From the sequence record OL960577.1: a stretch of 64,000 nt of DNA; one strand, 5' to 3'. Shown piece after piece: positions 1 through 64,000 of the stretch. A program made the position numbers and the translations under genes. Source of the DNA: Escherichia phage vB_EcoM_SA35RD. Numbering within the stretch: position 1 is the stretch's first letter; the number at the start of each line of letters is the position of its first letter. The notes under the pieces are model-generated. The model was not told where the DNA came from and ran no database searches. It saw only the letters and a list, made by a program, of their open reading frames with translations.

Positions 1-126
1 GCTTACAAGTTTCTTACGGTCTTTATCGGACAAATCATGAAATGAATGGGCCTTTTTATTTATAGCGGCTTCTAATTTACCTGCACTCACTCGAGCTTCA
101 GTAATAAATTCTTGATATGTTTTCAT
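1..126 (-). CDS. ipIII: internal protein, IPIII-like, N-terminal 42 codons only (3' end off-window)
   Basis: Minus-strand ATG at 126..124; translation MKTYQEFITEARVSAGKLEAAINKKAHSFHDLSDKDRKKLVS resembles T4 IPIII N-terminus as I recall it, with the capsid-targeting sequence MKTYQEFI.E. Confidence 0.6.
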   Translation of the reverse strand, partial: MKTYQEFITEARVSAGKLEAAINKKAHSFHDLSDKDRKKLVS

Positions 127-151
127 TTTGTTCCTATTGTTTTAATTTATG

Positions 152-466
152 TTATTCTTTAGGGAAGTTTTTAGAGTATGCATCATAAAGTTTATTACCA
201 ATACGGCGGAAGACTTTAGCTGCAAAACGGTTTTCAGGGTTTTTAATCATGATTTGCATCATGTAAGTTCCTGCATCCGAAAGAGCTTCTTCATAGTACC
301 CATTAATTTCTTTAAGAGTCCTACGTTTACCACCAGGACCATCAACAGTAATTTTCCATTTACCTGTAGAAGTGCGGCTCGGTGGCTCAACTTGTTCAAT
401 CCAAATATAACCACCTTCAACGCGTTGGTTGGCGGATTCTGCAATAAATTCTTTATACGTTTTCAT
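152..466 (-). CDS. internal-protein-like head protein (CTS-bearing), 104 aa
   Basis: ORF starts MKTYKEFIAE (IP capsid-targeting sequence, gp21-type cleavage after E10); SD AAGGAA upstream; early promoter at 497..526. Confidence 0.6.
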   Translation of the reverse strand: MKTYKEFIAESANQRVEGGYIWIEQVEPPSRTSTGKWKITVDGPGGKRRTLKEINGYYEEALSDAGTYMMQIMIKNPENRFAAKVFRRIGNKLYDAYSKNFPKE

Positions 467-496
467 TTTTGTTTCCTTGTTTGTTTTGATAGAGTA

Positions 497-526
497 ATTA
501 TACCATATTAATACTTAAGCGTAAAC
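497..526 (-). promoter_or_regulatory. early sigma70-type promoter (GTTTAC-18-TATAAT)
   Basis: Minus strand: -35 GTTTAC (521..526), -10 TATAAT (497..502). Confidence 0.55.
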
Positions 527-529
527 AAT

Positions 530-790
530 TTAAGCTTTACCGCCAGAAATAATTCCGAAGTTGTTAAAATCGTATCCAATATCGTCAACATCTACTTTAG
601 GACTTGCTGCAACATAAGCAATTTCACTACGTTTTGCATAGGTGTTGATTTCTTTACCATCGCCACCTAAGAAAGAATACCCATTACGTTTTAATGAGCC
701 AAAGTCTTCCGCATCACCAATGAAAGCTTTAACTTTAAATTTGGGGTCTTTGGCATCTGATTCAGCGATAAATTCTTGATACATTTTCAT
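530..790 (-). CDS. internal-protein-like head protein (CTS-bearing), 86 aa
   Basis: ORF starts MKMYQEFIAE; tightly packed between the previous IP gene and denV. Confidence 0.6.
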   Translation of the reverse strand: MKMYQEFIAESDAKDPKFKVKAFIGDAEDFGSLKRNGYSFLGGDGKEINTYAKRSEIAYVAASPKVDVDDIGYDFNNFGIISGGKA

Positions 791-796
791 TTTTCC

Positions 797-1222
797 TTAG
801 TAAATTGATTTACCATAGTATTTGTACCAAGTCGGACGTTGAGCAATTTTTTCATCTAAGCGTGCTTGACTTATCGCAATGGACGCTTCGGACGGGTCAT
901 AATTATTACGAAATTCGGCAGGGATGTCGGAAATATCCTGGACTGTCGTGTCCTTGATTTTGAAACCACGTTTCAAGCATTCAGCGATTAGCTCGATTTG
1001 ACGTAAACGTAAAAATTCGAGTTTGTCGTAAAAGAATGTTACGTGACCTGTGCCTAAGATAAATGTTGGAGAGATTTTAAAATCCTTTACACGTTTACCG
1101 TTTTGAACATGTTTACGGACTGCACCAAATACGCGTGGTAATTCACGATACTCAGCCATAAGATGTTGGTCGGACAGTTCAGAAACAAGTGTTAAATTGA
1201 TACGAGTCATAATTTCCTCCAA
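797..1222 (-). CDS. denV: endonuclease V, pyrimidine-dimer DNA glycosylase/AP lyase
   Basis: 141 aa; [12 protein letters not shown]...[16 protein letters not shown]...[22 protein letters not shown] is near-identical to T4 endonuclease V as recalled. Confidence 0.9.
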
Positions 1223-1237
1223 GTAGTTGATGAATGT

Positions 1238-1267
1238 ATAGTATCAAAACCCTTGGAGGAAGTAAAC
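1238..1267 (-). promoter_or_regulatory. early promoter cassette upstream of denV, inside a 9-bp inverted repeat
   Basis: -35 GTTTAC (1262..1267), 18 bp, -10 TACTAT (1238..1243); inverted-repeat arms 1215..1223 and 1252..1260. Confidence 0.5.
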
Positions 1268-1268
1268 A

Positions 1269-1550
1269 CTATTTTTCTGAAGCGCCTGAAATATATTTTT
1301 CAAGACGTTGTTTCATCAGCGAGCCGTTCTTAGCGATTTCTTCTGGTTTATCGCACATACGCAACAAGGCTTCAAGCTTAGCGATATCGCTGGTACGTTC
1401 AAATTTGCGAGTATCTATCTTACTAGCAAGTTCAGAAATACGTGCTAATAGACTTTCAGCTTCAACCAAAGCTGCACCTAGCTTAGTTGCAAATGTGTCA
1501 GTAGCTTCGTTAAGAATAGATTCTGATAAAAATTCACTATATGTTTTCAT
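1269..1550 (-). CDS. internal-protein-like (CTS-bearing), 93 aa
   Basis: Internal ATG at 1550 gives [10 protein letters not shown]; ATG overlaps the lysozyme stop (ATGA); the 1565 start adds a 5-aa extension not compatible with a CTS. Confidence 0.55.
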
Positions 1551-2035
1551 ATATACGCTTTCCAAGTTCCTGTTTTAAATGTTGAGATTACGCGTTTCGC
1601 GCGATTAGGTGTCTGACGATACCATTTAGATTGAGCTAGATTTACTGCCGCTTCATCCCAACGTTTCTGTTTAAGCATACGAAGAGAATTAGTAAAACCG
1701 GCGACTCCTGCTACACCCATTTGGAAGACCATATTGACCAATGCACACCGACGAACTGCATCTAAAGAATCATATACCGGTTTAAGTTTAGCATTACCCA
1801 AGATTCCGCGAACGGCTTTATCAACGTCTTCATTAAATAGCTTTTCAGCCTCATCAAGGGTAATTGTACCGTTGCATTTACGACCGATCATTCTGTCAAG
1901 TTCAGCTTTAGCTACGGCTAAAGACGGGTTCTTTGTTACCAAGTGGCCTATGCCAATCGTCCAAAAGCCTTCAGTGTCTTTGTATAAAGTCAGTCTAAGA
2001 CCTTCGTCATTACGAAGCATTTCAAATATATTCAT
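1547..2035 (-). CDS. e: lysozyme (endolysin), T4 gene e homolog
   Basis: [32 protein letters not shown]... aligns along full length with T4 lysozyme; ATG at 2035 with SD GGGAGG; the track's 2047 start is GTG. Confidence 0.95.
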
Positions 2036-2059
2036 AATACCTCCCACGTTTATAGGAGA

Positions 2060-2067
2060 TATTTATT
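2060..2067 (-). promoter_or_regulatory. possible variant late promoter (AATAAATA) at the gene e RBS hairpin
   Basis: Minus strand reads GTAATAAATATCTCCTATAAACGTGGGAGGTATTATG; one mismatch to TATAAATA; a transcript start here would fall inside the 5' arm of the SD-sequestering hairpin. Confidence 0.3.
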
Positions 2068-2069
2068 AC

Positions 2070-2528
2070 TTATAGGATAGTAGTGAGCACCTTATATAAT
2101 GATTTGCCCATCACATATTCCCATTGAGAAGGTTTAATTAAAGCGAACGCATCAAATTCAGGAATCTGTCGTCCGTCTGGGAATGTATGATAGGAATTAC
2201 AAGCACTGTTTCTGAATTGCTCGTGCTCTACAGGGATGGTATATAGGAACAGATGAATATTCTTATTGTCTGAGTAATGATGTTCACCTAGGTCTTTCAG
2301 GAAGGCAGGGTCATATTGTGTAAACCCAGTTTCTTCTTCGCATTCGCGAATAGCGGCTTCAATAGGAGATTCACCGGGCTCGACACGTCCTTTAGGAATA
2401 TCCCAGCGATGAGCTAAAGAACCTTTAGGACGAGAACCAGTTACACGCCCCATGAATAATTCTTTATCTTCGGTAAGGAAAATAATACCGGCTGATAGTT
2501 CTTTCACTTTATTTTTCTTACTCATCAT
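2070..2528 (-). CDS. nudE: Nudix hydrolase (NudE/e.1-like)
   Basis: 152 aa; Nudix box GRVEPGESPIEAAIRECEEETG; position immediately upstream of e as in T4. Confidence 0.85.
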   Translation of the reverse strand: MMSKKNKVKELSAGIIFLTEDKELFMGRVTGSRPKGSLAHRWDIPKGRVEPGESPIEAAIRECEEETGFTQYDPAFLKDLGEHHYSDNKNIHLFLYTIPVEHEQFRNSACNSYHTFPDGRQIPEFDAFALIKPSQWEYVMGKSLYKVLTTIL

Positions 2529-2754
2529 CTCGGTCCCATGATTTGGCCATTAATTCGGACATAAATTCTTCAATGCGCGTTTCTTTAGATGGACTTTCAC
2601 TATTAGAGACCGCAAGTTTGTAATCTGCAATAGGACAGAACATATCAAGATCCGTATTAAGGTCGTCTTTGATTTTTTCTTCTGACACATCTTTATCGTA
2701 TGTGTACAGATAACTATCACATGATTCTGATTTAATGTAAATTGCTATACTCAT
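2518..2754 (-). CDS. hypothetical small acidic protein
   Basis: ORF; start chosen at ATG 2754 (MSIAIY), which overlaps the stop of the upstream gene as ATGA. Confidence 0.5.
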   Translation of the reverse strand: MSIAIYIKSESCDSYLYTYDKDVSEEKIKDDLNTDLDMFCPIADYKLAVSNSESPSKETRIEEFMSELMAKSWDRDDE

Positions 2755-3242
2755 CTCAAATTCCTGCATTCAGTAATAAAACATTCAACTTCGTTATTCT
2801 TGGCCTTTATCTTGTCTTTACGTTCCTGTAAACTACTTTTAACAAGATTAATAATGATGCCTACAGTACCTCCACCAATTATACCGCCAATTATACTTAC
2901 GATAGCAGATGCTAATAAGATAGCAATAATATCAACAAAACCGAAAGAACTCACCTTAGTACTAAAAAACCATACCGACGGTACAAATATAATCCATCCT
3001 GTTATCCATTGGCACTTATTGAAAAACTTTTCAAGATCAGCTTGAGTTGTTCGTATTACTTCATCGATAGGTTGATATCCATTAATGTATCTGTTCACGA
3101 TAATACCTGCTGGTTTGTCGATTTTAAATTCTTGGCAAATACGTTTCACTAAGTAGGATGGACATCCTGTCCAATCCACTGAATAGTACGAAATACCTTC
3201 ATTGCCGTCGTCAATATTAGACCAATATGTTTTGTTAATCAT
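2751..3242 (-). CDS. small membrane protein, FIxECR-tail family
   Basis: 163 aa; hydrophobic segments WIIFVPSVWFF and IIAILLASAIVSIIGGIIGGGTVGIII; C-terminus ECFITECRNLR. Confidence 0.6.
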   Translation of the reverse strand: MINKTYWSNIDDGNEGISYYSVDWTGCPSYLVKRICQEFKIDKPAGIIVNRYINGYQPIDEVIRTTQADLEKFFNKCQWITGWIIFVPSVWFFSTKVSSFGFVDIIAILLASAIVSIIGGIIGGGTVGIIINLVKSSLQERKDKIKAKNNEVECFITECRNLR

Positions 3243-3928
3243 TACCAGCCTTCCATAGGGAATTCCAGATAAACTTGGGCATTGACGCGAATTTCATTGG
3301 TAATCTTTTTAACTCGGTCTGTATTACGAGATACACGTCCGAACCAACGCCATCCATTACTAATTGCACGAGAACCAGTGTGCCATGTTTGCCAATCAAA
3401 CTGAAGAAGAGTACGGTCTGGAGCTTCCCATTTCTCTAGTTCGCCTTTTTCGATTTTTTCGAGGACTTCTTTGTGCCACTGGCGATAGATAAGTTCGCCA
3501 TCAGGAATCTGACTGAACTCTGCAGTTCCTGTTGCAAAATGAGTAGGACACACATCAGCGTTAACAAGACCAAGAATATGTTCAGACAAATAGCGAGGAT
3601 TGTCATAGTCAGGTTGTCCTGCAGTAATAAAATGTTGACCAACCGGAATATCCGGGCGTGGTACGTCATCATGGTGATAACCTGGGATAGCAGGATACCA
3701 ACCAGGCATCAGCATGTGGACTCGTGAATCAAATACAACCTGGTCGGTGTTCCAATCATCTGGCAAGTTCATAATGAAAGAGCGAGTAATAGGACCGCCG
3801 TTATTATAAGCAAATTCTAAACTACAGTTGAAGAACATAGGCTCGTTCTTGATTTTATCATTAGAAATACCGCCGGCAAAACCACCTACTGCACGAGCTT
3901 GACTATTAAACACTTTAGAACTATTCAT
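3242..3928 (-). CDS. hypothetical protein, 228 aa
   Basis: Long ORF with SD GAGGAAAA; no confidently recognised domain. Confidence 0.6.
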   Translation of the reverse strand: MNSSKVFNSQARAVGGFAGGISNDKIKNEPMFFNCSLEFAYNNGGPITRSFIMNLPDDWNTDQVVFDSRVHMLMPGWYPAIPGYHHDDVPRPDIPVGQHFITAGQPDYDNPRYLSEHILGLVNADVCPTHFATGTAEFSQIPDGELIYRQWHKEVLEKIEKGELEKWEAPDRTLLQFDWQTWHTGSRAISNGWRWFGRVSRNTDRVKKITNEIRVNAQVYLEFPMEGW

Positions 3929-3929
3929 A

Positions 3930-4235
3930 TTATTTTCCTCGACATTCTTTAATGAAATTTTCTAGATTGGTAGATTCAATAGCTTTTTTACGAGCTTCTG
4001 CGTGTTCTTCTTCGGACAATTTACGTTTATAATTGACCCAGACATTATGGTCGAAACCAGTCGTGGCATATAATAACAATGCTCCAACGAATAGCAAAAA
4101 CGGCGATAAGAATACAAAACCAGGAACACCATCCATATCGTAAGCCTTTTGTAATACTGCAACAGAAAGAGTTGCGTAAAAAGGTGATGCAAGTATTGTT
4201 AAAAGACCAATTCGATTGGTTTCTGTTAATTTCAT
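3930..4235 (-). CDS. small membrane protein, FIxECR-tail family
   Basis: 101 aa; two hydrophobic helices; C-terminus ENFIKECRGK; SD GAGGAG; early promoter at 4267..4296. Confidence 0.6.
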   Translation of the reverse strand: MKLTETNRIGLLTILASPFYATLSVAVLQKAYDMDGVPGFVFLSPFLLFVGALLLYATTGFDHNVWVNYKRKLSEEEHAEARKKAIESTNLENFIKECRGK

Positions 4236-4266
4236 AATATTCTCCTCATGTTTTAATAGGACTACT

Positions 4267-4296
4267 ACTATAACATAGTCCTATCAGTTTGTACAC
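4267..4296 (-). promoter_or_regulatory. early promoter cassette with palindrome around the -10 (PeSL-like)
   Basis: -35 GTGTAC, 18 bp, -10 TATAGT; 8-bp inverted repeat ATAGGACT/AGTCCTAT (4257..4264 and 4278..4285). Confidence 0.5.
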
Positions 4297-4497
4297 TTAT
4301 TTTGACATTTCTTCGATGTCACGACGATACCCATCACGAACTTCACGAAGAGCTTCAAGGCCACACATAGGCTCGATACCAGTAATGTGAACTTGATTAA
4401 TCTGATACTCTACATCTTCTAACTGAGCGAAAACATAACGACGTTCTGCTGCACAACCAGGTTTAGCTTTACCGAAACGTTTATTCAAAGTAGTCAT
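4297..4497 (-). CDS. hypothetical small protein
   Basis: Start at ATG 4497 (MTTLNKRFGK) with SD GGAG, downstream of early promoter 4536..4565. Confidence 0.45.
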   Translation of the reverse strand: MTTLNKRFGKAKPGCAAERRYVFAQLEDVEYQINQVHITGIEPMCGLEALREVRDGYRRDIEEMSK

Positions 4498-4535
4498 TTT
4501 TATATCTCCATTCACTCATTTGTTTTGATAGGTCT

Positions 4536-4565
4536 ATAGTATCAACAACTACAGACCTTGTAAAC
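4536..4565 (-). promoter_or_regulatory. early promoter cassette (PeSL-like)
   Basis: -35 GTTTAC, 18 bp, -10 TACTAT; flanking inverted repeat AGGTCT/AGACCT. Confidence 0.5.
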
Positions 4566-4577
4566 TGTTTTGTGAAA

Positions 4578-5534
4578 TTATTTGAAAGGTTTTACCATAT
4601 GAAAGTTTTGTTTGAAACGCTTGACGTAATCGTCGTGTCCTAAGCTTTGGTACATACTTACTACTTTGCTATAATTTTCCCAAGCGAACTCACGGAACCA
4701 TCCTGATGTGATTGATGTACAGACCTTTTCAAGGGCCATCATAAAACTATCACGTGGATGGATTTTAAAGTCGTTAGGAATCTGAGAACGTTCTAATGCT
4801 AGTACACATGATTCTTCATATACACCGGCCAATTTGACCATTTCTGGTAATGATTCGAACTTCTCGCGTGAGGTCATGACTTCAGAACCATCTTTCATGT
4901 AAAATGTATAAGCCGGACGGTCTGTTAGTGCAATAGCTTCGTGAATAGTATCATGGTCATATGTATAGATGTCATCTTTAAAGAACGCACTTTTAGAAGT
5001 GTCAAGAACAGGGTGAGCATAGTTCAAGGTTTCTTTCTGGCGTTTCAGCATAATTTCAGTAAGTTCATCGTTCAGTTTAACACCTTTACCACGAAGATAC
5101 TGAATATGGTTCATAGTCTTTAAAAAGAATGGATTATTTTTCTTGAAACGATGAGACATCTTAATTGCAAGACATATCTCAGGAGTTGCCCAGTAAAACC
5201 CGTTCAAACGGTCTTTAGTCAAATTTTTCTTGGCGTATTTTAAAAGGTCATAAGAAGACGTGAAATCTTCAGGAGTGAGTTCACCGACTAATTCACGGAC
5301 ACTAGTGATTGCCGGAACAATATATGCTTCAAAATGAGTTTCGCGTCCATTATGGAAGCATTTGAAAACTTGGACATCAGGGTTATCTTGGTGAACATAT
5401 ACACCCATCATTTGATTTTTGAATGCATTCCAAGAACCTTGGTCCGCAATAAAGTCCCAATCACTATTTTTAATAGCGCTAGAATCAATAAGACCGTGAT
5501 AGTGAAGTGCACGAGAACCAATAACTAACATCAT
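4578..5534 (-). CDS. hypothetical protein, possible nucleotidyltransferase fold
   Basis: 318 aa; N-terminal LVIGSRALHYHG...DWDF resembles the GS...DxD motif of Pol-beta-type nucleotidyltransferases (ANT-like); fold call is tentative. Confidence 0.65.
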   Translation of the reverse strand: MMLVIGSRALHYHGLIDSSAIKNSDWDFIADQGSWNAFKNQMMGVYVHQDNPDVQVFKCFHNGRETHFEAYIVPAITSVRELVGELTPEDFTSSYDLLKYAKKNLTKDRLNGFYWATPEICLAIKMSHRFKKNNPFFLKTMNHIQYLRGKGVKLNDELTEIMLKRQKETLNYAHPVLDTSKSAFFKDDIYTYDHDTIHEAIALTDRPAYTFYMKDGSEVMTSREKFESLPEMVKLAGVYEESCVLALERSQIPNDFKIHPRDSFMMALEKVCTSITSGWFREFAWENYSKVVSMYQSLGHDDYVKRFKQNFHMVKPFK

Positions 5535-5562
5535 AATATTTTCCTCGGATTAATTCATTAAC

Positions 5563-5802
5563 TTAAATTTCACGACATGCGATATTATATTCATCCCAGA
5601 GGTCATCATGTGAAGCCTCTACCAATGGAACGATTGTACCGTTTATGTCTTCATTATAAGGGCAAATTGTACAGTGCGCATCTTCGAATCGGATGCCTTT
5701 GTGTTCAGATTTTTTATAACGCATATCGAATATCTTTGCAAACTTTTCACGAGTAATGGTTTTACCAACCACTTTGGTTCCGATACTTTCGTAATAAATC
5801 AT
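5563..5802 (-). CDS. hypothetical small protein
   Basis: Start at ATG 5802 (MIYYES), which has SD GGAG; ends ...NIACREI; early promoter at 5831..5860. Confidence 0.5.
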   Translation of the reverse strand: MIYYESIGTKVVGKTITREKFAKIFDMRYKKSEHKGIRFEDAHCTICPYNEDINGTIVPLVEASHDDLWDEYNIACREI

Positions 5803-5830
5803 TGTGGACTCCATTTGTTTTGATAGGACT

Positions 5831-5860
5831 ACTATAACATAGCCCTATCTTGTTGTAAAC
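5831..5860 (-). promoter_or_regulatory. early promoter cassette (PeSL-like)
   Basis: -35 GTTTAC, 18 bp, -10 TATAGT; inverted repeat GATAGGGCT/AGTCCTATC around the -10. Confidence 0.5.
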
Positions 5861-5864
5861 TGTT

Positions 5865-6062
5865 TTAGCAAGAATAACTAGATGATACCCAGCCTTGAAC
5901 AGTGATACTATTGTGGGATAATGAGATCGCGTCCTGGAGATTCAGACCTGCGTTATCTTCAATCCATAATGTAACTTCTTCGCGTTCTTCTGTTGCAATT
6001 TGGAACAGGTTTTCCAGAGCAGCTACTGCCGTACGTACAGCACAATCTAATTCACGAGACAT
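5865..6062 (-). CDS. small protein, GWVSSS..C-tail family
   Basis: 65 aa; C-terminus QGWVSSSYSC; SD AAGGAA. Confidence 0.55.
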   Translation of the reverse strand: MSRELDCAVRTAVAALENLFQIATEEREEVTLWIEDNAGLNLQDAISLSHNSITVQGWVSSSYSC

Positions 6063-6071
6063 ATTGTTTCC

Positions 6072-6344
6072 TTAGCAAGTGTGAGAAGATGCGACCCAAC
6101 CACCAGTTTCGAGGCTCAGGTTGTAGTCGTATTGGTAAACGTCAGCCCATTCAGCATAGCCATTTTTTGTACAACGTTCAAGATCGGCTTTAAGATGTCC
6201 GGGTGAATGATAGGTTCCACCCATACCGTAAGCTGGATACAAGTCGAATGTTGTGTTTTGTTTATCAGCAATTTCTTTGGCAGCCTCAATAGCTGCATAG
6301 ATTTTTGCTACAGCTTCAGCCAGTTCGGTTTGTTCTTTAGACAT
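6072..6344 (-). CDS. small protein, GWVSSS..C-tail family
   Basis: 90 aa; C-terminus GGWVASSHTC; shares KEIAD...YG.GGTYH core with the next paralog. Confidence 0.6.
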   Translation of the reverse strand: MSKEQTELAEAVAKIYAAIEAAKEIADKQNTTFDLYPAYGMGGTYHSPGHLKADLERCTKNGYAEWADVYQYDYNLSLETGGWVASSHTC

Positions 6345-6353
6345 AATGATTCC

Positions 6354-6659
6354 TTAGCACAACGCAGAAGACGAAACCCAAGCACCTTCAGTAATAACGT
6401 AACCATTACCTTCACGCTTAACATCGCCACCATTATTTTCAATTTCATCTTTCATCCACTGGGATACGATTTCACCCTTAGGATAATAAGTACGACCGCT
6501 ACCATAATCACCTACAGAAAATGATACGGCATATTGGTCTGCGATCTTTGTTGCTTCTTCTTCGATACGTTCAGCTTGATTCAGAAGTTTATAAATTGCA
6601 TCTGAAGCGGATTTGGCATTATTAAACTCTGGTACTTTAATTTCAATAATCTTACTCAT
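6354..6659 (-). CDS. small protein, GWVSSS..C-tail family
   Basis: 101 aa; C-terminus GAWVSSSALC; ATG overlaps the upstream stop (ATGA). Confidence 0.6.
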   Translation of the reverse strand: MSKIIEIKVPEFNNAKSASDAIYKLLNQAERIEEEATKIADQYAVSFSVGDYGSGRTYYPKGEIVSQWMKDEIENNGGDVKREGNGYVITEGAWVSSSALC

Positions 6660-7015
6660 TTTCTACATTCCTTAATAAAGTTTTCGATTGTTTCATTTTC
6701 ACGTCTAGCTAGGAGTTCATTATAACTAATCATTTGAGAAGCGTAAACCTTTTTATTTTTCTTGTTATGGTTTATAAAATCGTAGTAAAAATAGACTACA
6801 GTACAAAATGATGCGATGGATGCAAAGGCTTGGGTATACCGTAAGTCCTGCCATTGGTCTGTGAATCCACCAGTGTTCCCTATAAATCCTAACACAACGC
6901 CGTCAATAAGAAATCCAACTAATCCAAAGGCAAATCCCATGCCAATACTCATAATAAAAATTAGAATGTTCTCACCAAGAGAAGGCCATACGGTTAAGAG
7001 TTGAGGCTTTTGCAT
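6656..7015 (-). CDS. small membrane protein, FIxECR-tail family
   Basis: 119 aa; hydrophobic helices; C-terminus IENFIKECRK. Confidence 0.6.
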   Translation of the reverse strand: MQKPQLLTVWPSLGENILIFIMSIGMGFAFGLVGFLIDGVVLGFIGNTGGFTDQWQDLRYTQAFASIASFCTVVYFYYDFINHNKKNKKVYASQMISYNELLARRENETIENFIKECRK

Positions 7016-7389
7016 CTTATTTCCTTAACGAATTCCATAGCTTCTTCATATTCATACTTTTTAATAGCTTCATCATACTGAGCTTGGGCTTTTGCGCACT
7101 GAACTTTCCATTCTCTTAATCGGGCTCTGTGATGACGGCCTTGGTGCCAATATCCCACCCAATTAATAGGCATTAATAAAAACGGTACAATAAGTGGTGC
7201 GACGAACATTAATGAAAATGCTGCATCAGACGATATAACTTCACTAGAATCTAAAACAGCTCCTATAATCATAAAGATTAAAAATGCTAAAGCTAAAATA
7301 GGGCCAAATAGTACTTCATTTGGGATTAATTTACGCTTGTATTCATACGCCCAGGGCTTACTTGGCATGTATAGGGTTGGCTTTGACAT
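6994..7389 (-). CDS. small membrane protein, FIxECR-like tail
   Basis: Start at ATG 7389 (MSKPTLY) directly after the conserved GAATGTAGAGAAT junction motif; two hydrophobic helices; tail MEFVKEIRCK. Confidence 0.55.
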   Translation of the reverse strand: MSKPTLYMPSKPWAYEYKRKLIPNEVLFGPILALAFLIFMIIGAVLDSSEVISSDAAFSLMFVAPLIVPFLLMPINWVGYWHQGRHHRARLREWKVQCAKAQAQYDEAIKKYEYEEAMEFVKEIRCKSLNS

Positions 7390-7954
7390 ATTCTCTACAT
7401 TCCATAATAAATTGCTCAAGGATTAAATTGTTAGTGAAATTAGGACTAACAACCATAGTTTCATAAAGCGCATCAATAGCACTTAAAGCATCAACTCTTT
7501 TAAGCAAAGGCTTGCCTTCATACATAGTTTCAGAATCGACGATTAAAGTGAAGTAGTATTTTTTATTATTGGCCAGAACTTCTGTATCAATATAAAACAT
7601 GTTAGACCTTAAAAGCTTGTCTCTAAAGCCTACGTAATCATCTGAACGTTCACTGATATATTCCCATTCGGTGTTTAAACAACAAACAGACCACGTAGGA
7701 GCAACGAAATCAGTGAATCTAATATCATGGTCTGCAACTAGTTTAGCAATAGCTCCGATATCATGAATCATAATACCTGGGGCTAATAAAGATTTTCGGT
7801 TATTTGCATATTCAGTTGTCTCATAAGAAGACGACCAGTACCATTTACGTCCAGTTGCAACATATCGTAATGAATCAACTAAAGACGTAGGTGGATTTAC
7901 CTTATCTCGGAACTCTTCGAACATTGAGTCAATATCATTATTTTGGTTTCGCAT
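7358..7954 (-). CDS. hypothetical protein with FIxECR motif near C-terminus
   Basis: Start at ATG 7954 with SD AAGGAG; ...EQFIMECREYVKANPIHAK; 3' end overlaps the next gene by 32 nt. Confidence 0.6.
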   Translation of the reverse strand: MRNQNNDIDSMFEEFRDKVNPPTSLVDSLRYVATGRKWYWSSSYETTEYANNRKSLLAPGIMIHDIGAIAKLVADHDIRFTDFVAPTWSVCCLNTEWEYISERSDDYVGFRDKLLRSNMFYIDTEVLANNKKYYFTLIVDSETMYEGKPLLKRVDALSAIDALYETMVVSPNFTNNLILEQFIMECREYVKANPIHAK

Positions 7955-7973
7955 GTTAACTCCTTTATTATCC

Positions 7974-7995
7974 AAAAGGAGGACCGGGGTCCTCC
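7974..7995 (-). terminator. rho-independent terminator
   Basis: GGAGGAC-CGGG-GTCCTCC hairpin followed by TTTT on the minus strand, just after the stop of the 8004..8597 gene. Confidence 0.6.
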
Positions 7996-8003
7996 GTATT
8001 ATT

Positions 8004-8597
8004 TTATTTCAAAGAGTTAATATATTCTTGTACATCAGCAGAAGTGGTTTCGACACCTGCTGGAGTGCCATTGAACGTTTCAACCCGAGTCAGAGTGTCT
8101 TCGATATCAACCTTAGTCAGTGCAGCGATTTCAATTACATCATCGGCCGTAGAGATACCAAGGGCATTAGCTGCTCGAGTTTCACGAATGTATTCGAGTT
8201 TGATTGCCAGATTCTGACGAGCATCATCAAGTTCAACCACCTTACGAGCAATTTCAATTCGCATAGCGGCATACCCGTCAGCTTTTGTATTAAGTTGTTC
8301 GGCAGTTCGACGATACAGAAGACCAAGCTTAGCATGCATGGTAACATCTTGTCCTTCAGCCAGGAGCTTACGAATTTCACGTTCCTTAGAAGCGGCTTGC
8401 TTGTTCTTTTCAATAACAAGTTCGCGAATACGTTTTTCTTCATTAATAGATTTAACAGAAGCCGTTTTTAGTTCTTTGATTTGGGTAATCAACTTATCTG
8501 CAGCTGCGTTATACTGTTCTTCGACAGTCAGATTTTTAGCCATAGCAGTACCCAGTTTAGTGCGAATGAATTCAACAAGTTTCTTCAGTGTGTTCAT
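8004..8597 (-). CDS. coiled-coil protein, PspA/IM30-like (tentative)
   Basis: 197 aa; heptad-rich and Ala/Glu/Lys/Arg-rich; layout resembles PspA as recalled; early promoter at 8639..8668; terminator at 7974..7995. Confidence 0.6.
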
Positions 8598-8638
8598 ATT
8601 ATTACCTTTCAATTGGTGGTTTATTATCCAACGAGAGC

Positions 8639-8668
8639 ATTATACTCTGCTCTCAAGAGTTTGTACAC
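8639..8668 (-). promoter_or_regulatory. early promoter cassette (PeSL-like)
   Basis: -35 GTGTAC, 18 bp, -10 TATAAT; inverted repeat GAGAGC/GCTCTC (8633..8638 and 8649..8654). Confidence 0.55.
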
Positions 8669-8917
8669 TTATTTGTACGAATTAATAATCTCTTCCATTT
8701 TATCCAGAACATGGATATCGATTATACGAGGAAGTGCCGAAAGATTAGAACCGTCGAAAGATTTAAGGTCTTCCAAAATAATATTTTCAATGGCCTTTAA
8801 AGCTTCCGCAGATTCTGATGCAGAATTAAATTCAGGAATTTCTCCAAAAAGACGTAAGAATGAACCAAAGTATTCTGCGGCGATTTCTTTAGCTTGTTCG
8901 ATATCAGACTTAAACAT
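8669..8917 (-). CDS. hypothetical small acidic protein
   Basis: Start at ATG 8917 (MFKSDIEQ), chosen because the promoter -10 at 8946..8951 lies inside the longer ORF. Confidence 0.5.
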   Translation of the reverse strand: MFKSDIEQAKEIAAEYFGSFLRLFGEIPEFNSASESAEALKAIENIILEDLKSFDGSNLSALPRIIDIHVLDKMEEIINSYK

Positions 8918-8945
8918 TTTGTTTTCCTCATTTGTTGGTGGAGTA

Positions 8946-8975
8946 ATCATATCACCATCCTTGGCGTTTGTACAT
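8946..8975 (-). promoter_or_regulatory. early promoter candidate (weaker match)
   Basis: -35 ATGTAC, 18 bp, -10 TATGAT. Confidence 0.35.
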
Positions 8976-9202
8976 TATTTTTTAATCAAGTTGACATAAA
9001 ATTCTGCATCTTCAGGGTGCATGCCTTCGCAGTATTCTTCAACCATGAACTTCTTAACAGCTTCATAAGGACCACTCAGATTAAGCTCAGTTGTCCAGAA
9101 CTTGGAATCTTGGACTGAATCGATATGAACTTCAGGGTGTCGGTTGCGAATAACTTCTTCGGTGTATTCATAATCAACGACATCAATACTAACTTTAGCC
9201 AT
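8975..9202 (-). CDS. hypothetical small protein
   Basis: 75 aa ORF; SD GAGGAAAA; promoter at 9231..9260. Confidence 0.55.
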   Translation of the reverse strand: MAKVSIDVVDYEYTEEVIRNRHPEVHIDSVQDSKFWTTELNLSGPYEAVKKFMVEEYCEGMHPEDAEFYVNLIKK

Positions 9203-9230
9203 TTTATTTTCCTCTTGATTTGATGTGATT

Positions 9231-9260
9231 ACTATAACATAAACTTACTTAGATGTAAAT
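9231..9260 (-). promoter_or_regulatory. early promoter candidate
   Basis: -35 ATTTAC, 18 bp, -10 TATAGT. Confidence 0.4.
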
Positions 9261-9413
9261 TATTTCAACGTCACCTTTAGCTGCTTTATAACCTTCAGCC
9301 CAAGATACAACAGAGTTTTTATCCGAGGATTCAAATTCAGGCATTGGACTTTCACCAATATTCACACAGTATGTTTCTTCATTTTCATCGAACCAAATAA
9401 TTAAAGTAGTCAT
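9249..9413 (-). CDS. hypothetical small protein (54 aa, absent from the ORF track)
   Basis: Own translation MTTLIIWFDENEETYCVNIGESPMPEFESSDKNSVVSWAEGYKAAKGDVEIIYI; SD AGAGGAG; promoter at 9444..9473. Confidence 0.45.
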   Translation of the reverse strand: MTTLIIWFDENEETYCVNIGESPMPEFESSDKNSVVSWAEGYKAAKGDVEIIYI

Positions 9414-9443
9414 TTTGTTTACTCCTCTGTAGTTGATAAGTCT

Positions 9444-9473
9444 ATAGTATCACCATCCTTGGTGCTTGTACAT
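9444..9473 (-). promoter_or_regulatory. early promoter cassette, part of the 47-bp module shared with 45531..45577
   Basis: -35 ATGTAC, 18 bp, -10 TACTAT; block 9407..9453 is identical to 45531..45577. Confidence 0.5.
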
Positions 9474-9480
9474 CATTATT

Positions 9481-9786
9481 TTATTTTTTCCAACTCAACA
9501 ACTTGTAATGTCCTTCATTCGTACGTGGTTTATCCCAAGAAATACTAATATATGATTCGCTGTCAATAGAAGTCGCCGGGTTTTTCTCTACCGTAAGACC
9601 TTCACTTTCCAGCCATTCAATAGTATTTGCGCATAAATCGGAAGAACACCTCATCGGGAACCGGCAAGATTTTTCACCTTTAGATGCTGCATCGTACATC
9701 TTTTCCAAAATACGCTTTTGCACGTTTTTAAAAATAGTTTCAGCAGATTCTTCAGATTTTTTATTCAGTTCAGTGTAAAGACTCAT
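9481..9786 (-). CDS. hypothetical small protein
   Basis: 101 aa; promoter at 9815..9843; several Cys residues. Confidence 0.55.
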   Translation of the reverse strand: MSLYTELNKKSEESAETIFKNVQKRILEKMYDAASKGEKSCRFPMRCSSDLCANTIEWLESEGLTVEKNPATSIDSESYISISWDKPRTNEGHYKLLSWKK

Positions 9787-9814
9787 AACATTTTCCTCTA
9801 TGGTTGATAAGTCT

Positions 9815-9843
9815 ATAGTATCATGTCCTTAGAAGAAGTAAAC
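9815..9843 (-). promoter_or_regulatory. early promoter cassette
   Basis: -35 GTTTAC, 17 bp, -10 TACTAT; downstream TAGACTTATCAAC core shared with 9444 and 45568. Confidence 0.5.
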
Positions 9844-9876
9844 ATCTTTATGAAATATTTTTATGCCCTAGATACC

Positions 9877-9903
9877 AAAAGGCCCCAACCATAAGGAAGG
9901 GGC
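9877..9903 (-). terminator. rho-independent terminator
   Basis: GGCCCC/GGGGC stem followed by TTTT on the minus strand, after the 9910..10374 gene. Confidence 0.55.
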
Positions 9904-9909
9904 ATTCTA

Positions 9910-10374
9910 TTATTTAATTTGTTTAGCAGACCAGATACGGTCTTTAATAAGTTTTTGGATATCTTCAACATACTCAAGGCTATGAGCGTGAGGATTATCT
10001 TTGAAGCTATGTGCTCGTGCCAGTTTCTGGCCTTCTGTTTTGATTACTAAAAGCTCTTTAAGAATTGCTTCATACTTAGAAATAATTCCTTTGGCGATAT
10101 TTTTTTCTTGAGCTGCTTTAGGGTCTGTTTTTGGCGCAGGTGCTTTACCTGTAGCTTTCTGGAACAATTCACCTGATGCAGCTAGGCTTTTAAAAACTCG
10201 GCTAACAGTATTAGCATTAGTAAAACCTTCGGCTTTAAAATCTCTAATAAAACGGAAACGTTCTTCATCAGAGGCGTCTTTGTAAGAATATTTACCTGCT
10301 TGAATTGCTGCAATCGCAGCGGCTTTTACATCTGAACTAGATTGTTCAGTCAAAAATTCAGCGTATGATTTCAT
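9910..10374 (-). CDS. internal-protein-like (CTS-bearing) basic protein, 154 aa
   Basis: Starts MKSYAEFLTE (CTS-like); Lys/Ala-rich; flanked by rho-independent terminators at 9877..9903 and 10419..10447. Confidence 0.6.
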   Translation of the reverse strand: MKSYAEFLTEQSSSDVKAAAIAAIQAGKYSYKDASDEERFRFIRDFKAEGFTNANTVSRVFKSLAASGELFQKATGKAPAPKTDPKAAQEKNIAKGIISKYEAILKELLVIKTEGQKLARAHSFKDNPHAHSLEYVEDIQKLIKDRIWSAKQIK

Positions 10375-10418
10375 GTTGCTTTTCCTAAGTTAATTAACTT
10401 ATCTATTTATTATTATGC

Positions 10419-10447
10419 CAAAAAGCCCCGACCTTTCGGAAGGGGCT
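10419..10447 (-). terminator. rho-independent terminator closing the tRNA/structured-RNA transcription unit
   Basis: AGCCCC-loop-GGGGCT hairpin followed by TTTTT on the minus strand. Confidence 0.6.
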
Positions 10448-10454
10448 AAGCCTT

Positions 10455-10750
10455 GCGGCAACCTTGTCGGGGTTTCCACCTACTAAGGCAAGTGTTTGTA
10501 CGAAACGCCGGGATTCGAACCCGGTTATCAAGTAGTTGACGCTACTCAATATTTTTAAAAGGCCATATCTCGACCATATCCGAACGTTCCGTCAAAAACG
10601 CTACTCGGCTTACGGCAAAGATATTTCCTCGAATCGATAATTCGGTGCGCCGTTTCTGCTGTGATGTAAGGGGATATTAACAAATCGTAAAGATTTATTA
10701 AGACCAGTCCTTACTCAGGGAACATCAGTCCGACGACTTACCGGTAGCGA
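10455..10750 (-). ncRNA. candidate small stable RNA region (T4 rnaC/rnaD-like position), tRNA-like T-arm at 10508..10524
   Basis: About 300 bp without a credible ORF between the 10760 gene and the terminator at 10419..10447; contains CCGGG-TTCGAAT-CCCGG plus a 7-bp acceptor-like strand, but I could not complete a cloverleaf. Confidence 0.3.
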
Positions 10751-10759
10751 CCCGGCTTC

Positions 10760-11104
10760 TTATTTTGGCATATCATCAATTTGCTCTCGACGCCGACGCC
10801 ATAGATTAATCGCTTCATTAACACATTCGGCGTTTGGTATATGACGGCAATAATATAATGATTCGCGTTTCTGGAACCGATGTTGCAATGGAATTTCGTT
10901 TAAAAGGTCTTTACGGTCAAAGTATTCAAAACTAGTTAACCCAGAACGATTTTTAATGAACTTCCAATGTCCAAATTCATTTTGAACATAGATGTAATCG
11001 GCATGCTGATACAGCAAATTAATCAATCGATGAGAAATAACTGTATCATATTCGTTAAAATAAAACGTTAAATCATGAACTACCAGATAAATATTGCCTT
11101 TCAT
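10760..11104 (-). CDS. hypothetical protein between the tRNAs and the structured-RNA region
   Basis: Start at ATG 11104 (MKGNIYLVVHDL) with SD GAGGAAAA; the longer 11152 start would overlap tRNA-Arg. Confidence 0.45.
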   Translation of the reverse strand: MKGNIYLVVHDLTFYFNEYDTVISHRLINLLYQHADYIYVQNEFGHWKFIKNRSGLTSFEYFDRKDLLNEIPLQHRFQKRESLYYCRHIPNAECVNEAINLWRRRREQIDDMPK

Positions 11105-11122
11105 ATTTTCCTCACTTGAAGT

Positions 11123-11199
<77 letters not shown>

Positions 11200-11205
11200 A
11201 ATATA

Positions 11206-11279
11206 TGACCCAGACCAGATTCGAACTGGTAACCTTTCCCTTATGAGGGGACTGCTGCTAACCATTGAGCTACAGGGCC
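11206..11279 (-). tRNA. tRNA with anticodon CAU (Ile2 or Met type), no encoded CCA
   Basis: Manual fold: acceptor GGCCCTG/CTGGGTC (one U-U mismatch), anticodon loop CTCATAA, T-arm ACCAG-TTCGAAT-CTGGT; D-stem only 3 bp, so slightly irregular. Confidence 0.6.
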
Positions 11280-11341
11280 TAAATAACTTTCTATTATGAA
11301 AGGCACTTTAGAGCACCTTTGGTAATAGAGGGTATGAATTA

Positions 11342-11366
11342 ATAATATCACATTATTCTTAAAGCA
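11342..11366 (-). promoter_or_regulatory. candidate MotA-dependent middle promoter upstream of the tRNA genes
   Basis: Minus-strand MotA box TGCTTTA (11360..11366), 12 bp, -10 TATTAT. Confidence 0.35.
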
Positions 11367-11874
11367 AATCAATCATTTTAACAGTCGGCAAAACGATTTC
11401 TTCTTCAATATAAGCGAATTCAACACGTTCAACTACACGCAAGAAATCATAGTCGTAGTATTCAGAAGCATAGCCAAGAATATCAATAAGGCCTTTGGAT
11501 ACCTCATCACCTTTCACAAAGAACAGGTCGAATACACGGGCTTCGTCTTCTTCAGATTTATCGCCAAGGTCAACTTCAATACCAAAGACCTTTTTAATGA
11601 ATTCCGGCTGGAGCTGGTCAGAGAACAGTCCTTCAACCAGATATTCGTAGATAATAAGCGAGCAACGACCGAATGGCGTATTACCACAGTAACGTTCGGC
11701 TTTAGTGCTGGAATGACGACTCTTAAATTTCTTCAAGAGATATTTAAACTGTTGGAGCTCATGCTCTTCTACACCAAATAATGTTTTGGTTTTATAGTTG
11801 TCACCGTCATTTTCCCAAGTAGTGACATCAATTACGTAACCCTTAGGAATTGTACTGCCTAAACAAATATTCAT
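11359..11874 (-). CDS. hypothetical protein, 171 aa
   Basis: ORF upstream of the tRNA pair; acidic; no recognised motif. Confidence 0.6.
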   Translation of the reverse strand: MNICLGSTIPKGYVIDVTTWENDGDNYKTKTLFGVEEHELQQFKYLLKKFKSRHSSTKAERYCGNTPFGRCSLIIYEYLVEGLFSDQLQPEFIKKVFGIEVDLGDKSEEDEARVFDLFFVKGDEVSKGLIDILGYASEYYDYDFLRVVERVEFAYIEEEIVLPTVKMIDLL

Positions 11875-11878
11875 TTAC

Positions 11879-12169
11879 TCACCTTACCATATTAATGTAA
11901 TTATATTCAATGCAACGCAATTTCAAAGGATTCTTGAAAATATCATATTCAAGAGGGCCTTTTTCTGTTTCAATAAAGAAATCAAAGTTAACTGTGTTAA
12001 ATTTATCATCTTCACATAGTAATTTAACCTGTGAAGATGAACGGTCGATATAAACCTTTTCAACCTCAAAGTTAGTCAGAATACCGTAGTCATCGACTAG
12101 TGCTTTAGCTGCACGTTGATCGCTTTCATATCCATTCTCAATGGACGATACTTTAGCATAAAGAATCAT
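11879..12169 (-). CDS. hypothetical protein, 96 aa
   Basis: ORF tightly packed with neighbours. Confidence 0.55.
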   Translation of the reverse strand: MILYAKVSSIENGYESDQRAAKALVDDYGILTNFEVEKVYIDRSSSQVKLLCEDDKFNTVNFDFFIETEKGPLEYDIFKNPLKLRCIEYNYINMVR

Positions 12170-12528
12170 GAATGTTCCACCACTTCAAAAGTATGTGCAC
12201 TGACAATCTGGTACCAGTCAAAATTTTCTTCAGCATTTTTGTAGATTTCACGAAGAGCTTCAACAGTTTTTCCTGTAGCAACAAGGTCGTCAATACCACC
12301 AAGAGGATAACAGTCATAACCAGCAAACAGAAGGAAATTAATAGTTTCTGTAGGTTCTTGATGCAGTGTACCATTGTCATCGACTACTTCAAAGAACATA
12401 TAACCAGGCGATTTAGATTTAATCCAAGCCCATGCTTGAGCTGCTGAATCAAATGGTTTGCGTATCAAACGACAATCAGGATCTTTAGAAGGATTTGCTT
12501 CAAAATCCGCATATACGTGATATTTCAT
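12166..12528 (-). CDS. hypothetical protein, 120 aa
   Basis: Start at ATG 12528 (MKYHVYADFE), abutting the upstream stop. Confidence 0.5.
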   Translation of the reverse strand: MKYHVYADFEANPSKDPDCRLIRKPFDSAAQAWAWIKSKSPGYMFFEVVDDNGTLHQEPTETINFLLFAGYDCYPLGGIDDLVATGKTVEALREIYKNAEENFDWYQIVSAHTFEVVEHS

Positions 12529-12529
12529 T

Positions 12530-12736
12530 TTACTCACCTTTTGCAATTTTATCCATAACAATAGCGATTAAACCGATTAGAAATGCTACTACCAATGAGA
12601 TAGAATTTTCGGTTGTTGTCAGTAGTCCGCAAATGAATCCTACAAACATCGAAAAACTAAAAGCCATTGAAGCAATTACTACAGCAACATTACGAATCAG
12701 TTCAGCGCGTTTCATTTTATTTCTCCATTTACTCAT
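12530..12736 (-). CDS. small membrane protein, 68 aa
   Basis: Basic N-terminus then VAVVIASMAFSFSMFVGFICGLL and LVVAFLIGLIAIVM helices; promoter at 12754..12783. Confidence 0.55.
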   Translation of the reverse strand: MSKWRNKMKRAELIRNVAVVIASMAFSFSMFVGFICGLLTTTENSISLVVAFLIGLIAIVMDKIAKGE

Positions 12737-12753
12737 TTTGTTTTGATAGGACT

Positions 12754-12783
12754 ACTATAACATAGTCCTATCGTGTTGTAAAC
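12754..12783 (-). promoter_or_regulatory. early promoter cassette (PeSL-like)
   Basis: -35 GTTTAC, 18 bp, -10 TATAGT; inverted repeat GATAGGACT/AGTCCTATC (12745..12753 and 12764..12772). Confidence 0.5.
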
Positions 12784-12786
12784 TAC

Positions 12787-13074
12787 TTACAGAAGAGTTT
12801 TTGCAATAATTTTAAGCTGAGCTACAGAAATGTGCTTAGTTTTAAACAGTGCAGTCTCTTCAGCCGGAGAGATAACAATAGTAGCGCCATCTTTCTTAGC
12901 AGACCATCCATCCCCTAAGTAAACAGTACCTTTTACTTCTTCGCCGTCAACCAGACTAATCATTGGTTTACCCTCACGTCCTTTATTTGCTTTAATAACT
13001 TCGGAAGTAAGGGTTGCTTCGGTTAGAGTAGAAACGTTAGCATCAGGTGATATAAATTCTTTATAGGTTTTCAT
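12787..13074 (-). CDS. ipI: internal protein I-like (CTS-bearing), 95 aa
   Basis: Starts MKTYKEFIS; sits immediately downstream of 57B as ipI does in T4; promoter at 13109..13138. Confidence 0.6.
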   Translation of the reverse strand: MKTYKEFISPDANVSTLTEATLTSEVIKANKGREGKPMISLVDGEEVKGTVYLGDGWSAKKDGATIVISPAEETALFKTKHISVAQLKIIAKTLL

Positions 13075-13108
13075 TTTATTTCCTTGAGGTCGTTTATTTG
13101 ATAGGATG

Positions 13109-13138
13109 ATAGTAACACGTCATCATCCTTATGTAAAC
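13109..13138 (-). promoter_or_regulatory. early promoter cassette (PeSL-like) upstream of the ipI-like gene
   Basis: -35 GTTTAC, 18 bp, -10 TACTAT; inverted repeat GGATGAT/ATCATCC. Confidence 0.5.
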
Positions 13139-13151
13139 TGTTTTGTGAAAA

Positions 13152-13837
<686 letters not shown>

Positions 13838-13841
13838 TTTA

Positions 13842-14576
13842 TTACCTTAAGATTGTTTCAATTTTAGAATAAAGCTCTTCTAAAGAGCCGTCGTTTGTAA
13901 TAACTAAATCGCCTTCTTCAATAGGCAACCCAGCTTCTGTAATATGTTTATCGGTGGATTCCGTACCAGAGCGAACCACATGAATAACTGTAGCACCCAT
14001 CGCTCTAGCGGTTTCCATTTCATGGACTTGGCGTGTATCGGTTACAACATAGTAATCGAAATCACTTCCAATATAATCCATATAATTTAATGCAAAAAGT
14101 TTAACCCAATACATACGGTCAAATAAATTAACGACAACATCCGTACCGAGGGCTTGCATAAGACGGCGGATTGACCATGTGTCGTTGATATTATTTATAG
14201 CTTCACGCAGGGCTTCATATGGTTTAATATCTAGATATGAATATCCACCTTCTAAGGATGATAATACTTTAACATTATTAATTGGTAAATATTGACTTTG
14301 TAAATAAATTAGCGCTTCTTCCATTAATTCAATAACATCCAACTTATTGATATTTAATGGCGTTTCACGGTCGTATCCAACACCTTCAAAGTATTCATAT
14401 TTCAACTCAGTGAATACATCAGGGTTTTCAGCATGTTTACGTCCCCAGGCTATTGCTAGAGCGTCTTTAATCGGATATGCCAATTGGTATTTTACGGATT
14501 TAAAGTTTGAATTGATGTAATCAGCAGTAGTGTCTTTACCACTACGTTTGATGCCACTTAAAAAGATTAGCTCCAT
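13842..14576 (-). CDS. 1: deoxynucleoside monophosphate kinase
   Basis: 244 aa; IFLSGIKRSGKDTTADYI P-loop; ...RRLMQALGTD...RMYWVKLFAL...HEM..ARAMGATVIHVVR closely matches T4 gp1. Confidence 0.95.
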   Translation of the reverse strand: MELIFLSGIKRSGKDTTADYINSNFKSVKYQLAYPIKDALAIAWGRKHAENPDVFTELKYEYFEGVGYDRETPLNINKLDVIELMEEALIYLQSQYLPINNVKVLSSLEGGYSYLDIKPYEALREAINNINDTWSIRRLMQALGTDVVVNLFDRMYWVKLFALNYMDYIGSDFDYYVVTDTRQVHEMETARAMGATVIHVVRSGTESTDKHITEAGLPIEEGDLVITNDGSLEELYSKIETILR

Positions 14577-14629
14577 AGGTTTTCCTCATATAATTTATGA
14601 GTGATTATAACATACGGAGCTAGAAGCGA

Positions 14630-15214
14630 TTAACGCAAGGAAGGGTGTCTAGAAATGGATTTAGATTCGGCTGCCTGACGTGGTTGTTGAGATACAATGA
14701 CTTCACCATCTTTTTCTATCGTCATATACGCATAGTGAATAGTTGCTACGCACGTAACAGCAGGGTCAGAGTCTTCAGTGTAACTAAATTCAATTTCACT
14801 CAAATCAGAAATCCATGGTTTATAGAAATTTGCCGTCAAAACGACTTCAGTCTTATTGTTGTTTAAAATGTGCAAAGTAACAAACTCAGGACCATCGGAG
14901 TGGGCCGTATTATGTCCGGTTATATAGTTATTAGTGCTGAGCATCCATTTATACATGTTCATCCAGGACGTCATGTCTTCATCAACTATAAATCGTACAA
15001 CAAAAGGGTCATATTCAAATGTGGTGCCTGCACGCATTGCACGTCCTAACCCCATTGTGCCTGTCACAGTTTCAACAACAGGAATTCTCACACCTGGCAA
15101 TGGAGCCGTTTGGGCATTGAGCACAAAACCCGAAGTTCGTGTACTATCTGGGATATCCACAACAAAGTTTGTTATATTTGTTTGGTTAAAAATCTGTCTC
15201 GCTGGACGAGTCAT
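14630..15214 (-). CDS. 3: tail completion / sheath stabiliser gp3 (assigned by position)
   Basis: ATG at 15214 with SD GAGG (the track's 15220 start is GTG); lies between genes 1 and 2 as in T4. Confidence 0.65.
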   Translation of the reverse strand: MTRPARQIFNQTNITNFVVDIPDSTRTSGFVLNAQTAPLPGVRIPVVETVTGTMGLGRAMRAGTTFEYDPFVVRFIVDEDMTSWMNMYKWMLSTNNYITGHNTAHSDGPEFVTLHILNNNKTEVVLTANFYKPWISDLSEIEFSYTEDSDPAVTCVATIHYAYMTIEKDGEVIVSQQPRQAAESKSISRHPSLR

Positions 15215-15316
15215 AAGCACCTCAAAAACGCTTTAATAAAAATGCAGTATAATGGTTTTAGGTCTCTTCCATTAATCCGGTTCAACAGAATATCGGAAGA
15301 ACGGAAGAGAATAGAA

Positions 15317-16138
15317 TTAAGATTTCCAAACAGTATTCGCAGAGAAACGTTTTCCTTTTGACATAAACTGCTGAGTAGGTAACATGATTATGTTAGCCCA
15401 GTCTTTAGGAGCTATTTCTGTTATTGTTCCTCTAATGTGGCCTGGCAGGTATGCTTTAATCATTTTGTCAGCACCTTGAAATCCTTTCACCTTGCTCCAG
15501 TCTATCTTCAACTTTGTGTTATTAGTAATAGTAGTTGTGCTAGCATATTGCTTCAGCAATTCTTCAAGAAACTGTTGTCGTGCTTTAGGTGGGATATAGT
15601 GCAAGTTTAACCCATACATCAAATTATGTTTACCTAATCCTAAATAAATAATCAAAGGATATCTGTCCCAATATGGCAGAGTATCTTTATGTTTAGCATC
15701 ATACACGTAAGTATAAATTTTGCCTGGCGTAGGCTTGACTACTTTATGACCTTTTACACTTTTCTTAATTGTTTCAACAAACCACTTAGATGATTTGTTG
15801 TTTACTGCTGCGCCTTCATTTCTAATCTTTTCTCGTATTGAACTGCGAAACGAGTTTATCATCAGAAGTTGACGTTCTTGCTTATTGAGTTTATTTTTAG
15901 GTTTAGATTCAAGCGTTTCAATTTTCTGTGCAGTCTTAATAGATGATGCATATCTAGACATTGCAGATGTAAACGACGAGTATTTTATTCCTTTTGATTC
16001 TGCAAATGCTTTTGCAGTGATTCCTTTCTCTTTAGCTTTCTTGTATTCTAATCCTATCTCAATCCATTTTCTTTCATTCATAGACTGAGCAATCTTAGGG
16101 GCTTGTACGCCTTCAGATATAATTTGGAATATGCTCAT
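15317..16138 (-). CDS. 2: DNA end-protector protein gp2
   Basis: 273 aa; basic; length and position match T4 gp2. Confidence 0.85.
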
Positions 16139-16140
16139 AA

Positions 16141-16590
16141 TTACCCCTTGTATCCGAGTTTTCTAAGACCATCTTCGGTTAGAACTCGAAATTTTATATT
16201 TCTCTTTTCAGCAACAGCTGAGGCAGCTTTCCATTTGTCACAGTTCACAGACCATGTGTAGATTTCATTCATATAACGTTTCTTAGCCGCAGTTGTAAGA
16301 TTCACCGGTTTAATAGGTGGCTGAGTTTCTTTCTTTGGTTTTATTTCTACAAAAAACTCTTGACCTGATGCATCTTTCATCCATATGTCCATATAGTATC
16401 GACGTTTTTTACCTTCAGCATTACAAAAATATGGAATTACTGCTGTTTCACTACCCCATGCAATAATTTCTGGATTTTTATCCAACCATTCGAAAAAGAA
16501 TTTTTCCCAGTTTGAACGATACGTTATTTTGGTATGGTCTCCACGGTATTTTTTTAAATTTTTTGGGACCCATTTACCAGAGTAGGCCAT
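16141..16590 (-). CDS. 4: head completion protein gp4
   Basis: Start at ATG 16590: [18 protein letters not shown]...[21 protein letters not shown] matches T4 gp4; SD AAGGAGGA; the longer track ORF would overlap the late promoter. Confidence 0.9.
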
Positions 16591-16592
16591 GT

Positions 16593-16600
16593 TGTCCTCC
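16593..16600 (+). promoter_or_regulatory. late promoter TATAAATA for gene 53
   Basis: Exact TATAAATA 52 nt upstream of the gene 53 start. Confidence 0.6.
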
Positions 16601-16616
16601 TTATAAATAGTATTAT

Positions 16617-16624
16617 TATTTATA
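16617..16624 (-). promoter_or_regulatory. late promoter TATAAATA for gene 4
   Basis: Exact TATAAATA on the minus strand 27 nt upstream of the gene 4 ATG; back-to-back with the gene 53 promoter. Confidence 0.6.
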
Positions 16625-16651
16625 CCAATTTCATATTGGAAGGAGACTATC

Positions 16652-17227
16652 TTGTTATTTACATTCTTCGACCCAATAGGATATAGTGCTAAAACAGTTG
16701 ATAAGAATGCACCTACTATTCCTATGACAGACATATTTCGTAACTATAAAGAGTACTTTAAGCGTGTTGCTGCCAATTATAGATTACGTTCTTATTATAT
16801 TAAAGGCTCTCCGCGTCCTGAAGAACTAGCGAATATCATTTATGGCAACCCTCAATTATACTGGGTCATTTTGATGTGTAATGACAACTATGATCCGTAT
16901 TATGGTTGGATTACATCTCAGGAAGCCGCGTATCAAGCTTCCATTCAGAAATATGCTAATGCAGGCGGCGACCAAGTTCTTTATCATATTAATGAAAATC
17001 GTGAGAAATTTTACAATTTGGTTTCATATCCGGACGAGCCTTTAGTGTGGTACGATAAAGGTGATGAAGCTCGTAAGTATCCGCAATATAAAGGACCTTT
17101 AGCTGCAGTAGATACTTATGAAGCGGCAGTATTAGATAATGAAAAACTTCGTAAAATAAAAATTGTTGCAAAAGAAGATATAAACTCGTTTATCACAGAT
17201 TTGATTCGTGAGATGGAGATTGCATAA
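16652..17227 (+). CDS. 53: baseplate wedge protein gp53
   Basis: MLFTFFDPIGYSAKTV... matches T4 gp53 from residue 1; initiator appears to be TTG at 16652 with SD AGGAG 6 nt upstream. Confidence 0.9.
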   Translation: MLFTFFDPIGYSAKTVDKNAPTIPMTDIFRNYKEYFKRVAANYRLRSYYIKGSPRPEELANIIYGNPQLYWVILMCNDNYDPYYGWITSQEAAYQASIQKYANAGGDQVLYHINENREKFYNLVSYPDEPLVWYDKGDEARKYPQYKGPLAAVDTYEAAVLDNEKLRKIKIVAKEDINSFITDLIREMEIA

Positions 17228-18960
17228 TGGAAATGATTAGCAGTAGCCTTAATTGGTTCGTGGGTGTTGTCGAGGACAGAATGGACCCGTTAAAACAAGG
17301 GCGAGTTCGAGTTCGAGTCGTTGGTCTTCATCCGGCCCAGAGAGCACAAGGTGACGTACAAGGTATTCCTACAGAAAAACTTCCATGGATGACTGTTATT
17401 CAACCTATTACGTCTGCATCAATGTCAGGTATTGGCGGTTCTGTTACAGGTCCTGTTGAAGGAACTCGAGTATATGGTCATTTCTTAGACAAATGGAAAA
17501 CAAACGGGATTGTACTTGGTACATACGGCGGAATCGTACGTGAAAAGCCTAATAGACTTGAAGGTTTTTCAGACCCGACGGGCCAGTATCCGCGACGTTT
17601 AGGTAATGATACGAACGTATTAAACCAAGGTGGTGAAGCTGGTTATTATTCGAACTCTAACGTAATTCAAGATAACAACTTAGATTATGGTATAAACCCA
17701 GACGATACAGATTTAGCAAATATTCCAGAAGATGACGACCCTAATTTTACAATAACAGAAATGTTACGTCGTGACGAAGGTCTTCGTGATAAAGTGTATT
17801 GGGACCATCTCGGGTATCCTACAGTAGGTATTGGACACCTTATCGTAATGGAAAAGACCCGAGATATGTCTCGAATTAATAAATTGTTATCTGATCAAGT
17901 AGGGCGTGAAGTAACAGGAAATCCGGGAACTATTACATTAGAAGAAGCAACAGCGTTATTTGAGAAGGACCTTGCTAAGATGCAGAAAGACATTCGTTCT
18001 AATTCTAAAGTAGGTCCTGTTTATGCTAAAATGAACAGATCTCGCCAAATGGCATTAGAAAACATGTGCTTCCAAATGGGCGTTGGTGGTGTAGCAAAAT
18101 TCAATACTATGCTTAAAGCAATGGCCGAAGGTGATTGGAAAACTGCATACAAATCTGGGCGCGATTCATTATGGTTCCAACAGACTAAAGGACGCGCTTC
18201 ACGTGTAACAACAATTATTTTAACCGGTAACATGGAATCATACGGTGTTCCTGTTAAAACACCGCCTTCACCAGGAGTTGGTGCCGATTTAGTTACTAGA
18301 AATACCGATCCAGAAGACCCGGCTGGTCCTCCTGTTCCATTAGATTCACGCATCCTTTTTAAAGAACCTGAATCAAGTTATCGTGGTGAGTATCCATATG
18401 TTCATGCTATGGAAACAGAAAGCGGTCATATCCAAGAATTTGACGATACTCCAGGTAATGAACGTTATCGCTTAGTTCATCCAACAGGGTCATATGAGGA
18501 AGTTTCTCCTTCTGGGCGTCGTACTCGTAAAACTGTAGAAGACCTTTTTGACATCACTAATGGCGATGGGAACTTTTTGATTTCTGGCGATAAGCTTGTT
18601 AACGTTGGTGCTAATGAAATATATTATAACATGGCAGACCGCCTCCATCAAATAGACGGCAATGACACAATCTTTATTCGTGGTAACCAATCTAAAACTG
18701 TTGAAGGCGATGGAACTCTTTACGTTAAGGGTGATATCAAAATAGTTGTTGACGGAAATGCAGATATTCTTGTTAAAGGTGATGCTAAAACTCAGGTCGA
18801 AGGGAATCATGATTACACCGTCAACGGAAACGTTAAATGGACTGTTAATGGTAATGTTGATATGACTGTTGCCGGGGATTGGGCAGAAACAATGTCTACA
18901 ATGAGCTCAGTAGCTTCAGGACAATACACTGTTGACGGATCTCGTATTGATATTGGGTAA
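17227..18960 (+). CDS. 5: baseplate hub / tail-associated lysozyme gp5
   Basis: 577 aa; internal lysozyme domain TEMLRRDEGLRDKVYWDHLGYPTVGIGHL; C-terminal VxGxxxxx beta-helix repeats. Confidence 0.95.
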   Translation: MEMISSSLNWFVGVVEDRMDPLKQGRVRVRVVGLHPAQRAQGDVQGIPTEKLPWMTVIQPITSASMSGIGGSVTGPVEGTRVYGHFLDKWKTNGIVLGTYGGIVREKPNRLEGFSDPTGQYPRRLGNDTNVLNQGGEAGYYSNSNVIQDNNLDYGINPDDTDLANIPEDDDPNFTITEMLRRDEGLRDKVYWDHLGYPTVGIGHLIVMEKTRDMSRINKLLSDQVGREVTGNPGTITLEEATALFEKDLAKMQKDIRSNSKVGPVYAKMNRSRQMALENMCFQMGVGGVAKFNTMLKAMAEGDWKTAYKSGRDSLWFQQTKGRASRVTTIILTGNMESYGVPVKTPPSPGVGADLVTRNTDPEDPAGPPVPLDSRILFKEPESSYRGEYPYVHAMETESGHIQEFDDTPGNERYRLVHPTGSYEEVSPSGRRTRKTVEDLFDITNGDGNFLISGDKLVNVGANEIYYNMADRLHQIDGNDTIFIRGNQSKTVEGDGTLYVKGDIKIVVDGNADILVKGDAKTQVEGNHDYTVNGNVKWTVNGNVDMTVAGDWAETMSTMSSVASGQYTVDGSRIDIG

Positions 18961-18963
18961 TAT

Positions 18964-19479
18964 ATGGCACAAATACTTCCTTTAAATACCGACTTAGGAG
19001 AAGACATGGAAGGGGCGTCTATTGAGGTCCTTTTTACTCCACAGTTAGAAACAACCGAAACTTTAGTGTCAATAAATATAACAGATTATGAACCGACACA
19101 AGGCATTACGGTAGATGGTAATCGTTTATATGGAACATATGAAAGTGTGTTTAGCTTTTCTTCGGATGCATTGAAATACCGATTAAATGATGATTTTGAA
19201 ACCGCATCTTCATGGGATGATTTACCAAAAGATGAATCCACACAGTTATATTTGTGGAGAGCTCCTCAGAATCTTCGTAAAGTGTTTAGTTATACGGTTG
19301 AAATGATTTATAACCACCAAGAAGAAAGTTCATCAGGCGGTTCTAGAAGTGACTCTGGTACAGAACCTCCACCGGCTCCAGTACAAAAAACTCTTACTAA
19401 GGTTTATACAAAAACTATAGTAGGAAATTGGAGCAAATGGGCTCATCAATTACGAAACTATGTTTATGTGAGGCCGTGA
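18964..19479 (+). CDS. 5.1: gp5.1-like protein
   Basis: 171 aa ORF between genes 5 and 5.4. Confidence 0.65.
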
Positions 19480-19481
19480 AA

Positions 19482-19775
19482 ATGTCTGGCTTAAGTTACG
19501 ACAAGTGCGTTACAGCAGGTCATGAAGCATGGCCTCCTACTGTAATAAATGCTTCTCAATCTAAAGTGTTCACCGGCGGTATTCCTGTTCTTGTGGCAGG
19601 AGACCAAATAACACCTCATACAGAAATTAAAAAACCATACGAGACTCATGGAGGTGTTACTGAACCTCGTACATCTAAAGTATACGTCACCGGTAAAAAG
19701 GCCGTTCAAATGGCTGACCCAATTTCATGCGGGGATACTGTTTCTCAGGCCTCGTCAAAAGTCTTTATCAAATAG
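19482..19775 (+). CDS. 5.4: PAAR-repeat spike tip protein gp5.4
   Basis: [33 protein letters not shown]... near-identical to T4 gp5.4; ATG at 19482. Confidence 0.85.
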
Positions 19776-19783
19776 GAATTAAA

Positions 19784-21757
19784 ATGGCAAACACTCCTGT
19801 AAATTATCAATTAACCCGAACAGCGAATGCTATTCCCGAGATTTTTATCGGGGGCACATTTGCCGAAATCAAACAGAATATTATCGAATGGCTTAATGGG
19901 CAGAATGAATTTCTTGATTATGATTTTGAAGGTTCACGCTTAAACGTATTGTGCGACCTTTTAGCATATAACACTCTTTACATCCAACAGTTTAGTAATA
20001 GTGCAGTGTATGAAAGTTTTATGCGTACTGCAAACTTGCGTAGTTCTGTTGTACAAGCGGCTCAAGATAACGGATATCTGCCTTCATCTAAATCAGCAGC
20101 ACAAACAGAAATTATGCTCACATGTACGGATGCATTAAATAGAAACTATATCACCATTCCACGTGGCACTCGTTTCTTAGCATACGCTAAAGATACTTCT
20201 GTTAACCCGTATAACTTTGTTTCTACTGAAGATGTCATTGTAGTTAAAGACAAAAATAACCAATATTTTCCACGTCTTCGATTAGCTCAAGGACGTATTG
20301 TTCGCACTGAATTAACATTTGATAAATTAAAACCTATCATTATTCGTGATAAGAATATTGACCGTAATTTGGTTAAGTTGTATGTTGACGGAGCAGAATG
20401 GATTAACTGGACTCGTAAGTCGATGGTTCACGCTGGTTCTACGTCAACAATCTATTATATGCGTGAAACAGTTGACGGGAACACCGAATTTTATTTTGGT
20501 GAGGGCGAAATCTCTATTAACACATCAGAAGGTGCGTTAACATCTAACTATATTGGTGGCCTTAAACCTGTTCAGGGTTCTAAAATCGTAATTGAGTATA
20601 TTTCTACTAATGGTGCAGATGCTAACGGAGCTGTAGGATTTTCTTATGCTGATACATTAGCTAATATCACGGTAATCGATATTAACGAGAACCCTAGCAA
20701 TAACCCAGACTTTGTTGGGGCCGACGGTGGTGGTGACCCTGAAGATATTGAACGTATCCGCGAATTAGGCACAATTAAACGCGAAACTCAACAACGTTGT
20801 GTAACCGCTTCCGACTATGACACATTCGTCTCTGAGCGGTTTGGTTCTATTATTCAAGCGGTTCAAACATTCACAGATTCATCTAAACCCGGGTACGCAT
20901 ATATTGCTGCTAAGCCTAAATCTGGATTGTATTTGACTTCTGTCCAACGTGATGATATCAAAAACTATTTGAATGATTATAACTTAGGGACTATTACACC
21001 TGTTGTTATTTCGCCTGATTATTTGTTTATCAAAATGAATATCAAAGTTACATATGCTTTGAATAAGCTTCAAGAATCAGAGCAATACCTTGAAGGGCAG
21101 ATTATTAATAAAATAGACCGTTATTATATTGAAGATGTAGAAATTTTTAACTCATCGTTTGCAAAATCTAAAATGCTAACTTATGTCGATGATGCAGATA
21201 TTTCTATTATTGGTTCTTCAGCTACTATTCAAATGGTTCGCGAAGTACAAAACTTCTATAAAACGCCTGAGGCCGGTATTAAATACAATAATCAGATTAA
21301 AGATAGATCGATGGAATCTAATATATTCTCGTTTGATTCACACAGACCTAATCCAGAAAATGCAAATGAAACTATTAAATACGGTGTTCGCATAGTATCT
21401 TCTGACCGTAATGACCGTGGCATAGGTCAAGTTATTATTGGACCATTTGCAGACGGTGATGTTGTTGAAAACGAAAATATACAACCTTATACAGGTAATG
21501 ATTTTAATAAACTTACTGTTACTGACGGACGAAACAAATACTATTCAATTGGTGAAGTGAATTATCCTGCCGATTCGATTTATTGGAACATTGCTAAAAT
21601 TGACCTCACTTCGGATCGTTTTGAAGTTCAAACAATTGAACTTTATTCCGACCCTGCAGATGATATTATTTTTACAAAGGATGGTTCTTTAATCGTATTC
21701 GAAAATGACTTACGTCCTCAGTACTTAACTATAGATTTGGAGCCTATTTCACAATGA
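19784..21757 (+). CDS. 6: baseplate wedge protein gp6
   Basis: Start at 19784 (MANTPVNYQLTRTANAIPEIF...) matches the T4 gp6 N-terminus. Confidence 0.9.
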   Translation: MANTPVNYQLTRTANAIPEIFIGGTFAEIKQNIIEWLNGQNEFLDYDFEGSRLNVLCDLLAYNTLYIQQFSNSAVYESFMRTANLRSSVVQAAQDNGYLPSSKSAAQTEIMLTCTDALNRNYITIPRGTRFLAYAKDTSVNPYNFVSTEDVIVVKDKNNQYFPRLRLAQGRIVRTELTFDKLKPIIIRDKNIDRNLVKLYVDGAEWINWTRKSMVHAGSTSTIYYMRETVDGNTEFYFGEGEISINTSEGALTSNYIGGLKPVQGSKIVIEYISTNGADANGAVGFSYADTLANITVIDINENPSNNPDFVGADGGGDPEDIERIRELGTIKRETQQRCVTASDYDTFVSERFGSIIQAVQTFTDSSKPGYAYIAAKPKSGLYLTSVQRDDIKNYLNDYNLGTITPVVISPDYLFIKMNIKVTYALNKLQESEQYLEGQIINKIDRYYIEDVEIFNSSFAKSKMLTYVDDADISIIGSSATIQMVREVQNFYKTPEAGIKYNNQIKDRSMESNIFSFDSHRPNPENANETIKYGVRIVSSDRNDRGIGQVIIGPFADGDVVENENIQPYTGNDFNKLTVTDGRNKYYSIGEVNYPADSIYWNIAKIDLTSDRFEVQTIELYSDPADDIIFTKDGSLIVFENDLRPQYLTIDLEPISQ

Positions 21758-24700
21758 CAGTAAAAGCGCCAGCAGTCACAAGTCTCAGAATATCCAAGTT
21801 GTCCGCTAACCAAGTTCAAATACGCTGGGATGACGTTGGTGCTAATTTCTACTATTTCGTAGAAATCGCTGAGACTAAAACGGCAGACGGGGAAATAATT
21901 CCCCCTGCCAGCTACAGATGGATAAATTTAGGATATACTCCTGATAGCAACTGGTTCGAAAGTAGCTTAGACCCATTAACTTCTTATATTATTCGTGTAT
22001 CAACTGCCGCTGAAGGCTTTGAGAGATCTGATTGGGTATATACCGAAATATTTGAATCATTTCAGACTAACGCGTATACATTTCAACATATGATTGAAAT
22101 GCAATTGGCTAACACTTTTATTAGAGAAAAATTTACAAATAACAACATGGCTTATGTCGATTTTAATAACGACACTATAATGGCAGCTCTAATGAATGAA
22201 TCGTTCCAATTTAGCCCTGCTTATGCGGATATTTCATCTATTAAAAATTTCATTATTGGCGAAAATGAGTATCATGAAATTCAAGGTTCGATTCAACAGG
22301 TGTGTCATGATATAAACCGTGTTTATTTGATGGAATCCGAAGGAATTCTTTATTTGTTTGAACGGTATCAGCCTGTGGTTAAAGTCTCTAATGATAAGGG
22401 ACAAACCTGGAAATCGGTTAAATTGTTTAATGACCGTGTAGGGTACCCTGTATCAAGAACAGTGTATTACCAGACAGGTTATACCACGTATGTTCTTGGG
22501 TATGATAAATTATTTTACGGCCGTAAATCAACTGACGTTCGTTGGTCTGCTGATGATGTGAGATTTAGTTCTCAAGATATAACATTTGCTAAAATTGGTG
22601 ACCAGTTAAATTTAGGATTTGATGTAGAAATATTTGGTAACTATGCATCATTACCTGCTAACGTATCACGTATTGCAGAAGCTATCGTTTGCAATGACGA
22701 TTATGTATACGTTGCTGCTCGAGATAAAGTTCGTTTTATTAAAACTAGTAATGCCCCTATTGATTCAGACCCGTTATCTCCGACATATTCCGAACGTTTG
22801 TTTGAACAAGAAACATTTAACATCACAGGTAACCCTAAGGCAGTTTGCTATAAAATGGATTCTGTCGGTGGTAAAATATTTGCACTGATTATTGGTGAAG
22901 TTGTTAATCTTAATGACGACCCGAGGACCACTCCTATTGTCGATTCTGCTGATAAGGGTGTTTACGTTCTAGACCATGATGCTGGCACATTTAAACGTGT
23001 GTTTGGTAATACTGAAGAAGAACGCCGTCGTATTGAACCTGGGTACACCAGTATGTCTACTGATGGTGTTGAGTTATCTATTTCATCTAGTAATTTTAAA
23101 TTTCTAGAATCGGATATTGTTGATGACCCGAAAACACAAATCAAGTACGGTTTAATCGGTGCTGTTAAATATGAGTATCCTCGCGAATGGTTGGCTGATA
23201 AACATTATCATATGATGGCATTTATTTCAACTGAAGACTCTCAATGGGAATCGTTCACTCCTCAACCGATGGAATACTATGCTGAGCCATTCTTTAGTTA
23301 TTCTAGAAAGTCTGGTACTCGATGTTGGATTAATAACTCAGACAAGGCCGTTGTAATTTATTCTGATTTACTTTACACTAAGGTTATTGAGAATCATCCA
23401 CTTAGTTCTTCAGACCGTGAAGTTCATGAATATTGGAAGGACGGCGACTGTACAATAGTGATGCCTAACGTAGATTTCACCGGATTTAAAAAATATGCAT
23501 CTGGCATGATTTTCTATAAAGCATCAGGTGAGATTATTTCTTATTATGATTTTAGTTACCGTGTTAGAGATAATGTTTCTATAATTTGGAAGCCTACTAA
23601 TATATTCTTAACAGCATCGTTACAAAACCAAGAAAAAGATACCACATGGACTCCTGTAGAAGAGAACGGTATTGCAGACCCAGATTTACGACCATTGCTC
23701 ACTACAATGATGCCAGAGTCTTATCTTTTAGATAATACAAACTTCGAAGCATTCTGCGAGGCTTATATTCAGTATCTTTCTGACGGTTATGGGACCCATT
23801 ATAACAACCTTTTGAATCTTATTAAAAATCAGTATCCGCGCGAAGAACATGCGTGGGAATATTTATGGTCTGAGATTTATAAACGAAACATTTACTTAAA
23901 CGCCGAAAAACGCGATTTAGTGTCTCGTTTCTTTGAATCAAGAAGTTATGACTTCTATTCAACTAAAGGAACTGAAGCATCGTATAAATTCTTGTTTAAA
24001 GTGCTTTATAACGAAGATGTTGAAATTGAAATTGAATCTAGTTCCGGGACCGAATATGATATCATCATTGAATCTGATTCGTTGACAGAAGATTTGGTCG
24101 GACAAACCATATACACCGCGACAGGACGTTGTAATGTGACGTATATCGAGAGAAGTTACTCTAAAGGTAAATTACAATGGACTGTAACAATTCACAACCT
24201 CTTAGGTCGTTTAATCCAAGGACAGGAAGTTAAAGCTGAAAGACTCCCTGGTTTTGAAGGTGAAATTGTTCGTGGTATTAAAGGTAAAGAGCTTTCTCAG
24301 AACAACATCGATTACATAAATCGTGGTAGAGCATACTACGTAATGAAGATTAAATCTAAACTTCCATCATCTCGTTGGAAATCAGACGTATTACGTTTTG
24401 TTCATCCGGTTGGATTTGGATTTATCGCAATTACCCTTCTCACAATGTTTATTAACACCGGATTAACACTTAAACATGTTGAAACCATTATTAATAAATA
24501 CAAAAACTATAAGTGGGATTCTGGATTACCGACTAAATATGCAGACCGAGTGGCTAAATTAGACCCACAAGGAAATGTTGAGTTTGACCCTATTACAGGT
24601 AAAGCGATATATGAAATAGGCCCTATGGCTGGTCAAGATTATCCATTGCCTGAAGATTATAATGCTGAAAACAATAACTCCATATTTCAAGGTCAACTTC

Positions 24701-24852
24701 CATCGGAACGACGTAAACTGATGAGCCCATTATTTGATGCGTCCGGAACAACATTCTCTAGATTTAGAGATTTGGTTGAACAACGGTTAATCGATAATGT
24801 AGGAAATCCAAGAGACCCCGTGAATCCACCACAGGTTAAATTAGATGAATGA
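21754..24852 (+). CDS. 7: baseplate wedge initiator gp7
   Basis: 1032 aa, the same length as T4 gp7; ATGA overlap with gene 6. Confidence 0.9.
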   Translation: MTVKAPAVTSLRISKLSANQVQIRWDDVGANFYYFVEIAETKTADGEIIPPASYRWINLGYTPDSNWFESSLDPLTSYIIRVSTAAEGFERSDWVYTEIFESFQTNAYTFQHMIEMQLANTFIREKFTNNNMAYVDFNNDTIMAALMNESFQFSPAYADISSIKNFIIGENEYHEIQGSIQQVCHDINRVYLMESEGILYLFERYQPVVKVSNDKGQTWKSVKLFNDRVGYPVSRTVYYQTGYTTYVLGYDKLFYGRKSTDVRWSADDVRFSSQDITFAKIGDQLNLGFDVEIFGNYASLPANVSRIAEAIVCNDDYVYVAARDKVRFIKTSNAPIDSDPLSPTYSERLFEQETFNITGNPKAVCYKMDSVGGKIFALIIGEVVNLNDDPRTTPIVDSADKGVYVLDHDAGTFKRVFGNTEEERRRIEPGYTSMSTDGVELSISSSNFKFLESDIVDDPKTQIKYGLIGAVKYEYPREWLADKHYHMMAFISTEDSQWESFTPQPMEYYAEPFFSYSRKSGTRCWINNSDKAVVIYSDLLYTKVIENHPLSSSDREVHEYWKDGDCTIVMPNVDFTGFKKYASGMIFYKASGEIISYYDFSYRVRDNVSIIWKPTNIFLTASLQNQEKDTTWTPVEENGIADPDLRPLLTTMMPESYLLDNTNFEAFCEAYIQYLSDGYGTHYNNLLNLIKNQYPREEHAWEYLWSEIYKRNIYLNAEKRDLVSRFFESRSYDFYSTKGTEASYKFLFKVLYNEDVEIEIESSSGTEYDIIIESDSLTEDLVGQTIYTATGRCNVTYIERSYSKGKLQWTVTIHNLLGRLIQGQEVKAERLPGFEGEIVRGIKGKELSQNNIDYINRGRAYYVMKIKSKLPSSRWKSDVLRFVHPVGFGFIAITLLTMFINTGLTLKHVETIINKYKNYKWDSGLPTKYADRVAKLDPQGNVEFDPITGKAIYEIGPMAGQDYPLPEDYNAENNNSIFQGQLPSERRKLMSPLFDASGTTFSRFRDLVEQRLIDNVGNPRDPVNPPQVKLDE

Positions 24853-25849
24853 TTCAAGTGTTATCTATCGTGCAATAGTTACATCAAAATTTAGAACAGA
24901 GAAAATGCTGAATTTTTATAATTCAGTTGGGGATGGAGATGATAAGAACTCCATTTATATTACGTTTGGACGTTCAGAGCCTTGGGCGTCAAATGAAAAT
25001 GAGGTGGGCTTCGCCCCACCTTATCCTACAGATTCTGTTCTTGGTGTTACCGATATGTGGACCCATATGATGGGTACCGTTAAAGTTTTACCTTCAATGT
25101 TAGATTCTGTTATTCCTAGACGTGATTGGGGAGATGTACGATATCCAGACCCTTACACGTTTAGAATTAACGATATAGTCGCATGTAATACTGCTCCGTA
25201 CAACGCGACAGAAGTTGGAGCCGGTTGGTTAATTTACCGTTGTTTAGATGTCCCTGACGTAGGGCTCTGTTCAATAGAATCTTTAGATAATAAAGATGAA
25301 TGTCTTAAATTAGGTGGTAAATGGACTCCGTCTGTTCGTTCTATGTCTCCTCCTGAAGGCAGAGGCGATGCTAATGGGGTTATCGAAACCGGTGATGGAT
25401 ATATTTGGGAATATCTTTATGAGATTCCTGCCGATGTGTCAATTAACCGTTGCACTAATGAATATCTTGTAGTTCCATGGCCGGAAGAAATTAAAGAAGA
25501 CCCCACCCGTTGGGGATATGAAAATAACTTAACTTGGCAACAAGACGACTACGGCTTGATTTATCGTGTTAAAGCTAATACAATGCGGTTTAAAGCATAT
25601 TTTGATTCTGTTTATTTCCCTGAGGCAGCTTTGCCAGGTAACAAGGGTTTTAGACAGATATCAATTATCGCAAACCCATTAGAAGCTAAGAAAAATCCAA
25701 ATGACCCTAATGTTAAAGCAGAAAAGGATTATTACGACCCTAGAGACCTGCAACGTCATTCTGGTGAAATGATTTATATGGAAAACCGACCACCTGTTAT
25801 TATGGCAATGGACCAAACAGAAGAAATTAACATTTTGTTTATGTTTTAA
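24845..25849 (+). CDS. 8: baseplate wedge protein gp8
   Basis: 334 aa as in T4 gp8; followed by terminator 25852..25876. Confidence 0.9.
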   Translation: MNDSSVIYRAIVTSKFRTEKMLNFYNSVGDGDDKNSIYITFGRSEPWASNENEVGFAPPYPTDSVLGVTDMWTHMMGTVKVLPSMLDSVIPRRDWGDVRYPDPYTFRINDIVACNTAPYNATEVGAGWLIYRCLDVPDVGLCSIESLDNKDECLKLGGKWTPSVRSMSPPEGRGDANGVIETGDGYIWEYLYEIPADVSINRCTNEYLVVPWPEEIKEDPTRWGYENNLTWQQDDYGLIYRVKANTMRFKAYFDSVYFPEAALPGNKGFRQISIIANPLEAKKNPNDPNVKAEKDYYDPRDLQRHSGEMIYMENRPPVIMAMDQTEEINILFMF

Positions 25850-25851
25850 TT

Positions 25852-25876
25852 AGGGAGCCTTCGGGCTCCCATTTTT
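25852..25876 (+). terminator. rho-independent terminator after gene 8
   Basis: GGGAGCC-TTCG-GGCTCCC hairpin followed by ATTTTTG. Confidence 0.7.
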
Positions 25877-25880
25877 GTAT

Positions 25881-25888
25881 CTATAAAT
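25881..25888 (+). promoter_or_regulatory. late promoter TATAAATA for gene 9
   Basis: Exact match directly after the gene 8 terminator, 34 nt upstream of the ATG. Confidence 0.7.
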
Positions 25889-25921
25889 AGAATATAATAT
25901 CGGACAACAAAAGGCAGAATT

Positions 25922-26794
25922 ATGGCATTTTTTAAGCAAACTCCTAAACAATTAATCGATACCGGCGAAATTGGTAATGCCTCAACAGGTGATATCTTAT
26001 TCGACGGTGGTAATAAAATAAATGACGATATCAACGCTATTTACAATGCATTTGGCGATCAACGTAAAATGGCTGTAGCAGATGGAACCGGACCTACAGG
26101 TCAAACTATTCATGCCACAGGTTATTATCAAAAAGGAAAGGCGGCCGATTATCAAACTCCTATTAAACCAGGCACCATGCATGATATTGATGCTTCTGAT
26201 GGTGGTGTGATTGTTATTATTGACCGTCCTGAATTAGGTGACTCTGTAGAATTCATAAACTCTAATGGGTCTATTTCTGTTAACAATCCTTTAAGTATCC
26301 AAGTAACCGATGGTTCGATTAAAGGTGTTCTTAATAATCTTGTTATTTCCACCCCTTATACCCATGTTGTTCTTCGTTGTGTTGAACTTAATGGGCCAAC
26401 TTCAGTATGGAATTATTCTACTGATAGCATGTTTGGGCAGAAAGAATCTCCTGTTGATGGGACTTGGAGTCTTACAGGAAACACAGTTTCTATTCCTCTG
26501 TTTTATCGCACAGATTATAACATGGCTAAATTGCTTGTTACATGTCAATCCGCCGACGGTAGAAAAATAAAAACATGCGAAATAAATATTCTAATAGATA
26601 CAATTAACTCAGAAGTTCTTTCTACCGAATTTGCAGTAATGCGAGTTGGTAATGTAGATGAAACCGACGAGATTGCTAATATTAGCTTTAGTATTATTAA
26701 CAACTTTGCTACTATGACGATTACATCCGATATTATTGGATTACGTTCGGCAGTTAAAATTATCTCAACTCAGAAAATTGGGGTCGCTCAATAA
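25922..26794 (+). CDS. 9: baseplate wedge / long-tail-fibre socket gp9
   Basis: 290 aa; LIDTGEIGNASTGDILFDGGNKIN...KLLVTCQS.DGRKIKT.EINIL matches T4 gp9; late promoter upstream. Confidence 0.9.
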   Translation: MAFFKQTPKQLIDTGEIGNASTGDILFDGGNKINDDINAIYNAFGDQRKMAVADGTGPTGQTIHATGYYQKGKAADYQTPIKPGTMHDIDASDGGVIVIIDRPELGDSVEFINSNGSISVNNPLSIQVTDGSIKGVLNNLVISTPYTHVVLRCVELNGPTSVWNYSTDSMFGQKESPVDGTWSLTGNTVSIPLFYRTDYNMAKLLVTCQSADGRKIKTCEINILIDTINSEVLSTEFAVMRVGNVDETDEIANISFSIINNFATMTITSDIIGLRSAVKIISTQKIGVAQ

Positions 26795-28599
26795 TGAAAC
26801 AAAATATTAAAATTGGTAACGTCGTTGATGACGGACAAGGCGATTACCTTCGTCGAGGTGGTGAAAAAATAAATGAGAACTTTGACGAAATCTATTATGA
26901 ATTAGGTGATGGTGAAGTTCCTTATGCAGCTGGTGCATGGAAGACTTATGATGCGGCTGATGGTCTTAATCTTAAGGCTGCTTGGGGTAAATCTTATGCA
27001 ATTAATACTACTTCTGGGCGAGTTTCGGTAAATCTTCCTAAAGGGACAATTGCAGACTATAATAAAGTTATTCGTGCTCGTGACGTATTTGCAACTTGGA
27101 ACATTAACCCTGTTACTTTAATTCCGGCAAACGGAGATACGATTAAAGGTTCTTCATCTCCGGTAGAAATTAACGTTCAGTTCTCTGATTTAGAATTAGT
27201 TTATTGTGCTCCTGGACGTTGGGAATACATCAAGAACAAACAAATTGATAAAATAGTTAGCTCTGACATTAGTAATGTTGCTCGTAGAGAATATCTGGTT
27301 GAAACCCAAGGTCAGACCGATTTCATGGATGTTTTTAACGGTACCTCTTATAACATTAACAACATTCGCGTAAAACATCGTGGCAACGAATTGTATTATG
27401 GTGATGTATTCAGTGATAATAGTGATTTTGGTTCTCCAGGCGCTAATCCTGGTGAACTGGTTGCACTCGATGGATTTAATATTAGATTACGCCAACCATG
27501 TAATGTTGGGGACACTGTACAAATTGAGACATTCCTAGACGGTGTTTCTCAGTGGCGTAGTTCATATACTCGTCGCCAAGTTCGCATTTTAGATAGTAAA
27601 TTGACTGCTAAAAAGTCTATTGACGGAAGTATTTACGTCACTGATTTGAGTACATTCAGGTCTATTCCATTTACAGCATTTGGTATTAATCCTACAGAAC
27701 CACCTAACCCGAATTCATTAGAAGTTCGCTTCAATGGTATTCTCCAAGAATTAGCGGGTACTGTTGGAACTCCTATTTTCCGTTGTGAAGGTGTGGATGC
27801 TGATTCTGAAGAGTCATGCGCTAATCTCGGTGGGACATGGACTCAATCGTATACAGATTATGCGATTGAATATACTGATAATATCCCTAGCGCAATTCTG
27901 TTTGACCGTCAATTTGAAGACCAAGACATTATTACCATCACATGGTTTAATAACGATTTAGGAACTCTTCTTGAAATGGAAGAAATCCTTGATGCCACTG
28001 ACGAGAAATATGTTTCTCAAGGGTCTAACATTGAAATTACTGGCGATGTTGCATTAACCGATTTTGATAAAATCGGCTGGCCTAATGTAGAACCTGTTCC
28101 TACATATGAACGTGAATTCTCGACTATTTCAGCAATATTTGACACAATTTATCCTGTTGGGACTATTTACGAAAATGCTGTTAACCCTAATAATCCGGCC
28201 ACTTATTTAGGTTTTGGTTCGTGGAAAATTTGGGGACAAGGCAAAGTATTAGCAGGTTGGAATGACGACGCATCCGATCCTAATTTTGCATTAAATAATA
28301 ATGACCTTGACGTCAATGGTAACCCTACTCATACCGCGGGTGGTACCGTTGGTGTAACAACCATCACATTAGAAAATGCTGATTTACCGGCTACACAAAC
28401 CGATGAAAAGGTTCTTATTTCTGATGATAATGGTACAGTAATTATAGGCGGTTGCCAATATGACCCGGATGAAGAAGGTCCTATTTACACTAAATATCGT
28501 GAAGACCATGCAAAGACTAATGGATCTCATGTTCCAGCGCGTTCTATAACTAATATTCAGCCATCTATAACTGTATACCGTTGGGTAAGGATTGCATAA
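26794..28599 (+). CDS. 10: baseplate wedge protein gp10
   Basis: 601 aa (T4 gp10 about 602); TAATG junction with gene 9. Confidence 0.9.
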
Positions 28600-29258
28600 T
28601 GACTGTACTTAATACAAAGGCGGGAGTTATTTCCCGTCATGCTGATTTTTTGAATTACAGAAAAAATCCAGATCAAATTGATGTTTTAAACAACCAAGCT
28701 GTAGGTTCCGTGACTATTTCTCAGTTAGCTCGCGGTTTTTATGATGCTAACGTAGAATCTGCAATAAATGATGTCCATAATATGGCACGAGCTGATATTG
28801 GTACTGTTGTCACAAACACTTCAGGCGTATCGCCTGAAGGTACAGCACAAGTTGATTATTGGACTTTTTCTGGTGATGTTCTCGACGATACTTTGGCCCC
28901 TGGAACGCCGGTCGTTATTAACGTATTTGGACTTGCGGTTAAAGCAACAATCGGTATGACTGATAACGAATTAACGGCACAAGTTCGTATAGCTTTACAA
29001 GAAGCCATTGCTAATCAAATCGCTATTTCTTCTTATAAAGACCATCCGTCAGAAGGTAATAAACTTCAGGTGACATATTTAGATAACCAACGTCATGTGT
29101 TGCCAACATATGCTTCGTTTGGTGTAACAATTTCGCAAGAAATTTTGTCTGAAGCAAAATCCGGATACGGAACATGGAATTTACTGGGTGCCCAAACGGT
29201 TACTCTTGATAACCATAATACTCCTACCGTTTTCTACCACTTTGTGAGAGCCTCATGA
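28599..29258 (+). CDS. 11: baseplate wedge / short-tail-fibre anchor gp11
   Basis: Start at ATG 28599 ([12 protein letters not shown]...), 219 aa as in T4 gp11. Confidence 0.9.
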
Positions 29259-30838
29259 GTAATAACAATACATACCAACACGTTTCAAACGAATCCATTT
29301 ACGTTGAATTCGACCCTACGGGGTCGAATTTTCCAGATACAGTCACTAATGTCCAAGCCGCATTAGCTGCTATTTCTCCTTCAGGTGTTAATGGTGTACC
29401 GGAAGCGACAACTACTACATCAGGAATTATTCAAATAGCTACTCCACAAGAAGTTATTGATGGATTAGATAATAGTAAAGCTGTTACTCCGGCATCACTG
29501 AATGCTCGTCTACAATATCCTAATGCAACTGAAACTCAATATGGCTTAACTCGTTATGCTACTGAAGATGAAGCAGTAACAGGAACTATTGACGATGCAT
29601 CAATTACTCCGCTTAAATTGAATCAAAAAATAGACAATGTATTTCAGACAAAAGTGTCAACAGAAGCAACAAATGGTGTAATTAAAATTTCAACTTCTGC
29701 TGCGGCATTAGCTGGCTCTGACGATACAACGGCAATGACCCCGTTAAAAACGCAACAATTAGCAATTAAACTTATTTCGCAAATTGCTCCAAATAATAGT
29801 GACGCCACCGAATCTATTACCGGTGTTGTTCGTTTGGCTACAGTTGCTCAAGCACAACAAGGCACCCTGCGTGAAGGCTATGCAATTTCACCTTATACCT
29901 TTATGAATTCAGTAGCATCAGAAACTAATAAAGGTGTCGTTAAACTAGGGACACAGACTGAAGTAAATAGTAACAACTCTTCAGCTGTAGTGACCGGCGC
30001 AACATTAAACGGACGTGGTGCTACAACTTCTTTACGTGGAGTTGTTCGTTTAACTACACAAGCGGGTAGTCAATCAGGTGGTGATGGTTCTTCTGCCCTT
30101 GCTTGGAATGCTGATGTTATCCACCAACGAGGTGGACAAACTATTAATGGCACGCTTCGCATTAATAATACGTTGACGGTTGGTTCTGGTGGTGCTAATA
30201 TAACGGGTAATGTCAATATGACCGGCGGTTATATTCAAGGCAATCGTATTGTGACTCAAAATGAATTAGACCGAATTCTTCCAGTTGGCGCTATTACAAT
30301 GTGGGCTGCAGATAGTTTACCGAGTTCTGATTGGCGCTTCTGTCACGGTGGGACCGTTTCTGCTTCAGAATGTCCGGTATATGCTTCCAGAATTGGGACA
30401 CGATATGGTGGTAGTTCTTCTAACCCAGGCTTGCCTGATATGCGTGGATTATTTGTTCGTGGCTCAGGTCGTGGCTCTCACTTAACAAATCCAAATGTTA
30501 ATGGTAATGACCAGTTTGGTAAGCCTAGATTAGGTGTAGGTTGTACTGGTGGATATGTTGGTGAAGTACAGAAACAACAGATGTCTTATCATAAACACGC
30601 TGGCGGATTTGGTGAGCATGATGATTCTGGAGCATTCGGTAATACCCGTAGATCAAATTTCGTTGGTACACGTAAAGGACTTGACTGGGATAACCGTTCA
30701 TACTTCACCAATGACGGATATGAAATCGACCCGGCATCACAACGAAATTCCAAATATACATTAAATCGTCCTGAATTAATTGGAAATGAAACACGTCCAT
30801 GGAACATTTCTTTAAACTATATCATTAAGGTAAAATAA
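29255..30838 (+). CDS. 12: short tail fibre gp12
   Basis: 527 aa as in T4 gp12; Ser/Thr/Gly-rich repeats. Confidence 0.9.
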
Positions 30839-32286
30839 TGGCTGATATAACTCTGGTAGATTTACCATATGTTGACGGCCCGCCAGACGCGGGTCAGAGT
30901 CGTATTGAATGGATTAAAAACGATGAAGAAATAACAGGTGCTGACACAAAATACGGTTCTGAAGGTGTAATGAACCGTCCTATTGTTGAAGTTCAACGTA
31001 ACGTAGAAGCGTTAGATGTTAATATTAAAACTATAGCATCTTCTTTGAATACGGCCAATGAAGATATAAAAGTTATTCAAGGTATTTTAGATGTTTCTGG
31101 GGATGTTGATGCTCTTGCACAGATAGGCCAGAACACCCAAGATATTGATGTCATTAAAGTCACAGTTCAAACCCATGCTAGTGAATTGAATGATTTGAAT
31201 GAACGTATTGATGCGAATACTGATGATATTGGTGTTTATAATCAGGAAACAGATTCAGTTTATAGAACGGTTCGTAACGACCTGCTTTGGATTAAAAATG
31301 AATTAGGACAATATACTGGTCAAGATATTAATGGGGTTCCTACTCCAGGAAATGATAGCACTGGTATGAAACGCCGTATTATGACTAATAGCTCCGTAAT
31401 TGTTGACCATGGCGTTCGATTAACTGATTTAGAAACTAAATTTGCTGATTCTGACGTCGGCTCTTTAACTATTGAAGTCGAACACTTGCGCGAAGAAATG
31501 GGACCTCGCACTTCTTTCACTACTCCAGTGTTTAGTCGTCTTTCCGGTATTGATTTAACTTTGTCGCGTCAAAATGCTGACTTGGATGGCATTAAACAGT
31601 CTATTGGGTATCCTAATACGACTTCTATTATTACTACAACTAATGCGAATAGTTCAGCAATAAACGACATTAATCTTGAGCTCAATAAATCAGGTGGTAT
31701 TAAACCTCGTTTGACTACAGTAGAAACTGTCATTGGCGCTGATGATTTGCCTACTACAATCCAAGGACGTATTAAACTCAATACTGATGCTATCGGAGCA
31801 TTGAACACTGTTGTCGGCTCTGATTCTTCGTCAGGATTGCGTTTTAATGTGTCATGGTTAAATAACGTAGTCGGTGTTGACGCTTCAGGTGGGAAACCGG
31901 AACCAGCCGGCTCTTTGCTTTATCGTACTCGAGAGCTTGAAGGAACTATCAGTGGGATGAGTAATGACATTCAGAACATTCAAACTGATGTTGGGACTAA
32001 TACCACAGGAATTAAGGGTTCTGTAAACACATTAAATACTCTTATAAATGGCACCAACCCAAATGGTTCGACTGTTGAAGAACGCGGTATATTGCCTACA
32101 GTTAAAAGTCACGATACGACAATTAATAGTTTAACTTCTAGAATTGCTACTCTTGAAACTGATTTGGCCGCTGCAGAAGCTGAAATCCAAACTCTTAAGG
32201 AAGCTGGATATATTGAAGATGCTCCTTCAGACGGTAAATTCTATGTTCGCAAAGATGGCGCATGGGTTGAACTTCCTACAGCTTAA
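30838..32286 (+). CDS. wac: fibritin (whisker, neck)
   Basis: 482 aa coiled coil; C-terminal foldon-like GYIEDAPSDGKFYVRKDGAWVEL. Confidence 0.9.
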   Translation: MADITLVDLPYVDGPPDAGQSRIEWIKNDEEITGADTKYGSEGVMNRPIVEVQRNVEALDVNIKTIASSLNTANEDIKVIQGILDVSGDVDALAQIGQNTQDIDVIKVTVQTHASELNDLNERIDANTDDIGVYNQETDSVYRTVRNDLLWIKNELGQYTGQDINGVPTPGNDSTGMKRRIMTNSSVIVDHGVRLTDLETKFADSDVGSLTIEVEHLREEMGPRTSFTTPVFSRLSGIDLTLSRQNADLDGIKQSIGYPNTTSIITTTNANSSAINDINLELNKSGGIKPRLTTVETVIGADDLPTTIQGRIKLNTDAIGALNTVVGSDSSSGLRFNVSWLNNVVGVDASGGKPEPAGSLLYRTRELEGTISGMSNDIQNIQTDVGTNTTGIKGSVNTLNTLINGTNPNGSTVEERGILPTVKSHDTTINSLTSRIATLETDLAAAEAEIQTLKEAGYIEDAPSDGKFYVRKDGAWVELPTA

Positions 32287-32292
32287 TGAAAA

Positions 32293-32310
32293 GGGCCTTC
32301 GGGCCCTAAA
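32293..32310 (+). terminator. stem-loop after wac (weak terminator)
   Basis: GGGCC-TTCG-GGCCC hairpin; the downstream U-tract is poor. Confidence 0.35.
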
Positions 32311-32318
32311 GGATTTAT

Positions 32319-33245
32319 ATGTCAGGTTATAATGCACAAAACCCTAAAGAATTAAAGGATGTAATATTACGTCGTTTAGGCGCTCCTATTGTAAATGTTG
32401 AATTAACTACGGACCAAATTTATGATTGTATTTCACGAGCGTTAGAACTTTATGGCGAATACCATTTTGACGGGTTGAATAAAGGTTTCCATGTATTTTT
32501 TGTTGATGACGAAGAAAAATACCGTCATGGCGTATTTGATATGCGTGGTTCTAACGTATTTGCCGTAACAAGAATTATAAGAACAAATGTTGGCTCTATT
32601 ACTTCAATGGATGGTAATGCAACTTATCCATGGTTCACTGATTTCCTTTTAGGAATGGCTGGTGTTTCAGGTGGTATGGGTAGTAATTGTGGTAAATTCT
32701 ACGGCCCTAACGCTTTTGGCGCTGATCTCGGGTATTATTCTCAATTAGTATCTTATATGGGTATGCTTCAAGATATGATTGCTCCTCTCCCAGATTTTTG
32801 GTTTAACTCTGCAAACGAGCAATTAAAAGTAATGGGTAACTTTAGACAGAAAGATGTCATTATCGTTGAATCATATGTTCGCTCTTATATCGAGACCCAT
32901 AAGATGGTAGGAAATACAGTAGGGTACGGACAGGTCGGTCCTCGTGATTCATGGTCTATTTCTGAGCGGTATGACAACCCGGACCATAATTTGGTCGGAC
33001 GTCGAGTTGGTGAAGATCCTGCAACTAAACAAGGCGCATATAACAACCGCTGGGTTAAAGATTACGCAACTGCATTAGCTAAAGAGCTTAATGGGCAAAT
33101 TCTTGCTAAACATCAAGGTATGATGTTACCGGGTGGCGTCACTGTTGATGGTGTTCGATTAATTGAAGAAGCTCGTTTAGAGAAAGAAGCTTTACGAGAA
33201 GAGTTATATTTACTGGACCCTCCTGCAGGTATTTTGGTAGGTTAA
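32319..33245 (+). CDS. 13: neck protein gp13
   Basis: 308 aa; position and length as T4 gp13. Confidence 0.85.
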
Positions 33246-33246
33246 T

Positions 33247-34011
33247 ATGGCAACTTATGATAAAAATCTTTTCGCCAAGCTAGAAAATCGTGGCGGGTAT
33301 TCTCAGACAAATGAAACCGAAATCCTCAATCCATTTGTCAATTTTAATAATTATGAGAATAGTCAGACCTTAGCCGATGTTCTAGTGGCAGAAAGCATAC
33401 AGATGCGCGGTATTGAATGTTTTTATGTTCCACGTGAATATGTTGCAGTGGACCTTATCTTTGGTGAGGACCTTAAAAATAAATTTACTAAAGCATGGAA
33501 ATTTGCTGCATATCTGAACTCTTTTGAAGGTTATGAAGGAGCGAAATCGTTCTTCAGCAACTTCGGAATGCAAGTTCAAGACGAAGTTACATTATCTATT
33601 AACCCAGGTCTTTTCAAACACCAGGTCAACAATCAGGAGCCTAAGGAAGGTGATTTAATATACTTCCCAATGGACAACAGTTTGTTTGAGATTAACTGGG
33701 TTGAACCATATGACCCATTCTATCAAGTAGGTAAAAATGCTATTCGTAAAATTACTGCAGGCAAGTTTATTTACTCTGGCGAAGAAATCAATCCGGTGCT
33801 TCAGAAAAATGAAGGTATCAATATACCTGAATTTAGTGACTTGGAACTTAACCCTGTTAGAAATCTTGACGGTATCCATGACATTAATATCGATGAATAT
33901 TCTGAAGTTGAGCAAATCAATTCAGAGGCAAGTGAATACGTTGAGCCGTATGTAGTAGTTAACAACCGTGGTAGACAAAATTCACCATTTGACGATGGGT
34001 TTATGAATTAA
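33247..34011 (+). CDS. 14: neck protein gp14
   Basis: 254 aa; position and length as T4 gp14. Confidence 0.85.
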
Positions 34012-34063
34012 TAAATAGATAAGATAAAGCAAACACCGGTCGAAAGGCCGGTTAGGAGAAATG

Positions 34064-34885
34064 ATGTTTGGCTATTTTTACAACTCGTCGTTCAGGCGAT
34101 ATATCACAATGATGGGCGATTTGTTTTCAAATATCCAAGTTAACCGTCAATTGTCTACAGGCAATAAATTAATTAGAGTTCCTATCACGTATGCATCTAA
34201 AGAGCACTTTATGATGAAACTTAATAAATGGACCTCTATAAACTCACAAGAAGATGTGGCTAAAGTCGAAACTATTCTACCACGTATAAATCTCCAAATG
34301 GTAGATTTCGTTTATAACCCAACGTTTAAAACGAATATATTGAATAACTCTCTTTTGAGTAAATCGACTAAGGATATTGTAGACCAATACAACCCATCAC
34401 CAATTAAAATGATTTTTGAACTGAGCATCTTTACTCGTTATGAAGATGATATGTTCCAAATCGTTGAGCAAATTATTCCATATTTTCAGCCGCATTTTAA
34501 TACGACTATGATTGAGCAATACGGACAGGATATTCCATTTGAAAGGGATATTAAAGTCGTATGGATGGCAGCAGCAATGGATGAACAAATAGACGGTGAT
34601 AATTTATCTCGTCGACGTTTAGAGTGGTCATTAACATTTGAAGTAAATGGATGGATGTATCCTCCGGTAGGCGCAGCTGAAGGCCTTATTAAAACGACTT
34701 ATCTTGATTTTCATGCTAATGAACGAGACCTTCAAACAGCCGCCAGTGTTTTTGAATCAGTTGATACAGAAATTAAACCGAGAGACGTTGAAGCACAAGA
34801 TTGGAATGGTGAAGTTGAACAAACTTATACTCATGATATTCCAATCCCGACTCCACCAACCCCTCCTGGTCCTAGAAAACAATAA
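34064..34885 (+). CDS. 15: tail sheath stabiliser / tail completion gp15
   Basis: MFGYFYNSSFRRY... matches the T4 gp15 N-terminus; start at the second ATG. Confidence 0.85.
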   Translation: MFGYFYNSSFRRYITMMGDLFSNIQVNRQLSTGNKLIRVPITYASKEHFMMKLNKWTSINSQEDVAKVETILPRINLQMVDFVYNPTFKTNILNNSLLSKSTKDIVDQYNPSPIKMIFELSIFTRYEDDMFQIVEQIIPYFQPHFNTTMIEQYGQDIPFERDIKVVWMAAAMDEQIDGDNLSRRRLEWSLTFEVNGWMYPPVGAAEGLIKTTYLDFHANERDLQTAASVFESVDTEIKPRDVEAQDWNGEVEQTYTHDIPIPTPPTPPGPRKQ

Positions 34886-34894
34886 GAGGTAAAT

Positions 34895-37211
<2,317 letters not shown>

Positions 37212-37238
37212 AAATAAAGCAAATTAAGAGGAATTAAA

Positions 37239-39221
37239 ATGGCACTTCTCTCTCCGGGCGTTGAGCTCAAAGAAACTACCGTACAGAGTACTGTAGTTAA
37301 TAACTCCACTGGTACTGCTGCCCTGGCTGGAAAATTCCAATGGGGACCTGCATTCCAGATTAAACAAATCACTGATGAAGTTGCGTTAGTTGATATGTTT
37401 GGTACTCCTAATACGGATACAGCAGATTATTTCATGTCTGCTATGAACTTCCTTCAATATGGTAATGACCTTCGTGTTGTACGCGCAGTTGACCGTGATA
37501 CTGCTAAGAACTCATCTCCTGTAGCAGGCAATATTGAATTCACAATCTCTGCTGCTGGTAGTAACTATGCAGTTGGTGATAAAATTATCGTTAAGTATTT
37601 GACCGAAACTGTTGAAGCAGATGGTTATGTCACTTCAGTTGATGTCGATGGTAAAATTCTTAACATTTATATCCCAACCGGTAAAATTATTGCTCGTGCA
37701 AAAGAAATTAATGAATATCCGGCATTGGGTTCTAACTGGACCGCCGAAGTTGCCAGTTCTTCTTCTGGACTTTCTGGCGTTATTACAATTGGTTCTATCG
37801 TAACCGATTCGGGTATTCTGTTAACTGAAGTTGAAACTTCTGAAGAAGCTATTACTTCTCTAACTTTCCAAGAATCTATTAAAAAATATGGTGTCCCAGG
37901 CGTAGTTGCTCTTTATCCTGGTGAACTTGGCGACCAGCTCGAAATTGAAATCGTATCTAAAGCAGACTACGACAAAGGTGCTTCAGCCCAGTTAAAAATT
38001 TATCCTGATGGTGGTACTCGTGCATCTACTGCTAAAGCAATCTTTGGGTATGGCCCACAAACTGATGACCAATATGCAATTATCGTTCGTCGTAACGATG
38101 CTGTAGTTCAGAGCGTAATTCTTTCTACTAAACGTGGTGAACGCGATATTTATGGTAGTAATATCTTTATTGATGATTTCTTTGCTAAAGGTGCAAGCAA
38201 TTATATTTTCGCTACTGCACAAGGTTGGCCAAAAGGTTTCTCTGGTGTAATCAAACTGGGTGGTGGCTTATCATCTAATGAAACGGTTGACGCTGGTGAT
38301 TTAATGGAAGCTTGGGATTTGTTTGCTGACCGCGAATCTGTTAATGCGCAGTTGTTTATTGCAGGTTCTTGTGCAGGTGAATCTTTAGAAGTTGCTTCTA
38401 CAGTTCAGAAACATGTTGTAGCAATTGGTGATTCTCGCCAAGATTGCTTGGTTCTTTGCTCACCACCACGTGCAACTATAGTCGGTATTCCTGTTAATCG
38501 TGCAGTTGATAATCTGGTTGATTGGCGTACTGCGTCAGGAACTTACACTGATAATAACTTTAATGTAAGTTCTACTTATGCCGCTATTGACGGTAACTAT
38601 AAATATCAATACGATAAATATAATGATGTGAATCGTTGGGTTCCATTAGCTGCTGATATCGCCGGTCTTTGTGCTCGCACAGACAATATTTCTCAGCCTT
38701 GGATGTCTCCTGCTGGTTATAATCGTGGACAAATTCTTAACGTTATTAAGCTTGCAATTGAAACTCGTCAACCACAGCGTGATCGTTTGTATCAGGAAGC
38801 TATTAACCCTGTTACTGGTACCGGTGGTGATGGGTATGTTCTGTACGGTGATAAAACTGCCACTTCTGTTCCTTCACCATTTGACCGTATTAACGTTCGT
38901 CGTTTGTTCAATATGGTTAAAACGAACATTGGTTCAGCATCCAAATATCGCCTGTTTGAATTGAACAACGCATTTACCCGTTCTTCTTTCCGTACAGAGA
39001 CTTCTCAATATCTACAGGGTATTAAAGCTCTCGGTGGTGTATATAACTTTAAAGTTGTTTGTGATACTACCAATAACACCCCAGCAGTTATCGACCGTAA
39101 TGAATTTGTAGCTACTTTCTACTTACAACCTGCCCGCTCGATAAATTATATTACGTTGAACTTTGTAGCAACAGCAACTGGTGCCGATTTCGACGAACTG
39201 ATTGGTGCTGTAGGTGGTTAA
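37239..39221 (+). CDS. 18: tail sheath protein gp18
   Basis: 660 aa; late promoter TATAAATA 28 nt upstream. Confidence 0.95.
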   Translation: MALLSPGVELKETTVQSTVVNNSTGTAALAGKFQWGPAFQIKQITDEVALVDMFGTPNTDTADYFMSAMNFLQYGNDLRVVRAVDRDTAKNSSPVAGNIEFTISAAGSNYAVGDKIIVKYLTETVEADGYVTSVDVDGKILNIYIPTGKIIARAKEINEYPALGSNWTAEVASSSSGLSGVITIGSIVTDSGILLTEVETSEEAITSLTFQESIKKYGVPGVVALYPGELGDQLEIEIVSKADYDKGASAQLKIYPDGGTRASTAKAIFGYGPQTDDQYAIIVRRNDAVVQSVILSTKRGERDIYGSNIFIDDFFAKGASNYIFATAQGWPKGFSGVIKLGGGLSSNETVDAGDLMEAWDLFADRESVNAQLFIAGSCAGESLEVASTVQKHVVAIGDSRQDCLVLCSPPRATIVGIPVNRAVDNLVDWRTASGTYTDNNFNVSSTYAAIDGNYKYQYDKYNDVNRWVPLAADIAGLCARTDNISQPWMSPAGYNRGQILNVIKLAIETRQPQRDRLYQEAINPVTGTGGDGYVLYGDKTATSVPSPFDRINVRRLFNMVKTNIGSASKYRLFELNNAFTRSSFRTETSQYLQGIKALGGVYNFKVVCDTTNNTPAVIDRNEFVATFYLQPARSINYITLNFVATATGADFDELIGAVGG

Positions 39222-39253
39222 TAAGACGCCTGATGGGCTATTTCGGTAGCCCA

Positions 39254-39261
39254 TATAAATA
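39254..39261 (+). promoter_or_regulatory. late promoter TATAAATA for gene 19
   Basis: Exact match (CCATATAAATATA) after a hairpin, 73 nt upstream of the ATG. Confidence 0.55.
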
Positions 39262-39333
39262 TACTATATCGTTTAAAAATTAATTCTATGGGCATCAGGT
39301 TAATCCTAAGCCCATATTACTACAGAGGCTAAT

Positions 39334-39825
39334 ATGTTTGTAGATGACGTAACTCGTGCCTTCGAATCAGGTGATTTCGCTCGCCCTAACCTATTCGAAG
39401 TAGAAATTTCTTATCTTGGGCAAAACTTTAGCTTCCAGTGTCGTGCTACGGCTCTTCCTGCTGCGATCGTTGAAAAGGTTCCTGTTTCTTATATGAACCG
39501 TAAAATTAACGTGGCCGGTGATCGTACATTCGATGATTGGACTATTACAGTAATGAACGATGATGCTCATAGCATTCGTCAGAAATTTGTTGATTGGCAA
39601 GGTATTGCAGCAGGACAAGGTAATGAAATTACCGGTGGTAAACCTGCTGAATATAAAAAGACTGCTATCGTTCGTCAATTTGCTCGTGATGCTAAAACGG
39701 TCACTAAAGAAGTTGAAATTGTCGGCTTGTGGCCTACTAACGTTGGTGAAGTATCTCTTGATTGGGATTCGAATAACGAGATTGAAACGTTCGAAGTAAC
39801 TCTTGCTCTTGATTGGTGGGAATAA
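39334..39825 (+). CDS. 19: tail tube protein gp19
   Basis: 163 aa as T4 gp19. Confidence 0.9.
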   Translation: MFVDDVTRAFESGDFARPNLFEVEISYLGQNFSFQCRATALPAAIVEKVPVSYMNRKINVAGDRTFDDWTITVMNDDAHSIRQKFVDWQGIAAGQGNEITGGKPAEYKKTAIVRQFARDAKTVTKEVEIVGLWPTNVGEVSLDWDSNNEIETFEVTLALDWWE

Positions 39826-39873
39826 TCTGGTTGGGGAGAAATCCCCAGCTTCCCGTGATGACGGAGAAGTCCA

Positions 39874-39881
39874 TATAAATA
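39874..39881 (+). promoter_or_regulatory. late promoter TATAAATA for gene 20
   Basis: Exact match (CCATATAAATATA), 29 nt upstream of the ATG. Confidence 0.7.
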
Positions 39882-39909
39882 TAACTATAATTCCCATTCG
39901 GAGAATACA

Positions 39910-41481
39910 ATGAAATTTAATATCTTAAGTTTGTTTGCTCCATGGGCAAAAATGGACGAACGTGATTACAAAGACCAAGAAAAAGAAAATTTAGAATCTA
40001 TCACCACACCAAAATTAGACGATGGTGCTAAAGAATACGAAGTATCTGAAAATGAAGCACAGCAAACATATAATGCTATGTTTCAGAGAATGTTTGGTAG
40101 TCAAGAACCAGGGCTCAAATCAACCCGTGAATTAATCGATACGTATCGAAATTTGATGACGAACTATGAAGTGGATAATGCAGTCTCTGAAATAGTTTCC
40201 GATGCTATCGTATATGAAGATGATACAGAAGTCGTTTCTATAAATTTAGACAACACAAAATTTAGTCCAAATATAAAATCAATGATGTTGGATGAATTTA
40301 ACGAAGTGTTGAATCATTTATCTTTCCAACGTAAAGGTTCAGACCATTTTAGGCGTTGGTATGTGGATTCTCGAATTTTCTTCCATAAAATTATTGACCC
40401 TAAACGCCCTAAAGAAGGTATTAAAGAGCTTCGTCGTTTAGACCCGCGTCAAGTTCAATATGTCCGTGAAGTTATTACAACCACTGAAGCCGGTGTTAAA
40501 ATAGTCAAGGGTTATAAAGAATATTTCATTTATGACACATCACACGAATCTTATGCTTGTGATGGCCGCATATATGAAGCTGGCACAAAAATAAAAATCC
40601 CTAAAGCCGCGATTGTTTACGCCCATTCTGGTTTAGTTGATTGTTGTGGTAAAAATATCATTGGTTATTTGCATCGGGCTATTAAGCCAGCGAACCAATT
40701 AAAACTTCTTGAAGATGCCGTCGTAATTTATCGTATTACTCGTGCTCCCGATCGTCGTGTATGGTATGTTGATACAGGTAATATGCCTTCAAGAAAAGCA
40801 GCAGAACATATGCAACATGTTATGAATACGATGAAAAACCGTATTGCATATGATGCTACTACAGGCAAGATTAAAAACCAGCAGCATATTATGTCGATGA
40901 CCGAAGATTATTGGTTACAACGACGTGATGGTAAAGCAGTAACAGAAGTTGATACATTACCAGGTGCAGATAATACTGGAAATATGGAAGATGTACGTTG
41001 GTTCCGTAATGCACTTTATATGGCTTTACGTATTCCTATTACCCGTATTCCAAGTGACCAAGGTGGTATACAGTTTGATGCTGGTACTTCTATTACACGA
41101 GATGAATTATCATTTGGTAAATTTATTCGTGAGCTGCAACATAAATTTGAAGAGATATTCCTAGACCCGCTTAAAACTAATTTAATTCTTAAAGGAATTA
41201 TTACAGAAGATGAGTGGAATGATGAAATAAATAATATTAAGATAAAATTTCATCGGGATAGTTATTTCTCGGAATTAAAGGATGCTGAGATTCTGGAGCG
41301 TCGCATTAATATGCTTCAGATGGCCGAACCATTTATTGGTAAATATATTTCTCACAGAACAGCTATGAAAGATATTCTTCAGATGTCTGACGAGGAAATT
41401 GAACAAGAGGCTAAGCAAATTGAAGAAGAGTCGAAAGAGGCTCGTTTCCAAGACCCCGACCAAGAACAAGAGGATTTTTAA
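39910..41481 (+). CDS. 20: portal vertex protein gp20
   Basis: 523 aa; late promoter at 39874. Confidence 0.9.
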
Positions 41482-41717
41482 TGGACGATTTAATTCAAGC
41501 TATTAAATCAAACGACCTCGTTGCTACTCGAAAGTTTTTTGAAAGTGCAATGGCAGAAAAAACGGTTCGTTTGATTGAAGCACGCAAAGCAGAAATCGCT
41601 TCTCAATTTTTGATTGAAGGCGAAGAACCTGAAGAAGAAAAGAAAGCTAAAGCTTCGGAAGACGACGCTGATGAAGGCGATGACGACGAAGACGAAGATG
41701 ATGAGGACGATGAATAA
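41481..41717 (+). CDS. 67: prohead core protein gp67
   Basis: 78 aa with extremely acidic C-terminus [18 protein letters not shown]. Confidence 0.8.
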
Positions 41718-42142
41718 TGTATCTTATCCCTGAATCTTATGAATTGGTACTCGAAAATGTCGAAGCACTTATTCCTGAAGCACAGGGCCGAATCGATGCA
41801 TTGTCTTCTGCTCTCGATATTGACGATATAAATACTATTATCGAGAACATGCTTGAAACTGAAACGGATTTAGCTGTTGCAATGGCTTCCATTATTAATG
41901 AAGAACAGTTAAATGAGTTTATCGTTAAACATGTTTCTTCTCGTGGTGAAGTCACCCGCACTAAAGACCGTAAAACTCGTGAACGTAACGCGTTCCAAAC
42001 CACCGGTCTTTCTAAAGCAAAACGTAGACAAATCGCTCGTAAGGTCGTTAAAGCTAAAAAAGCTAACCCTTCAGGCCAAGTTAAAGGCTTGCGTAAGCGT
42101 AAAAAGGCTCTTAAACGTCGTAAAGCATTAGGATTAAGCTAA
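41717..42142 (+). CDS. 68: prohead core protein gp68
   Basis: 141 aa; basic C-terminus; position as in T4. Confidence 0.8.
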
Positions 42143-42783
42143 TGAATAAACCCGAGTTACTTATTGAAACTTGGGGTCAACCCGGTGAGATTATTGATGG
42201 CGTTCCAATGTTGGAATCTCATGATGGAAAAGATTCTGGCTTAAAACCAGGGCTTTATATAGAAGGTATTTTTCTTCAGGCAGAGGTTGTTAACCGAAAT
42301 AAACGTTTATATCCTAAACGCGTTTTGGAAAAAGCAGTAAGTGACTATATTAAAGAACAAGTCGCAACCAAACAAGCCCTTGGAGAATTAAACCATCCAC
42401 CTCGTGCAAATGTTGACCCTATGCAAGCCGCTATCATTATTGAAGATATGTGGTGGAAAGGAAACGATGTATATGGACGTGCTAGAATTATTGAAGGCGA
42501 CCATGGTCCCGGCGATAAATTAGCTGCTAATATACGAGCTGGTTGGATTCCAGGTGTTTCCTCTCGTGGTCTTGGTTCTTTAACCGACACCAATAAAGGG
42601 TACCGTATCGTGAACGAAGGATTTAAATTAACCGTCGGCGTAGATGCCGTATGGGGACCTTCTGCTCCAGATGCTTGGGTTACTCCTAAACAAATATCAG
42701 AATCAGAAAATTCGGTGGAAACCACCAAAAACAGTGCTGATGAAGCATTTAAAGCTCTCGCAGAGAGTTTAAAAGCATTATAA
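42142..42783 (+). CDS. 21: prohead core protease gp21
   Basis: 213 aa; position and length as T4 gp21. Confidence 0.9.
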   Translation: MNKPELLIETWGQPGEIIDGVPMLESHDGKDSGLKPGLYIEGIFLQAEVVNRNKRLYPKRVLEKAVSDYIKEQVATKQALGELNHPPRANVDPMQAAIIIEDMWWKGNDVYGRARIIEGDHGPGDKLAANIRAGWIPGVSSRGLGSLTDTNKGYRIVNEGFKLTVGVDAVWGPSAPDAWVTPKQISESENSVETTKNSADEAFKALAESLKAL

Positions 42784-42786
42784 ATA
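42779..42786 (+). promoter_or_regulatory. late promoter TATAAATA for gene 22
   Basis: Exact match spanning the gene 21 stop, 31 nt upstream of the gene 22 ATG. Confidence 0.65.
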
Positions 42787-42816
42787 ATAATGTAATCTAA
42801 ACCACAGGACACTAAA

Positions 42817-43629
42817 ATGATCAAAGAACAACTTTTGAAAGAAGCTCAGAACATCGAGACTTCAGTTGCTCTTAATAGTGTTTTCGAATCAGTAGAACTG
42901 TCTCCGGACGTTAAAGCTAATTTCAGCACTGTATTCGAAGCCACCGTTAAGCAGGAAGCAGTCAAACTGGCTGAATCTCATATCAAAGCCATCGCCGAAA
43001 AGGCCGAAGAAGAAGTTGAAAAGGCTAAAGAAGATGCTGAAGAGAAAGCTGATAAAAAATTGGCTGAACAAGCTTCTAAATTCCTAGACCATCTTGCAAA
43101 AGAATGGCTCGCAGAAAACCAAATCGCAGTTGATAAAGGCATTAAAGCTGATTTGTTCGAATCCATGCTTGGTGGTCTGAAAGAACTGTTTGTTGAACAT
43201 AACGTTGTTGTTCCAGAAGAATCTGTAGATGTTGTAGCAGAAATGGAAGAAGAGCTGGCCGAACATAAAGAAGAAACCGCTCGTTTGTTCGAAGAAGTTA
43301 CCAAACGTGATGCATATATCAATTACGTTCAGCGTGAAACCGCTATTAATGAAAGCGTAAAAGACCTGACTGAATCTCAGAAAGAAAAAGTTATTGGCCT
43401 GGTTGAAGGTATGGATTATTCTGACGCATTTGGTACTAAGTTAACTGCTATTGTAGAAATGGTTAAAGGTTCTACTAAAGAAGAAGCCGCTATTACCGAA
43501 AGTATAAATACAGTTGACAATGACGCTGCCGGTCTTAATTTTGTTGCCGAAGCAGTTGACACTACCACAACTCAGGTAGAACAGAATTCTAATGTAAGTT
43601 TATATGCGAAAGTCGCATCTCGTTTCTAA
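42817..43629 (+). CDS. 22: prohead core scaffold protein gp22
   Basis: 270 aa, acidic coiled coil; late promoter at 42779. Confidence 0.9.
   Translation: MIKEQLLKEAQNIETSVALNSVFESVELSPDVKANFSTVFEATVKQEAVKLAESHIKAIAEKAEEEVEKAKEDAEEKADKKLAEQASKFLDHLAKEWLAENQIAVDKGIKADLFESMLGGLKELFVEHNVVVPEESVDVVAEMEEELAEHKEETARLFEEVTKRDAYINYVQRETAINESVKDLTESQKEKVIGLVEGMDYSDAFGTKLTAIVEMVKGSTKEEAAITESINTVDNDAAGLNFVAEAVDTTTTQVEQNSNVSLYAKVASRF
43503..43510 (+). promoter_or_regulatory. possible late promoter for gene 23, inside the gene 22 coding sequence
   Basis: Exact TATAAATA 137 nt upstream of the gene 23 ATG; no closer match found. Confidence 0.35.
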
Positions 43630-43646
43630 TTTAAAGGTTAACACAA

Positions 43647-45215
43647 ATGACTACTATCAAAACTAAAGCTCAGCTCGTAGACAAATGGAAAGAACTGCTG
43701 GAAGGTGAAGGCCTGCCGGAAATCGCTAATAGCAAGCAGGCTATTATCGCTAAAATCTTCGAAAACCAGGAAAAAGATTTCGAAGTATCCCCTGAATATA
43801 AAGACGAGAAAATCGCTCAGGCATTTGGTTCTTTCTTGACCGAAGCTGAAATTGGTGGTGACCACGGTTATAATGCTCAAAACATCGCAGCAGGTCAAAC
43901 CTCTGGTGCAGTAACCCAAATTGGGCCGGCAGTTATGGGTATGGTTCGTCGTGCTATTCCTAATCTGATCGCTTTTGATATTTGTGGTGTTCAGCCTATG
44001 AACAGCCCGACCGGTCAGGTATTTGCTCTCCGTGCAGTATATGGTAAAGACCCTATCGCTGCTGGTGCTAAAGAAGCTTTCCATCCGATGTATGCCCCAG
44101 ACGCGATGTTCTCTGGTCAGGGTGCTGCTAAGAAATTCCCAGCTCTGGCTGCTGACACTACTACTGTTGTAGGTGATATCTATACTCACTTCTTCCAAGA
44201 AACTGGTACTGTATATCTGCAAGCTTCTGCTATCGTAACACTTGATTCTGGTGCAACTGATGCAGCTAAATTAGATGCAGAAGTTAAGAAACAAATGGAA
44301 GCTGGTGCACTGGTAGAAATCGCTGAAGGTATGGCTACTTCTATCGCTGAACTCCAGGAAGGTTTCAACGGTTCTACCGATAACCCATGGAATGAAATGG
44401 GCTTCCGTATCGATAAACAAGTTATCGAAGCTAAATCTCGCCAGCTGAAAGCTGCTTACTCTATCGAATTGGCACAAGACCTCCGTGCAGTACACGGTAT
44501 GGATGCTGATGCTGAACTGAGCGGTATTCTGGCTACAGAAATTATGCTAGAAATCAACCGTGAAGTTGTTGATTGGATTAACTACTCAGCACAGGTTGGT
44601 AAATCTGGTATGACCCTGACTCCGGGTTCTAAAGCTGGTGTATTTGACTTCCAGGACCCGATTGATATCCGTGGTGCTCGTTGGGCCGGTGAAAGCTTTA
44701 AATCTCTGTTGTTCCAGATTGATAAAGAAGCAGTTGAAATTGCTCGTCAAACCGGTCGTGGTGAAGGTAACTTCATTATCGCTTCCCGTAACGTAGTTAA
44801 CGTACTGGCTTCAGTTGATACTGGTATTTCTTACGCTGCACAGGGTCTGGCTTCTGGTTTTAATACCGACACTACTAAGTCTGTATTTGCCGGTGTACTT
44901 GGTGGTAAATACCGCGTGTACATCGACCAGTATGCTAAACAGGATTACTTCACCGTTGGTTACAAAGGCGCTAACGAAATGGATGCAGGTATTTACTATG
45001 CTCCTTACGTTGCACTTACCCCACTGCGTGGTTCCGATCCTAAGAACTTCCAGCCGGTAATGGGCTTTAAAACTCGTTACGGTATCGGTGTTAACCCGTT
45101 TGCTGAAAGTTCCCTGCAGGCTCCAGGTGCTCGCATCCAGTCCGGTATGCCGTCTATCCTGAACAGCCTTGGTAAGAACGCTTACTTCCGCCGTGTATAT
45201 GTAAAAGGCATCTAA
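43647..45215 (+). CDS. 23: major capsid protein gp23
   Basis: 522 aa; strong codon bias; strong terminator follows. Confidence 0.95.
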   Translation: MTTIKTKAQLVDKWKELLEGEGLPEIANSKQAIIAKIFENQEKDFEVSPEYKDEKIAQAFGSFLTEAEIGGDHGYNAQNIAAGQTSGAVTQIGPAVMGMVRRAIPNLIAFDICGVQPMNSPTGQVFALRAVYGKDPIAAGAKEAFHPMYAPDAMFSGQGAAKKFPALAADTTTVVGDIYTHFFQETGTVYLQASAIVTLDSGATDAAKLDAEVKKQMEAGALVEIAEGMATSIAELQEGFNGSTDNPWNEMGFRIDKQVIEAKSRQLKAAYSIELAQDLRAVHGMDADAELSGILATEIMLEINREVVDWINYSAQVGKSGMTLTPGSKAGVFDFQDPIDIRGARWAGESFKSLLFQIDKEAVEIARQTGRGEGNFIIASRNVVNVLASVDTGISYAAQGLASGFNTDTTKSVFAGVLGGKYRVYIDQYAKQDYFTVGYKGANEMDAGIYYAPYVALTPLRGSDPKNFQPVMGFKTRYGIGVNPFAESSLQAPGARIQSGMPSILNSLGKNAYFRRVYVKGI

Positions 45216-45239
45216 TCTTAATTGATTAAATCTTATTTT

Positions 45240-45264
45240 GGGAGACTTCGGTCTCCCATTTTTG
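45240..45264 (+). terminator. rho-independent terminator after gene 23
   Basis: GGGAGAC-TTCG-GTCTCCC hairpin followed by ATTTTTGGTTTT. Confidence 0.75.
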
Positions 45265-45267
45265 GTT

Positions 45268-45537
45268 TTATTTCTGTGCAATTTTGATGTAAGTTTTCAA
45301 AATATTTTGCCAATTAGGCATACCTTCTTGGACATACGCTGGAGAACCGTCTTTGTTTTTGAATGATGCAAGTTTATCAGTGGCCCAATAACCTTTAGCT
45401 CGAGCTTCAGAATCAACTTTCATCCATACTTTGTTGAAGGCATTACCATTAACTTTTGCACCATATTTTTCTACTAACTTAACTGCTTCAGCTTCTAGAA
45501 CTTTTAAAGTATCTCGTAAGAAACGTGCTTTAGTCAT
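45268..45537 (-). CDS. hypothetical small basic protein in the gene 23-24 intergenic slot
   Basis: 89 aa (MTKARFLRDTLK...); own early-promoter cassette at 45568..45597; opposite strand to the flanking late genes. Confidence 0.55.
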   Translation of the reverse strand: MTKARFLRDTLKVLEAEAVKLVEKYGAKVNGNAFNKVWMKVDSEARAKGYWATDKLASFKNKDGSPAYVQEGMPNWQNILKTYIKIAQK

Positions 45538-45567
45538 TTTGTTTACTCCTCTGTAGTTGATAAGTCT

Positions 45568-45597
45568 ATAGTATCACATACCAAATACGTTGTAAAC
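45568..45597 (-). promoter_or_regulatory. early promoter cassette within the late-gene block
   Basis: -35 GTTTAC (45592..45597), 18 bp, -10 TACTAT (45568..45573). Confidence 0.5.
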
Positions 45598-45603
45598 AAT
45601 CTT

Positions 45604-45611
45604 TATAAATA
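45604..45611 (+). promoter_or_regulatory. late promoter TATAAATA for gene 24
   Basis: Exact match 28 nt upstream of the ATG. Confidence 0.7.
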
Positions 45612-45638
45612 ATCTATATCACATAAGGAAAAAATGCA

Positions 45639-46922
45639 ATGAGTAAAATCCAAAAATTATTGCGTGAATCTACAACGTCTACTAGCAACTCAATTGGTCG
45701 CCCAAATCTCGTTGCTTTGACTCGCGCTACGACTAAATTAATATATTCTGACATTGTAGCAACACAAAGAACTAATCAACCTGTTGCTGCTTTTTATGGT
45801 ATCAAATATCTTAACCCAGATAACGAATTCACATTTAAAACTGGTGCTACTTATGCAGGCGAAGCTGGATATGTAGACCGAGAAAAAATTACTGAGCTCA
45901 CAGAAGAATCAAAAGTCACACTAAATAAAGGTGATTTTTTCAAATATAATAATATCGTCTATAAAGTGTTAGAAGATACACCATTTGCAGATATTCAAGA
46001 AAGTGATCTAGAATTAGCTCTTCAGATTGCAGTCGTTCATTTAAAGGTACGGTTATTTTCAGATGCAGCGGTAACAAACAAATTTGAAAGCTCTGATAGC
46101 GAAATTTCTGATGCAAGATTCCAGATTAATAAATGGCAAACTTCAGTCAAATCTCGTAAACTTAAAACTGGCCTAACGGTCGAATTAGCGCAAGATTTAG
46201 AAGCGAATGGATTTGATGCCCCTAACTTCTTAGAAGATTTGCTTGCTACTGAAATGGCAGATGAAATTAATAAAGATATTCTTCAGTCTTTAATTACTGT
46301 ATCGAAACGTTATAAAGTTACTGGAATTACTGACACCGGATTTATTGACTTGAGTTATGCATCAGCTCCAGAAGCAGGTCGTTCATTATATCGAATGGTG
46401 TGTGAAATGGTATCACACATTCAAAAAGAAACAACTTATACTGCAACGTTTTGTGTAGCCTCAGCCCGTGCAGCTGCTATTCTTGCTGCTTCTGGTTGGT
46501 TAAAACATAAGCCAGAAGATGACAAGTATCTTTCACAAAATGCTTATGGATTCTTGGCAAATGGATTACCTCTTTACTGCGATACCAACAGCCCGTTAGA
46601 TTATGTTATTGTGGGTGTTGTAGAAAATCTCGGCGAAAAAGAAATTGTAGGGTCCATCTTTTATGCTCCATACACTGAAGGAATAGATTTAGATGACCCG
46701 GAACATGTCGGTGCATTTAAAGTTGTAGTTGATCCAGAAAGCTTGCAACCGTCTATCGGATTATTGGTTAGATATGCGTTATCAGCAAATCCTTACACAG
46801 TAGCAAAAGATGAAAAAGAAGCGAGAATAATTGATGGCGGGGACATGGATAAAATGGCAGGACGTTCAGACTTGTCTGTTTTATTAGGTGTTAAACTACC
46901 AAAAATTATCATCGATGAATAA
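45639..46922 (+). CDS. 24: capsid vertex protein gp24
   Basis: 427 aa as T4 gp24; late promoter at 45604; bidirectional terminator follows. Confidence 0.9.
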   Translation: MSKIQKLLRESTTSTSNSIGRPNLVALTRATTKLIYSDIVATQRTNQPVAAFYGIKYLNPDNEFTFKTGATYAGEAGYVDREKITELTEESKVTLNKGDFFKYNNIVYKVLEDTPFADIQESDLELALQIAVVHLKVRLFSDAAVTNKFESSDSEISDARFQINKWQTSVKSRKLKTGLTVELAQDLEANGFDAPNFLEDLLATEMADEINKDILQSLITVSKRYKVTGITDTGFIDLSYASAPEAGRSLYRMVCEMVSHIQKETTYTATFCVASARAAAILAASGWLKHKPEDDKYLSQNAYGFLANGLPLYCDTNSPLDYVIVGVVENLGEKEIVGSIFYAPYTEGIDLDDPEHVGAFKVVVDPESLQPSIGLLVRYALSANPYTVAKDEKEARIIDGGDMDKMAGRSDLSVLLGVKLPKIIIDE

Positions 46923-46929
46923 AACAAAA

Positions 46930-46952
46930 GGGACCTTACGGTCCCTTTTTTT
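46930..46952. terminator. bidirectional rho-independent terminator between gene 24 and rnlB
   Basis: GGGACC-TTAC-GGTCCC hairpin with TTTTTTT on plus and TTTTGTTTT on minus. Confidence 0.75.
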
Positions 46953-46954
46953 CG

Positions 46955-47953
46955 TTATGATACTAATTCAATCCATGCAGGACGCAGAACATCTTGCACC
47001 ATTCGGACTAATTCTTTCTTAACAAGATTCGGATTATCAGATGATGTTAATACAATACCTTCACGAGAAGTTTCTTCCAGAATATCTTGAACAGTCAATC
47101 CCATCACTTTGCCAAAATCTTTTGGCGTTACAGTCCCAATCTTAGAAATCACATTATTAATACGATTTAATGTAACATAACAAGCTAGAACATCAAGCAA
47201 GTTTTTGTCAGTTTCGGTTAATGGAACCTGAGTTTTAATAGGCTTATCAGACTTTTTCTTTTCACTGAATTTAGAGTTCTTGCACTTAATAGCTACACGA
47301 GTACCGTTTGGCAGCCATTTAGGGAAACAGGGCTTCAGAACATAACCTTCTGCCGTATTATCACCAATAACATTAGCATCAAATACACAATTATTTGCTT
47401 CGACAAGGTCTTCTGACGCAGTAGCATTATAAGCGGCTAAGACGGAATCAAGGTCATTTGGAATCATGATAAGAGAATCAAATGTTCCACGACCAAGCAT
47501 TGGTGCCATTTTAAAACCGAATTCATTACAGAAATCTTGCATTTCATAATCGGTCAAATACGTATTATCACCACTTTCTGTATTGATAAGGATATCGAAC
47601 ACATAAAAATCTTTTTCACCGTAGTCAACACCTTTCTGGATTCCACCACCGGCGAATTCACCGAATACTTGATATGATACAGCTCGAGCTGTGTACATGA
47701 ATTCCTGAACGGCTTTAATAGCTTTATCATACTTCTTGAGTACGATTTCATAACCATAAAAATCTTCTGCTGGAAGAATAGGGCCTGTGCGCTTGGCGCA
47801 TGTGACGTTGTCACGTTCAATTATTAACGAGAAGTTGGTCCCATGGATTTTCTCACGTGCTACCCAAACACCGGTAGTCAAACCATTAGTGTAGAGTTTT
47901 TCAATAAACTTAGAGTTGTAGTGGTTTTCAAGACTGCTGTATTTCTTAAACAT
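46955..47953 (-). CDS. rnlB: RNA ligase 2
   Basis: 332 aa; [21 protein letters not shown]...[14 protein letters not shown] (KxHG adenylation motif) near-identical to T4 Rnl2. Confidence 0.95.
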
Positions 47954-47963
47954 AAATCACCAT

Positions 47964-47971
47964 TATAAATA
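47964..47971 (+). promoter_or_regulatory. orphan plus-strand TATAAATA directed antisense into the 24.2/24.3/hoc genes
   Basis: Exact late-promoter octamer 11 bp from the rnlB start codon on the opposite strand; no plus-strand ORF downstream. Confidence 0.3.
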
Positions 47972-48044
47972 ATAATATCAAAATAATTAGCAGAGACTCT
48001 GTCTCCGACCAGATGTTTAATTTGAATGGATAGAACCTAGATTC

Positions 48045-48070
48045 ATTATACCATCAAAAAATGTAAAGCA
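48045..48070 (-). promoter_or_regulatory. candidate middle promoter for rnlB
   Basis: Minus-strand MotA box TGCTTTA (48064..48070), 13 bp, -10 TATAAT (48045..48050). Confidence 0.4.
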
Positions 48071-48072
48071 TA

Positions 48073-48324
48073 TTAGAACTTGATTTCTATCCAATGACCA
48101 TCACGCTGGTCGTGATTAATTTTATACTGAAAGCCATTATCACGTAACCACTGCCCGACTTGCTCAGTGATAGTTAAATCGTTCTTTGACGGGTAGTACG
48201 TGAATTGTGTCTGGCCTTTATCAGCGGCTTTCTCTGCCATCACAGAGAAGTTAGTAATAAAATCACTCAACAAATTAGCTTTAGTGGCCAGTGCCCTTTC
48301 TCTTAATTCCTGTGCAAAACTCAT
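48073..48324 (-). CDS. hypothetical protein (24.2 position)
   Basis: 83 aa ORF between rnlB and hoc. Confidence 0.5.
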   Translation of the reverse strand: MSFAQELRERALATKANLLSDFITNFSVMAEKAADKGQTQFTYYPSKNDLTITEQVGQWLRDNGFQYKINHDQRDGHWIEIKF

Positions 48325-48521
48325 TTCTTCACCTTTTTGTTAATCAAACGTTTACGGTATACAACTTTTTCTTTTGCTTTAAACTTTGACCGAGCTGTCT
48401 CGGCTTTAGTCCATAGTAATCCAACTTCTTTAGGTTGTAAACCAATTTTTTGAGCAATTTCTACGAATGAAAATCCCGCCTCATGTAATGTATAAACTTC
48501 AACTTCAGCTCTCATAATCAA
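48321..48521 (-). CDS. hypothetical small basic protein (24.3 position)
   Basis: 66 aa ORF with Lys-rich C-terminus. Confidence 0.45.
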   Translation of the reverse strand: MIMRAEVEVYTLHEAGFSFVEIAQKIGLQPKEVGLLWTKAETARSKFKAKEKVVYRKRLINKKVKK

Positions 48522-48584
48522 TCCAGTATTATTTGGTTTGTGCCATTATATACATCAATCTCAAGATGTGTTTTGTATGCTTTA

Positions 48585-48610
48585 AAAACGAAGAAAGGGG
48601 CCGAAGCCCC
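48585..48610 (-). terminator. terminator after hoc
   Basis: GGGGC-CGAA-GCCCC hairpin followed by TTTCTTCGTTTTT on the minus strand. Confidence 0.5.
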
Positions 48611-48616
48611 TTACGA

Positions 48617-49747
48617 TTATGGATATGTATAGATGATACCAGTTTCCAAAGCAGTTTTATGGATGATGTATCCATTACGTGATTCTTGAACATCAACTTC
48701 CGGATAGTCTTTCATCATCTTCTGAAGAGTGTAACGATGCAGGTAGTATTTACTATCTGGATCTTCAGTTTTCCAATCTTTACCTTCTTCAGTCATTTTT
48801 TGGATTTCATCCATAACCCACCATCCGCACCAGATGTAAGCTGAAGTACGATGTGGAAGAGGATGAACATAAGGTAGTTCACCTTCTGGTTCTGGAGCAA
48901 CTTTATCAGTTACCTGAACTTGACCTTCTGCTGTAATAGTTTTTCTATCGTAATCAGTTGCAGTAATAGTTGCAGTAACTTCAATAGTTTGACTTCCAAT
49001 AGACGAGGTATCAACGGTATATACATTAGTTGACCCTTCTACAGGAGAAGAATCTTTCTTCCATGAATAAGTAATTTGTGCTTCTGGTGGTGCATCAGTG
49101 ACATTAGCAGTAAATGTGGCTGAAGCGTCTTGCTGAACATTAATAGAAGGAGGGGTCAACGTAACCTGTGGATTCATTGTCTTCTTATTAACCGTTAATG
49201 ATACTTCATTCGAAGTAACTTCCTTTGCATCATAATCTGTCGCAGTTACTTGGGCTACACATTTAATTCTTTTTACTCCATTTGTAGTTGGAGTATAATT
49301 AAATGTAGAGTTAGTTTCTCCACTAACTTGAGAACCGTCAACATACCATTGGTACGTAGCAGATGCACCTGATGGCTTCGAAGCCAAAGCAGCGGTAAAT
49401 TTAACAGCTGTTCCAATTACTCCTGCTGGAGGACTATTGGGAGTTACAGCTAAGGTAGTCGTTTGTGTCTTGTTTTGAACTGTGATGGTTGTAGAAGCTT
49501 CTGCTGTTTCAGCTTCAGCTTCTGGAACTGTATTTGTTGCAACTACTTTAATAGTCTTTTGACCGGCAGGTCCTTTTAGTACATAACTAAAAGTTGCTTC
49601 AGCTCCATCTTGCGGAACATCATCTACAGTCCAAGCATATGTAATAGTTCCACCTCCAGTTTCACCACTGGGAGTAGCAGTAAACTGCTTAGTCTCATCT
49701 ATAACTCCAGTAGGTGTTTTAGGAGTTATATCAACTGTAAAAGCCAT
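48617..49747 (-). CDS. hoc: highly immunogenic outer capsid protein Hoc
   Basis: 376 aa (same as T4 Hoc); repeated Ig-like T/V-rich modules. Confidence 0.85.
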   Translation of the reverse strand: MAFTVDITPKTPTGVIDETKQFTATPSGETGGGTITYAWTVDDVPQDGAEATFSYVLKGPAGQKTIKVVATNTVPEAEAETAEASTTITVQNKTQTTTLAVTPNSPPAGVIGTAVKFTAALASKPSGASATYQWYVDGSQVSGETNSTFNYTPTTNGVKRIKCVAQVTATDYDAKEVTSNEVSLTVNKKTMNPQVTLTPPSINVQQDASATFTANVTDAPPEAQITYSWKKDSSPVEGSTNVYTVDTSSIGSQTIEVTATITATDYDRKTITAEGQVQVTDKVAPEPEGELPYVHPLPHRTSAYIWCGWWVMDEIQKMTEEGKDWKTEDPDSKYYLHRYTLQKMMKDYPEVDVQESRNGYIIHKTALETGIIYTYP

Positions 49748-49756
49748 AAGTTATCC

Positions 49757-50425
49757 TTATTTTAATGTTACGAAAGAAGAATTACGAGTTTCACGAATTA
49801 GAACTGATCCATCGCGATTAATATAATAAATTAAGCTAAATAATGTTTGGTGAGCAGAAGCGTGCACAAAACTGGTTGGACGAGATTTCCAATCTGGGGT
49901 TTCGGCTATCCATTGATAAATCCACCAAGGAACAGTAACATATCCTGGGGCTTTGCCTAATTTAATGAGTGTAGGACTAAAATTTTCAGGCAGAACAAAA
50001 TTTACTTCTTTATTTACTTCTGGCTCAGGCTCTTTTTCAGATTCAACAACCTGAGTAATTGCTTCTTCGAATTTATCATGGTCGAATTCTTTTTCTTGTT
50101 CGACAACTTCTAATACTTCAACTTGTTCTGTTGGAGAATCAAACAACAGAATAGCTTCTTCTTTAACTTCTTCGTTGGTGAAATTAACACCGTCCACATC
50201 ATCTGCGGCAGTAATTAAATCGGTGATAGATAATCCATCAGTTTCAGGTAATGGTTCATCAGCCAGTGCGTTAAGAGCTTCTTCGATATCAATAACAATA
50301 TTATCGAATGATTTTGTTTTCTTAACACTAATGCCAAATTGTTCCGCATATTCAAACAGTTTAGCTTTGGCTTCCTTTTTATCAGAAAGAGCACGTAACT
50401 CTTCAATATAGTCTTTATCGATCAT
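49757..50425 (-). CDS. inh: inhibitor of prohead protease (Inh-like)
   Basis: 222 aa acidic protein in the hoc-uvsW slot. Confidence 0.6.
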   Translation of the reverse strand: MIDKDYIEELRALSDKKEAKAKLFEYAEQFGISVKKTKSFDNIVIDIEEALNALADEPLPETDGLSITDLITAADDVDGVNFTNEEVKEEAILLFDSPTEQVEVLEVVEQEKEFDHDKFEEAITQVVESEKEPEPEVNKEVNFVLPENFSPTLIKLGKAPGYVTVPWWIYQWIAETPDWKSRPTSFVHASAHQTLFSLIYYINRDGSVLIRETRNSSFVTLK

Positions 50426-50438
50426 GATATTTCCTCAT

Positions 50439-50446
50439 TATAAATA
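50439..50446 (+). promoter_or_regulatory. late promoter TATAAATA for uvsW
   Basis: Exact match 30 nt upstream of the uvsW ATG. Confidence 0.65.
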
Positions 50447-50475
50447 TAGTTATATTTATTACATGGTAATTTGAC

Positions 50476-51990
50476 ATGACTGACATTAAAGTACATTTTT
50501 ATGATTTTAGTCACGTGCGCATTGAATGCGACGAAAGTACGTTTTACGAACTTCGTGACTTTTTTAGCTTTGAAGCTGACGGGTATAAATTTAACCCAAA
50601 ATATCGCTATGGGAACTGGGATGGTAGAATTCGTCTTTTAGATTACAACCGTTTGTTACCATATGGACTTGTAGGACAAATAAAAAAGTTCTGTAACAAT
50701 ATGAGTTATTCTGTATGGATTGACCCTAAAATCTTTGAGACTGAAGACCTTACCAGGGAAGATTTTGACTCATGGCTTTCTAAACAAGAAATTTATTCAG
50801 GCAACGCCAAAATCGAACCACATTGGTATCAAAAAGATGCAGTATACGAAGGACTAGTTAATCGTCGTCGAATTTTAAACCTTCCGACATCAGCAGGTAA
50901 ATCACTAATCCAAGCACTTTTAGCTCGGTATTATCTAGAGAACTATGAAGGTAAAATTCTCATTATCGTCCCTACAACAGCATTGACAACCCAGATGGCT
51001 AATGATTTTGTTGATTATCGCTTGTTTAGTCATTCGATGATTAAGAAAATTGGCGGTGGTGCTGATAAAGCGGACAAATCTAAAAACGACGCTCCAATTA
51101 TTGTTGGCACCTGGCAAACGGTAGTTAAGCAGCCTAAAGAATGGTTCTCTCAGTTCGGTATGATGATGAACGATGAATGCCACTTAGCAACAGGCAAAAG
51201 TATTTCTTCAATCATCTCAGGATTAAATAATTGCATGTTTAAATTCGGTTTATCCGGCTCATTAAGAGACGGAAAAGCCAATGTAATGCAGTACGTAGGT
51301 ATGTTCGGCGAAATCTTCCGTCCTGTTAGCACGTCTAAATTAATGGAAGACGGACAGGTAACTGAGCTTAAGATTAATAGTATTTTCCTTCGTTATCCGG
51401 ACGAATTCACTGTTAAATTAAAAGGTAAAACATACCAAGAAGAAGTTAAAATTATTACCGGACTAAAACGTCGTACAAAGTGGATTGCTCAACTTTCAGT
51501 CAAATTGGCTAAGAAAGACGAGAACGCCTTTGTAATGTTTAAACACGTTACACACGGTAAAGAAATATTTGAAGCTATTAAAGAGCTTGGATACGAAAAA
51601 GTTTATTACGTATCAGGTGAAGTTGATACTGAAACACGTAATGCGCTTAAAGTCATGGCAGAAAATGGTAAAGGCATTATTATTGTCGCATCATATGGAG
51701 TATTCTCTACTGGTATTTCAGTCAAGAATCTTCATCATGTTATTTTTGCCCATGGTGTTAAATCAAAAATTATCGTACTTCAAACCGTAGGTCGTGTGCT
51801 TCGTAAGCACGGTTCTAAAGCTGTTGCTACAGTTTGGGATCTCATAGATGACGCAGGTGTAAAACCTAAATCATTAAATACTAAAAAGAAGTATACTCAT
51901 CTTAATTACTTGTTAAAACACGGTATTGATCGTATCCAACGTTACGCTGATGAGAAATTTAACTATGTAATGAAAACAATTAATTTATAA
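50476..51990 (+). CDS. uvsW: UvsW RNA-DNA / DNA helicase
   Basis: 504 aa; Walker A PTSAGKS and DECH box; near-identical to T4 UvsW. Confidence 0.95.
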   Translation: MTDIKVHFYDFSHVRIECDESTFYELRDFFSFEADGYKFNPKYRYGNWDGRIRLLDYNRLLPYGLVGQIKKFCNNMSYSVWIDPKIFETEDLTREDFDSWLSKQEIYSGNAKIEPHWYQKDAVYEGLVNRRRILNLPTSAGKSLIQALLARYYLENYEGKILIIVPTTALTTQMANDFVDYRLFSHSMIKKIGGGADKADKSKNDAPIIVGTWQTVVKQPKEWFSQFGMMMNDECHLATGKSISSIISGLNNCMFKFGLSGSLRDGKANVMQYVGMFGEIFRPVSTSKLMEDGQVTELKINSIFLRYPDEFTVKLKGKTYQEEVKIITGLKRRTKWIAQLSVKLAKKDENAFVMFKHVTHGKEIFEAIKELGYEKVYYVSGEVDTETRNALKVMAENGKGIIIVASYGVFSTGISVKNLHHVIFAHGVKSKIIVLQTVGRVLRKHGSKAVATVWDLIDDAGVKPKSLNTKKKYTHLNYLLKHGIDRIQRYADEKFNYVMKTINL

Positions 51991-52002
51991 GGGCTTCGGC
52001 CC
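51991..52002 (+). other. GGGC-UUCG-GCCC tetraloop hairpin between uvsW and uvsW.1
   Basis: Short hairpin directly ahead of the uvsW.1 SD; no U-tract. Confidence 0.3.
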
Positions 52003-52015
52003 TTAGGAGATAAAA

Positions 52016-52246
52016 ATGGTACTTGAATTTAAACAATTTTTATACGAAGCATCTATTGACGAATTCATGGGTAAAATTGCTAGTTGTCATACCTTAGAAG
52101 GGCTTGAAGAATTGGAAGCTTATTATAAGAAACGTATAAAAGAAACGGAATTAAAAGATACAGATGATATTTCTGTCAGGGATGCCTTAGCAGGTAAGCG
52201 TGCCGAACTTGAAGGCGATGATGAGGATGTGGAAGAAGACTTCTAA
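52016..52246 (+). CDS. uvsW.1: UvsW.1 small acidic protein
   Basis: 76 aa ORF directly after uvsW with SD GGAGA. Confidence 0.7.
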   Translation: MVLEFKQFLYEASIDEFMGKIASCHTLEGLEELEAYYKKRIKETELKDTDDISVRDALAGKRAELEGDDEDVEEDF

Positions 52247-52248
52247 TT

Positions 52249-52278
52249 AAAAAAAGGCCCGACCTTTTTGGAAGGGCC
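52249..52278 (-). terminator. rho-independent terminator
   Basis: GGCCC-13 nt-GGGCC hairpin followed by TTTTTTT on the minus strand. Confidence 0.45.
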
Positions 52279-52304
52279 AAAAACCATAGGCAAAAAAGGT
52301 AACA

Positions 52305-52472
52305 CTATAGTAAAAGTTGGGTTTCGTTCAATTGCTCTTCTGAACTTTCTGAAACCGGCAATTGTTGGACATAATTATAACAAGGACCAGGATGTGCTGG
52401 ACCTTTGTCTGTTTCAACAACCAATGCAGAATCGATTGGAGTTTTACAGACAACACAAATCTTATCTGACAT
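52305..52472 (-). CDS. hypothetical small Cys-containing protein (55 aa)
   Basis: Own translation MSDKICVVCKTPIDSALVVETDKGPAHPGPCYNY...; SD GGAGG; terminator at 52249..52278; the plus-strand track ORF 52268..52474 is its antisense. Confidence 0.4.
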   Translation of the reverse strand: MSDKICVVCKTPIDSALVVETDKGPAHPGPCYNYVQQLPVSESSEEQLNETQLLL

Positions 52473-52504
52473 GATTGCCTCCTAAGTTGAAATTACATAT
52501 CTAT

Positions 52505-52729
52505 TTATACCACTCGCATGCACATATCGATACCCATATCTTTTGTATAAAAATACTCGTCGATGTACCCGGCAAACTTCCCTTTAATATAAAGGACGTC
52601 TTCGCCACAAGGATGGTCTGCCAGGATACGAATATCCTGACGTCGTAGACGATACTTTTCCATTAAGAATTTAATTTCTGTTTCAAATTCTTCATCATTA
52701 TTAAAGGCATCTTCAATTGAATAACGCAT
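52505..52729 (-). CDS. hypothetical protein upstream of uvsY
   Basis: 74 aa ORF abutting the uvsY stop. Confidence 0.5.
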   Translation of the reverse strand: MRYSIEDAFNNDEEFETEIKFLMEKYRLRRQDIRILADHPCGEDVLYIKGKFAGYIDEYFYTKDMGIDMCMRVV

Positions 52730-53142
52730 TATTGCCCCGCTTCAAATTCTCGCATATCCTGGATATGTTTAAGTGCAAAACTACGAGACTTAACTGCATC
52801 AAGTGCACCACTACAGAACTCAAGTAAAATTCCCCAGTATTGTAAAGTAGTCTCTATTTTAAGCACATCTTTATCAGCAGCCAGGACAGTTTTCATTTCA
52901 GATTTCTCGTATCGGTCCATACTGAATTCATCACCGTCACCTCGTCCCGAGTAGTAGTCTAATCTCGCTTTTAGAGCAGTTTTCTTCTGAGTCTCTATAC
53001 GCAACATTTCTTTACGAATAAATGAGTGCTTACGTAGCCATTTGCTGTATAACTTAACATTATTCGCTGTCTCATATTGCAACTTTGTCGTATCAATAGC
53101 TAAGTCTGTGTCTAACTCTTCCTGTAAATCTTCCAGCTTCAT
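52729..53142 (-). CDS. uvsY: recombination mediator UvsY
   Basis: Start at ATG 53142 (MKLEDLQEEL...), 137 aa; ...LDYYSGRGDGDEFSMDRYEKSEMKTV... matches T4 UvsY; the longer track ORF is a 5' extension. Confidence 0.9.
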   Translation of the reverse strand: MKLEDLQEELDTDLAIDTTKLQYETANNVKLYSKWLRKHSFIRKEMLRIETQKKTALKARLDYYSGRGDGDEFSMDRYEKSEMKTVLAADKDVLKIETTLQYWGILLEFCSGALDAVKSRSFALKHIQDMREFEAGQ

Positions 53143-53197
53143 AATATTCTCTCTTTTAACTAATAATCTCCCGGCTGTATCGGAAGGACCTAAAACC

Positions 53198-53222
53198 ATT
53201 ATACATAGGTTGCCTTGAAGCA
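53198..53222 (-). promoter_or_regulatory. candidate middle promoter for uvsY
   Basis: Minus-strand MotA box TGCTTCA (53216..53222), 12 bp, -10 TATAAT (53198..53203), about 50 nt upstream of the uvsY ATG. Confidence 0.45.
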
Positions 53223-53621
53223 TTACACTCTATTGCTTGACGCTAACTGAAGTTTGATTTGTTCGATATCATCAGGGTTATCTACGACCGAAAATCTAAT
53301 CTCTACTATAACTGTATAGTCATCATATACTGGCGTTACACTTACAGAAAGTTTGTCGATGCGCGGCTCATAGTTACGGACGGCTGCCTGGATATTACGC
53401 TCAATCGTATCGGCTGTAAGTGGTGTCATGTTCTCGAAAAGTTCATCAACCAAATCGCATCCAAATTCAGGGTCGAAGGGGCGTGAGCCTTTTCTAGTTG
53501 TCACTATGCCAAGAAGACTATTTTTAATAGAACGAAGTCCTACAGAACGAGCAACGTCCTTGTTCCAATCCATACGCATTTCTGGGTCGATATCTGAATA
53601 AAGTTTATTGATATTAGACAT
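53223..53621 (-). CDS. 25: baseplate wedge protein gp25
   Basis: 132 aa as T4 gp25. Confidence 0.85.
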   Translation of the reverse strand: MSNINKLYSDIDPEMRMDWNKDVARSVGLRSIKNSLLGIVTTRKGSRPFDPEFGCDLVDELFENMTPLTADTIERNIQAAVRNYEPRIDKLSVSVTPVYDDYTVIVEIRFSVVDNPDDIEQIKLQLASSNRV

Positions 53622-54247
53622 TATAGTAACTCAAAGAATTCTTTGAGGCCTCGTATTGTGTGAACGTGTGACGCCCCACATTTGGGACATTTAATAGGGG
53701 TTGCCAGATAAATTGATGGCGATACCAAAAGATTTTTAATATTGATCATGTCATCTTCTGTTATAAGGCCGTAAAGGTCGTTTATTTCTGCTTCAGTTAA
53801 ATCTTCAACAGGGATGGACTCTCCATTGACAAAAACAGCCTCAATACATGAAGCAATCATTAATGCGATATTTTTATCGTCAAATAATTTAGGTTGACGG
53901 AACTTAATTTTAATACCACTGAACGAATACCAGGGATCGGCCTGTTCATCTAATTGAGTGTGCAATAAATTCATATAGACTTGAAATGAATGCCCACAGG
54001 AACAATTCCAGGTGTGTTCTTGATTCACTTCACCTAATGAATGTGCCCACAGATTTACCAACAATAACTCGGCTTCTTGTTTAGACAAGTTTTTAGCGTT
54101 AGAGCAATTAGTGATAATATTGTTCACTGCTGATTCAATAGTACCGGTAGCCCGCGCACCTATGAGTCCTAAATATTCTTTTAAAGTAAAGGCTCTACAA
54201 TTCACTTCTTTATCGCCTAAACGTACGGTAAACGTATATTTGTACAT
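53621..54247 (-). CDS. 26: baseplate hub protein gp26
   Basis: 208 aa as T4 gp26; late promoter on minus strand at 54266..54273. Confidence 0.85.
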   Translation of the reverse strand: MYKYTFTVRLGDKEVNCRAFTLKEYLGLIGARATGTIESAVNNIITNCSNAKNLSKQEAELLLVNLWAHSLGEVNQEHTWNCSCGHSFQVYMNLLHTQLDEQADPWYSFSGIKIKFRQPKLFDDKNIALMIASCIEAVFVNGESIPVEDLTEAEINDLYGLITEDDMINIKNLLVSPSIYLATPIKCPKCGASHVHTIRGLKEFFELL

Positions 54248-54265
54248 GTTAACTCCTTTATTGTG

Positions 54266-54277
54266 TATTTATAAATA
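54266..54277. promoter_or_regulatory. overlapping divergent late promoters for genes 26 and 51 (palindrome TATTTATAAATA)
   Basis: Plus TATAAATA at 54270..54277, 18 nt upstream of gene 51; minus TATAAATA at 54273..54266, 19 nt upstream of gene 26. Confidence 0.65.
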
Positions 54278-54294
54278 ATAGAAAAGGAGTAATT

Positions 54295-55047
54295 ATGGCT
54301 AATATAATTCGTTGTAAATTACCGGATGGTGTTCATCGTTTTAAGCCGTTCACTGTGGCGGATTATAGAGACTTTTTACTAGTTAGAAATGATATCGAAC
54401 ATCGTTCGCCGCAAGAACAAAAAGAAATAATTGCCGATCTGATTGATGATTATTTTGGCGAGTACCCTAAAACATGGCAACCATTTATATTCCTGCAAGT
54501 TTTTGCAGGCTCTATAGGCAAAACAAAAGTTCCTGTTATTTTCACTTGCCCTAAATGCTCTAAAGAAAAAACTGCACCATTTGAGATATATCAAAAAGAA
54601 CTAGTCGAACCTGAACTTGATGTTGCTGGTATAAAAATACGTTTTTCTTTCCCTGAAAAGTTTTATGACAACAAGGCATTAATGATAAGTGAAAACATAA
54701 AAGAAATATACTATAATGATGAATGGTACCCATGGAATGATTTGACTGAAGAGAACCAAATCCAAGTAATAGAAGCAATAGACATTGACTCGCTCGAGAA
54801 GGTTATTGCTTCTATGAATCCTATTAATTTGACCCTTAGATTAGGTTGTTGTGAACGACATGTTAAAACATATACTGATATCTTAGAGGTTTTTAAATTG
54901 TTAGTTAACCCTGATGAGATTTTTACATTCTATCAGATAAACCATTCACTGGTAAAGAGTCAATACACATTGGATTCTATTATGCAAATGATTCCTGTTG
55001 AACGTGGTATTGCTTTAACATTAGTAGAAAAGGACCATAAAAAATGA
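54295..55047 (+). CDS. 51: baseplate hub assembly catalyst gp51
   Basis: 250 aa; late promoter at 54270. Confidence 0.85.
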
Positions 55048-56216
55048 AAGTATTCCAACGTCCAGGATATCCTAACTTAAGCGTTAAATTATACCAAGAT
55101 TATTCGGCTTGGCAAGAAAATAGATACGTTGAACTCGCAGCAACAATAACAACTTTAACCATGCGAGATTCGTTATATGGAAGAAATGAAGGGATTCTTC
55201 AATTTTATGACACTAAAAACATCCACACTAAAATGGACGGTAGACAGATAGTTCAAATCTCTGTTTCAAATTCAAACACGCCTCTCCAAGTTAGAACTCG
55301 AATTTATGGATGCAAACATTATTCTGTGTCTGTGGACTCAAAAGGTGACAATATTATTGCAATTGAGCTTGGAACAATACATTCTATAGAGAACCTTAAA
55401 TTTGGGCGACCATTCTTCCCGGACGCAGGCGAATCTATACGTGAAATGTTAGGTGTCATATACAAAGACCGTGCGTTAATTACTCCGCCAATAAACACTA
55501 TTAATGCTTATGTTCCTGATATCCCTTGGACAAGCACATTTGATGATTATTTGGCATATGTCAGAGAATTAGGACTTGCTACAGCGAGTGATAAGTTCGT
55601 ATTCGTATGGCAAGATATTTTAGGCGTAAACATGATTGACTATGATACTCTTATTGGTCAGGAAGGCATTAAGATGATTGTAGGCGAGCCAAATACCGTA
55701 GGTCAGTATATTCAAGAGCTTGAGTATCCATTAGTATGGGATTTCACCTGGATGACTAAAGCTAACCAATTTACAAGAGACCCTATTAAAAACGCCACGA
55801 TATTCGCTCATTCATTTTTAGATACATCTATTCCGGTTATTGTTACAGGCGATGGTGATAATGCTATTGTTGTGTCAAGATCCGGTGGATATTCCGAAAT
55901 GACCTATCGTAATGGATTTGAAGAAGCAAGTCGTCTTCAGACAATGGCTCAATATGACGGATATGCTAAATGCACTACTACAGGTAATTTTAACATAACT
56001 CCTGCTACTAAAATTATATTTGTTGACCAAAAGAACCAATTCAAATCCGAATTTTACGTAGATGAAGTTATTCATGAGTTATCAAATAACAACTCACAAA
56101 CTCATCTGTACATGTTTACCAACTCAATGGTGTTAGAACCTGTTAACCCAGTTAAGGTTAAAAATGAACTTAAATCTGATTCTACCTCTAAAGAAAATAA
56201 TTCTACCACAGTCTAA
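55044..56216 (+). CDS. 27: baseplate hub protein gp27
   Basis: 390 aa (T4 gp27 about 391). Confidence 0.85.
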
Positions 56217-56697
56217 TAAAAAGGTAATGATTCCTAAATTAGGGCTCAAACATTATAATCTTTTAAAGGACGTTAAAGGTCCTGACGAAAACATGAAAAT
56301 CTTAGCTGATTCTATTTGTAAAAATATGAGTCCTGCAGATTTTGATTTTGCATGTCTACACATATTGGAATTTAATAACAAACTTAAGTCTGAAGTTGAA
56401 AAAGACGGATTCACGTATAAACTAGATGACGTCTATGTATGCCAACGAACAGAATTCCAATTCCAAGGCAATACTTTTTATTTTAGACCTCCAGGCAAAT
56501 TTGAACAATTCGCTACAATCAGTGAAATGCTATCAAATTGCTTAATAAAAGTTAATGACGAAGAGAAAGAAATTTCTTTCCTTGAGATGCCTGCTTTTGT
56601 AATCAAATGGGCAGAAGACCTTTCGACAACTATTGCTATTCCAGGCCCTAATGGCCCTATTAAGGGTATAGCAGAAATTATTGGATTGCTTGAATGA
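56164..56697 (+). CDS. 28: baseplate hub distal protein gp28
   Basis: 177 aa as T4 gp28; overlaps the end of gene 27. Confidence 0.8.
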
Positions 56698-58466
56698 AAC
56701 CTGAAGAAATGAAATCCATGCGTAGAAATAAGGTCATTGCCGATAATAAACCACAAAAAGTAGCTGCAACAGCAGCTACCGATTCATTAGAAGCATTGAA
56801 TGACATTTCATCAAAACTAGACGATGTCCAAGCCGCGTCTGAACTCACATCACAAAGTGTAGAAGATAAAGGCAATGGAATTATTGAATCAATTGGAGAC
56901 TTAAAGAATTCGACAGATAATACTGCTGAAGGCACAGAGCTTATCGCAGAAGTTATTGAAAAACAAACTGAAGTCACTAAAAGTATAAACGAAGTTTCTA
57001 GTGCAATAAGCTCTAAGTTAGACCGATTAGCTACATTATTAGAGCAAAAATTACAAACATCTACCGCTATTCAAAATACAGGAGGCACCTCTCTTGAAGT
57101 AATTGAGAACGCAATACCTGTTAAAGTGGTTGAGAATGAAACTTCTGATGAGTTGTTTAAAGCATTACCTACACCTGAAAAGATTGATAATAAGCCAGAC
57201 GAAGATTTCTTCCCAGCCCCGGTTCAAGAAAGTGCTAATTCTACTTCCGATTCTAAAGGCGGAATTAGCTTTAAATTGAGCGATAAAATTGCAATGCTCA
57301 CCAAAACAGTTCAAACCGGGTTTAATAAATCAATATCAATTTCGGACAGAATTGCTGGAATGCTTTTCAAATACACTATAACGGCCGCTATTGAAGCAGC
57401 AAAAATGGCCGCACTTATTCTTGGTATTGTTATCGGTATTGATTTATTGATAGTCCATTTCAAATATTGGACAGACAAGTTCACTTCTGCTTGGGATTTA
57501 TTTGATGAAAACTTTACTAAATTCTCTGATGAAGCTAAAGAGTGGGGTAAATTCTTAAGTGATATATTCACTTCTATTGACTCGATAAAACAATTGTGGG
57601 AAGCTGGAGACTGGGGCGGTTTAACCGTTGCTATTGTCAAAGGTGTAGGAACGGCATTAATGAACTTAGGTGAACTAATTCAATTAGGAATGGCTAAACT
57701 CTCCGCGTCTATATTGCGTGCTATAGGTTTTGGTGATACTGCGGACGAAATAGAAGGACGTGCTTTGGAAGGATTCCAAGAAACTACTGGGAATAAATTA
57801 AAGAAAGAAGACCAAGAGAAAGTCGCTAAATATCAAATGAAGCGTGACGATGGGGAATTAGGAACCGTTTCTAAAGGTCTTGATATGTTACAACGCGGCA
57901 AAACATTCGTTACTAACTGGGTTCGTGGTAATGACAATAAAGAAGAGTTTAGTACAAGCGATGAGCGTGCTGCGGAATCAGCAAAATTAAAAGAGTTACC
58001 TGAAGAGGAGCGTAAAGAGGCATACATAAAAGCGAATGAAACTCGTGCGGCACTGGTTAGATTTGAGGATTATATCGATAAAATCGATATGACTAATCCG
58101 GAAAATGCTAAAAACGTTGAGAAGTCTTATGCTGATTTAAGTAAACTTATTAAAGACCCTGAACTTAATAAAACTCCTGTTGTTAAAAAGGAATTAGATG
58201 CTAGATTTGAAAAGCTAAATAATAAAATGGCTGAAGCCAAAAAGGCTCAGACCACAGTTAAGCCTGAATCTTCGTCTAAATCTCCGGAAGCAAAACAAGT
58301 TCAGTCAATAGAGAAAGGACGTGCTTCTGAATCTAAACAACAGCAACCGGTAGCGGCGATTAGTAACACAAATAATGTCGTCAAAAAGAATACCGTAGTC
58401 CAGAATATGGCCCCTGTAACAAGTACAACGGCTCCTGGAATTTTCCATGCCACCGGTGTTAATTAA
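56694..58466 (+). CDS. 29: tail tape-measure / baseplate hub protein gp29
   Basis: 590 aa as T4 gp29. Confidence 0.85.
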   Translation: MKPEEMKSMRRNKVIADNKPQKVAATAATDSLEALNDISSKLDDVQAASELTSQSVEDKGNGIIESIGDLKNSTDNTAEGTELIAEVIEKQTEVTKSINEVSSAISSKLDRLATLLEQKLQTSTAIQNTGGTSLEVIENAIPVKVVENETSDELFKALPTPEKIDNKPDEDFFPAPVQESANSTSDSKGGISFKLSDKIAMLTKTVQTGFNKSISISDRIAGMLFKYTITAAIEAAKMAALILGIVIGIDLLIVHFKYWTDKFTSAWDLFDENFTKFSDEAKEWGKFLSDIFTSIDSIKQLWEAGDWGGLTVAIVKGVGTALMNLGELIQLGMAKLSASILRAIGFGDTADEIEGRALEGFQETTGNKLKKEDQEKVAKYQMKRDDGELGTVSKGLDMLQRGKTFVTNWVRGNDNKEEFSTSDERAAESAKLKELPEEERKEAYIKANETRAALVRFEDYIDKIDMTNPENAKNVEKSYADLSKLIKDPELNKTPVVKKELDARFEKLNNKMAEAKKAQTTVKPESSSKSPEAKQVQSIEKGRASESKQQQPVAAISNTNNVVKKNTVVQNMAPVTSTTAPGIFHATGVN

Positions 58467-58474
58467 GGATTATT

Positions 58475-59584
58475 ATGATTAGTGTAAAAGAAATAGTAGT
58501 AGATGCAAAGGATTTAAATAAAGCAATCCCAGTCTCAGAAAGTGCTGGGCAAAGCACTAAAACCGAAACAACTACTAAAACTTATGTTGCTCAATTTCCT
58601 ACAGGAAGAGCAGCCGGAAATGACTCCACAGGAGACTTCCAGGTAACAGACCTTTATAAGAACGGATTATTATTTACCGCGTACAATATGTCTGCACGCG
58701 ATTCAGGATCCCTCAGGAATTTACGTCCGGCGTATGCCGGAACTTCATCTAATGGTATCATATCAGATTTAACTGATAATGTGAAAGATGCAGTGACTAA
58801 ATTCTCTAATGGGTTGCTTCCTGCCGGAGCTAATAAATCTACTATAAATAAAACTCCTGTTGCCAATATCCTTTTGCCACGTTCCAAATCTGACGTTGAT
58901 ACAACTTCACATCGTTTTAATGATATCGGTGATAGCCTTATTACTAAAGGTGGAGGTACTGCTACGGGTGTTTTAAGTAACATTGCTTCTACTGCAGTTT
59001 TTGGTGCATTAGATTCTATTACTCAAGGGCTTATGGCTGATAATAACGAACAGATTTATACGACTTCTCGTAGTATGTATGGCGGTGCTGAGAACCGTAC
59101 TAAAGTCTTTACATGGGATTTAACTCCACGTTCAACTGAAGACCTTATGGCTATTATAAACATTTACCAGTATTTTAACTATTTCTCATATGGTGAGACC
59201 GGTAAATCACAGTACGCCCAAGAGATTAAAAGTTATTTAGACGAATGGTATCGTTCAACGTTTATTGAGCCTATGACGCCAGATGATGCAGTAAAAAATA
59301 AGACATTGTTTGAAAAGATTACTGCGTCATTAACAAACGTATTAGTTGTAAGCAACCCTACAATTTGGATGGTTAAAAACTTTGGTTATACATCTAAATT
59401 TGATGGATTAACTGACGTATTTGGCCCATGTCAAATTCAAAGTGTACGTTTTGATAAAACTCCAAATGGACAATTTAATGGTCTCGCTGTTGCTCCTAAC
59501 TTACCATCAACATTTACGTTAGAGATAACAATGCGAGAAATTATTACATTAAACCGTTCTTCACTTTATGCGGGGACTTTCTAA
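58475..59584 (+). CDS. 48: baseplate-tail tube junction protein gp48
   Basis: 369 aa; position as T4 gp48. Confidence 0.85.
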   Translation: MISVKEIVVDAKDLNKAIPVSESAGQSTKTETTTKTYVAQFPTGRAAGNDSTGDFQVTDLYKNGLLFTAYNMSARDSGSLRNLRPAYAGTSSNGIISDLTDNVKDAVTKFSNGLLPAGANKSTINKTPVANILLPRSKSDVDTTSHRFNDIGDSLITKGGGTATGVLSNIASTAVFGALDSITQGLMADNNEQIYTTSRSMYGGAENRTKVFTWDLTPRSTEDLMAIINIYQYFNYFSYGETGKSQYAQEIKSYLDEWYRSTFIEPMTPDDAVKNKTLFEKITASLTNVLVVSNPTIWMVKNFGYTSKFDGLTDVFGPCQIQSVRFDKTPNGQFNGLAVAPNLPSTFTLEITMREIITLNRSSLYAGTF

Positions 59585-60546
59585 TGTACTCTTTAGAAGA
59601 ATTTAATAACCACGCTATAAATGCGGATTTCCAACGAAACAATATGTTTAGTTGTGTATTTGCTACTACCCCATCGACCAAATCATCTTCACTAATTTCG
59701 TCAATTGGTAGTTTTGCTTATAATAACTTAGGGTTGGATTCAGATTGGCTAGGATTGTCTCAAGGTGATATCAATCAGGGCGTAACAACCCTGATTACAG
59801 CAGGAACACAGAAATTAATTCGAAAATCGGGTGCAAGTAAATATCTGATTGGAGCAATGAGTCAACGTACGGTACAAAGCTTGTTAGGTGAGTTCACAGT
59901 AGGAACTTATCTGATAGACTTCTTCAATATGGCATATAATAATACAGGTTTAATGATTTATTCTGTAAAAATGCCTGAGAACCGATTATCTTATGAAACG
60001 GATTTCAACTATAACTCCCCGAACATCCGAATTACCGGTCGTGAAATGGACCCGTTAGTAATAAGCTTTAGAATGGATTCCGAAGCATCTAACTTTAGAG
60101 CAATGCAAGACTGGGTAAACTCAGTCCAAGACCCTGTAACAGGTCTTCGTGCTTTACCACAAGACGTCGAAGCAGATATTCAGGTTAATTTACACGCACG
60201 AAATGGTTTACCGCATACCGCTGTCATGTTCACCGGATGTATTCCTGTTAGTGTCTCTTCTCCTGAGTTAACGTATGATGGTGATAATCAGATAACAGTT
60301 TTTGATGTAACATTTGCTTATCGCGTTATGCAATCAGGTGCTGTAAATAGACAGGCTGCTTTAGAATGGTTGGAATCAGGACTTATTAGTAGTGTTTCAG
60401 GAATGTTTGGAAATAATCAGAATGATTCTGGACTAGGAAGTGCAGTATCAAGACTTTCTAGATTAGGTGGGACTGCTGGTGGTGTGTCTAATATAAACAC
60501 ATTGACAGGTGTTGTGAATTCTGCGTCAAGAGTTTTAGGACTATAA
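59584..60546 (+). CDS. 54: baseplate-tail tube initiator gp54
   Basis: 320 aa as T4 gp54; terminator follows. Confidence 0.85.
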   Translation: MYSLEEFNNHAINADFQRNNMFSCVFATTPSTKSSSLISSIGSFAYNNLGLDSDWLGLSQGDINQGVTTLITAGTQKLIRKSGASKYLIGAMSQRTVQSLLGEFTVGTYLIDFFNMAYNNTGLMIYSVKMPENRLSYETDFNYNSPNIRITGREMDPLVISFRMDSEASNFRAMQDWVNSVQDPVTGLRALPQDVEADIQVNLHARNGLPHTAVMFTGCIPVSVSSPELTYDGDNQITVFDVTFAYRVMQSGAVNRQAALEWLESGLISSVSGMFGNNQNDSGLGSAVSRLSRLGGTAGGVSNINTLTGVVNSASRVLGL

Positions 60547-60552
60547 GAAAAA

Positions 60553-60580
60553 GGGAGACGTTGTCTCCCTTTAGGGGTTT
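60553..60580. terminator. bidirectional terminator after gene 54
   Basis: GGGAGAC-GTT-GTCTCCC hairpin; TTTAGGGGTTTATTT on plus and TTTTT on minus. Confidence 0.65.
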
Positions 60581-60872
60581 ATTTACGGAATGAAAGGAAT
60601 GCTGGTGCTCGGAATGGAGTATCATCTTTAGAGTATTTAACTAATACGACCATTGGTACCTCTGTTTCTAAATGACCTGTCACTACACCGATAAAAATTT
60701 GATCAGTGTGCTCAGGGTCACGAAAGTTTTTAAGAGGTTCCATAGCAATATGGAATGCACCTGGGAATACTCGATTCAATTCGTCAATCACAGCTTCGTT
60801 AAAAACATCATCCGCTGGGATAGCATCTTCAACTACTAGTTCTTGACCATTAAAGCGAAGCATAGATTTCAT
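60579..60872 (-). CDS. hypothetical protein downstream of alt
   Basis: Start at ATG 60872 (MKSMLRFNGQ), SD GAGGAAAA; early-promoter cassette at 60902..60931 lies inside the longer track ORF. Confidence 0.5.
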   Translation of the reverse strand: MKSMLRFNGQELVVEDAIPADDVFNEAVIDELNRVFPGAFHIAMEPLKNFRDPEHTDQIFIGVVTGHLETEVPMVVLVKYSKDDTPFRAPAFLSFRK

Positions 60873-60901
60873 AACGTTTTCCTCATGTTGTTGATGGGAT
60901 G

Positions 60902-60931
60902 ATAGTATCACACATCCATGTGTTTGTAAAC
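60902..60931 (-). promoter_or_regulatory. early promoter cassette
   Basis: -35 GTTTAC, 18 bp, -10 TACTAT; overlaps the alt stop codon. Confidence 0.45.
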
Positions 60932-63018
60932 TATCCTTGGACAAATTTAAACGGAACTGATTCTAAATCCATTAAAGATGCTAACAATTTCAAACCTTTA
61001 GGTGCACTAGTTTTTTCTACAAATGAAGCAAAAGATACCGGCTCATCTGATTCGATTTCACCCGTCATAGCAACCACATCGCCTGTTTCCATGAGAACAT
61101 CGCCATCGTAAATGACAGCTTCGTCCAACTGGTCCGAGGACATGACTTCAGCTTGAATAAATTTAAGGTTGGATTCTAAACCTGCACCAGTATCAGATGA
61201 CGCATCTGTAATTTTATTTATCTGCAAGAGGATGCCTCTAGGCAAAATAATTTCTTGCTCATTAGGGTGATTACTCAACTGTCCTGGATAAATCACGTTA
61301 ACTTTATGGGCACCATCAATAGCCCATCCGACGTTAACACGGATTTGTTCTGGTGCATGTATAGCTGTTCTTACTTGACTAGGAGAAATAGTAACACCTT
61401 CGTCATTATTGTCAATGTTAAGCTCTTTGCGAACTTCTTCAGGAGCAAGTCCAAGGGCAACGTTCTCTTTAAACCCACCGAAAATAATAGGAGCTAGTGA
61501 AGTGGAAACATAGTTTCTGAAGTAGAATACCTTATTTTTAACCATTGCTTCGTAAATAGGCATTCTGATAGACTGAGCTCTATATAACGTTAGTCCTTCA
61601 GGTAAACGGTCTCCATTTAAAAACGCCGAATCAAGACCATCAATAGCGCGTTTAACTTCATCTTCATCCGCAACATCGTAAAAATCTGGTTTATAACGAC
61701 CTAACAACATGTTATTGATATCGGTATACGCAGAAGAGGCGTATTCACGAATAGCTCGTTTTTCAGCAACAGAGTATTGTTTAGGGTCCCGATTCATTGT
61801 TATATTAAAGGTGCCTCTAGCCGATTCTCGTGCATAAGTATACATCACATTAGACAAGAACGCTGATTTACGTTGTTTCCAAGTTCTTTCAGATACTTCA
61901 GCTAAAACGTCATCAGGCAGTTGGAAATTATCACGTCTAAAATCTTCAAACCATTCGTCTTTAATAGAGTCTGCAATTTCATTTGCAGCTTCAACAAAAG
62001 CAGCTAATGCTTTAACAGATGTTGTTTTTTCGGTTTTAATTTTCTTAGCAAACTTTTCTAAAGTCGGCTTAATAACACTACCATAAGAAACTTCATCGGC
62101 AAATTTAAAGGATTCATCAATACGATTATAAATCTTATTTTCGATATCAGCAACTAAAGTGCCTTTTGCTGTGGACGATGCTTGGGCTAGTACGATTTCA
62201 TATGCTTCAGGAAGTAATTCGGCTGTAGCCGGGCCACTAACTTCTTTAGCAGAATTTTCGTATTTCTGGAATAACTCACCTTCTTGGCGGTCAGCTTCTA
62301 AAGATTGACTTGCTGCAATAGCACGACGAGAAATTTTAGTACGAGCAATAACAGGCTTATCTTTACGTTTTTCTTCTACAGCAGCAATAGAACCAGCGAT
62401 AGCCGTTTCTTTGGTGACCTTTTCGCCGGTCTTTTTACTCACATAAACTTCGCCAACATCAGAATCTACTTTCGTGTACAACTCTGTGTTAATGTTAGGG
62501 ATGCCTTTAATATCTTCAATGTTGGCATTTTTACGAACCATCATCACATAGGTGTGTTTACCTGTGAATTGATACATTGCCGACAATACTTTAAAACGAC
62601 CACCGGTTTTAGTAGAAACTAAACGAGCAAGAAGAGTTTGAAGCTGTTGTCCACGTCCTTTCAATTTCTTGGTAGGGAACCGGAACAGAACTGCATCCAT
62701 ACGAAGAGCTTTAACCTGTTCATATACTGTATTGAAAATAGTGTTGATTGCATCAATAGGAGCAGGGCCAAGGCCATTTTTCAATTCAGCGAGATTACCC
62801 TTTTCAGATAGACTCATAATAACAACATGAGCGTATTTGTCGCCAAGTTTAACTTGTTTTACTGCGTCGCCTTCAGAAAGGTAAGAGAATAAGCGAACTA
62901 CGATGTTTGTATCGATATCACCAATTTTCCAGACTTGTGGAACTTTAGCTTTAGGGTTCAAATTGACGACAGGAAGACTGCCTTCAGATTCAAACACTTC
63001 ATTTAATTGTTCAGACAT
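60931..63018 (-). CDS. alt: Alt ADP-ribosyltransferase (head-packaged, modifies host RNA polymerase)
   Basis: 695 aa; ...GLTLYRAQSI...FYFRNYVSTSL...EIILPRG (R/STS/E ART-like triad); position next to gene 54. Confidence 0.8.
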   Translation of the reverse strand: MSEQLNEVFESEGSLPVVNLNPKAKVPQVWKIGDIDTNIVVRLFSYLSEGDAVKQVKLGDKYAHVVIMSLSEKGNLAELKNGLGPAPIDAINTIFNTVYEQVKALRMDAVLFRFPTKKLKGRGQQLQTLLARLVSTKTGGRFKVLSAMYQFTGKHTYVMMVRKNANIEDIKGIPNINTELYTKVDSDVGEVYVSKKTGEKVTKETAIAGSIAAVEEKRKDKPVIARTKISRRAIAASQSLEADRQEGELFQKYENSAKEVSGPATAELLPEAYEIVLAQASSTAKGTLVADIENKIYNRIDESFKFADEVSYGSVIKPTLEKFAKKIKTEKTTSVKALAAFVEAANEIADSIKDEWFEDFRRDNFQLPDDVLAEVSERTWKQRKSAFLSNVMYTYARESARGTFNITMNRDPKQYSVAEKRAIREYASSAYTDINNMLLGRYKPDFYDVADEDEVKRAIDGLDSAFLNGDRLPEGLTLYRAQSIRMPIYEAMVKNKVFYFRNYVSTSLAPIIFGGFKENVALGLAPEEVRKELNIDNNDEGVTISPSQVRTAIHAPEQIRVNVGWAIDGAHKVNVIYPGQLSNHPNEQEIILPRGILLQINKITDASSDTGAGLESNLKFIQAEVMSSDQLDEAVIYDGDVLMETGDVVAMTGEIESDEPVSFASFVEKTSAPKGLKLLASLMDLESVPFKFVQG

Positions 63019-63054
63019 AGTGTTTTCCTTTTAGTAATAATTTATATTTATGCC

Positions 63055-63074
63055 AAAAAGAGCCCGAAGGCTCT
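63055..63074 (-). terminator. terminator between the small ORF and alt
   Basis: GAGCC-CGAA-GGCTC hairpin followed by TTTTTGG on the minus strand. Confidence 0.5.
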
Positions 63075-63262
63075 TAATCCACAATCGGAAGCAAAGTACG
63101 ATAAACTTCAAAATTAGAGCCTTTTTCGTACTTATCGAAATTGTCCATAAAAATATGATAGGAATCGTTATTAGGAAAATCTAATATAATCTGAGAGCAA
63201 GAGGTGGAAACATCTCCACCATCCTTCTTAGCTACAATAACTGTTTCTAAATAAGCTTTCAT
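63074..63262 (-). CDS. hypothetical small protein between gene 30 and alt
   Basis: Start at ATG 63262 (MKAYLETV...), TAATG junction with the gene 30 stop. Confidence 0.4.
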   Translation of the reverse strand: MKAYLETVIVAKKDGGDVSTSCSQIILDFPNNDSYHIFMDNFDKYEKGSNFEVYRTLLPIVD

Positions 63263-64000
63263 TATAAACCTGTCTGGGACCACGGTCCAAATACGTCTTC
63301 AAATGAATCCGCTTCTGTTTTATCAAAACGGAACCCTTTAATAATTGGAAGGAAAATACCTACAGTGCCTTCACGGCCTTTAGAATGAACCCAACCATTG
63401 CATTCACAATCAGCAATACGTCCAATCAATTTACCTTCACGAGCTTCGGTCATTAATCGTTCACGGTCTAAATCATGACGCTCGTCTAAAGGAATAAGAA
63501 CCTTTACACCGTCAACTGTTTTATGAGTTGTATCTTTAAAACCTGAACCACAATCAGTTGTAATACGACGACAACGTGATACGAGTTCGACACCACCTAA
63601 TTTGTTAGGGTCTTTAGAGTGTTCATAGTATCCTACAACTTCTAAAGCGATATCAATAACTTCTTTAAATTTAATTAGGTTCTTAGAGCGTTTGTTTTCC
63701 CAATATGAATCACGGTTTTTAAGGATAATACCTTCAAGACCTTGGTCAACATATTTTTTATAAACCACTTTAGCTTCGTCAAGATTACGAACTAACTGAT
63801 TTTCAATTGGCTCAATTCGCTTAAAGCCTTCAGCCATATTTTCAAGAGCAGCAAAACGAACATCGTATTTCTGACCTTTAATTTTGCCGTCAGAATAGAC
63901 TTCATCTAAAGGAACATAGTCCCAGGCTTGAAGAACCATACCTTCCGCTTCTTTAGGAGAAATAGTCCCTTGAAGAGATTTATTTGCTAAACCGTTTGAA
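63262..64000 (-). CDS. 30: DNA ligase gp30, C-terminal part (5' end off-window)
   Basis: Reading frame open to the window edge; ...GWVHSKGREGTVGIFLPIIKGFRFDKTEADSFEDVFG matches the T4 DNA ligase C-terminus. Confidence 0.9.
   Translation of the reverse strand, partial: SNGLANKSLQGTISPKEAEGMVLQAWDYVPLDEVYSDGKIKGQKYDVRFAALENMAEGFKRIEPIENQLVRNLDEAKVVYKKYVDQGLEGIILKNRDSYWENKRSKNLIKFKEVIDIALEVVGYYEHSKDPNKLGGVELVSRCRRITTDCGSGFKDTTHKTVDGVKVLIPLDERHDLDRERLMTEAREGKLIGRIADCECNGWVHSKGREGTVGIFLPIIKGFRFDKTEADSFEDVFGPWSQTGL

Follow-up and report, generated by a model that had tools for sequence, protein, structure and literature searches.

A conserved C-terminal tail, and a candidate docking tag, at the coupled gene junctions between e.6 and nudE of T4-like phages

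The stretch of DNA that we analysed (the window) is 64 kb of Mosigvirus (RB69-like phage) sequence. On its minus strand, the e.6–nudE interval contains five genes whose products share a C-terminal tail, with the consensus Φ-[E/N]-x-F-[I/V]-x-x-C-[R/K] followed by 0–15 residues that are mostly basic (Table 1). A first-pass annotation of this DNA had described an array of small, mostly membrane proteins with such tails; the array is genuine, and all five tails are present as it gave them. Four of the genes are orthologues of T4 e.2, e.3, e.4 and e.5 (PHROGs 2203, 2330, 2604 and 2607, respectively, with E-values from 1e-50 to 1e-94), and the fifth occurs only in Mosigvirus. The tail genes are arranged in tandem and confined to one region. 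Their synteny with T4 holds, and a comparison across T4-like genomes likewise places them at e.6–nudE/e with strand and gene order preserved. Extra genes are found between e.3 and e.2 in the window.

Table 1. Tail genes, their tail codons and the adjoining downstream genes in the window
Feature	Coordinates	Strand	Details
e.2-like gene, 163 aa	2751..3242	-	N-terminal soluble domain, TM hairpin and tail ...VECFITECRNLR, then stop
e.2-like tail codons V-E-C-F-I-T-E-C-R	2763..2789	-	AGG-AA is the SD for the ATG at 2754
78-aa gene (MSIAIY...)	2518..2754	-	Downstream of the e.2-like gene; ATGA overlap
101-aa membrane protein, two helices, Mosigvirus only	3930..4235	-	phrog_9798; tail ...LENFIKECRGK, then stop
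101-aa gene tail codons L-E-N-F-I-K-E-C-R	3939..3965	-	CGA-GGA provides the SD (GAGGA) of the ATG at 3928
228-aa gene	3242..3928	-	phrog_1843; starts 1 nt past the stop of the 101-aa gene
T4 e.3 orthologue, 119 aa, membrane	6656..7015	-	phrog_2330; tail ...IENFIKECRK, then stop
e.3 tail codons I-E-N-F-I-K-E-C-R	6662..6688	-	AAGGAA, spelled by the K-E codons, is the SD of the ATGA-overlap start at 6659
Gene downstream of e.3, W-x-x-S-S-x-x-C family	6354..6659	-	ATGA overlap with e.3
T4 e.4 orthologue, 131 aa, membrane	6994..7389	-	phrog_2604; variant tail AMEFVKEIRCKSLNS, then stop
e.4 variant tail codons A-M-E-F-V-K-E-I-R	7015..7041	-	AAGGAA is the SD of e.3
T4 e.5 orthologue, 198 aa, soluble alpha/beta	7358..7954	-	phrog_2607; tail LEQFIMECREYVKANPIHAK, then stop
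e.5 tail codons L-E-Q-F-I-M-E-C-R	7394..7420	-	e.4 ATG at 7389, 4 nt past the Arg codon

The e.2-like gene matches phrog_2203 with an E-value of 6e-55, its RB69 counterpart carries the name e.2, and its N-terminus matches that of T4 e.2 (tblastn E-value of 3e-8). The tail is kept in all nine remote e.2-like representatives, at 27-36% identity. The e.3 orthologue has a tblastn match at the T4 e.3 locus (E-value of 5e-20), and F113 and C117 are invariant in the e.3 alignment, which has an overall identity of 28-36%. The e.4 and e.5 orthologues match T4 with tblastn E-values of 8e-50 and 6e-59, and end in ...MEFVKEIRCKSLNS and ...EQFIMECREYVKANPIHAK, respectively; the C-terminus of T4 e.4 is FVKESRCKSQS. 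We placed the e.4 start at the ATG at 7389, in agreement with T4 e.4, while the program-made open reading frame extends to a TTG at 7419. The 101-aa gene has tblastn matches in 148 records, all of them Mosigvirus-type, and a similarity search of the T4 genome revealed no orthologue, with only the tail matching T4. A gene at 5563-5814, ending in ...NIACREI, had been put forward as a possible relative; we rejected it as a member, since it has no F-I core and its CIP9 orthologue ends differently (...YNTYCYEI).

Kyte-Doolittle analysis bears out the assignment of four of the five tail proteins to the membrane: each has segments that look TM-like (19-residue maxima of 2.3-2.7), and the e.5 orthologue peaks at 1.56 and is classed as soluble. 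The first-pass annotation had raised superinfection exclusion, immunity or lysis timing as possible roles of the array. T4 Imm, Sp, rI and rIII, which are membrane or periplasmic proteins, are likewise small and early, and some have two TM helices. A relationship to these proteins, for which a comparison had been suggested, was not borne out by sequence similarity (best blastp E-values of 0.38-9.6), and a search of the whole T4 genome found no tail motif in any of them.

The motif is specific to these genes. Strict F-I-x-E-C-R occurs exactly four times in the six-frame translation of the 64-kb window, each time at the end of a tail gene; residue frequencies predict 0.03 matches, and in 300 shuffles the count averaged 0.027 and never exceeded 1. 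Throughout the T4 genome, e.5, e.3, the remnant of e.2 and, as a variant, e.4 are the only real genes, whether annotated or remnant, with a match. Each of 31 related genomes carries 3-7 tail genes, invariably with a C-terminal motif. Across 36 loci there are 92 strict matches. Long coding-strand ORFs contain 85 of them, none internally and every one no more than 15 residues from the stop. With a relaxed pattern, C-terminal matches outnumber internal ones by 138 to 8 on the coding strand, as compared with 12 to 11 on the opposite strand. Elsewhere in IMG/VR, the hexapeptide is mostly internal, in unrelated proteins.

The bodies to which the tail is attached are diverse. They fall into about 15 BLAST groups, the maximum hhalign probability between bodies is 31%, and they include a soluble alpha/beta protein of ~200 aa, W-rich proteins that are small (95-99 aa) and soluble, TM hairpins, and an N-terminal domain followed by a hairpin. 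In all six of the larger families that we tested, the tail is better conserved than the remaining protein; the F and R columns do not vary in any of them, and the Cys column is invariant in five. Both AF2 models, of modest confidence (pLDDT 67 and 71) and built on an alignment that was shallow or absent, show the tail as a helix: it forms helix 177-192 in the model of e.5 (pLDDT 67), and a single-sequence prediction for the 101-aa protein gives helices at 5-32 and 40-99. The 10-mer has its largest hydrophobic moment at helical angles, with a value that is not significantly above that of a tail's own shuffles, of which a median of 22% also reach it.

A tail that is strictly C-terminal and exposed, has a basic end (net charge averaging +1.9 over the residues from the Arg onward) and is found on both soluble and membrane carriers might be a degron or anti-degron that determines how long early accessory proteins last, with ClpXP, FtsH or a similar AAA+ protease of the host as its reader. 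ClpX is known to recognise basic C-terminal signals of the MuA type. We consider this role distinctly unlikely, given that the F-I-x-x-C core lies 1-16 residues off the true terminus, which itself varies freely, and that no known degron sequence is matched.

The first-pass annotation had also proposed that the DNA encoding the tail doubles as an initiation region for the next gene. Proximity to that gene is evident at the 124 junctions that we compiled: about 70% overlap, the distance from the Phe codon to the next ATG has modes at +20 and +26 nt, and in approximately two-thirds the best Shine-Dalgarno (SD) match falls within the motif or immediately behind it. These features would be expected if the motif were purely an RNA-level initiation or coupling element for the downstream gene and the amino acid pattern its by-product. 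The 65 unique tail DNAs that we used for codon counts and information content argue otherwise. All six Arg codons are used (CGT 19, AGA 13, AGG 12, CGA 10, CGC 6 and CGG 1), as are both codons for Cys (TGC 34, TGT 24) and Phe (TTT 54, TTC 11). The information content per base is three-periodic, with 1.01, 1.67 and 0.16 bits at the Arg codon, so third positions are free while amino acids are fixed, and no nucleotide conservation independent of codon position was found among these DNAs. The residues that replace the tail Cys (I, V, M, A and S) are mostly hydrophobic. The tail is conserved as protein and not as RNA. Since selection acts on the amino acids, a role in initiation does not have the power to explain the motif.

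Further observations weigh against a purely RNA-level element. The SD varies in location within the motif or beyond it, the next ATG lies anywhere from +17 to +95 nt in all three relative frames with no fixed spacing from the motif, and the tail is retained before gaps of 10-29 nt and in front of different downstream genes, even within one and the same tail family. The junctions also lack RNA structure, with z-scores of +0.24 to +1.83 that indicate weaker folding than in shuffled sequences. This explanation is thus largely refuted, and we regard it as scarcely credible.

What stands of the earlier proposal is that the DNA of the tail also takes part in starting the next gene. SD sequences lie in or beside the motif at many junctions, and codon choice tracks the position of the next ATG. 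Among the five window genes, taken in the order of Table 1, the next ATG lies 8, 10, 2, -1 and 4 nt from the end of the Arg codon, and the gene overlaps given earlier, 22 nt for e.4/e.3 and 32 nt for e.5/e.4, are correct. The e.3 ATG (7015-7013) is made of the last base of the Arg codon of the e.4 tail and the first two bases of the Cys codon that follows. In counts that include related junctions and are not phylogenetically independent, Arg is encoded by AGR in 31 of 33 junctions where the ATG lies 5-12 nt after it and by CGN in 47 of the 60 where it does not, and an SD-like tetramer occupies codons 3-4 in 29 of 36 junctions with an ATG at +17 to +22 as opposed to 4 of 65 others. The middle codons of the motif read AAGGA mainly where the ATG is very near. 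The free positions and synonymous codons of the motif carry the SD of a tightly coupled next gene. Ordinary translational coupling has the same ATGA or longer overlaps, the same SD in the last codons of the upstream gene and the same unstructured RNA, but it imposes no conserved amino acid motif on unrelated upstream proteins.

A conserved peptide at the end of an ORF, directly ahead of the next start, also brings to mind the nascent-chain peptides SecM, MifM and VemP, which act in the ribosome tunnel and are part of small proteins, membrane or secreted, whose genes directly precede another. By analogy, the tail could modulate termination or expression of the next gene, and its carriers are indeed mostly membrane proteins, in which the last TM segment ends 17-70 residues ahead of the motif. 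That distance is not fixed, however, and some carriers are soluble; the arrangement of arrest peptides, with every member carrying an N-terminal signal or TM segment at a set distance from the motif, was not found. Nor does the RNA form a structure that would sequester the RBS until a stalled ribosome opened it. The genes downstream are of diverse kinds, the motif is followed by 0-15 unconstrained residues, and the next start would fall within the footprint of a ribosome stalled on it. We therefore consider arrest by the tail highly improbable.

The junctions are also sites of recombination. Precise ORF indels between related genomes are flanked by junction repeats in two cases: at locus L007, e.2 has been deleted gene-precisely by a crossover within TGCAGGAAA, and in L012-L018, e.4 has been deleted in the same manner by a crossover within GAGGTTC..AATG. 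Through its crossover, the e.3 gene of L007 gains the KLK end of e.2. Likewise, the tails of T4 e.3 and e.2 (CRKIK and CRKLK) are closer to each other than to the tails of their orthologues. The repeated tag-SD-ATG junctions provide microhomology for gene-precise deletions and insertions, and the tag is thereby transferable between gene bodies. This raises the possibility that the tail is mainly a recombination linker, a junction kept for the movement of ORF cassettes in which the peptide has only slight function; both crossovers and the likeness of the T4 tail ends would fit. We judge it very unlikely, since recombination requires nucleotide identity, yet synonymous sites drift while the peptide is held, and the crossover that removed e.4 lies in the SD-ATG part, outside the F-I-x-x-C core.

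Promoter-early stem-loops (PeSLs) drive modular shuffling in T4-type phages (PMC2839356, PMC4122927). Like the tail junctions, they are short repeats at gene boundaries in hyperplastic regions, at which crossovers bring about precise gain or loss of ORFs. PeSLs are made of an intergenic promoter and a hairpin, whereas the tail junctions are coding and unstructured, and an intergenic early promoter with a hairpin between -35 and -10 was not found at them. The repeat described here joins a coding peptide tag, an SD and a start codon in coupled operons. PeSL-like repeats are present elsewhere in the window, at about 4252-4296 and 5820-5864.

Common descent could account for the tail in another way. 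The tail genes might derive from one duplicated ancestor, with the tail as the slowest-evolving and structurally needed end (for example, for folding or homo-oligomerisation) and with neither a shared partner nor portability. Their tandem arrangement in a single region is consistent with such a relic, as is a weak match of the 101-aa protein to the C-terminal half of the e.2 family (phrog_2203 E-value of 0.003; 32% over 69 aa), an hhalign probability of 21% over 82 columns between e.3 and e.4, and Foldseek connections of e.5 to the e.5-position proteins of other T4-like genera, apparently as a single fold. Since the bodies of membrane proteins diverge fast, several of our families may be one old paralogous family, in which case the shared tail would be partly inheritance instead of a portable tag. 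Against this stand the clearly different body types that bear the tail, both soluble and membrane, and the swap of a tail end that is seen directly in L007 e.3. We regard a purely vertical relic as unlikely, though a serious alternative.

Our best explanation, in which belief and doubt are about evenly balanced, is that the tail is a portable helical tag, for docking or assembly, joined to a translational-coupling junction. The tail peptide, which probably forms the last turns of a cytoplasmic alpha-helix, is common to early accessory proteins whose genes make up a shifting set between e.6 and nudE of T4-like enterobacterial phages (T4 e.2, e.3, e.4, e.5 and their relatives). Its most likely role would be that of a common docking or assembly handle, whose conserved hydrophobic face (Φ, F, I/V and C) may bind one shared partner. 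Alternatively, the putative partner could be the tails of sister proteins, the products of the same translationally coupled message.

A bolder proposal, which we hold to be rather unlikely, takes the tail as a C-terminal address tag resembling the capsid targeting sequence (CTS) of the T4 internal proteins (MKTYxEFIAE). The tail would be a portable signal by which a fast-changing repertoire of early accessory proteins, soluble ones as well as membrane proteins, is sent to a single machine of the host or the phage. Its coding sequence would have evolved into a tag-SD-start cassette, the coding counterpart of a PeSL, present in T4 itself (e.2-e.5), and an ORF recombined in at a junction would in one step gain the tag, translational coupling and its position in the operon. 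Both the CTS and the tail are terminal peptides of about ten residues on many otherwise unrelated accessory proteins, and both sets of proteins come from hyperplastic loci in the same genome region. They also have in common an F-[I/L]-x-E core, a likeness of four residues only that is beyond statistical testing; the fourth position of the tail motif is E in just 42 of 65 tails, and the tail does not conform to the N-terminal MKTYxEFIAE pattern. The CTS is N-terminal, targets proteins to the prohead and is cleaved by gp21, whereas the tail is C-terminal, has Cys-Arg and is found on early, mostly membrane proteins. N-termini of the CTS type are themselves present in the window, at 466, 790, 1550 and 10374.

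The window belongs to a Mosigvirus, a T4-type phage resembling RB69 and APCEc01, and its bases 2500-8000 are 95-99% identical to those of more than 100 such genomes. Every gene in its first 16 kb lies on the minus strand, and the gene order is denV, e (lysozyme), nudE, the tail-gene region and e.6. Orthologues of the five genes that encode the shared C-terminal peptide (the tail) were assigned by tblastn against a reassembled T4 genome. We know of no function for T4 e.2-e.5; literature searches on these genes returned nothing relevant, and a description of the tail was not found in the searchable literature. Neither the tail proteins nor e.6 had a match above threshold in sequence searches of Pfam, NCBIfam and PDB. 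The tail proteins likewise show no similarity to T4 Imm, Sp, rI or rIII; a comparison with proteins of the Imm, Sp and rI type had been suggested in the first-pass annotation.

Tail genes and neighbouring features of the window
Feature	Coordinates	Strand	Remark
Partial ORF	ending 126	minus	CTS start MK.Y.EF[IL].E
CTS-start gene	152-466	minus	same start
CTS-start gene	530-790	minus	same start
CTS-start gene	1269-1550	minus	same start
e.2, full-length form	2751-3242	minus	N-terminus vs T4, E 3e-8; named e.2 in RB69
101-aa tail gene	3930-4235	minus	Mosigvirus only
PeSL-like promoter-hairpin repeat	about 4252-4296	minus	
PeSL-like promoter-hairpin repeat	4536-4564	minus	
PeSL-like promoter-hairpin repeat	5820-5864	minus	approximate position
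phrog_899 gene	5865-6062	minus	ends G-x-W-[V/I]-[S/A]-S-S-x-x-C-stop
phrog_899 gene	6072-6344	minus	same end
phrog_899 gene	6354-6659	minus	same end
e.3	6656-7015	minus	tblastn vs T4, E 5e-20
e.4	6994-7389	minus	tblastn vs T4, E 8e-50
e.5	7358-7954	minus	tblastn vs T4, E 6e-59
Strong hairpin terminator	7978-7995		between e.6 and e.5
e.6	8004-8597		
CTS-start gene	9910-10374	minus	same start

The five tails read VECFITECRNLR, LENFIKECRGK, IENFIKECRK, AMEFVKEIRCKSLNS and LEQFIMECREYVKANPIHAK, each ending at the stop codon. All five gene-end tails reported in the first-pass annotation are thus present, and the strict FIxECR form occurs four times in a six-frame translation of the 64 kb, always at the end of a tail gene, against an expectation of 0.03. 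A sixth candidate (5563-5814, ending NIACREI) is not a member. The gene-pair overlaps of 22 and 32 nt were described correctly, as was the membrane character of four of the proteins: two or more TM-like segments are present in four of the five, e.5 being the soluble exception. In a single-sequence AF2 model, the 101-aa protein forms two helices, the second of which (residues 40-99) extends from the membrane through the tail. Applied to the TM-like segments, the positive-inside rule would place the tails in the cytoplasm. The tail is genuine and specific; it has so far had no explanation, and the T4 genes concerned are familiar but uncharacterised.

The same tail is found on many genes in 31 IMG/VR loci anchored on e.6 (55-99% identity) and in T4, VR7 and CIP9. 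Its general form is Φ(-3)-[E/N](-2)-x-F-[I/V]-x-x-C-[R/K], and the short stretch between this and the stop is mostly basic. A six-frame search with the strict pattern F[IV]x[EDQG]C[RK] yields 92 matches, of which 85 lie in long coding-strand ORFs, and all 85 are within 15 residues of the stop. Relaxed to the general form, the pattern has 138 C-terminal versus 8 internal matches on the coding strand, compared with 12 versus 11 in long ORFs of the opposite strand. The complete T4 genome contains the strict motif three times, in e.5, e.3 and a remnant of e.2, and the e.4 variant matches e.4 itself and, by chance, one 28-codon non-coding ORF. As a control only, we scanned IMG/VR for DNA encoding E-x-F-I-K-E-C-R; most of the 42 stretches found are internal in unrelated proteins, and the hexapeptide therefore has no intrinsic C-terminal bias. 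A peptide held at the C-terminus in this way might be a stability signal, which we regard as improbable.

All genomes examined carry 3-7 tail genes, which all lie between e.6 and nudE/e; in locus L024, one tail gene at 12845-13153 (102 aa, soluble, ending SLELFIAKCRAK) is found between nudE and e, outside the usual block, with a 29-nt gap on its 3' side. The e.3 ORF of one Mosigvirus contig (L006, ~11600-11700) has only 27 codons 5' of its tail and appears to be disrupted. Short ORFs in unrelated large viral contigs of IMG/VR (L038/L045, L049 and L071, one of them 299 kb) end in ENFIKECRRSF, GFIKECREERADER and RFIKECR; these matches may be due to chance.

Codon usage and information content were computed over 65 unique tail DNAs. 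Phe is encoded by TTT (54) or TTC (11), Cys by TGC (34) or TGT (24), and Arg by CGT (19), AGA (13), AGG (12), CGA (10), CGC (6) or CGG (1), and information content across the tail codons is three-periodic. Tail conservation exceeds that of the remaining protein in all six larger families that were tested; the F and R columns are invariant in every one of them and the Cys column in five. The e.2-like family keeps the tail in 9 of 9 50%-cluster representatives at 27-36% identity. Conserved RNA structure at the junctions between a tail gene and the next gene was rejected, the five junction RNAs of the window folding less well than shuffles (z +0.24 to +1.83). The tail is conserved as protein, not as RNA, and these data establish it as a protein-level C-terminal motif. 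The residues that replace Cys (I, V, M, A and S) are mostly hydrophobic, which suggests that this position packs against other residues and neither binds metal nor forms a disulfide.

The gene 3' of e.2 is a 78-aa ORF in 13 loci, nudE in 9 and another tail gene in 2, and that 3' of e.3 is a gene of the WxxSSxxC type in 13, e.2 in 4 and nudE in 1. Measured from the Phe codon, the next ATG is at +17 to about +90 nt and may be in any frame (in the window it lies -1 to 10 nt after the Arg codon), and tails are retained even where a gap of 10-29 nt precedes the next gene. When the ATG is at +17 to +22, the best Shine-Dalgarno (SD) match begins within motif codons 2-4 (TTAAGGAA, TTGAGGAA, TAAAGGAT); when it is at +26 to +28, the match begins in the Cys-Arg codons (TGCAGGAA, AGAAGGAA); for other positions it lies beyond the motif. 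Since the SD shifts with the ATG, the choice of Arg codon and the tetramers in codons 3-4 differ accordingly. Arg is AGR in 31 of 33 junctions with an ATG 5-12 nt after the Arg codon and CGN in 47 of 60 others, and an SD-like tetramer occupies codons 3-4 in 29/36 junctions with the ATG at +17 to +22 versus 4/65 others, counts that take in related junctions and are not phylogenetically independent. The amino acids are thus set by one constraint while free and synonymous positions serve the other, demonstrating dual coding of the tail with the downstream SD. It is a clean natural example, in which residues are held constant while synonymous codon choice builds the next gene's ribosome-binding site.

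The proposal that tail DNA serves both as a protein tail and as a downstream initiation region therefore holds insofar as the SD lies in or at the motif and codon choice tracks the ATG; it does not extend to conservation, which is that of a protein. That the tail is purely an RNA element we find hardly credible, and that it is a nascent-chain regulator, very improbable. The downstream frames are inconsistent, and a programmed frameshift or bypass that would join a tail gene to its neighbour was rejected for that reason. We also rejected as functional the out-of-frame ATG in the E-C codons (GAATGY), including the ATG-TAG "start-stop" pairs of e.3 and e.5, because the preference for GAA/CAA codons followed by TGY yields it, because it has no SD at a usable spacing, and because relatives have TTG, GTG or CTG. 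The annotated nudE start of T4 (7470 of L002) is such an ATG, in the GAATGC of the e.2 tail. An ATG 15 nt downstream is the likelier start, since it has an AGGA SD and is kept in the T4-like genome L007, in which the first ATG is TTG. Window ORF 2518-2769 likely starts at 2754 and not at 2769.

Without their tails, the protein bodies fall into about 15 groups by BLAST, and profile-profile comparison of the bodies gives probabilities of at most 31%. Some are TM hairpins, and e.2 combines a hairpin with an N-terminal domain; others are soluble, namely the e.5-position proteins of ~200 aa and small W-rich proteins. Three word-indexed homologue searches returned nothing beyond close relatives, which left the AF2 alignments shallow. 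In the e.5 model (pLDDT 67), the tail is helical (residues 177-192). A Foldseek search with this model found nothing in the PDB (best E 0.055, TM about 0.2), and its BFVD matches, at 15-18% identity, were confined to e.5-position proteins, all uncharacterised, from T4-like phages of Erwinia, Klebsiella and Citrobacter; the e.5-position proteins therefore represent one fold. Against this mixture of bodies, we consider it unlikely, if conceivable, that the tail is a vertical relic of one paralogous family.

Our preferred reading, in which our confidence is evenly balanced, combines the protein-level motif, the SD dual coding and precise indels at the junctions with a tail that would act as a docking or assembly handle. 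The hydrophobic face of the tail (Φ, F, I/V, C) may bind a common partner or the sister tails translated along with it from one coupled message. Among known systems, the capsid targeting sequence (CTS) of T4 internal proteins is the nearest analogy; it is likewise a conserved terminal peptide on diverse cargo encoded in hyperplastic loci of the same region, but is N-terminal and has a known destination. The analogy is kept, although homology to the CTS or a gp21 cleavage site was rejected as a resemblance of four residues only. The FtsZ C-terminal peptide and the MinD-type membrane-targeting helix are further terminal elements with which the tail can be compared; both were rejected, the sequence match being weak and the hydrophobic moment not significant. 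A strictly C-terminal peptide on ~15 otherwise dissimilar protein groups, 3-7 per genome, offers a concrete experimental handle, and a single peptide could serve as bait for the partner that an entire class of accessory proteins would share.

The junctions also serve as crossover points. L007 precisely lacks e.2: it equals T4 e.3 up to TGCAGGAAA, in the C-R-K codons of the tail, and the T4 e.2-nudE junction thereafter, so that its e.3 ends in the KLK of e.2 and has nudE as its coupled neighbour. Likewise, loci L012-L018 precisely lack e.4 relative to VR7-type genomes, with the crossover in GAGGTTC(AA/GT)AATG, the SD and start common to the e.5/e.4 and e.4/e.3 junctions. These cases demonstrate junction-mediated precise indels. 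Such exchange would also suit a recombination linker with little peptide function, a reading we hold to be quite improbable for a tail conserved as protein. PeSL cassettes of T4-type phages show the same behaviour, with precise ORF gain and loss at repeats (PMC2839356, PMC4122927), whereas the tail crossovers lie at coding junctions. Coding junctions that provide microhomology for gene-precise cassette loss extend the PeSL picture of reshuffling in T4-type hyperplastic regions.

The PeSL-like repeats of the window have early-promoter-like TGTACA/TTTACA and TATAGT elements with a hairpin, ATAGGxCTA...TAGTCCTAT, between -35 and -10, which makes them cassette boundaries of the PeSL type that has been described in T4-type phages (PMC2839356). 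In T4 (L002, KJ477684, 7001-7490), a 1-nt deletion in an A-run (A5; A6 in L008) puts e.2, annotated as 102 aa, out of frame; directly ahead of nudE, the other frame still encodes its second TM segment and its tail (NNFITECRKLK) intact. Mutation, sequencing error and slippage are all candidate causes of the frameshift.

The three phrog_899 genes of the window encode paralogous small acidic proteins whose WxxSSxxC end, with Cys always the last residue, adds a second C-terminal signature, likewise unexplained, to the region. T4 lacks such genes; in almost all other loci there are 1-5 copies (mostly 2-5), often directly 3' of a tail gene. With the five CTS-start genes, the e region is flanked by a varied set of internal-protein genes. 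The 197-aa helical protein encoded by e.6 is very conserved, at 55-99% identity in every locus, and, in a sample itself anchored on e.6, no other phage gene of unassigned function within about 10 kb occurs in all tail-gene genomes.

Follow-up and report, generated by a model that had tools for sequence, protein, structure and literature searches.

The window analysed here is a stretch of 64,000 nucleotides from Escherichia phage vB_EcoM_SA35RD (OL960577.1), whose genome is of the Mosigvirus type (RB69-like, Tevenvirinae, T4-like). On its minus strand, an ORF of 228 codons runs from an ATG at 3928 to a TAA at 3242 in the ORF listing of the window (CDS 3242..3928, minus strand), and its product is a predicted Fe(II)/2-oxoglutarate (2OG)-dependent dioxygenase on the basis of PHROG 1843, AlphaFold2 models and Foldseek searches. 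The initial annotation had placed a 228-aa hypothetical protein at these positions, and the ORF is indeed present, with tblastn matches in 471 phage records; its strand had not been given, and the plus-strand frame from 3242 holds stop codons. The chance expectation for an equally long open frame is approximately 0.02 (six frames, whole window, 38% G+C). All three peptides quoted earlier were found in the translation, PGYHHDDVPRP at residues 82-92, CPTHFATG at 127-134 and GSRAISNGWRW at 185-195. The description of the ORF as the largest unrecognised one after a 318-aa gene holds for the accessory region at 1-13 kb. The window contains 37 ORFs of at least 200 aa, and the majority of these lie at 17-63 kb.

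The gene belongs to the accessory region, which lies upstream of nudE, e and denV. Read along the minus strand, the gene order is a DUF7277/DUF7275 protein (318 aa), ORFs of 72 aa and 101 aa, the oxygenase gene, a 163-aa membrane protein, an 83-aa ORF, a NudE-like Nudix hydrolase, lysozyme e, two small ORFs and denV. The denV-e-nudE backbone of T4 is the same as that of the window, and the syntenic region of T4 (denV-e-nudE) is without a homolog of the oxygenase gene. The NudE-like NUDIX hydrolase (2070..2528, minus strand; Pfam NUDIX 1.9e-16 and a Nudix box), three genes downstream, serves as context only; for T4 nudE, the record lists activity on ADP-ribose, NADH, FAD and ApnA.

Reading of the sequence around the gene reveals a GAGGA Shine-Dalgarno (3936..3940, minus strand) located 8-12 nt 5′ of the ATG and within the 3′ end of the upstream gene, whose stop codon is separated from the ATG by 1 nt. 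At the other end, the stop codon of the oxygenase gene overlaps the start of the next gene (TAATG, 3244-3240, minus strand). Together, the 1-nt gap and the TAATG overlap indicate that the gene is translationally coupled in a minus-strand operon. The closest intergenic sigma-70-like site upstream, a candidate early promoter at 4267..4295 (minus strand), was identified by consensus scan only, and consists of TGTACA, a 17-nt spacer and a TG before TATAGT. The same scan placed other sigma-70-like sites in upstream intergenic gaps at 4564-4536 and 5859-5831 (minus strand), and a motif scan found no T4 late or MotA-box motifs between 1500 and 8000. Expression from sigma-70-like promoters probably precedes replication, which is consistent with the promoter scan.

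Homologs of the protein are found in 471 phage records by tblastn, 456 of them at 80% query coverage or more. Among the hosts are Escherichia, Aeromonas, Klebsiella, Mycobacterium, Gordonia and Bacillus, and Proteobacteria, Actinobacteria and Firmicutes are all represented. An exhaustive search (E up to 1e-3) expanded the family to 626 clusters at 50% identity. The family is distributed mainly in phages and prophage-like regions, and not in biosynthetic clusters. Escherichia phages FL31 and 55 encode an identical protein (100%), and that of HX01 is 97.8% identical. PHROG 1843 matches the protein with E = 1.3e-95 and carries the label ‘unknown function’. Neither Pfam (searched with E up to 1) nor NCBIfam has a matching model, PADLOC models match neither the protein nor five of its neighbours, and literature searches found no publications on this phage oxygenase family. 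Two homologs do carry informative names: the one in Citrobacter phage Ursula is automatically labelled ‘2OG-Fe(II) oxygenase’, plausibly through structure-based annotation, for instance with Phold (PMC12774648), and another is named ‘Phytanoyl-CoA dioxygenase family protein’ in UniRef. The agreement of these labels lends independent support to the 2OG oxygenase reading.

Structure prediction allowed us to look for the jelly-roll fold, the absence of which the initial annotation had named as a refuting condition, and a double-stranded beta-helix (DSBH) is predicted in both AlphaFold2 models, one built from 44 close homologs (pLDDT 88.6, pTM 0.87) and the other from 116 diverse homologs (pLDDT 95.3, pTM 0.91). 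In the pLDDT 95.3 model the predicted core has eight strands, at residues 64-73, ~76-85, 116-122, 129-138, 165-168, 173-178, 182-185 and 192-201. Foldseek searches against the PDB agree for both models, with 49 of the top 50 matches of the pLDDT 95.3 model, and a similar share for the other, being PhyH-like Fe(II)/2OG dioxygenases such as HygX, ColD, proline hydroxylase H11, EvdO2, HalB/HalD and GriE, as well as KanJ, SnoK, SptF, SadA, EctD and MysH. One Foldseek match, YjgK, is cupin-like and not an oxygenase. Probabilities for the top 50 are mostly 0.95-1.0, and their strength is that of remote matches (E ~1e-3, TM 0.3-0.45, RMSD 6-13 Å, identity 8-19%), with TM and RMSD values that imply that only the core aligns to solved structures. 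The models are consistent with this core assignment, and place the family as a predicted, very divergent branch of the superfamily.

Conservation was assessed in an alignment of 116 homologs with 31-54% identity to the 228-aa query (codon coordinates below are all on the minus strand). H85 is present in 116/116 sequences, D87 in 113/116 and H183 in 115/116, the exceptions at position 87 being one Gly, one Glu and one Lys. The H85-H86-D87 codons (3668..3676) encode the HxD of a predicted 2-His-1-carboxylate iron site, and the H183 codon (3380..3382) encodes the predicted distal iron-binding His, which opens strand 182-185 and is assigned from conservation, alignment to BesD and the models. R194 (3347..3349), on strand 192-201, is conserved in 116/116 sequences and, from this and its BesD-like spacing, is the predicted binder of the 2OG C5 carboxylate. 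A near-invariant second Arg, R198 (3335..3337; 115/116), forms an R-x3-R arrangement with R194 and could contact either 2OG or an anionic substrate. The conserved Thr of CPTHFATG, T129 (3542..3544; 106/116), opens strand 129-138 and may provide a second 2OG contact. In the model, H85-x-D87 follows strand 64-73, H183 stands at the start of 182-185 and R194 on 192-201; this placement fits DSBH strands II, VII and VIII, and H85, D87, H183 and R194 would be expected to converge on one site.

The spacing of these residues offers a further comparison with known enzymes. From H183 to R194 is 11 residues, and the full arrangement is H183-x10-R194-x3-R198. When the family profile was compared with PDB sequences, the only match was the Fe/2OG lysine halogenase BesD (6nie), at a non-significant E = 1.1; the profile alignment puts H183 on the His of the BesD ‘LHR’, and BesD likewise has a His-to-Arg spacing of 11, while the gapless HMMER alignment sets R194 one column past the BesD Arg. 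The same spacing of 11 is seen in PhyH (H264, R275). Among remote members, gp274 of phage G (~30% identical) retains PGWHVDG and the His...(+11)Arg pair. The family signature is M-L-M-P-G-W-Y-P-[AC]-I-P-G-[WY]-H-x-D, together with an invariant C-terminal G-W. Other near-invariant polar residues are E29, D67, R91, Q105, H117, R198, N211, R214 and Y220, and these, like the C-terminal Gly-Trp, presumably contribute to the substrate site or to an interface.

The resemblance to Fe(II)/2OG oxygenases, initially put forward as weak pattern matching, is thus borne out by the predicted fold, the Foldseek matches and the conserved HxD...H...R, with a different choice of residues. Within the proposed ‘H-H-D-D cluster’, H85 and D87 are the conserved pair, whereas position 86 is His in 58/116 sequences and position 88 is Asp in 88/116. 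The His of CPTHFATG (H130) had been taken as a motif residue and is Glu in 77/116, which rules it out as an iron ligand; the distal His is instead H183, in WHTGS. The ‘distal basic residue’ is R194, which lies within the quoted GSRAISNGWRW; position 187 of this peptide is Arg in only 7/116 sequences. Of the His/Asp residues, H85, D87 and H183 are each kept in 113-116 of 116 sequences, and H86, D88 and H130 are variable. H99 was also rejected as a ligand, as it sits in an insertion found in 2/116 aligned sequences.

The closest known relatives in structure are the PhyH-like small-molecule Fe(II)/2OG dioxygenases (PhyH/PAHX, EctD, H11, GriE, SadA, BesD/HalB/HalD, HygX/EvdO2, KanJ, SnoK, SptF and MysH), which share with the phage protein the predicted DSBH core, the HxD...H triad, the Arg at +11 and a single-domain size of ~230-280 aa. 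Unlike this branch, the present family is mostly phage-borne, lacks PF05721, and has its own signature, R198 and the C-terminal G-W. Indeed, the query has no Pfam match and only 1/116 homologs matches PhyH PF05721, at E = 0.068, and so the likeness to PhyH, as judged from the models, is structural only. Searches of PDB sequences by phmmer, and with three divergent members, returned nothing significant, and a search seeded with a BesD fragment returned four short fragments only (PF23169), too few for a profile. Fe/2OG halogenases of the BesD/HalB type carry HxG/A, in which Gly or Ala takes the place of the carboxylate ligand and a halide site is opened; this class was rejected on the Asp at position 87 in 113/116 sequences. 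AlkB enzymes have a longer His-to-Arg spacing followed by an R-x5-R motif. The AlkB type was rejected on the His-x10-Arg-x3-Arg spacing, the lack of a Pfam 2OG-FeII_Oxy_2 match and the lack of AlkB in the Foldseek top 50.

The only characterised phage Fe/2OG dioxygenases that we found in the literature are the TET/JBP-type DNA dioxygenases (PMC8256090, PMC13229309). These enzymes (5mYOX) are likewise phage-encoded, but belong to a different structural branch, and the type was rejected here since there is no Pfam or Foldseek match to it and no constant methyltransferase or glycosyltransferase neighbour. Whereas 5mYOX is linked to DNA methyltransferases, glycosyltransferases and hypermodified DNA, the present family has no constant partner and appears to span phages expected to differ in DNA chemistry. 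The ‘2OG-Fe(II) oxygenase superfamily’ genes of T4-like cyanomyoviruses are also accessory oxygenases of T4-like phages. Those in the viral structure library, for instance from S-CAM7, S-RIM50 and P-SSM5, are remote structural matches (E 1e-2 or worse, TM ~0.3) and belong to PHROGs other than PHROG 1843.

From the fold models, the Foldseek matches and the conserved motif, it is likely that the gene encodes a divergent and uncurated enzyme of the Fe(II)/2OG-dependent dioxygenase superfamily, for which we infer metal binding, 2OG binding and catalysis. The product would be a soluble stand-alone enzyme of ~26 kDa, in which H85, D87 and H183 would hold Fe(II) on one face of the double-stranded beta-helix. 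2OG would chelate the iron, with its C5 carboxylate anchored by R194 and probably aided by T129. O2 would then decarboxylate 2OG to give succinate, CO2 and an Fe(IV)=O species, and the latter would hydroxylate, or otherwise oxidise, a C-H bond of the substrate. As the Asp ligand (D87) is retained, chemistry of the hydroxylase type is favored over that of a halogenase. Free amino acids or sugars are the substrates of most of the closest structural neighbours, and for this reason a small polar metabolite is the preferred class of substrate. As a best guess, the infected cell would provide the substrate as a small polar or anionic metabolite, either amino-acid-like or derived from nucleotides or ADP-ribose, the modification of which would serve host takeover or counter-defence.

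The gene does not keep to one type of phage. Homologs with 71-73% identity are found in a lambdoid-type early region (with a cI-like repressor, AntA, ERF, RusA and YopX), in RecT/SSB/resolvase early regions, next to primase-helicases, and in a prophage within a 611-kb contig, and the early regions carrying them have no neighbour in common. In two of the three RecT/SSB/resolvase regions shown (L196 and L197), an Acb2/Tad1-type gene lies four genes from the homolog. The oxygenase gene is thus a self-contained accessory module that spreads horizontally among early regions, and because it moves alone between unrelated phages, a dedicated partner gene is not needed. Long homologs are either tandem self-duplications or carry unannotated extensions, and fusion partners are uninformative. 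In the tandem duplications (3 representatives), the motif is intact in every N-terminal copy, and the C-terminal copy is without the HxD; the existence of such duplications, with the HxD lost from one copy, suggests that the normal single-copy protein may act as a dimer.

Gene neighbourhoods were examined by calling ORFs in 110 loci (genomes and viral contigs), with 92 family genes grouped into 26 lineages at 60% identity. There is no constant neighbour among the 26 lineages. Among 140 neighbours, no Pfam theme recurs more often than NAD/ADP-ribose domains, and RNA-repair genes (RtcB, RNA ligase) recur too. In 5/26 lineages, an NAD-salvage phosphoribosyltransferase (NamPT or NAPRT) is present within five genes of the family gene, and in three of these five NMNAT(-Nudix) genes are also near. 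The arrangements are NADAR, NamPT and the family gene in L105; the family gene, ADP-ribosylglycohydrolase and a divergent NamPT-like gene in L030; NMNAT-Nudix, one gene, NamPT and the family gene in L084; NMNAT-Nudix and NamPT within five genes of the family gene in L083; and Nudix, the family gene, isochorismatase, one gene, NAPRT, then KptA and NMNAT in Bacillus phage G. The association was not seen in reverse: a family gene lies within 8 kb in 1/80 viral NamPT loci, and that one is the starting contig. Because this reverse test failed, the NAD/ADP-ribose association is a lead and not a finding, and the link is rather unlikely to be real. In addition, a survey of viral NAD-ADPr systems (Iyer et al.) contains none of the oxygenase-related terms looked for. 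By comparison with the 5/26 lineages, NARP2 occurs in ~1.1% of phage genomes (bioRxiv 10.1101/2024.02.11.579819). The NARP1, NARP2 and NARP3 pathways as published require no oxygenase. A NARP2-type operon would entail regular co-occurrence with Nampt and Nmnat, which the family gene does not show, and on the reverse test membership of a NARP pathway was rejected as a general explanation.

There are other possible explanations for the role of this protein. One hypothesis keeps the enzyme class and assigns it a macromolecular substrate, either as a protein hydroxylase of host factors in translation or transcription, or as an AlkB- or TET/JBP-like enzyme that oxidises or repairs nucleic acids. 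Such an activity would suit denV in the window, the ERF, RusA, RecT, SSB and DNA methyltransferase genes near homologs in temperate phages, and the RtcB, RNA ligase and KptA genes near homologs in actinophages and phage G; additionally, the characterised phage Fe/2OG dioxygenases discussed above all act on DNA, and 8/116 members weakly match phrog_274, labelled ‘DNA endonuclease V’. However, proximity to DNA genes is weak evidence because early regions hold DNA-transaction genes by default, the Foldseek top 50 contains no AlkB, TET/JBP or JmjC structure, and the distance of 11 from His to Arg matches that of BesD. The presence of proteins with at least 71% identity in an RB69-like phage, in which hydroxymethylcytosine DNA is inferred, and in lambdoid phages argues against hypermodification of phage DNA, and we regard a macromolecular substrate as rather unlikely. 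A quite unlikely alternative is that the protein is a dedicated component of a phage pathway for NAD+ reconstitution or ADP-ribose processing, in which it would supply an unrecognised step together with NamPT, NMNAT-Nudix, NADAR or ADP-ribosylglycohydrolase. The gene arrangements in L105, L030, L084, L083 and phage G point in this direction, as do the NAD/ADP-ribose theme among neighbours and the NudE-like Nudix gene three genes away in the window. Yet the pattern is confined to five lineages and fails in reverse, the 64-kb window has no NamPT, the neighbourhoods of close homologs in temperate phages lack NAD genes, and the published pathways do without an oxygenase; chance adjacency is also inflated because accessory genes cluster in islands.

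The remaining explanations depart from the enzyme class itself. The fold could be used without 2OG turnover, in a metal-dependent cupin with other chemistry or in a sponge-like, ligand-binding pseudoenzyme, for which the remote similarity to solved enzymes (TM <0.5), the lack of a Pfam match and the presence of YjgK among the Foldseek matches may be cited. The C-terminal copies of tandem fusions, having lost the HxD, indicate that the scaffold tolerates a non-catalytic role, but their N-terminal copies always retain the motif, and a catalytic set that is essentially invariant in 116 sequences, including the Arg at +11, is unexpected for a binder, making this highly improbable. Jelly-rolls are also frequent in capsid proteins, and picornavirus capsid entries do appear far down the list of a Foldseek search against a viral library. 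These matches have a probability of only 0.06-0.3 and TM <0.2, the gene is located among early accessory genes and outside the structural block, its polar His/Asp/Arg set is conserved and the ORF is kept in 471 phage records, so that a virion structural protein, or the lack of a real gene, is effectively refuted.

Returning to an Fe(II)/2OG oxygenase acting on a small metabolite, one specific and very unlikely version is that the family is a counter-defence enzyme, which would oxidatively inactivate an immune molecule derived from NAD+ or ADP-ribose (e.g. a Thoeris-type ADPR-derived signal), or would remove an ADP-ribosyl-like adduct. Removal could proceed by hydroxylation of the carbon beside the linkage, much as AlkB removes alkyl groups. 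Counter-defence would account for the autonomy of the gene, its early-region position and its horizontal spread between unrelated phages, and also for the occasional NamPT, NMNAT-Nudix, NADAR, ADP-ribosylglycohydrolase and Acb2/Tad1-type sponge neighbours.

The genes described here very probably constitute a widespread, conserved and mobile phage family of Fe(II)/2OG oxygenases that is named by no curated database, and that is different from, and far more divergent than, the TET/JBP-type phage dioxygenases. Identity of at least 70% is kept while the gene moves between lytic T4-like and temperate phages. That a single gene travelling by itself is so well preserved suggests that many infected cells share its substrate and that carrying it is advantageous. 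The family merits a dedicated profile model, and its members should be annotated ‘Fe(II)/2OG dioxygenase, substrate unknown’ in place of ‘hypothetical protein’. Should the weak NAD/ADP-ribose link prove real, oxidative chemistry would be added to the counter-defence strategies of phages.

Five neighbouring minus-strand ORFs in the window (2751-3242, 3930-4235, 6656-7015, 6994-7419 and 7358-7975) carry by sequence a common F-[IV]-x-E-[CI]-R motif at their C-termini, located 1-11 residues from the stop, as in the endings NFIKECRGK, NFIKECRK and FITECRNLR. Long hydrophobic stretches are found in several of the five, and two of them directly flank the gene for the predicted oxygenase (3242-3928). 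These ORFs may constitute a paralogous family; alternatively, what they have in common may be a conserved 3′ cassette that contains the ribosome-binding site of the next gene. A separate set of three small minus-strand ORFs, encoding 65 aa (5865-6062), 90 aa (6072-6344) and 101 aa (6354-6659), lies in tandem, and each ends in G-x-W-V-[SA]-S-S-x-x-C immediately before the stop codon; the three resemble an array of paralogs at one locus.

Also on the minus strand is the gene for a 318-aa DUF7277 + DUF7275 protein (4578-5534; PHROG 2141, labelled unknown function). In Citrobacter phage Ursula, a DUF7277 + DUF7275 gene immediately adjoins that for the oxygenase, and this protein is absent from the neighbour clusters common to more than one oxygenase-family lineage. 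The G+C content of the oxygenase gene is 42.9% versus 38.0% for the whole window, which fits horizontal mobility. Minus-strand genes for tRNA-Arg(tct) and tRNA-Met(cat) are located approximately 7 kb upstream of the oxygenase gene (11123-11279), and in general layout this matches the T4 e.x-tRNA region.

Elsewhere, the family gene is found in other kinds of neighbourhood. On L030, a contig binned as a Methanosarcinales MAG, it belongs to a tightly packed cluster with all genes on the same strand (4311-13268), in which a protein kinase, two unknown genes and a pyruvate-kinase-barrel-like protein precede it, and an ADP-ribosylglycohydrolase, a divergent NamPT-like protein, an FAD oxidoreductase (DAO) and one further unknown gene follow. 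This cluster has the look of an operon for metabolism or conflict, and not of a typical phage module. In two RecT/SSB-type phage early regions, L196 and L197, the family gene is four genes away from an Acb2/Tad1-hairpin-type anti-defence sponge gene (10101-10439 and 8479-8817, respectively).

Eight of the 116 aligned family representatives give weak matches, the best at E = 8.9e-5, to phrog_274, which bears the label 'DNA endonuclease V'. A Cyanophage S-RIM50 protein with the same label (BFVD A0A127KLI7) matches the oxygenase model with a Foldseek probability of 1.0, and the genuine T4 DenV family is PHROG 1183, not phrog_274. The label may be an erroneous annotation for what is a 2OG-oxygenase-like family.

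Three homologs, P0137, P0185 and P0228, are fusions of two tandem copies of the oxygenase-family domain. PGWHxDD is retained in the N-terminal copy, as is the His...Arg pair, whereas the C-terminal one has lost HxD and keeps the C-terminal GW (GF in P0228). These fusions suggest that the enzyme is dimeric and that its second subunit is able to turn non-catalytic.

Follow-up and report, generated by a model that had tools for sequence, protein, structure and literature searches.

Early promoter motifs in the e–tRNA–ipI region

We analyzed a 64,000-nucleotide stretch (the window) of the genome of Escherichia phage vB_EcoM_SA35RD (OL960577.1), a Mosigvirus, that is, an RB69-like T4-type phage. 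It includes the variable e–tRNA–ipI region, which carries many hypothetical genes. Across the 64-kb window, the pattern RTKTAC-N18-TAYWRT occurs 15 times, in 15/15 cases on the minus strand, which is the gene strand, compared with 0.69 matches per whole window expected by chance from shuffles (maximum 4). Nine of these 15 exact N18 sites, or 10 of 16 when the N17 site 9843 is included, fall within the 9 kb of the e–tRNA–ipI region. An earlier reading of the letters alone (the sequence-only reading) had reported this -35/-10 motif with at least 14 minus-strand sites at positions 4257-13138. The motif is genuine and occurs far more often than chance predicts, but the number of sites was overstated and was not reproduced: the interval holds nine exact N18 sites and one N17 site (9843), giving 10 minus-strand sites, and 11 with the near-match 8975 (-10 TATGAT). 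The 18-bp spacer, 17 bp in one site (9843), holds in the frame used in that reading, spacer length being a matter of hexamer framing; the canonical -35 frame TTTACA gives 17. One-mismatch matches at 12951 and 9649 lie inside ORFs, look like chance occurrences and were left out of the count.

The sites combine an AT-rich upstream stretch with a sigma-70-type early promoter in its T-even form, TTTACW-N17-TAYWAT, and are predicted to be active. TGn precedes the -10 in 9/10 sites. In 4257-13138, a Shine-Dalgarno sequence (SD) and ATG follow closely downstream of nine of the 10 exact sites and of the near-match 8975; the exception, site 6748, is intragenic and lacks the placement between stop codon and SD/ATG. 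At eight sites (13138, 12783, 9473, 8975, 8668, 5860, 4565 and 4296), the -35 begins 0-14 nt past the upstream stop codon and the ATG follows 30-50 nt beyond the -10.

A hairpin interleaved with the promoter

Folding identified a strong hairpin at exactly six sites:

13097-13144, minus strand: cassette 13138, upstream of an ipI-like gene (ATG 13074); -35 GTTTAC 13133-13138; -10 TACTAT 13109-13114
13103-13129, minus strand: hairpin of 13138, AGGATGATG / TATCATCCT; MFE -10.1, z -3.3
12742-12789, minus strand: cassette 12783, after the ipI stop codon (12787); -35 12778-12783; -10 TATAGT 12754-12759
12745-12772, minus strand: hairpin of 12783, GATAGGACTAT / GTAGTCCTATC; MFE -16.6, z -6.9
8627-8674, minus strand: cassette 8668; -35 GTGTAC 8663-8668; -10 TATAAT 8639-8644
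8632-8655, minus strand: hairpin of 8668, TGAGAGCA / TGCTCTCG; MFE -11.9, z -2.6
5819-5866, minus strand: cassette 5860; -35 5855-5860; -10 TATAGT 5831-5836
5822-5849, minus strand: hairpin of 5860, GATAGGGCTAT / GTAGTCCTATC; MFE -16.0, z -6.4; antisense strand only -8.9
4524-4571, minus strand: cassette 4565; -35 4560-4565; -10 TACTAT 4536-4541
4530-4558, minus strand: hairpin of 4565, AGGTCTGTAGT / ACTATAGACCT, one G:U; MFE -15.5, z -5.2
4252-4302, minus strand: cassette 4296; -35 GTGTAC 4291-4296; -10 TATAGT 4267-4272
4254-4286, minus strand: hairpin of 4296, GATAGGACTAT / GTAGTCCTATT; MFE -14.5, z -4.4

The stems comprise about 8-12 pairs counting G:U, with MFE values from -10.1 to -16.6 kcal/mol and z scores from -2.6 to -6.9 against dinucleotide shuffles. 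The 5' arm lies within the spacer. The 3' arm takes in the last 1-5 bases of the -10 and the next 6-9 bases, reaching about +1/+3 and ending 7-14 nt past the -10. The six or more inverted repeats of 6-9 bp described in the sequence-only reading were confirmed at exactly six sites, with 8-12 pairs once G:U is counted, and all four quoted arm pairs are present, but the -10 does not simply sit in the loop, as its last bases form part of the 3' arm. Arm sequences of these AT-rich stems are unrelated between copies, forming four independent arm families in the window. In cassette 4296 the loop carries a 3-nt AGT duplication specific to the window. Neither an SD nor a start codon was found inside the helix of the six cassettes, where the SD starts at +15 to +31.

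The remaining sites do not form the strong hairpin:

9803-9849, minus strand: site 9843, predicted early promoter; -35 9838-9843; 17-nt spacer in the frame of the sequence-only reading; -10 TACTAT 9815-9820
9432-9479, minus strand: site 9473, predicted early promoter; -35 ATGTAC 9468-9473; -10 TACTAT 9444-9449
9219-9266, minus strand: site 9260, predicted early promoter without hairpin; -35 ATTTAC 9255-9260; -10 TATAGT 9231-9236
8934-8981, minus strand: site 8975, predicted early promoter; -35 ATGTAC 8970-8975; -10 TATGAT 8946-8951, one mismatch to the reported pattern
6707-6748, minus strand: site 6748, promoter-like match inside an e.3-like ORF, without hairpin and without SD/ATG downstream; promoter status uncertain

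Folding revealed no hairpin around the -10 at 9843, 9260 or 6748, and these would therefore be plain early promoters rather than full promoter-early stem-loop elements (PeSLs). Site 9843 comes after an intrinsic terminator at about 9872-9903. Site 9260 is a member of repeat family D1, and the gene before it has its stop codon within the spacer of this site. Sites 9473 and 8975 share a 62-nt direct repeat (D4); the former has a 5-bp hairpin, CACCA-AGGA-TGGTG, entirely within the spacer (MFE -6.2, not significant), and the latter a similarly small 5-bp spacer hairpin, CGCCA-AGGA-TGGTG.

We also observed a second class, with pairing between the promoter spacer and the SD that belongs to the following gene:

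1208-1267, minus strand: predicted early promoter outside 4257-13138; -35 1262-1267; -10 1238-1243

Here, the SD of the gene that starts at ATG 1208-1210, CTTGGAGGAA (1214-1223), forms pairs with the spacer TTCCTCCAAG (1252-1261), with a fold of -19.1 and a duplex of -20.0, and the arrangement is conserved in RB69. The SD is hidden only at this site, as in T4 e/soc/49-type masking, and, weakly, at 9843, where the spacer TTCTTCTA can pair with the SD TAGAGGAA (duplex -11.6).

As first proposed for PeSLs, the hairpins could be canonical terminators or attenuators that stop upstream transcription just ahead of the next promoter. They are located at cistron ends, and the RB49 PeSL211/210 stem-loop lowered the expression of lacZ to much the same extent as rrnB T1 (Arbiol 2010, PMC2839356). 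In phiD1, gene 4297-4515 is preceded by a true terminator and a hairpin-less promoter; in both Geo and the window, what precedes it is a hairpin-promoter with no terminator. Hairpins and upstream canonical terminators do tend to exclude each other, but the trend is not significant (1/11 vs 42/131, p = 0.17). Moreover, 0/6 stems have a U tract, ATCAAAACAAA rather than a T run following the 3' arms, and a terminator scan that returned 11 terminator-like sites called none of the six hairpins, yet recovered the real terminators at 7978-7995 and 10426-10441. The stems, AT-rich and of about -10 to -17 kcal/mol, thus lack the G+C-rich hairpin followed by a U run that characterizes intrinsic terminators and are not canonical terminators, making this explanation rather unlikely. 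The published terminator role comes experimentally only from a G/C-rich RB49 stem, and its extension to the present stems is doubtful.

Pairing is specific to each cassette

When spacers were swapped among the 17 sites of the window, complementarity proved cassette-specific (p = 0.0005-0.0025). Among 142 cassette clusters from T4-like sequences, pairing of -14 kcal/mol or lower was reached in 20%, compared with 1.9% after swapping. Within the window, pairing is kept while arms differ, as the sequence-only reading stated, and this also holds at orthologous positions in relatives. Upstream of ipI, the window's hairpin uses AGGATGAT and that of T4 GATGAGGTA, the T4 orthologue of cassette 13138 having the arms GATGAGGTA/TACCTCATC; upstream of trna.4, the orthologous arms vary among GATAGGACTA, GATAGGGTA and AGGGT. 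In an alignment of 21 distinct cassettes in one register, pre-selected for a stem in that register, 10/13 pairs change on both sides, and 86% of cells are paired vs 31-57% with the partner slid.

These tests bear on the possibility that the inverted repeats are functionless by-products of promoter preferences (purine-rich AGG in the spacer, pyrimidine-rich CCT before +1) and cassette copying. Of the six cassettes with a hairpin, 12783, 5860 and 4296 are paralogous copies belonging to repeat families D1/D2, YCCTATC is common to many 3' arms, and the majority of early promoters have no hairpin. However, the spacer-swap controls retain the preferences, yet pair far more weakly; the stems, with 9-13 pairs, reach well past AGG/CCT; pairing survives double changes; and distant T4-like phages have unrelated arms in the same geometry. 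We consider this very unlikely and the least probable of the alternatives.

Cassettes bound exchanged genes

The sequence-only reading had suggested comparing cassette positions among related genomes as a check for module boundaries. In a comparison with ten relatives, breakpoints of insertions, deletions and replacements clustered at cassettes, with crossovers inside them. About 11-12 of ~30 breakpoints, by our reading of the HSP ends against the 10 relatives, lay within 10 nt of a cassette, compared with cassettes making up about 5% of the region used; cassette-bounded breakpoints were 4296/4559, 8674/8966, 9849, 12726-12785 and 13147. Genes 4297-4515 and 8669-8950 are each flanked by two cassettes. 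Gene 4297-4515, a mobile 72-aa gene, is bounded upstream by cassette 4565 (breakpoint 4559) and downstream by cassette 4296 (breakpoint 4296), and is absent from 5 relatives. The window-specific gene 8669-8950 is bounded upstream by site 8975 (breakpoint 8966 in 10/10 relatives) and downstream by cassette 8668 (breakpoint 8674 in 10/10), and is absent from 10. Relatives that lack one of these genes carry a single chimeric cassette in its place. The module of cassette, gene 4297-4515 and cassette occurs with 97% identity at a different locus in a Tequatrovirus, another genus; cassette 4565 is also present in Tequatrovirus Geo.

Elsewhere, cassette 12783 is the point where ATK47, O157tp3 and LF82-7 have extra IP genes inserted, cassette 13138 is associated with breakpoints at 13147 and 13052, and site 9843 with breakpoint 9849 in 5 relatives. 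Site 6748 is kept in all relatives and coincides with a deletion endpoint in LF82-7. Crossovers fall in the -35 box and leader, not in the stems, and also occur at stem-less cassettes, including the hairpin-less 8975 and 9843. With a hairpin in only six of about eleven sites, the hairpin is needed neither for promoter function nor for recombination.

Strand bias and proposed mechanism

The clustering of breakpoints at cassettes would suit palindromes that act on DNA, as the operator of a dimeric regulator, a cruciform, or a single-stranded DNA hairpin targeted by recombination or nuclease. The dyad also covers the TGn/-10 region, which is where a repressor would be expected to act, and Mosig 1998 is cited for the idea that GGGC/GCCC repeats have a sequence-specific recombination protein. 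However, the arms are unrelated between cassettes, with many more families in relatives than the four in the window, so that no single protein could read them, and the crossovers avoid the stems. In 6/6 hairpins, the sense strand folds more stably than the antisense strand, and cassette 5860 keeps a G:U pair in 10/10 Mosigvirus relatives. Internal non-Watson-Crick pairs are G:T 14 vs A:C 2, or 10 vs 2 in a hand recount minus pairs with the invariant -10 T (binomial p about 0.04), a bias that rests on few pairs, is unexpected for a double-strand palindrome and leaves room for a sense-strand single-stranded DNA hairpin. The wobble bias and the unrelated arms speak for a hairpin in the RNA of read-through transcripts rather than for a site that works at the DNA level, and action on DNA appears very unlikely.

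We therefore favor, with a probability of roughly 0.75, the reading that these elements are PeSL-type cassettes of a T-even-like phage, linked to recombination, whose hairpin punctuates read-through RNA. The PeSL identity proposed in the sequence-only reading is supported, as every sequence-level defining feature was found at the six cassettes; its observation of the sites is partly confirmed. An A-rich upstream stretch, a -35 (G)TTTAC(A), a canonical spacer of 17 bp with TGn as its usual end, and a -10 TAYWRT make up each cassette, which would be a strong sigma-70 early promoter squeezed into a few bases between the stop codon of a small gene and the next SD/ATG. In six cassettes, the two variable promoter segments are complementary to each other: the upstream part of the spacer, and the bases from the last of the -10 up to about +1/+3. 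A transcript made from the cassette's own promoter would begin at or past the 3' arm, probably about 7 nt beyond the -10, where the conserved ATCAA supplies the A, so the hairpin could form only in RNA reading through from an upstream promoter. There, it would be the 3' end structure of the upstream cistron and may punctuate the transcript, by attenuating or pausing polymerase or by shielding the upstream message from 3' exonucleases. A gene-dense genome might leave such a structure only the space that the hairpin uses. The conserved non-stem parts (A-rich stretch, -35, -10 and ATCAA leader) are short dispersed repeats, at which homologous recombination would insert, delete or replace the flanked small genes.

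Comparison with known systems

This type of cassette is already known from the literature and marks points where such phages swap small genes; we found no published PeSL catalogue for Mosigvirus (RB69 group). PeSLs comprise an AT-rich stretch, an early promoter, a stem-loop, and then SD and ATG; the stem lies mostly between -35 and -10 or overlaps the -10, G-T pairs are tolerated, and within hyperplastic regions the elements are found where indels begin or end (Arbiol et al. 2010, PMC2839356). Like the RB49/phi1 PeSLs, the window cassettes follow the order stop codon, AT-rich stretch, promoter, stem-loop, SD, ATG, contain G-T pairs, and bound indels and replacements in hyperplastic regions beside small genes of unknown function. 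In RB49, the promoters match TTGACA-N17-TATAAT almost perfectly and the stems are G/C-rich (polyG/polyC), whereas the window has GTTTAC(A) as -35 and AT-rich, variable stems. Terminator activity and mini-circles were demonstrated only for RB49/phi1 (PMC2839356).

The window cassettes match the T-even internal-protein-locus elements (Repoila 1994) as summarised in PMC2839356, where these are T4 early promoters with weaker, AT-rich, sequence-variable stems; Arbiol et al. call the T-even elements analogues, not homologues, of RB49 PeSLs. The T4/PST promoter consensus is TTTACW-N17-TAYWAT (Comeau et al. 2014, PMC4122927). T4/PST PeSLs and T-even IP loci share with the window this consensus, variable AGNA/TCNT-type stems and the ipI neighbourhood (PMC4122927, PMC2839356). 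T4 orthologues of the window cassettes have hairpins in the same geometry. The PST legend in PMC4122927 places stems 'just upstream of the promoter', whereas stems in the window have their 5' arm within the spacer and a 3' arm that overlaps the -10.

T4 e, soc, 49 and I-TevI have inhibitory RNA hairpins whose 5' strand contains a promoter (Uzan & Miller 2010, PMC3014915). Shared with the window are the promoter within the 5' arm region and the absence of the structure from the promoter's own transcript, the structure therefore forming only in longer transcripts from upstream. Those T4 genes use late or middle promoters, and their SD or AUG is concealed by the helix (PMC3014915). In contrast, the six cassettes have an early promoter and an SD 15-25 nt outside the helix.

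Bacterial operons contain intercistronic stabiliser hairpins, such as the REP elements in malE-malF. Like these, the window hairpins are stem-loops that lack a U tract and lie where a cistron ends in polycistronic RNA, on its 3' side, and may play a comparable role; unlike them, they are interleaved with a promoter.

A recurrent early promoter in a hyperplastic region

We compared the interval 4257-13138 with annotated RB69 and T4 records. Its genes lie on the minus strand throughout and run from the e.x genes through frd.3, rnaC, tRNA-Arg/Met and tRNA.2-.4 to ipI and 57B; among T-even genomes this region is a classical example of a hyperplastic one. Window 4000-13400 is matched by 849 phage records, the closest being RB69-like Mosigvirus phages (for example O157 typing phage 3, APCEc01 and ATK47; 96-97% identity, 94-97% query coverage). 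The comparison set comprised the same region from ten Mosigviruses and T4, together with T4-like loci from IMG/VR. Scanning IMG/VR for the exact pattern GTTTAC-N18-TAYWRT-N6-ATCAA gave, among the matches listed, mostly single chance hits on unrelated contigs; of these matches we used only loci on T4-like contigs, pooled with the relatives if a Shine-Dalgarno sequence (SD) and ATG lay downstream. No Rfam family fits the cassettes, and the only hits were two tRNAs:

11123-11199, tRNA-Arg
11206-11279, tRNA-Met

Where ATK47 and T4 are annotated with rnaC (species 1 RNA), the counterpart in the window (10430-10760, minus strand) had no Rfam match at E ≤ 0.1. Three tandem small ORFs at 5865-6659, minus strand (65, 90 and 101 aa), share similar ends, W-V-(S/A)-S-S-x-x-C plus stop, and a repeated junction (repeat family D7, 6057-6104 versus 6339-6386); the three resemble tandem paralogues with no promoters at their joints.

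Scanning the whole window for RTKTAC-N18-TAYWRT returned 15 matches, all on the minus strand, against 0.69 expected from shuffles (maximum 4), which bears out the recurrent promoter motif of the sequence-only reading. Its count of at least 14 sites in 4257-13138 was overstated: the interval holds nine N18 sites plus site 9843 with a 17-nt spacer (sites are named by the coordinate of the -35), making ten, and site 8975, whose -10 is TATGAT, raises the total to eleven. Two more one-mismatch matches in the interval sit within ORFs and are probably due to chance. The 18-bp spacer holds in the frame first used, with 9843 as the one N17 site, and becomes 17 bp in the canonical TTTACA frame. An SD and ATG follow directly at nine of the ten exact sites and at 8975, the previous gene's stop codon lies 0-14 nt upstream for most sites, and TGn precedes the -10 at 9/10. 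T4 early promoters, reviewed as 'UP/-35/TGn/-10' promoters, have the same features. Site 6748 (6707-6748, minus strand) is a perfect promoter-like match within an e.3-like ORF, kept in all relatives; its -35 box coincides with one end of a 250-bp deletion seen in phage LF82-7.

Six promoters carry a hairpin around the -10

Folding confirmed the inverted repeat, previously noted in six or more copies, as a strong hairpin at exactly six sites: 13138, 12783, 8668, 5860, 4565 and 4296. These hairpins have 8-12 pairs including G:U, energies of -10.1 to -16.6 kcal/mol and z scores of -2.6 to -6.9. The 5' arm lies within the spacer, and the 3' arm starts in the final 1-5 bases of the -10 and takes in the 6-9 bases after it; this makes the -10 part loop and part stem, and its placement in the loop was only partly right. 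At 9473 and 8975 there is just a weak 5-bp hairpin within the spacer, and the hairpin is absent from 9843, 9260 and 6748. Because 12783, 5860 and 4296 are paralogous copies (repeat families D1/D2), the arms in the window fall into four independent families. Pairing was abolished when spacers were exchanged between sites (p = 0.0005-0.0025), so the promoter consensus does not account for the complementarity. Cassette 4296 (4254-4272, minus strand) carries a 3-nt AGT duplication, TATAGT-AGT-AGTCCTAT, found in none of the ten relatives, which widens the loop and shifts the 3' arm 3 nt from the -10.

Pairing is conserved while the arms change

Among the ten Mosigviruses and T4, orthologous promoters keep a hairpin in the same geometry with different arms. 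The stem upstream of ipI, for example, is AGGATGAT/ATCATCCT in the window versus GATGAGGTA/TACCTCATC in T4, and that upstream of trna.4 is GATAGGACTA, GATAGGGTA or AGGGT depending on the phage. Across 142 non-redundant cassette clusters, among the matches listed, a spacer-to-downstream duplex of ≤ -14 kcal/mol was present in 20%, versus 1.9% with swapped spacers. No one consensus structure could serve for all cassettes, because the 5' arm slides (registers i+j = 44, 45, 46 and 51), and covariation was therefore counted within the dominant register only. Among 21 distinct cassettes in this register, 10 of 13 pairs had changed on both sides, paired cells amounted to 86% versus 31-57% with the partner slid, and none of 500 shuffles reached the observed covariation; since these cassettes were preselected for a stem in that register, the count is confirmatory rather than independent. 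As noted in the sequence-only reading, arm sequences differ between copies with pairing kept, both within the window and at orthologous sites.

The structure probably acts as RNA

The sequence-only reading had offered two roles for the palindrome, an RNA hairpin in read-through transcripts or a DNA-level site. The sense fold was stronger than the antisense fold in all six hairpins (5860: -16.0 versus -8.9). When stems were scored with both wobble types treated alike, the non-Watson-Crick positions inside them comprised 14 G:T or T:G and 2 A:C or C:A; a hand recount minus pairs with the invariant -10 T gave 10 to 2 (binomial p about 0.04). Cassette 5860 has a G:U pair that is kept in 10/10 Mosigviruses. 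Moreover, arm sequences are unrelated from cassette to cassette, which excludes a common DNA-binding protein. These comparisons suggest action on the sense strand, with RNA as the simplest form. The 14:2 wobble ratio and the unrelated arms favour the first of the two roles over a DNA site; arm diversity and the excess of G:T over A:C spoke against cruciform and operator readings, which were rejected. RNase III processing was set aside, as stems of 8-13 pairs are probably too short for it.

Hairpins and terminators

Judging by sigma-70 geometry, each promoter's own transcript would start about 7 nt after the -10, at a conserved ATCAA. Because this predicted start lies within or after the 3' arm, the hairpin would form only in RNA reading through from upstream. 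The published role is that of a terminator or attenuator, based on one G/C-rich RB49 stem that lowered lacZ like rrnB T1 (PMC2839356). None of the six window stems is followed by a T run (…CCTATCAAAACAAA), and a terminator scan flagged none of them, yet picked up the true terminators at 7978-7995 and 10426-10441. In one natural comparison, a 72-aa gene has a canonical terminator and a hairpin-less promoter upstream in phiD1, whereas the same gene in Geo and the window has a hairpin-promoter and no terminator; this comparison hints that a hairpin-promoter may be functionally equivalent to a terminator plus promoter. Exclusion between hairpins and upstream canonical terminators went in the expected direction and was non-significant (1/11 versus 42/131, p = 0.17). 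In our preferred reading, the hairpin would punctuate read-through RNA where the upstream cistron ends, by attenuation of transcription, protection of the 3' end or both, and would do so with the sole unconstrained bases of a promoter that fills the entire intergenic space. Our literature search found nothing usable in the way of T4 start-site or 3'-end maps.

Cassettes as module boundaries

When window 2500-15000 was aligned by BLAST with the ten Mosigviruses, about 30 distinct breakpoints emerged; 11-12 of these, as read from HSP ends, fell within 10 nt of cassettes, which cover about 5% of the sequence. Breakpoints thus cluster at the cassettes. Gene 4297-4515 (72 aa), between cassettes 4565 and 4296, is absent in five of ten relatives, which have a single chimeric cassette joined at the -35 box. 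Gene 8669-8950 (minus strand; 93 aa), between 8975 and 8668, is absent in all ten, whose junction is at TGTACAAAC; copies with 99-100% identity were seen in six phages only (RPN187, AV112, AV113, TH58, JN02 and ECCR664). Weak partial matches to it were seen in Klebsiella T4-like phages. Cassette 12783 is the insertion point of extra internal-protein genes in ATK47, O157tp3 and LF82-7.

The 72-aa gene with both cassettes (4297-4565, minus strand) also occurs at 95-97% identity in the Tequatroviruses Geo, slur14, Ozark and phiD1 (retrieved loci L132, 780-1260, and L133, 780-1300), between nrdC-like 'thioredoxin' genes, a different locus in a different genus. The vB_Eco_Geo copy is 97% identical, has both hairpins intact and lies between nrdC-like genes about 14 kb from the orthologous region; since the genomes around it share only about 80% identity, the match speaks for recent transfer. 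The phiD1 terminator and hairpin-less promoter replace the upstream cassette, and homology resumes at TATCAAAACAAATGAG. Crossovers fall in the conserved -35 and leader segments, and at hairpin-less cassettes too; it is therefore the promoter repeats rather than the stems that serve recombination.

Two intrinsic terminators that resemble each other (GCCCC…GGGGCCTTTTGG; 81% identical, repeat family D11) lie at:

9872-9903, intrinsic terminator
10415-10446, intrinsic terminator

Like promoter cassettes, repeated terminators may be recombination boundaries. In five or six relatives an unrelated gene of 627 bp stands in place of the gene they flank, 9910-10374; the breakpoints lie near 9849 and 10413-10420.

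A second class of spacer pairs with the Shine-Dalgarno sequence

Among the matches listed, we found 43 strong spacer-to-downstream duplexes in many T4-like sequences. The 3' partner was the -10/+1 region in 20 (class I, as in the six window cassettes) and the SD of the next gene in 19 (class II). Class II sites include:

window 1208-1267, minus strand, TTCCTCCAAG/CTTGGAGGAA, -19 to -20 kcal/mol
T4 (locus L011, 2798 and 5414), upstream of regB, CCTCTTGAC/GTTAAGAGG, and of ipII, CTCCTGTAG/CTACAGGAG
RB69 locus (L010), 2921

The SD in class II would be masked in read-through RNA only. The same logic has been described for e, soc, 49 and I-TevI, where the promoter is late or middle (PMC3014915); in the literature we did not find SD pairing described as a general or widespread property of early promoters. 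Tentatively, with a probability of roughly one in three, we propose that the stem-loops are neither terminators nor recombination signals but half of a general early-promoter design, in which the spacer carries an 'anti-sequence' so that upstream-derived RNA folds unlike promoter-started RNA. If so, under class II each small early gene could be translated from its own promoter only, and class I would cap the upstream message.

Comparison with known PeSLs

The anatomy and behaviour described here are those by which Arbiol et al. 2010 (PMC2839356) define promoter-early stem-loop (PeSL) cassettes. In their account, the elements at T-even IP loci (Repoila et al. 1994) are PeSL-like, built on T4 early promoters with weaker, AT-rich stems; Comeau et al. 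2014 (PMC4122927) extended PeSLs to T4/PST with the consensus TTTACW-N17-TAYWAT. Every sequence-level defining feature of PeSLs is present in the six cassettes, which supports the original interpretation; the other sites are ordinary early promoters. Such cassettes explain how T4-type phages equip each small accessory gene with its own strong early promoter, and how promoter-gene units are gained, lost and moved across loci and genera, which is relevant to host-range evolution and to the annotation and engineering of therapeutic phages. The PeSL feature itself is already known; a catalogue for the RB69 group may be unpublished, which would be a point of inventory only. Relative to known PeSLs there is nothing new in kind; what is added is a quantitative check in an RB69-like genome, evidence for sense-strand action, most likely as RNA, by stems without a terminator U tract, and a common SD-masking variant.

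Follow-up and report, generated by a model that had tools for sequence, protein, structure and literature searches.

Three adjacent genes in a T4-like phage encode small proteins that end in nearly the same residues, and we asked what such a shared C-terminal tail might be for. The window analyzed here is a 64,000-nt stretch of Escherichia phage vB_EcoM_SA35RD (OL960577.1); its DNA is that of a Mosigvirus, in keeping with the T4-like origin that an initial annotation had assumed. As that annotation described, the three genes and their Cys-ended tails follow one another directly, and they lie exactly where it placed them, in tandem on the minus strand with TAA after each open reading frame. The 101-aa protein (6354..6659, minus strand; phrog_899, E=1.4e-22) has the string YGSGRTYYP in its body and ends in GAWVSSSALC, where the tail AWVSSSALC is encoded at 6357-6383 and followed by the stop codon. 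The 90-aa protein (6072..6344, minus strand; phrog_899) has a YGMGGTYH body and ends in GGWVASSHTC (tail GWVASSHTC at 6075-6101). The 65-aa protein (5865..6062, minus strand; phrog_4882, E=7.7e-37) ends in QGWVSSSYSC (tail GWVSSSYSC at 5868-5894). The same three coding sequences are annotated in phages APCEc01 and JK36, each 99.4% identical to the window, and homologs of the 101-aa protein occur in 394 phage records. When all six frames of the window were divided into stop-to-stop segments of at least 30 aa, 23 of the 933 segments ended in Cys, and only the three genes carried the ending W-[VIL]-[SA]-S-S-x-x-C.

To analyze the conservation of the tail, we compared its codons within and beyond the window. 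The synonymous differences noted initially are present: Val is encoded by GTA, GTC or GTT in the three genes, and the next position reads TCA, GCA or TCG. Beyond the window, the C-terminal motif W-x-[S/A/P]-S-S-x(0-3)-C defines at least 684 protein clusters at 50% identity. The form W.[SAP]SS..C stands at the C-terminus of 127 of 137 further distant representatives, with Cys as the last residue in 128 of the 137; within the 127 in-register representatives, W, S(-4) and C are each found in 127/127 and S(-3) in 125/127. Across 118 distinct tail DNA sequences, S(-4) is encoded by TCT, AGT, TCA, TCC, AGC and TCG, S(-3) likewise uses all six Ser codons from the TCN and AGY boxes, and Cys is encoded by TGC (68) or TGT (50). 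All three stop codons, TAA, TGA and TAG, are in use among 201 tail open reading frames. The motif is not entirely rigid. The distance from the SS pair to Cys is 0, 2 or 3 residues, a few members have a residue beyond the Cys, and members of 72-81 aa hold two copies, so that the motif is also internal in some proteins.

These data bear on the simplest alternative, that the tail is a by-product of a nucleotide signal at gene junctions, such as a stop codon with a ribosome-binding site or another DNA or RNA element. At two of the three junctions in the window we did observe TGC-TAA-GGA-A, in which the stop precedes a Shine-Dalgarno-like sequence serving the next gene. However, the use of all six Ser codons, of both TGC and TGT and of three stops, as well as the internal motif copies, speaks against a junction signal, and the codon variety in the 118 tail DNAs refutes it as the cause of the tail; we give this alternative practically no probability. 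Since both Cys codons and all six Ser codons are in use, selection acts on the protein, as judged from these sequences. The initial claim of protein-level conservation thus survives the very test proposed to overturn it.

We then compared the bodies that carry the tail. By BLASTP, the 90-aa and 101-aa proteins matched with E=2e-4, whereas the similarity between the 65-aa and 90-aa proteins was confined to the last 23 residues. After removal of the tails, the 90-aa and 101-aa families were homologous by hhalign (97%), and the 65-aa family had no detectable relation to either (13.5% and 0.4%). The description of the genes as a trio of paralogs therefore holds for two of them, and by sequence the 65-aa gene has essentially nothing but the tail in common with the other two. 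Similarly, a core IAD...F...YG-x-G-x-TY is common to the 90-aa and 101-aa proteins, but the literal string KEIAD...YG.GGTYH, first reported for both, occurs in the 90-aa protein only. On a larger scale, about 39 groups of bodies could be distinguished among 201 unique tail proteins.

The AlphaFold model of the 101-aa protein (pLDDT 91) combines a long helix (residues 15-43) with a small sheet. Its tail is mostly ordered, with W94-S96 in a strand and 97-100 in a helical turn (mean pLDDT 88 for residues 91-100), and packs on the body beside the conserved YG-x-G-x-TY loop. The profile searches and structure prediction suggested for these proteins returned no significant match to a solved structure and no significant fold match. 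In Pfam (E<=0.1) we obtained nothing but sub-threshold chance matches, with no HEPN domain among them; NCBIfam gave no match for any of the three, and PADLOC a single weak match (E=0.01) to one protein. The family had not been recognized at the outset, and what we can add is its membership in PHROGs: the tail proteins and their neighbor described below belong to phrog_899, phrog_4882 and phrog_2141 (E 1e-19 to 1e-150), all of "unknown function". In the databases and literature searched we found no record of the shared tail or of a link between the small-protein families and phrog_2141, and a full-text literature search gave nothing relevant on the tail families, DUF7275 or DUF7277. Judged by their sequences, the tail proteins seem to form a large undescribed phage protein family, set by the Cys-ended motif.

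All three tail genes lie 0.3-1.1 kb upstream of, and on the same strand as, a gene for a 318-aa nucleotidyltransferase of Pol-beta fold (4578..5534, minus strand; Pfam DUF7277 and DUF7275; phrog_2141). Viewed from the transferase, 74 of 80 phage loci have 1-6 tail open reading frames on the same strand in the 3 kb upstream of it. The same-strand frames in that interval number 949 over the 80 loci, and 139 match the strict and 193 the broad motif; among the remaining 4208 frames of these loci, only 2 and 4 do. Viewed from the tail, the transferase lies 0.2-2.3 kb downstream in 33 of 34 loci, and the sole exception is a contig that stops about 490 nt past the tail gene, so that tails without the transferase were not found among these 34 loci other than on this truncated contig. 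On metagenome contigs of 1.5-3.3 kb that encode three distant tail proteins, a DUF7277/DUF7275 gene follows each of them within 11-15 nt. The pair occupies different positions within Straboviridae, namely the lysozyme/tRNA region in Mosigvirus, a site beside nrdD in 44RR2.8t and one between genes 41 and 61 in Berthold, and also occurs in Phapecoctavirus, Otagovirus and contigs of about 355-371 kb. The transferase without tails was seen in one lineage encountered four times (L050, L051, L054, L075), in locus L027, and in distant homologs from Gordonia, Streptomyces, Vibrio and a roseophage. Taken together, tail genes are nearly always found just upstream of one nucleotidyltransferase gene, and the two travel as one unit.

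This near-obligate linkage, which the initial annotation had not noticed, indirectly supports a role of the tail in recognition or modification, and so lends some weight to the modification part of an early proposal that the tail is a targeting, modification or packaging signal. It also bears on the reading that the tail acts independently of the transferase, for instance by forming a metal or redox site, by imitating the C-terminus of a host protein, or by signaling degradation or localization to host machinery, with the linkage reflecting only co-regulation or co-inheritance. The packing of the modeled tail by the YG-x-G-x-TY loop would allow a small-ligand site, and the terminal Cys could plausibly bind a metal. 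However, the linkage is maintained in phage families that are unrelated and at differing genome positions, often at a distance of 11-15 nt, the tail is kept on bodies that lack the YG loop, and pure co-inheritance would not last over such evolutionary distance. We consider this reading quite improbable.

For the packaging part of the early proposal we found nothing in favor. T4 internal proteins carry an N-terminal capsid-targeting sequence (MKTYQEFIAE-like) that is cut by the prohead protease. The N-termini of the three small proteins, MSRELD, MSKEQT and MSKIIE, are unlike this sequence, and we rejected an identity as T4-type internal proteins, that is, capsid cargo. The only true open reading frame of the capsid-targeting kind (MKTYQEFINEA) that we saw belongs to an unrelated locus, L027.

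We also examined the other genes and sites of the locus. Between the tail genes and the transferase lies a gene for a Cys-containing protein of 83 aa (5563..5814, minus strand; phrog_3723; no Pfam match). Only 12 of 80 loci, every one from an enterobacterial T4-like phage, have it next to the transferase on the upstream side, and it is probably a lineage-specific insert, not a part of the core module. Upstream membrane proteins were likewise rejected as core components, being lineage-specific (10/80 and 3/80 loci). A consensus scan placed a promoter-like site, TTTACA-17-TATAGT with a TG element (5831..5859, minus strand), between the 65-aa and 83-aa genes; such sites in total did not exceed shuffle expectation. 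This site could perhaps drive the 83-aa gene and the transferase apart from the tail genes.

The transferase itself looks active. Its structural matches are the O-adenylyltransferases ANT(2'') and LnuA and the MenT toxins. Among 44 homologs that are 47-74% identical to the protein of the window, G6 and S7 of motif I (hG[GS]) are invariant, as are D25 and D27 of the D-x-D motif and the third carboxylate E69, which lies in a predicted strand (64-73); motif I is also present in the distant tail-less homologs. The Pfam scan (E<=0.1) returned DUF7275 and DUF7277 only, and not DUF1814, though a K125-x-x-H128-R segment may be the counterpart of DUF1814 motif III or IV. The gene occurs in 732 sequenced genomes of phages, T4-like, rV5-like, Otagovirus and jumbo phages among them, but is nearly absent from bacteria, with 5 MAG contigs among 185,579 species genomes. 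No fusion of tail and transferase was found among 120 transferase homologs. In an alignment of tail-linked with tail-less homologs, C272 was also present in some tail-less ones, and C243 was missing from some tail-linked ones. The position of the transferase in the window and in Gordonia phage Toniann, and its site near RNA ligase 2 in DSS3_PM1, had suggested a connection with tRNA genes. As a general rule we rejected it, because only 5 of 43 loci have tRNAs at a distance of 6 kb or less; gene context therefore does not speak for a MenT-like toxicity through tRNA 3' ends.

Conservation within the enzyme is uneven. DUF7275 is far more conserved than the catalytic N-terminal domain, invariant columns lie mostly in residues 125-281, and a very conserved extra helical region of about 150 residues falls outside the part matched by known transferases. 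This pattern would fit small proteins that serve as adaptors or specificity subunits, whose unmodified tail docks on the C-terminal DUF7275 domain while the bodies bring the transferase to host proteins or RNAs. An invariant tail on variable bodies and many partners per enzyme are also in line with docking. However, the invariant Ser-Ser and Cys resemble a reactive site more than a docking peptide, and many bodies are merely 40-60 residues long, leaving little capacity for binding a target. We regard the adaptor role as improbable.

The main rival is an antitoxin-like role, in which the small proteins would be stoichiometric inhibitors or regulators of a MenT-like enzyme that acts on RNA, for example on tRNA 3' ends, and the tail would plug or remodel the active site without being modified. 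The resemblance to the MenAT1/AbiE-type (DUF1814) systems is clear in outline: there too, a Pol-beta-fold enzyme with N-terminal GS and DxD motifs is preceded on the same strand by an immediately adjacent small gene, in the case of MenT1 that of a 68-aa antitoxin which blocks its active sites, so that gene order and size class are alike (PMC7450476, PMC10435456). All the small proteins have a long N-terminal helix, and the active element of MenA1 is an N-terminal helix (PMC11375011); the two-motif members of 72-81 aa could bridge two protomers, as MenA1 does. The differences are nevertheless considerable. The phage enzyme falls in DUF7277/DUF7275 without DUF1814 membership, has the additional conserved helical region, and belongs to phages, with hardly any occurrence in the genomes of bacteria. 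MenT1 (T39) and MenT3 (S78) have a Ser/Thr phospho-acceptor two positions ahead of the first catalytic Asp, but in the phage enzyme the corresponding position, two ahead of D25, is neither invariant nor nearly so and shows no conserved Ser/Thr. Its 1-6 partners have a common C-terminal tag, which has not been described for MenA antitoxins, and the small proteins show no sequence link to MenA1, neither by Pfam match nor by a significant match of their profile to a solved structure. A single enzyme can have as many as six different tail proteins beside it, and enzymes lacking tail genes were seen but no tail genes lacking the enzyme, which is opposite to toxin-antitoxin logic; an addiction rationale is not apparent in these phages. 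The presence of 1-6 tail genes per transferase and of enzymes without tails fits clients better than inhibitors, and we judge the antitoxin-like role unlikely, though the least unlikely of the alternatives.

Another alternative involves chemistry within the tail itself: the transferase might activate a tail Ser, which would become dehydroalanine and be attacked by the terminal Cys, giving a lanthionine- or AviCys-like C-terminal ring as in ribosomally made modified peptides. A C-terminal Ser-x-x-Cys does resemble the AviCys-forming ends of epidermin-type peptides, and several putative precursors beside one enzyme would suit such a pathway. However, the Ser-Cys spacing is not fixed (0, 2 or 3), the motif is also internal, and the bodies are predicted to be well-folded small proteins, not leader peptides. 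Among eight neighboring proteins scanned there was no dehydratase, cyclase, flavin/LanD-type decarboxylase, protease or exporter. This alternative appears very improbable.

The reading that we tentatively favor, at a probability somewhat short of even, is that the tail is a handle by which diverse small proteins engage the transferase, most likely as Ser or Cys acceptors. The extreme conservation of the tag on diverging or unrelated bodies counts for such engagement. In this mechanism, small cytoplasmic, phage-specific proteins with differing bodies and the common tag W-x-(S/A/P)-S-S-x(0-3)-C, whose genes form arrays of 1-6 and immediately precede that of one MenT/ANT-like nucleotidyltransferase, would present the tag to the active site of the enzyme. 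There the hydroxyl of one of the invariant serines, or the cysteine thiol, would accept a nucleotidyl or phosphoryl group that an NTP donates, and several client proteins would be modified by one enzyme early in infection. The sequences and models show the tag, its conservation as protein, the linkage of the genes and the fold and catalytic motifs of the transferase; from these we infer that the two partners interact physically, that the modification is covalent, and that it may serve host takeover or counter-defence. In its fullest form, the proposal is a new phage protein-tagging system, in which the transferase nucleotidylates the C-terminal Trp-Ser-Ser-Ser-Cys tag, primes a nucleotide chain on it or otherwise converts it, so that one enzyme arms or switches several early effectors; this is possible, but on balance somewhat doubtful.

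Precedents exist for such a reaction. The closest is the type VII HepT/MntA system, in which the minimal nucleotidyltransferase MntA, a small Pol-beta-fold enzyme, adenylylates HepT, encoded by the adjacent gene (PMC7641770, PMC11586414). Unlike the phage partners, which have no HEPN match and whose C-terminus conserves Trp, two Ser and Cys, HepT is a HEPN RNase modified on Tyr, and the 318-residue phage enzyme structurally resembles MenT and ANT, with no MntA among the structure matches listed. MenT1, for its part, puts phosphate on its own active-site Thr39 (PMC11375011). ANT(2'') and LnuA match the phage enzyme in fold, but they act on small-molecule antibiotics, are not accompanied by tagged proteins, and show no HMM-detectable sequence similarity to it. 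Some observations count against a tail acceptor. The closest structural relatives use tRNA 3' ends or small molecules and not proteins (PMC7450476), the ordered tail in the 101-aa model is unlike an expected free acceptor peptide, and the varying SS-Cys spacing, with a residue after Cys in a few members, does not favor the handle reading either. In addition, the tail-less homologs show that enzymes of this family have some role that does not depend on tails.

Should the tag prove to be an acceptor or handle for the transferase, it would represent a new enzyme-plus-tag system in large phages, with tail genes adjoining the transferase in most relatives sampled. The system offers a first way into the function of several large phage families, phrog_899, phrog_4882, phrog_2141, DUF7275 and DUF7277, and it raises the testable question of what role a MenT-like nucleotidyltransferase plays in a phage rather than in a bacterial toxin-antitoxin locus. 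The eight-residue tag also provides a search key for small phage effectors that ordinary homology searches miss.

Three adjacent ORFs on the minus strand of the window, at exactly the coordinates proposed in the initial annotation, encode small Cys-ended proteins, each followed by TAA: a 65-aa protein (5865-6062; QGWVSSSYSC; phrog_4882), a 90-aa protein (6072-6344; GGWVASSHTC; phrog_899) and a 101-aa protein (6354-6659; GAWVSSSALC; phrog_899). The synonymous codon differences described for these tails were also found, with GTA, GTC and GTT at Val and TCA, GCA and TCG one position on. A six-frame scan of the whole window gave 933 stop-to-stop segments with a minimum length of 30 aa; 23 terminated in Cys, and the ending W-[VIL]-[SA]-S-S-x-x-C occurred only in the three tail ORFs. 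Spacers of 9 nt, TAAGGAAACAAT and TAAGGAATCATT, lie between the tail genes, each followed by the next ATG, and the 101-aa gene shares an ATGA start/stop overlap (6656-6659) with the gene of a 119-aa predicted membrane protein (6656-7015). These spacers and the overlap suggest that the tail genes and the upstream membrane-protein gene form one translationally coupled block; membrane-protein genes at this place are lineage-specific.

The region lies between lysozyme/nudix genes on one side and a tRNA cluster on the other, and shares 99.4% identity with Escherichia phage APCEc01 and Shigella phage JK36 (Mosigvirus, Straboviridae, T4-like), where the three ORFs are annotated as hypothetical proteins. 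Both phrogs are of unknown function in PHROGs, and Pfam, NCBIfam and PADLOC scans of the three small proteins gave no meaningful match. By consensus match only, we noticed a site resembling a T4-style early promoter (TTTACA-17-TATAGT, with TG; 5831-5859, minus strand) between the 65-aa gene and an 83-aa gene, and a GC-rich hairpin with a T-run (7978-7995) upstream of a 205-aa gene; counts of such sites in the window were not above shuffle expectation.

The three proteins had been regarded as paralogs, which holds for two of them. By BLASTP, similarity between the 90-aa and 101-aa proteins covers the tail and a YG-x-G-x-TY core (E=2e-4), and the match of the 65-aa protein is confined to its last 23 residues. 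When the tails were cut off and family alignments were compared with hhalign, the 90-aa-type and 101-aa-type families were homologous (probability 97%), whereas the 65-aa family had no detectable relationship to the other two (13.5% and 0.4%). Across related loci, 201 unique tail-tagged proteins of 41-172 aa fell into about 39 body groups at E<=1e-10. The tail-less comparisons and these body groups indicate that the tail is a module common to very diverged or unrelated bodies.

The tail extends much further than initially supposed. Relatives of the 101-aa protein were found by tblastn in 394 phage records, with hosts including Escherichia, Aeromonas, Enterobacter, Klebsiella, Serratia, Yersinia and Acinetobacter, and when 1.84 billion cluster representatives were searched with a tail-protein profile, 684 matched at E<=1e-3. 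Among the 137 representatives not previously collected, Cys was the last residue in 128, and the last eight residues read W-x-[S/A/P]-S-S-x-x-C in 127, with W, Ser(-4) and Cys each invariant and Ser(-3) present in 125 of these; eight others had one additional residue beyond Cys. We then considered the possibility that the tail is a by-product of a nucleotide signal at gene junctions. In 118 distinct tail DNA sequences, all six Ser codons were used at both Ser(-4) and Ser(-3), with AGY codons 30 and 39 times, respectively, and Cys was encoded by TGC in 68 and TGT in 50; the 201 tail ORFs ended in TAA, TGA or TAG. Since six Ser codons, two Cys codons and three stops are used, a junction signal, the result by which the initial annotation would have been refuted, is excluded, and conservation acts at the protein level, as the initial annotation had argued. 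Thus, a short invariant Ser-rich, Cys-ended tag is carried by many different small proteins and is under protein-level selection.

Variant tails in related loci include W-x-P-S-S-C and W-x-S-S-S-C, with Cys right after the serines, and W-x-S-S-S-x-x-x-C. A 72-81-aa family carries an internal DW-x-SSSC-YGEG besides a terminal W-x-x-SSC, and one protein has three tandem motif copies; the motif is present more than once in L003:4215-4433, L004:3734-3952, L005:3529-3873 and P0054, the last of which ends DRWESSSEGWESSSEGWVSSSSQC. Such repeated and internal copies show that the motif need not be terminal to work, or at any rate to be retained. A 144-145-aa family ends in GWISSSICW, with Trp beyond Cys (L042, L047, L048, L069 and L080; e.g., L047:4652-5086), and a few phrog_899-like proteins end in C-S, C-N or C-R. 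Given these extended endings, the free carboxylate of Cys is not strictly required. RiPP-like ring formation in the tail is highly improbable. The RB69 ortholog of the 101-aa protein (P0002, RB69ORF139c) and the mar005P1 ortholog of the 90-aa protein (P0048, mar005P1_00006) are truncated to 71 and 75 aa and have lost the tail, both departing part-way from the full-length sequence as expected of a frameshift. Because of these truncations, individual tail paralogs seem dispensable or redundant.

Further downstream, in the same orientation as the trio, is a 318-aa gene (4578-5534) whose product has the Pfam domains DUF7277 and DUF7275. In the first three distant phages inspected, Aeromonas 44RR2.8t, Acinetobacter ABPW7 (Phapecoctavirus) and Klebsiella KP13-26 (Stephanstirmvirinae), 2-5 tail-tagged genes stand immediately upstream of the DUF7277/DUF7275 gene. 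We found 80 viral contigs via the 318-aa protein. Of 949 same-strand ORFs within 3 kb upstream of the gene, 139 ended in the strict and 193 in the broad tail motif; among the remaining ORFs, 4208 on both strands together, the counts were 2 and 4. Of the 80 loci, 74 had one or more tail genes when one ORF with a non-ATG start is counted; with the locus of that ORF scored as zero, 23 loci had one tail gene, 21 had two, 6 had three, 6 had four, 16 had five and 1 had six. The six tail-less loci comprise one lineage (L050, L051, L054 and L075), a contig with a mere 243 nt of upstream sequence, and the T4-like phage L027. Conversely, 33 of 34 viral loci found via the tail-protein profile had a 318-aa homolog 0.2-2.3 kb downstream, the exception being a contig of 3.6 kb with about 490 nt beyond the tail gene. 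In three metagenome contigs of 1.5-3.3 kb encoding distant tail proteins, the DUF7277/DUF7275 gene follows after 11-15 nt.

The pair recurs in different contexts: the lysozyme/tRNA region in the window, beside nrdD in 44RR2.8t, between genes 41 and 61 in Acinetobacter phage Berthold, and also in Otagovirus phiPsa374 and contigs of about 355-371 kb. In 185,579 bacterial and archaeal species genomes, the 318-aa family occurred on only 5 MAG contigs, all five with tail ORFs upstream. Taken together, adjacency of tag genes to one conserved same-strand gene is near-obligate; the two very probably work together, and a tail function independent of the enzyme is very unlikely.

An 83-aa gene (5563-5814, minus strand; phrog_3723) directly upstream of the 318-aa gene is present at 12 of 80 loci, all enterobacterial T4-like, and is a lineage-specific insert between tails and transferase; its product contains additional Cys and His residues besides a C-x-x-C-like motif, HCTIC. 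L027 has the nucleotidyltransferase, but tail genes are absent within 6 kb of it, and an ORF about 2.5 kb upstream of it (L027:3176-3484) begins MKTYQEFINEA, which we take to resemble the T4 internal-protein capsid-targeting sequence. In tail-less L054, the transferase gene (5788-6714) is split into 55- and 209-aa ORFs, an apparent pseudogene.

Across 44 aligned homologs, which share 47-74% identity with the window protein, G6-S7, D25-x-D27 and E69 are invariant, a sequence hallmark of Pol-beta-type nucleotidyltransferases, and many more invariant positions lie within residues 125-281. The AlphaFold model is confident (pLDDT 92.7), and in an independent search its top Foldseek matches were a nucleotidyltransferase-like protein (5uvd) and MenT1, probability 1.00 each. 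The product is therefore apparently an active nucleotidyltransferase, of a family found in 732 phage records. Distant shorter homologs (248-301 aa; Gordonia, Streptomyces, Vibrio and a roseophage) lack adjacent tail genes. One in roseophage DSS3_PM1 (L128, 765-4391) lies three genes downstream of a metallophosphoesterase and RNA ligase 2, and one in Gordonia phage Toniann (L127, 3309-7511) lies 1.2 kb from a tRNA cluster; this proximity to RNA-related genes hints at an RNA-end function of the wider family, with tRNAs within 6 kb in only 5 of 43 loci.

How would tag and enzyme interact? We tentatively prefer, at somewhat less than even confidence, a model in which the small proteins are clients: a tag serine hydroxyl or the cysteine would accept a nucleotidyl or phosphoryl group from the enzyme. 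This is favoured because one enzyme serves 1-6 different tagged proteins, because in the loci sampled the enzyme exists without tags and tags were never seen without the enzyme, and because the fold family includes O-nucleotidyltransferases. Moreover, the minimal nucleotidyltransferase MntA modifies its neighbour-encoded HepT (PMC7641770, PMC11586414), and MenT1 can move phosphate onto a Thr of its own active site (PMC11375011). Against it, RNA or small molecules are the substrates of the nearest structural relatives, and the tail is predicted to be ordered, not floppy: the confident AlphaFold model of the 101-aa protein (pLDDT 91) has a long helix (residues 15-43) and a small sheet, and in the tail a strand (W94-S96) is followed by a helical turn (residues 97-100), with lower certainty at the last residue. 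The main rival, that the small proteins inhibit an RNA-directed enzyme as the antitoxin MenA1 does MenT1, shares gene order, partner size and top structural match with MenA1/MenT1 (PMC7450476, PMC10435456), and we consider it unlikely. An adaptor role is less well supported and more improbable still.

In its possible mode of action, a Pol-beta-fold transferase with a small neighbour-encoded partner, the phage system resembles MenAT1 and HepT/MntA, but it belongs to neither family. The enzyme does not match the DUF1814 model in a Pfam scan, unlike MenAT1; its alignments have no conserved Ser/Thr at the MenT auto-phosphorylation position (site after PMC11375011); its partners lack the HEPN domain of HepT; and the system is essentially confined to phage genomes. 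The consulted papers on MenAT and HepT/MntA make no mention of a C-terminal tag shared by multiple partners, and targeted full-text searches found nothing similar to this tag-plus-nucleotidyltransferase system. A nucleotidyltransferase with small partner proteins is an already-known general type, and there is a sizeable, though less than even, chance of a genuinely new protein-tagging chemistry. The tail is the signature of a widespread and uncharacterised module of phages, in which tagged small proteins accompany a MenT/ANT-like nucleotidyltransferase.
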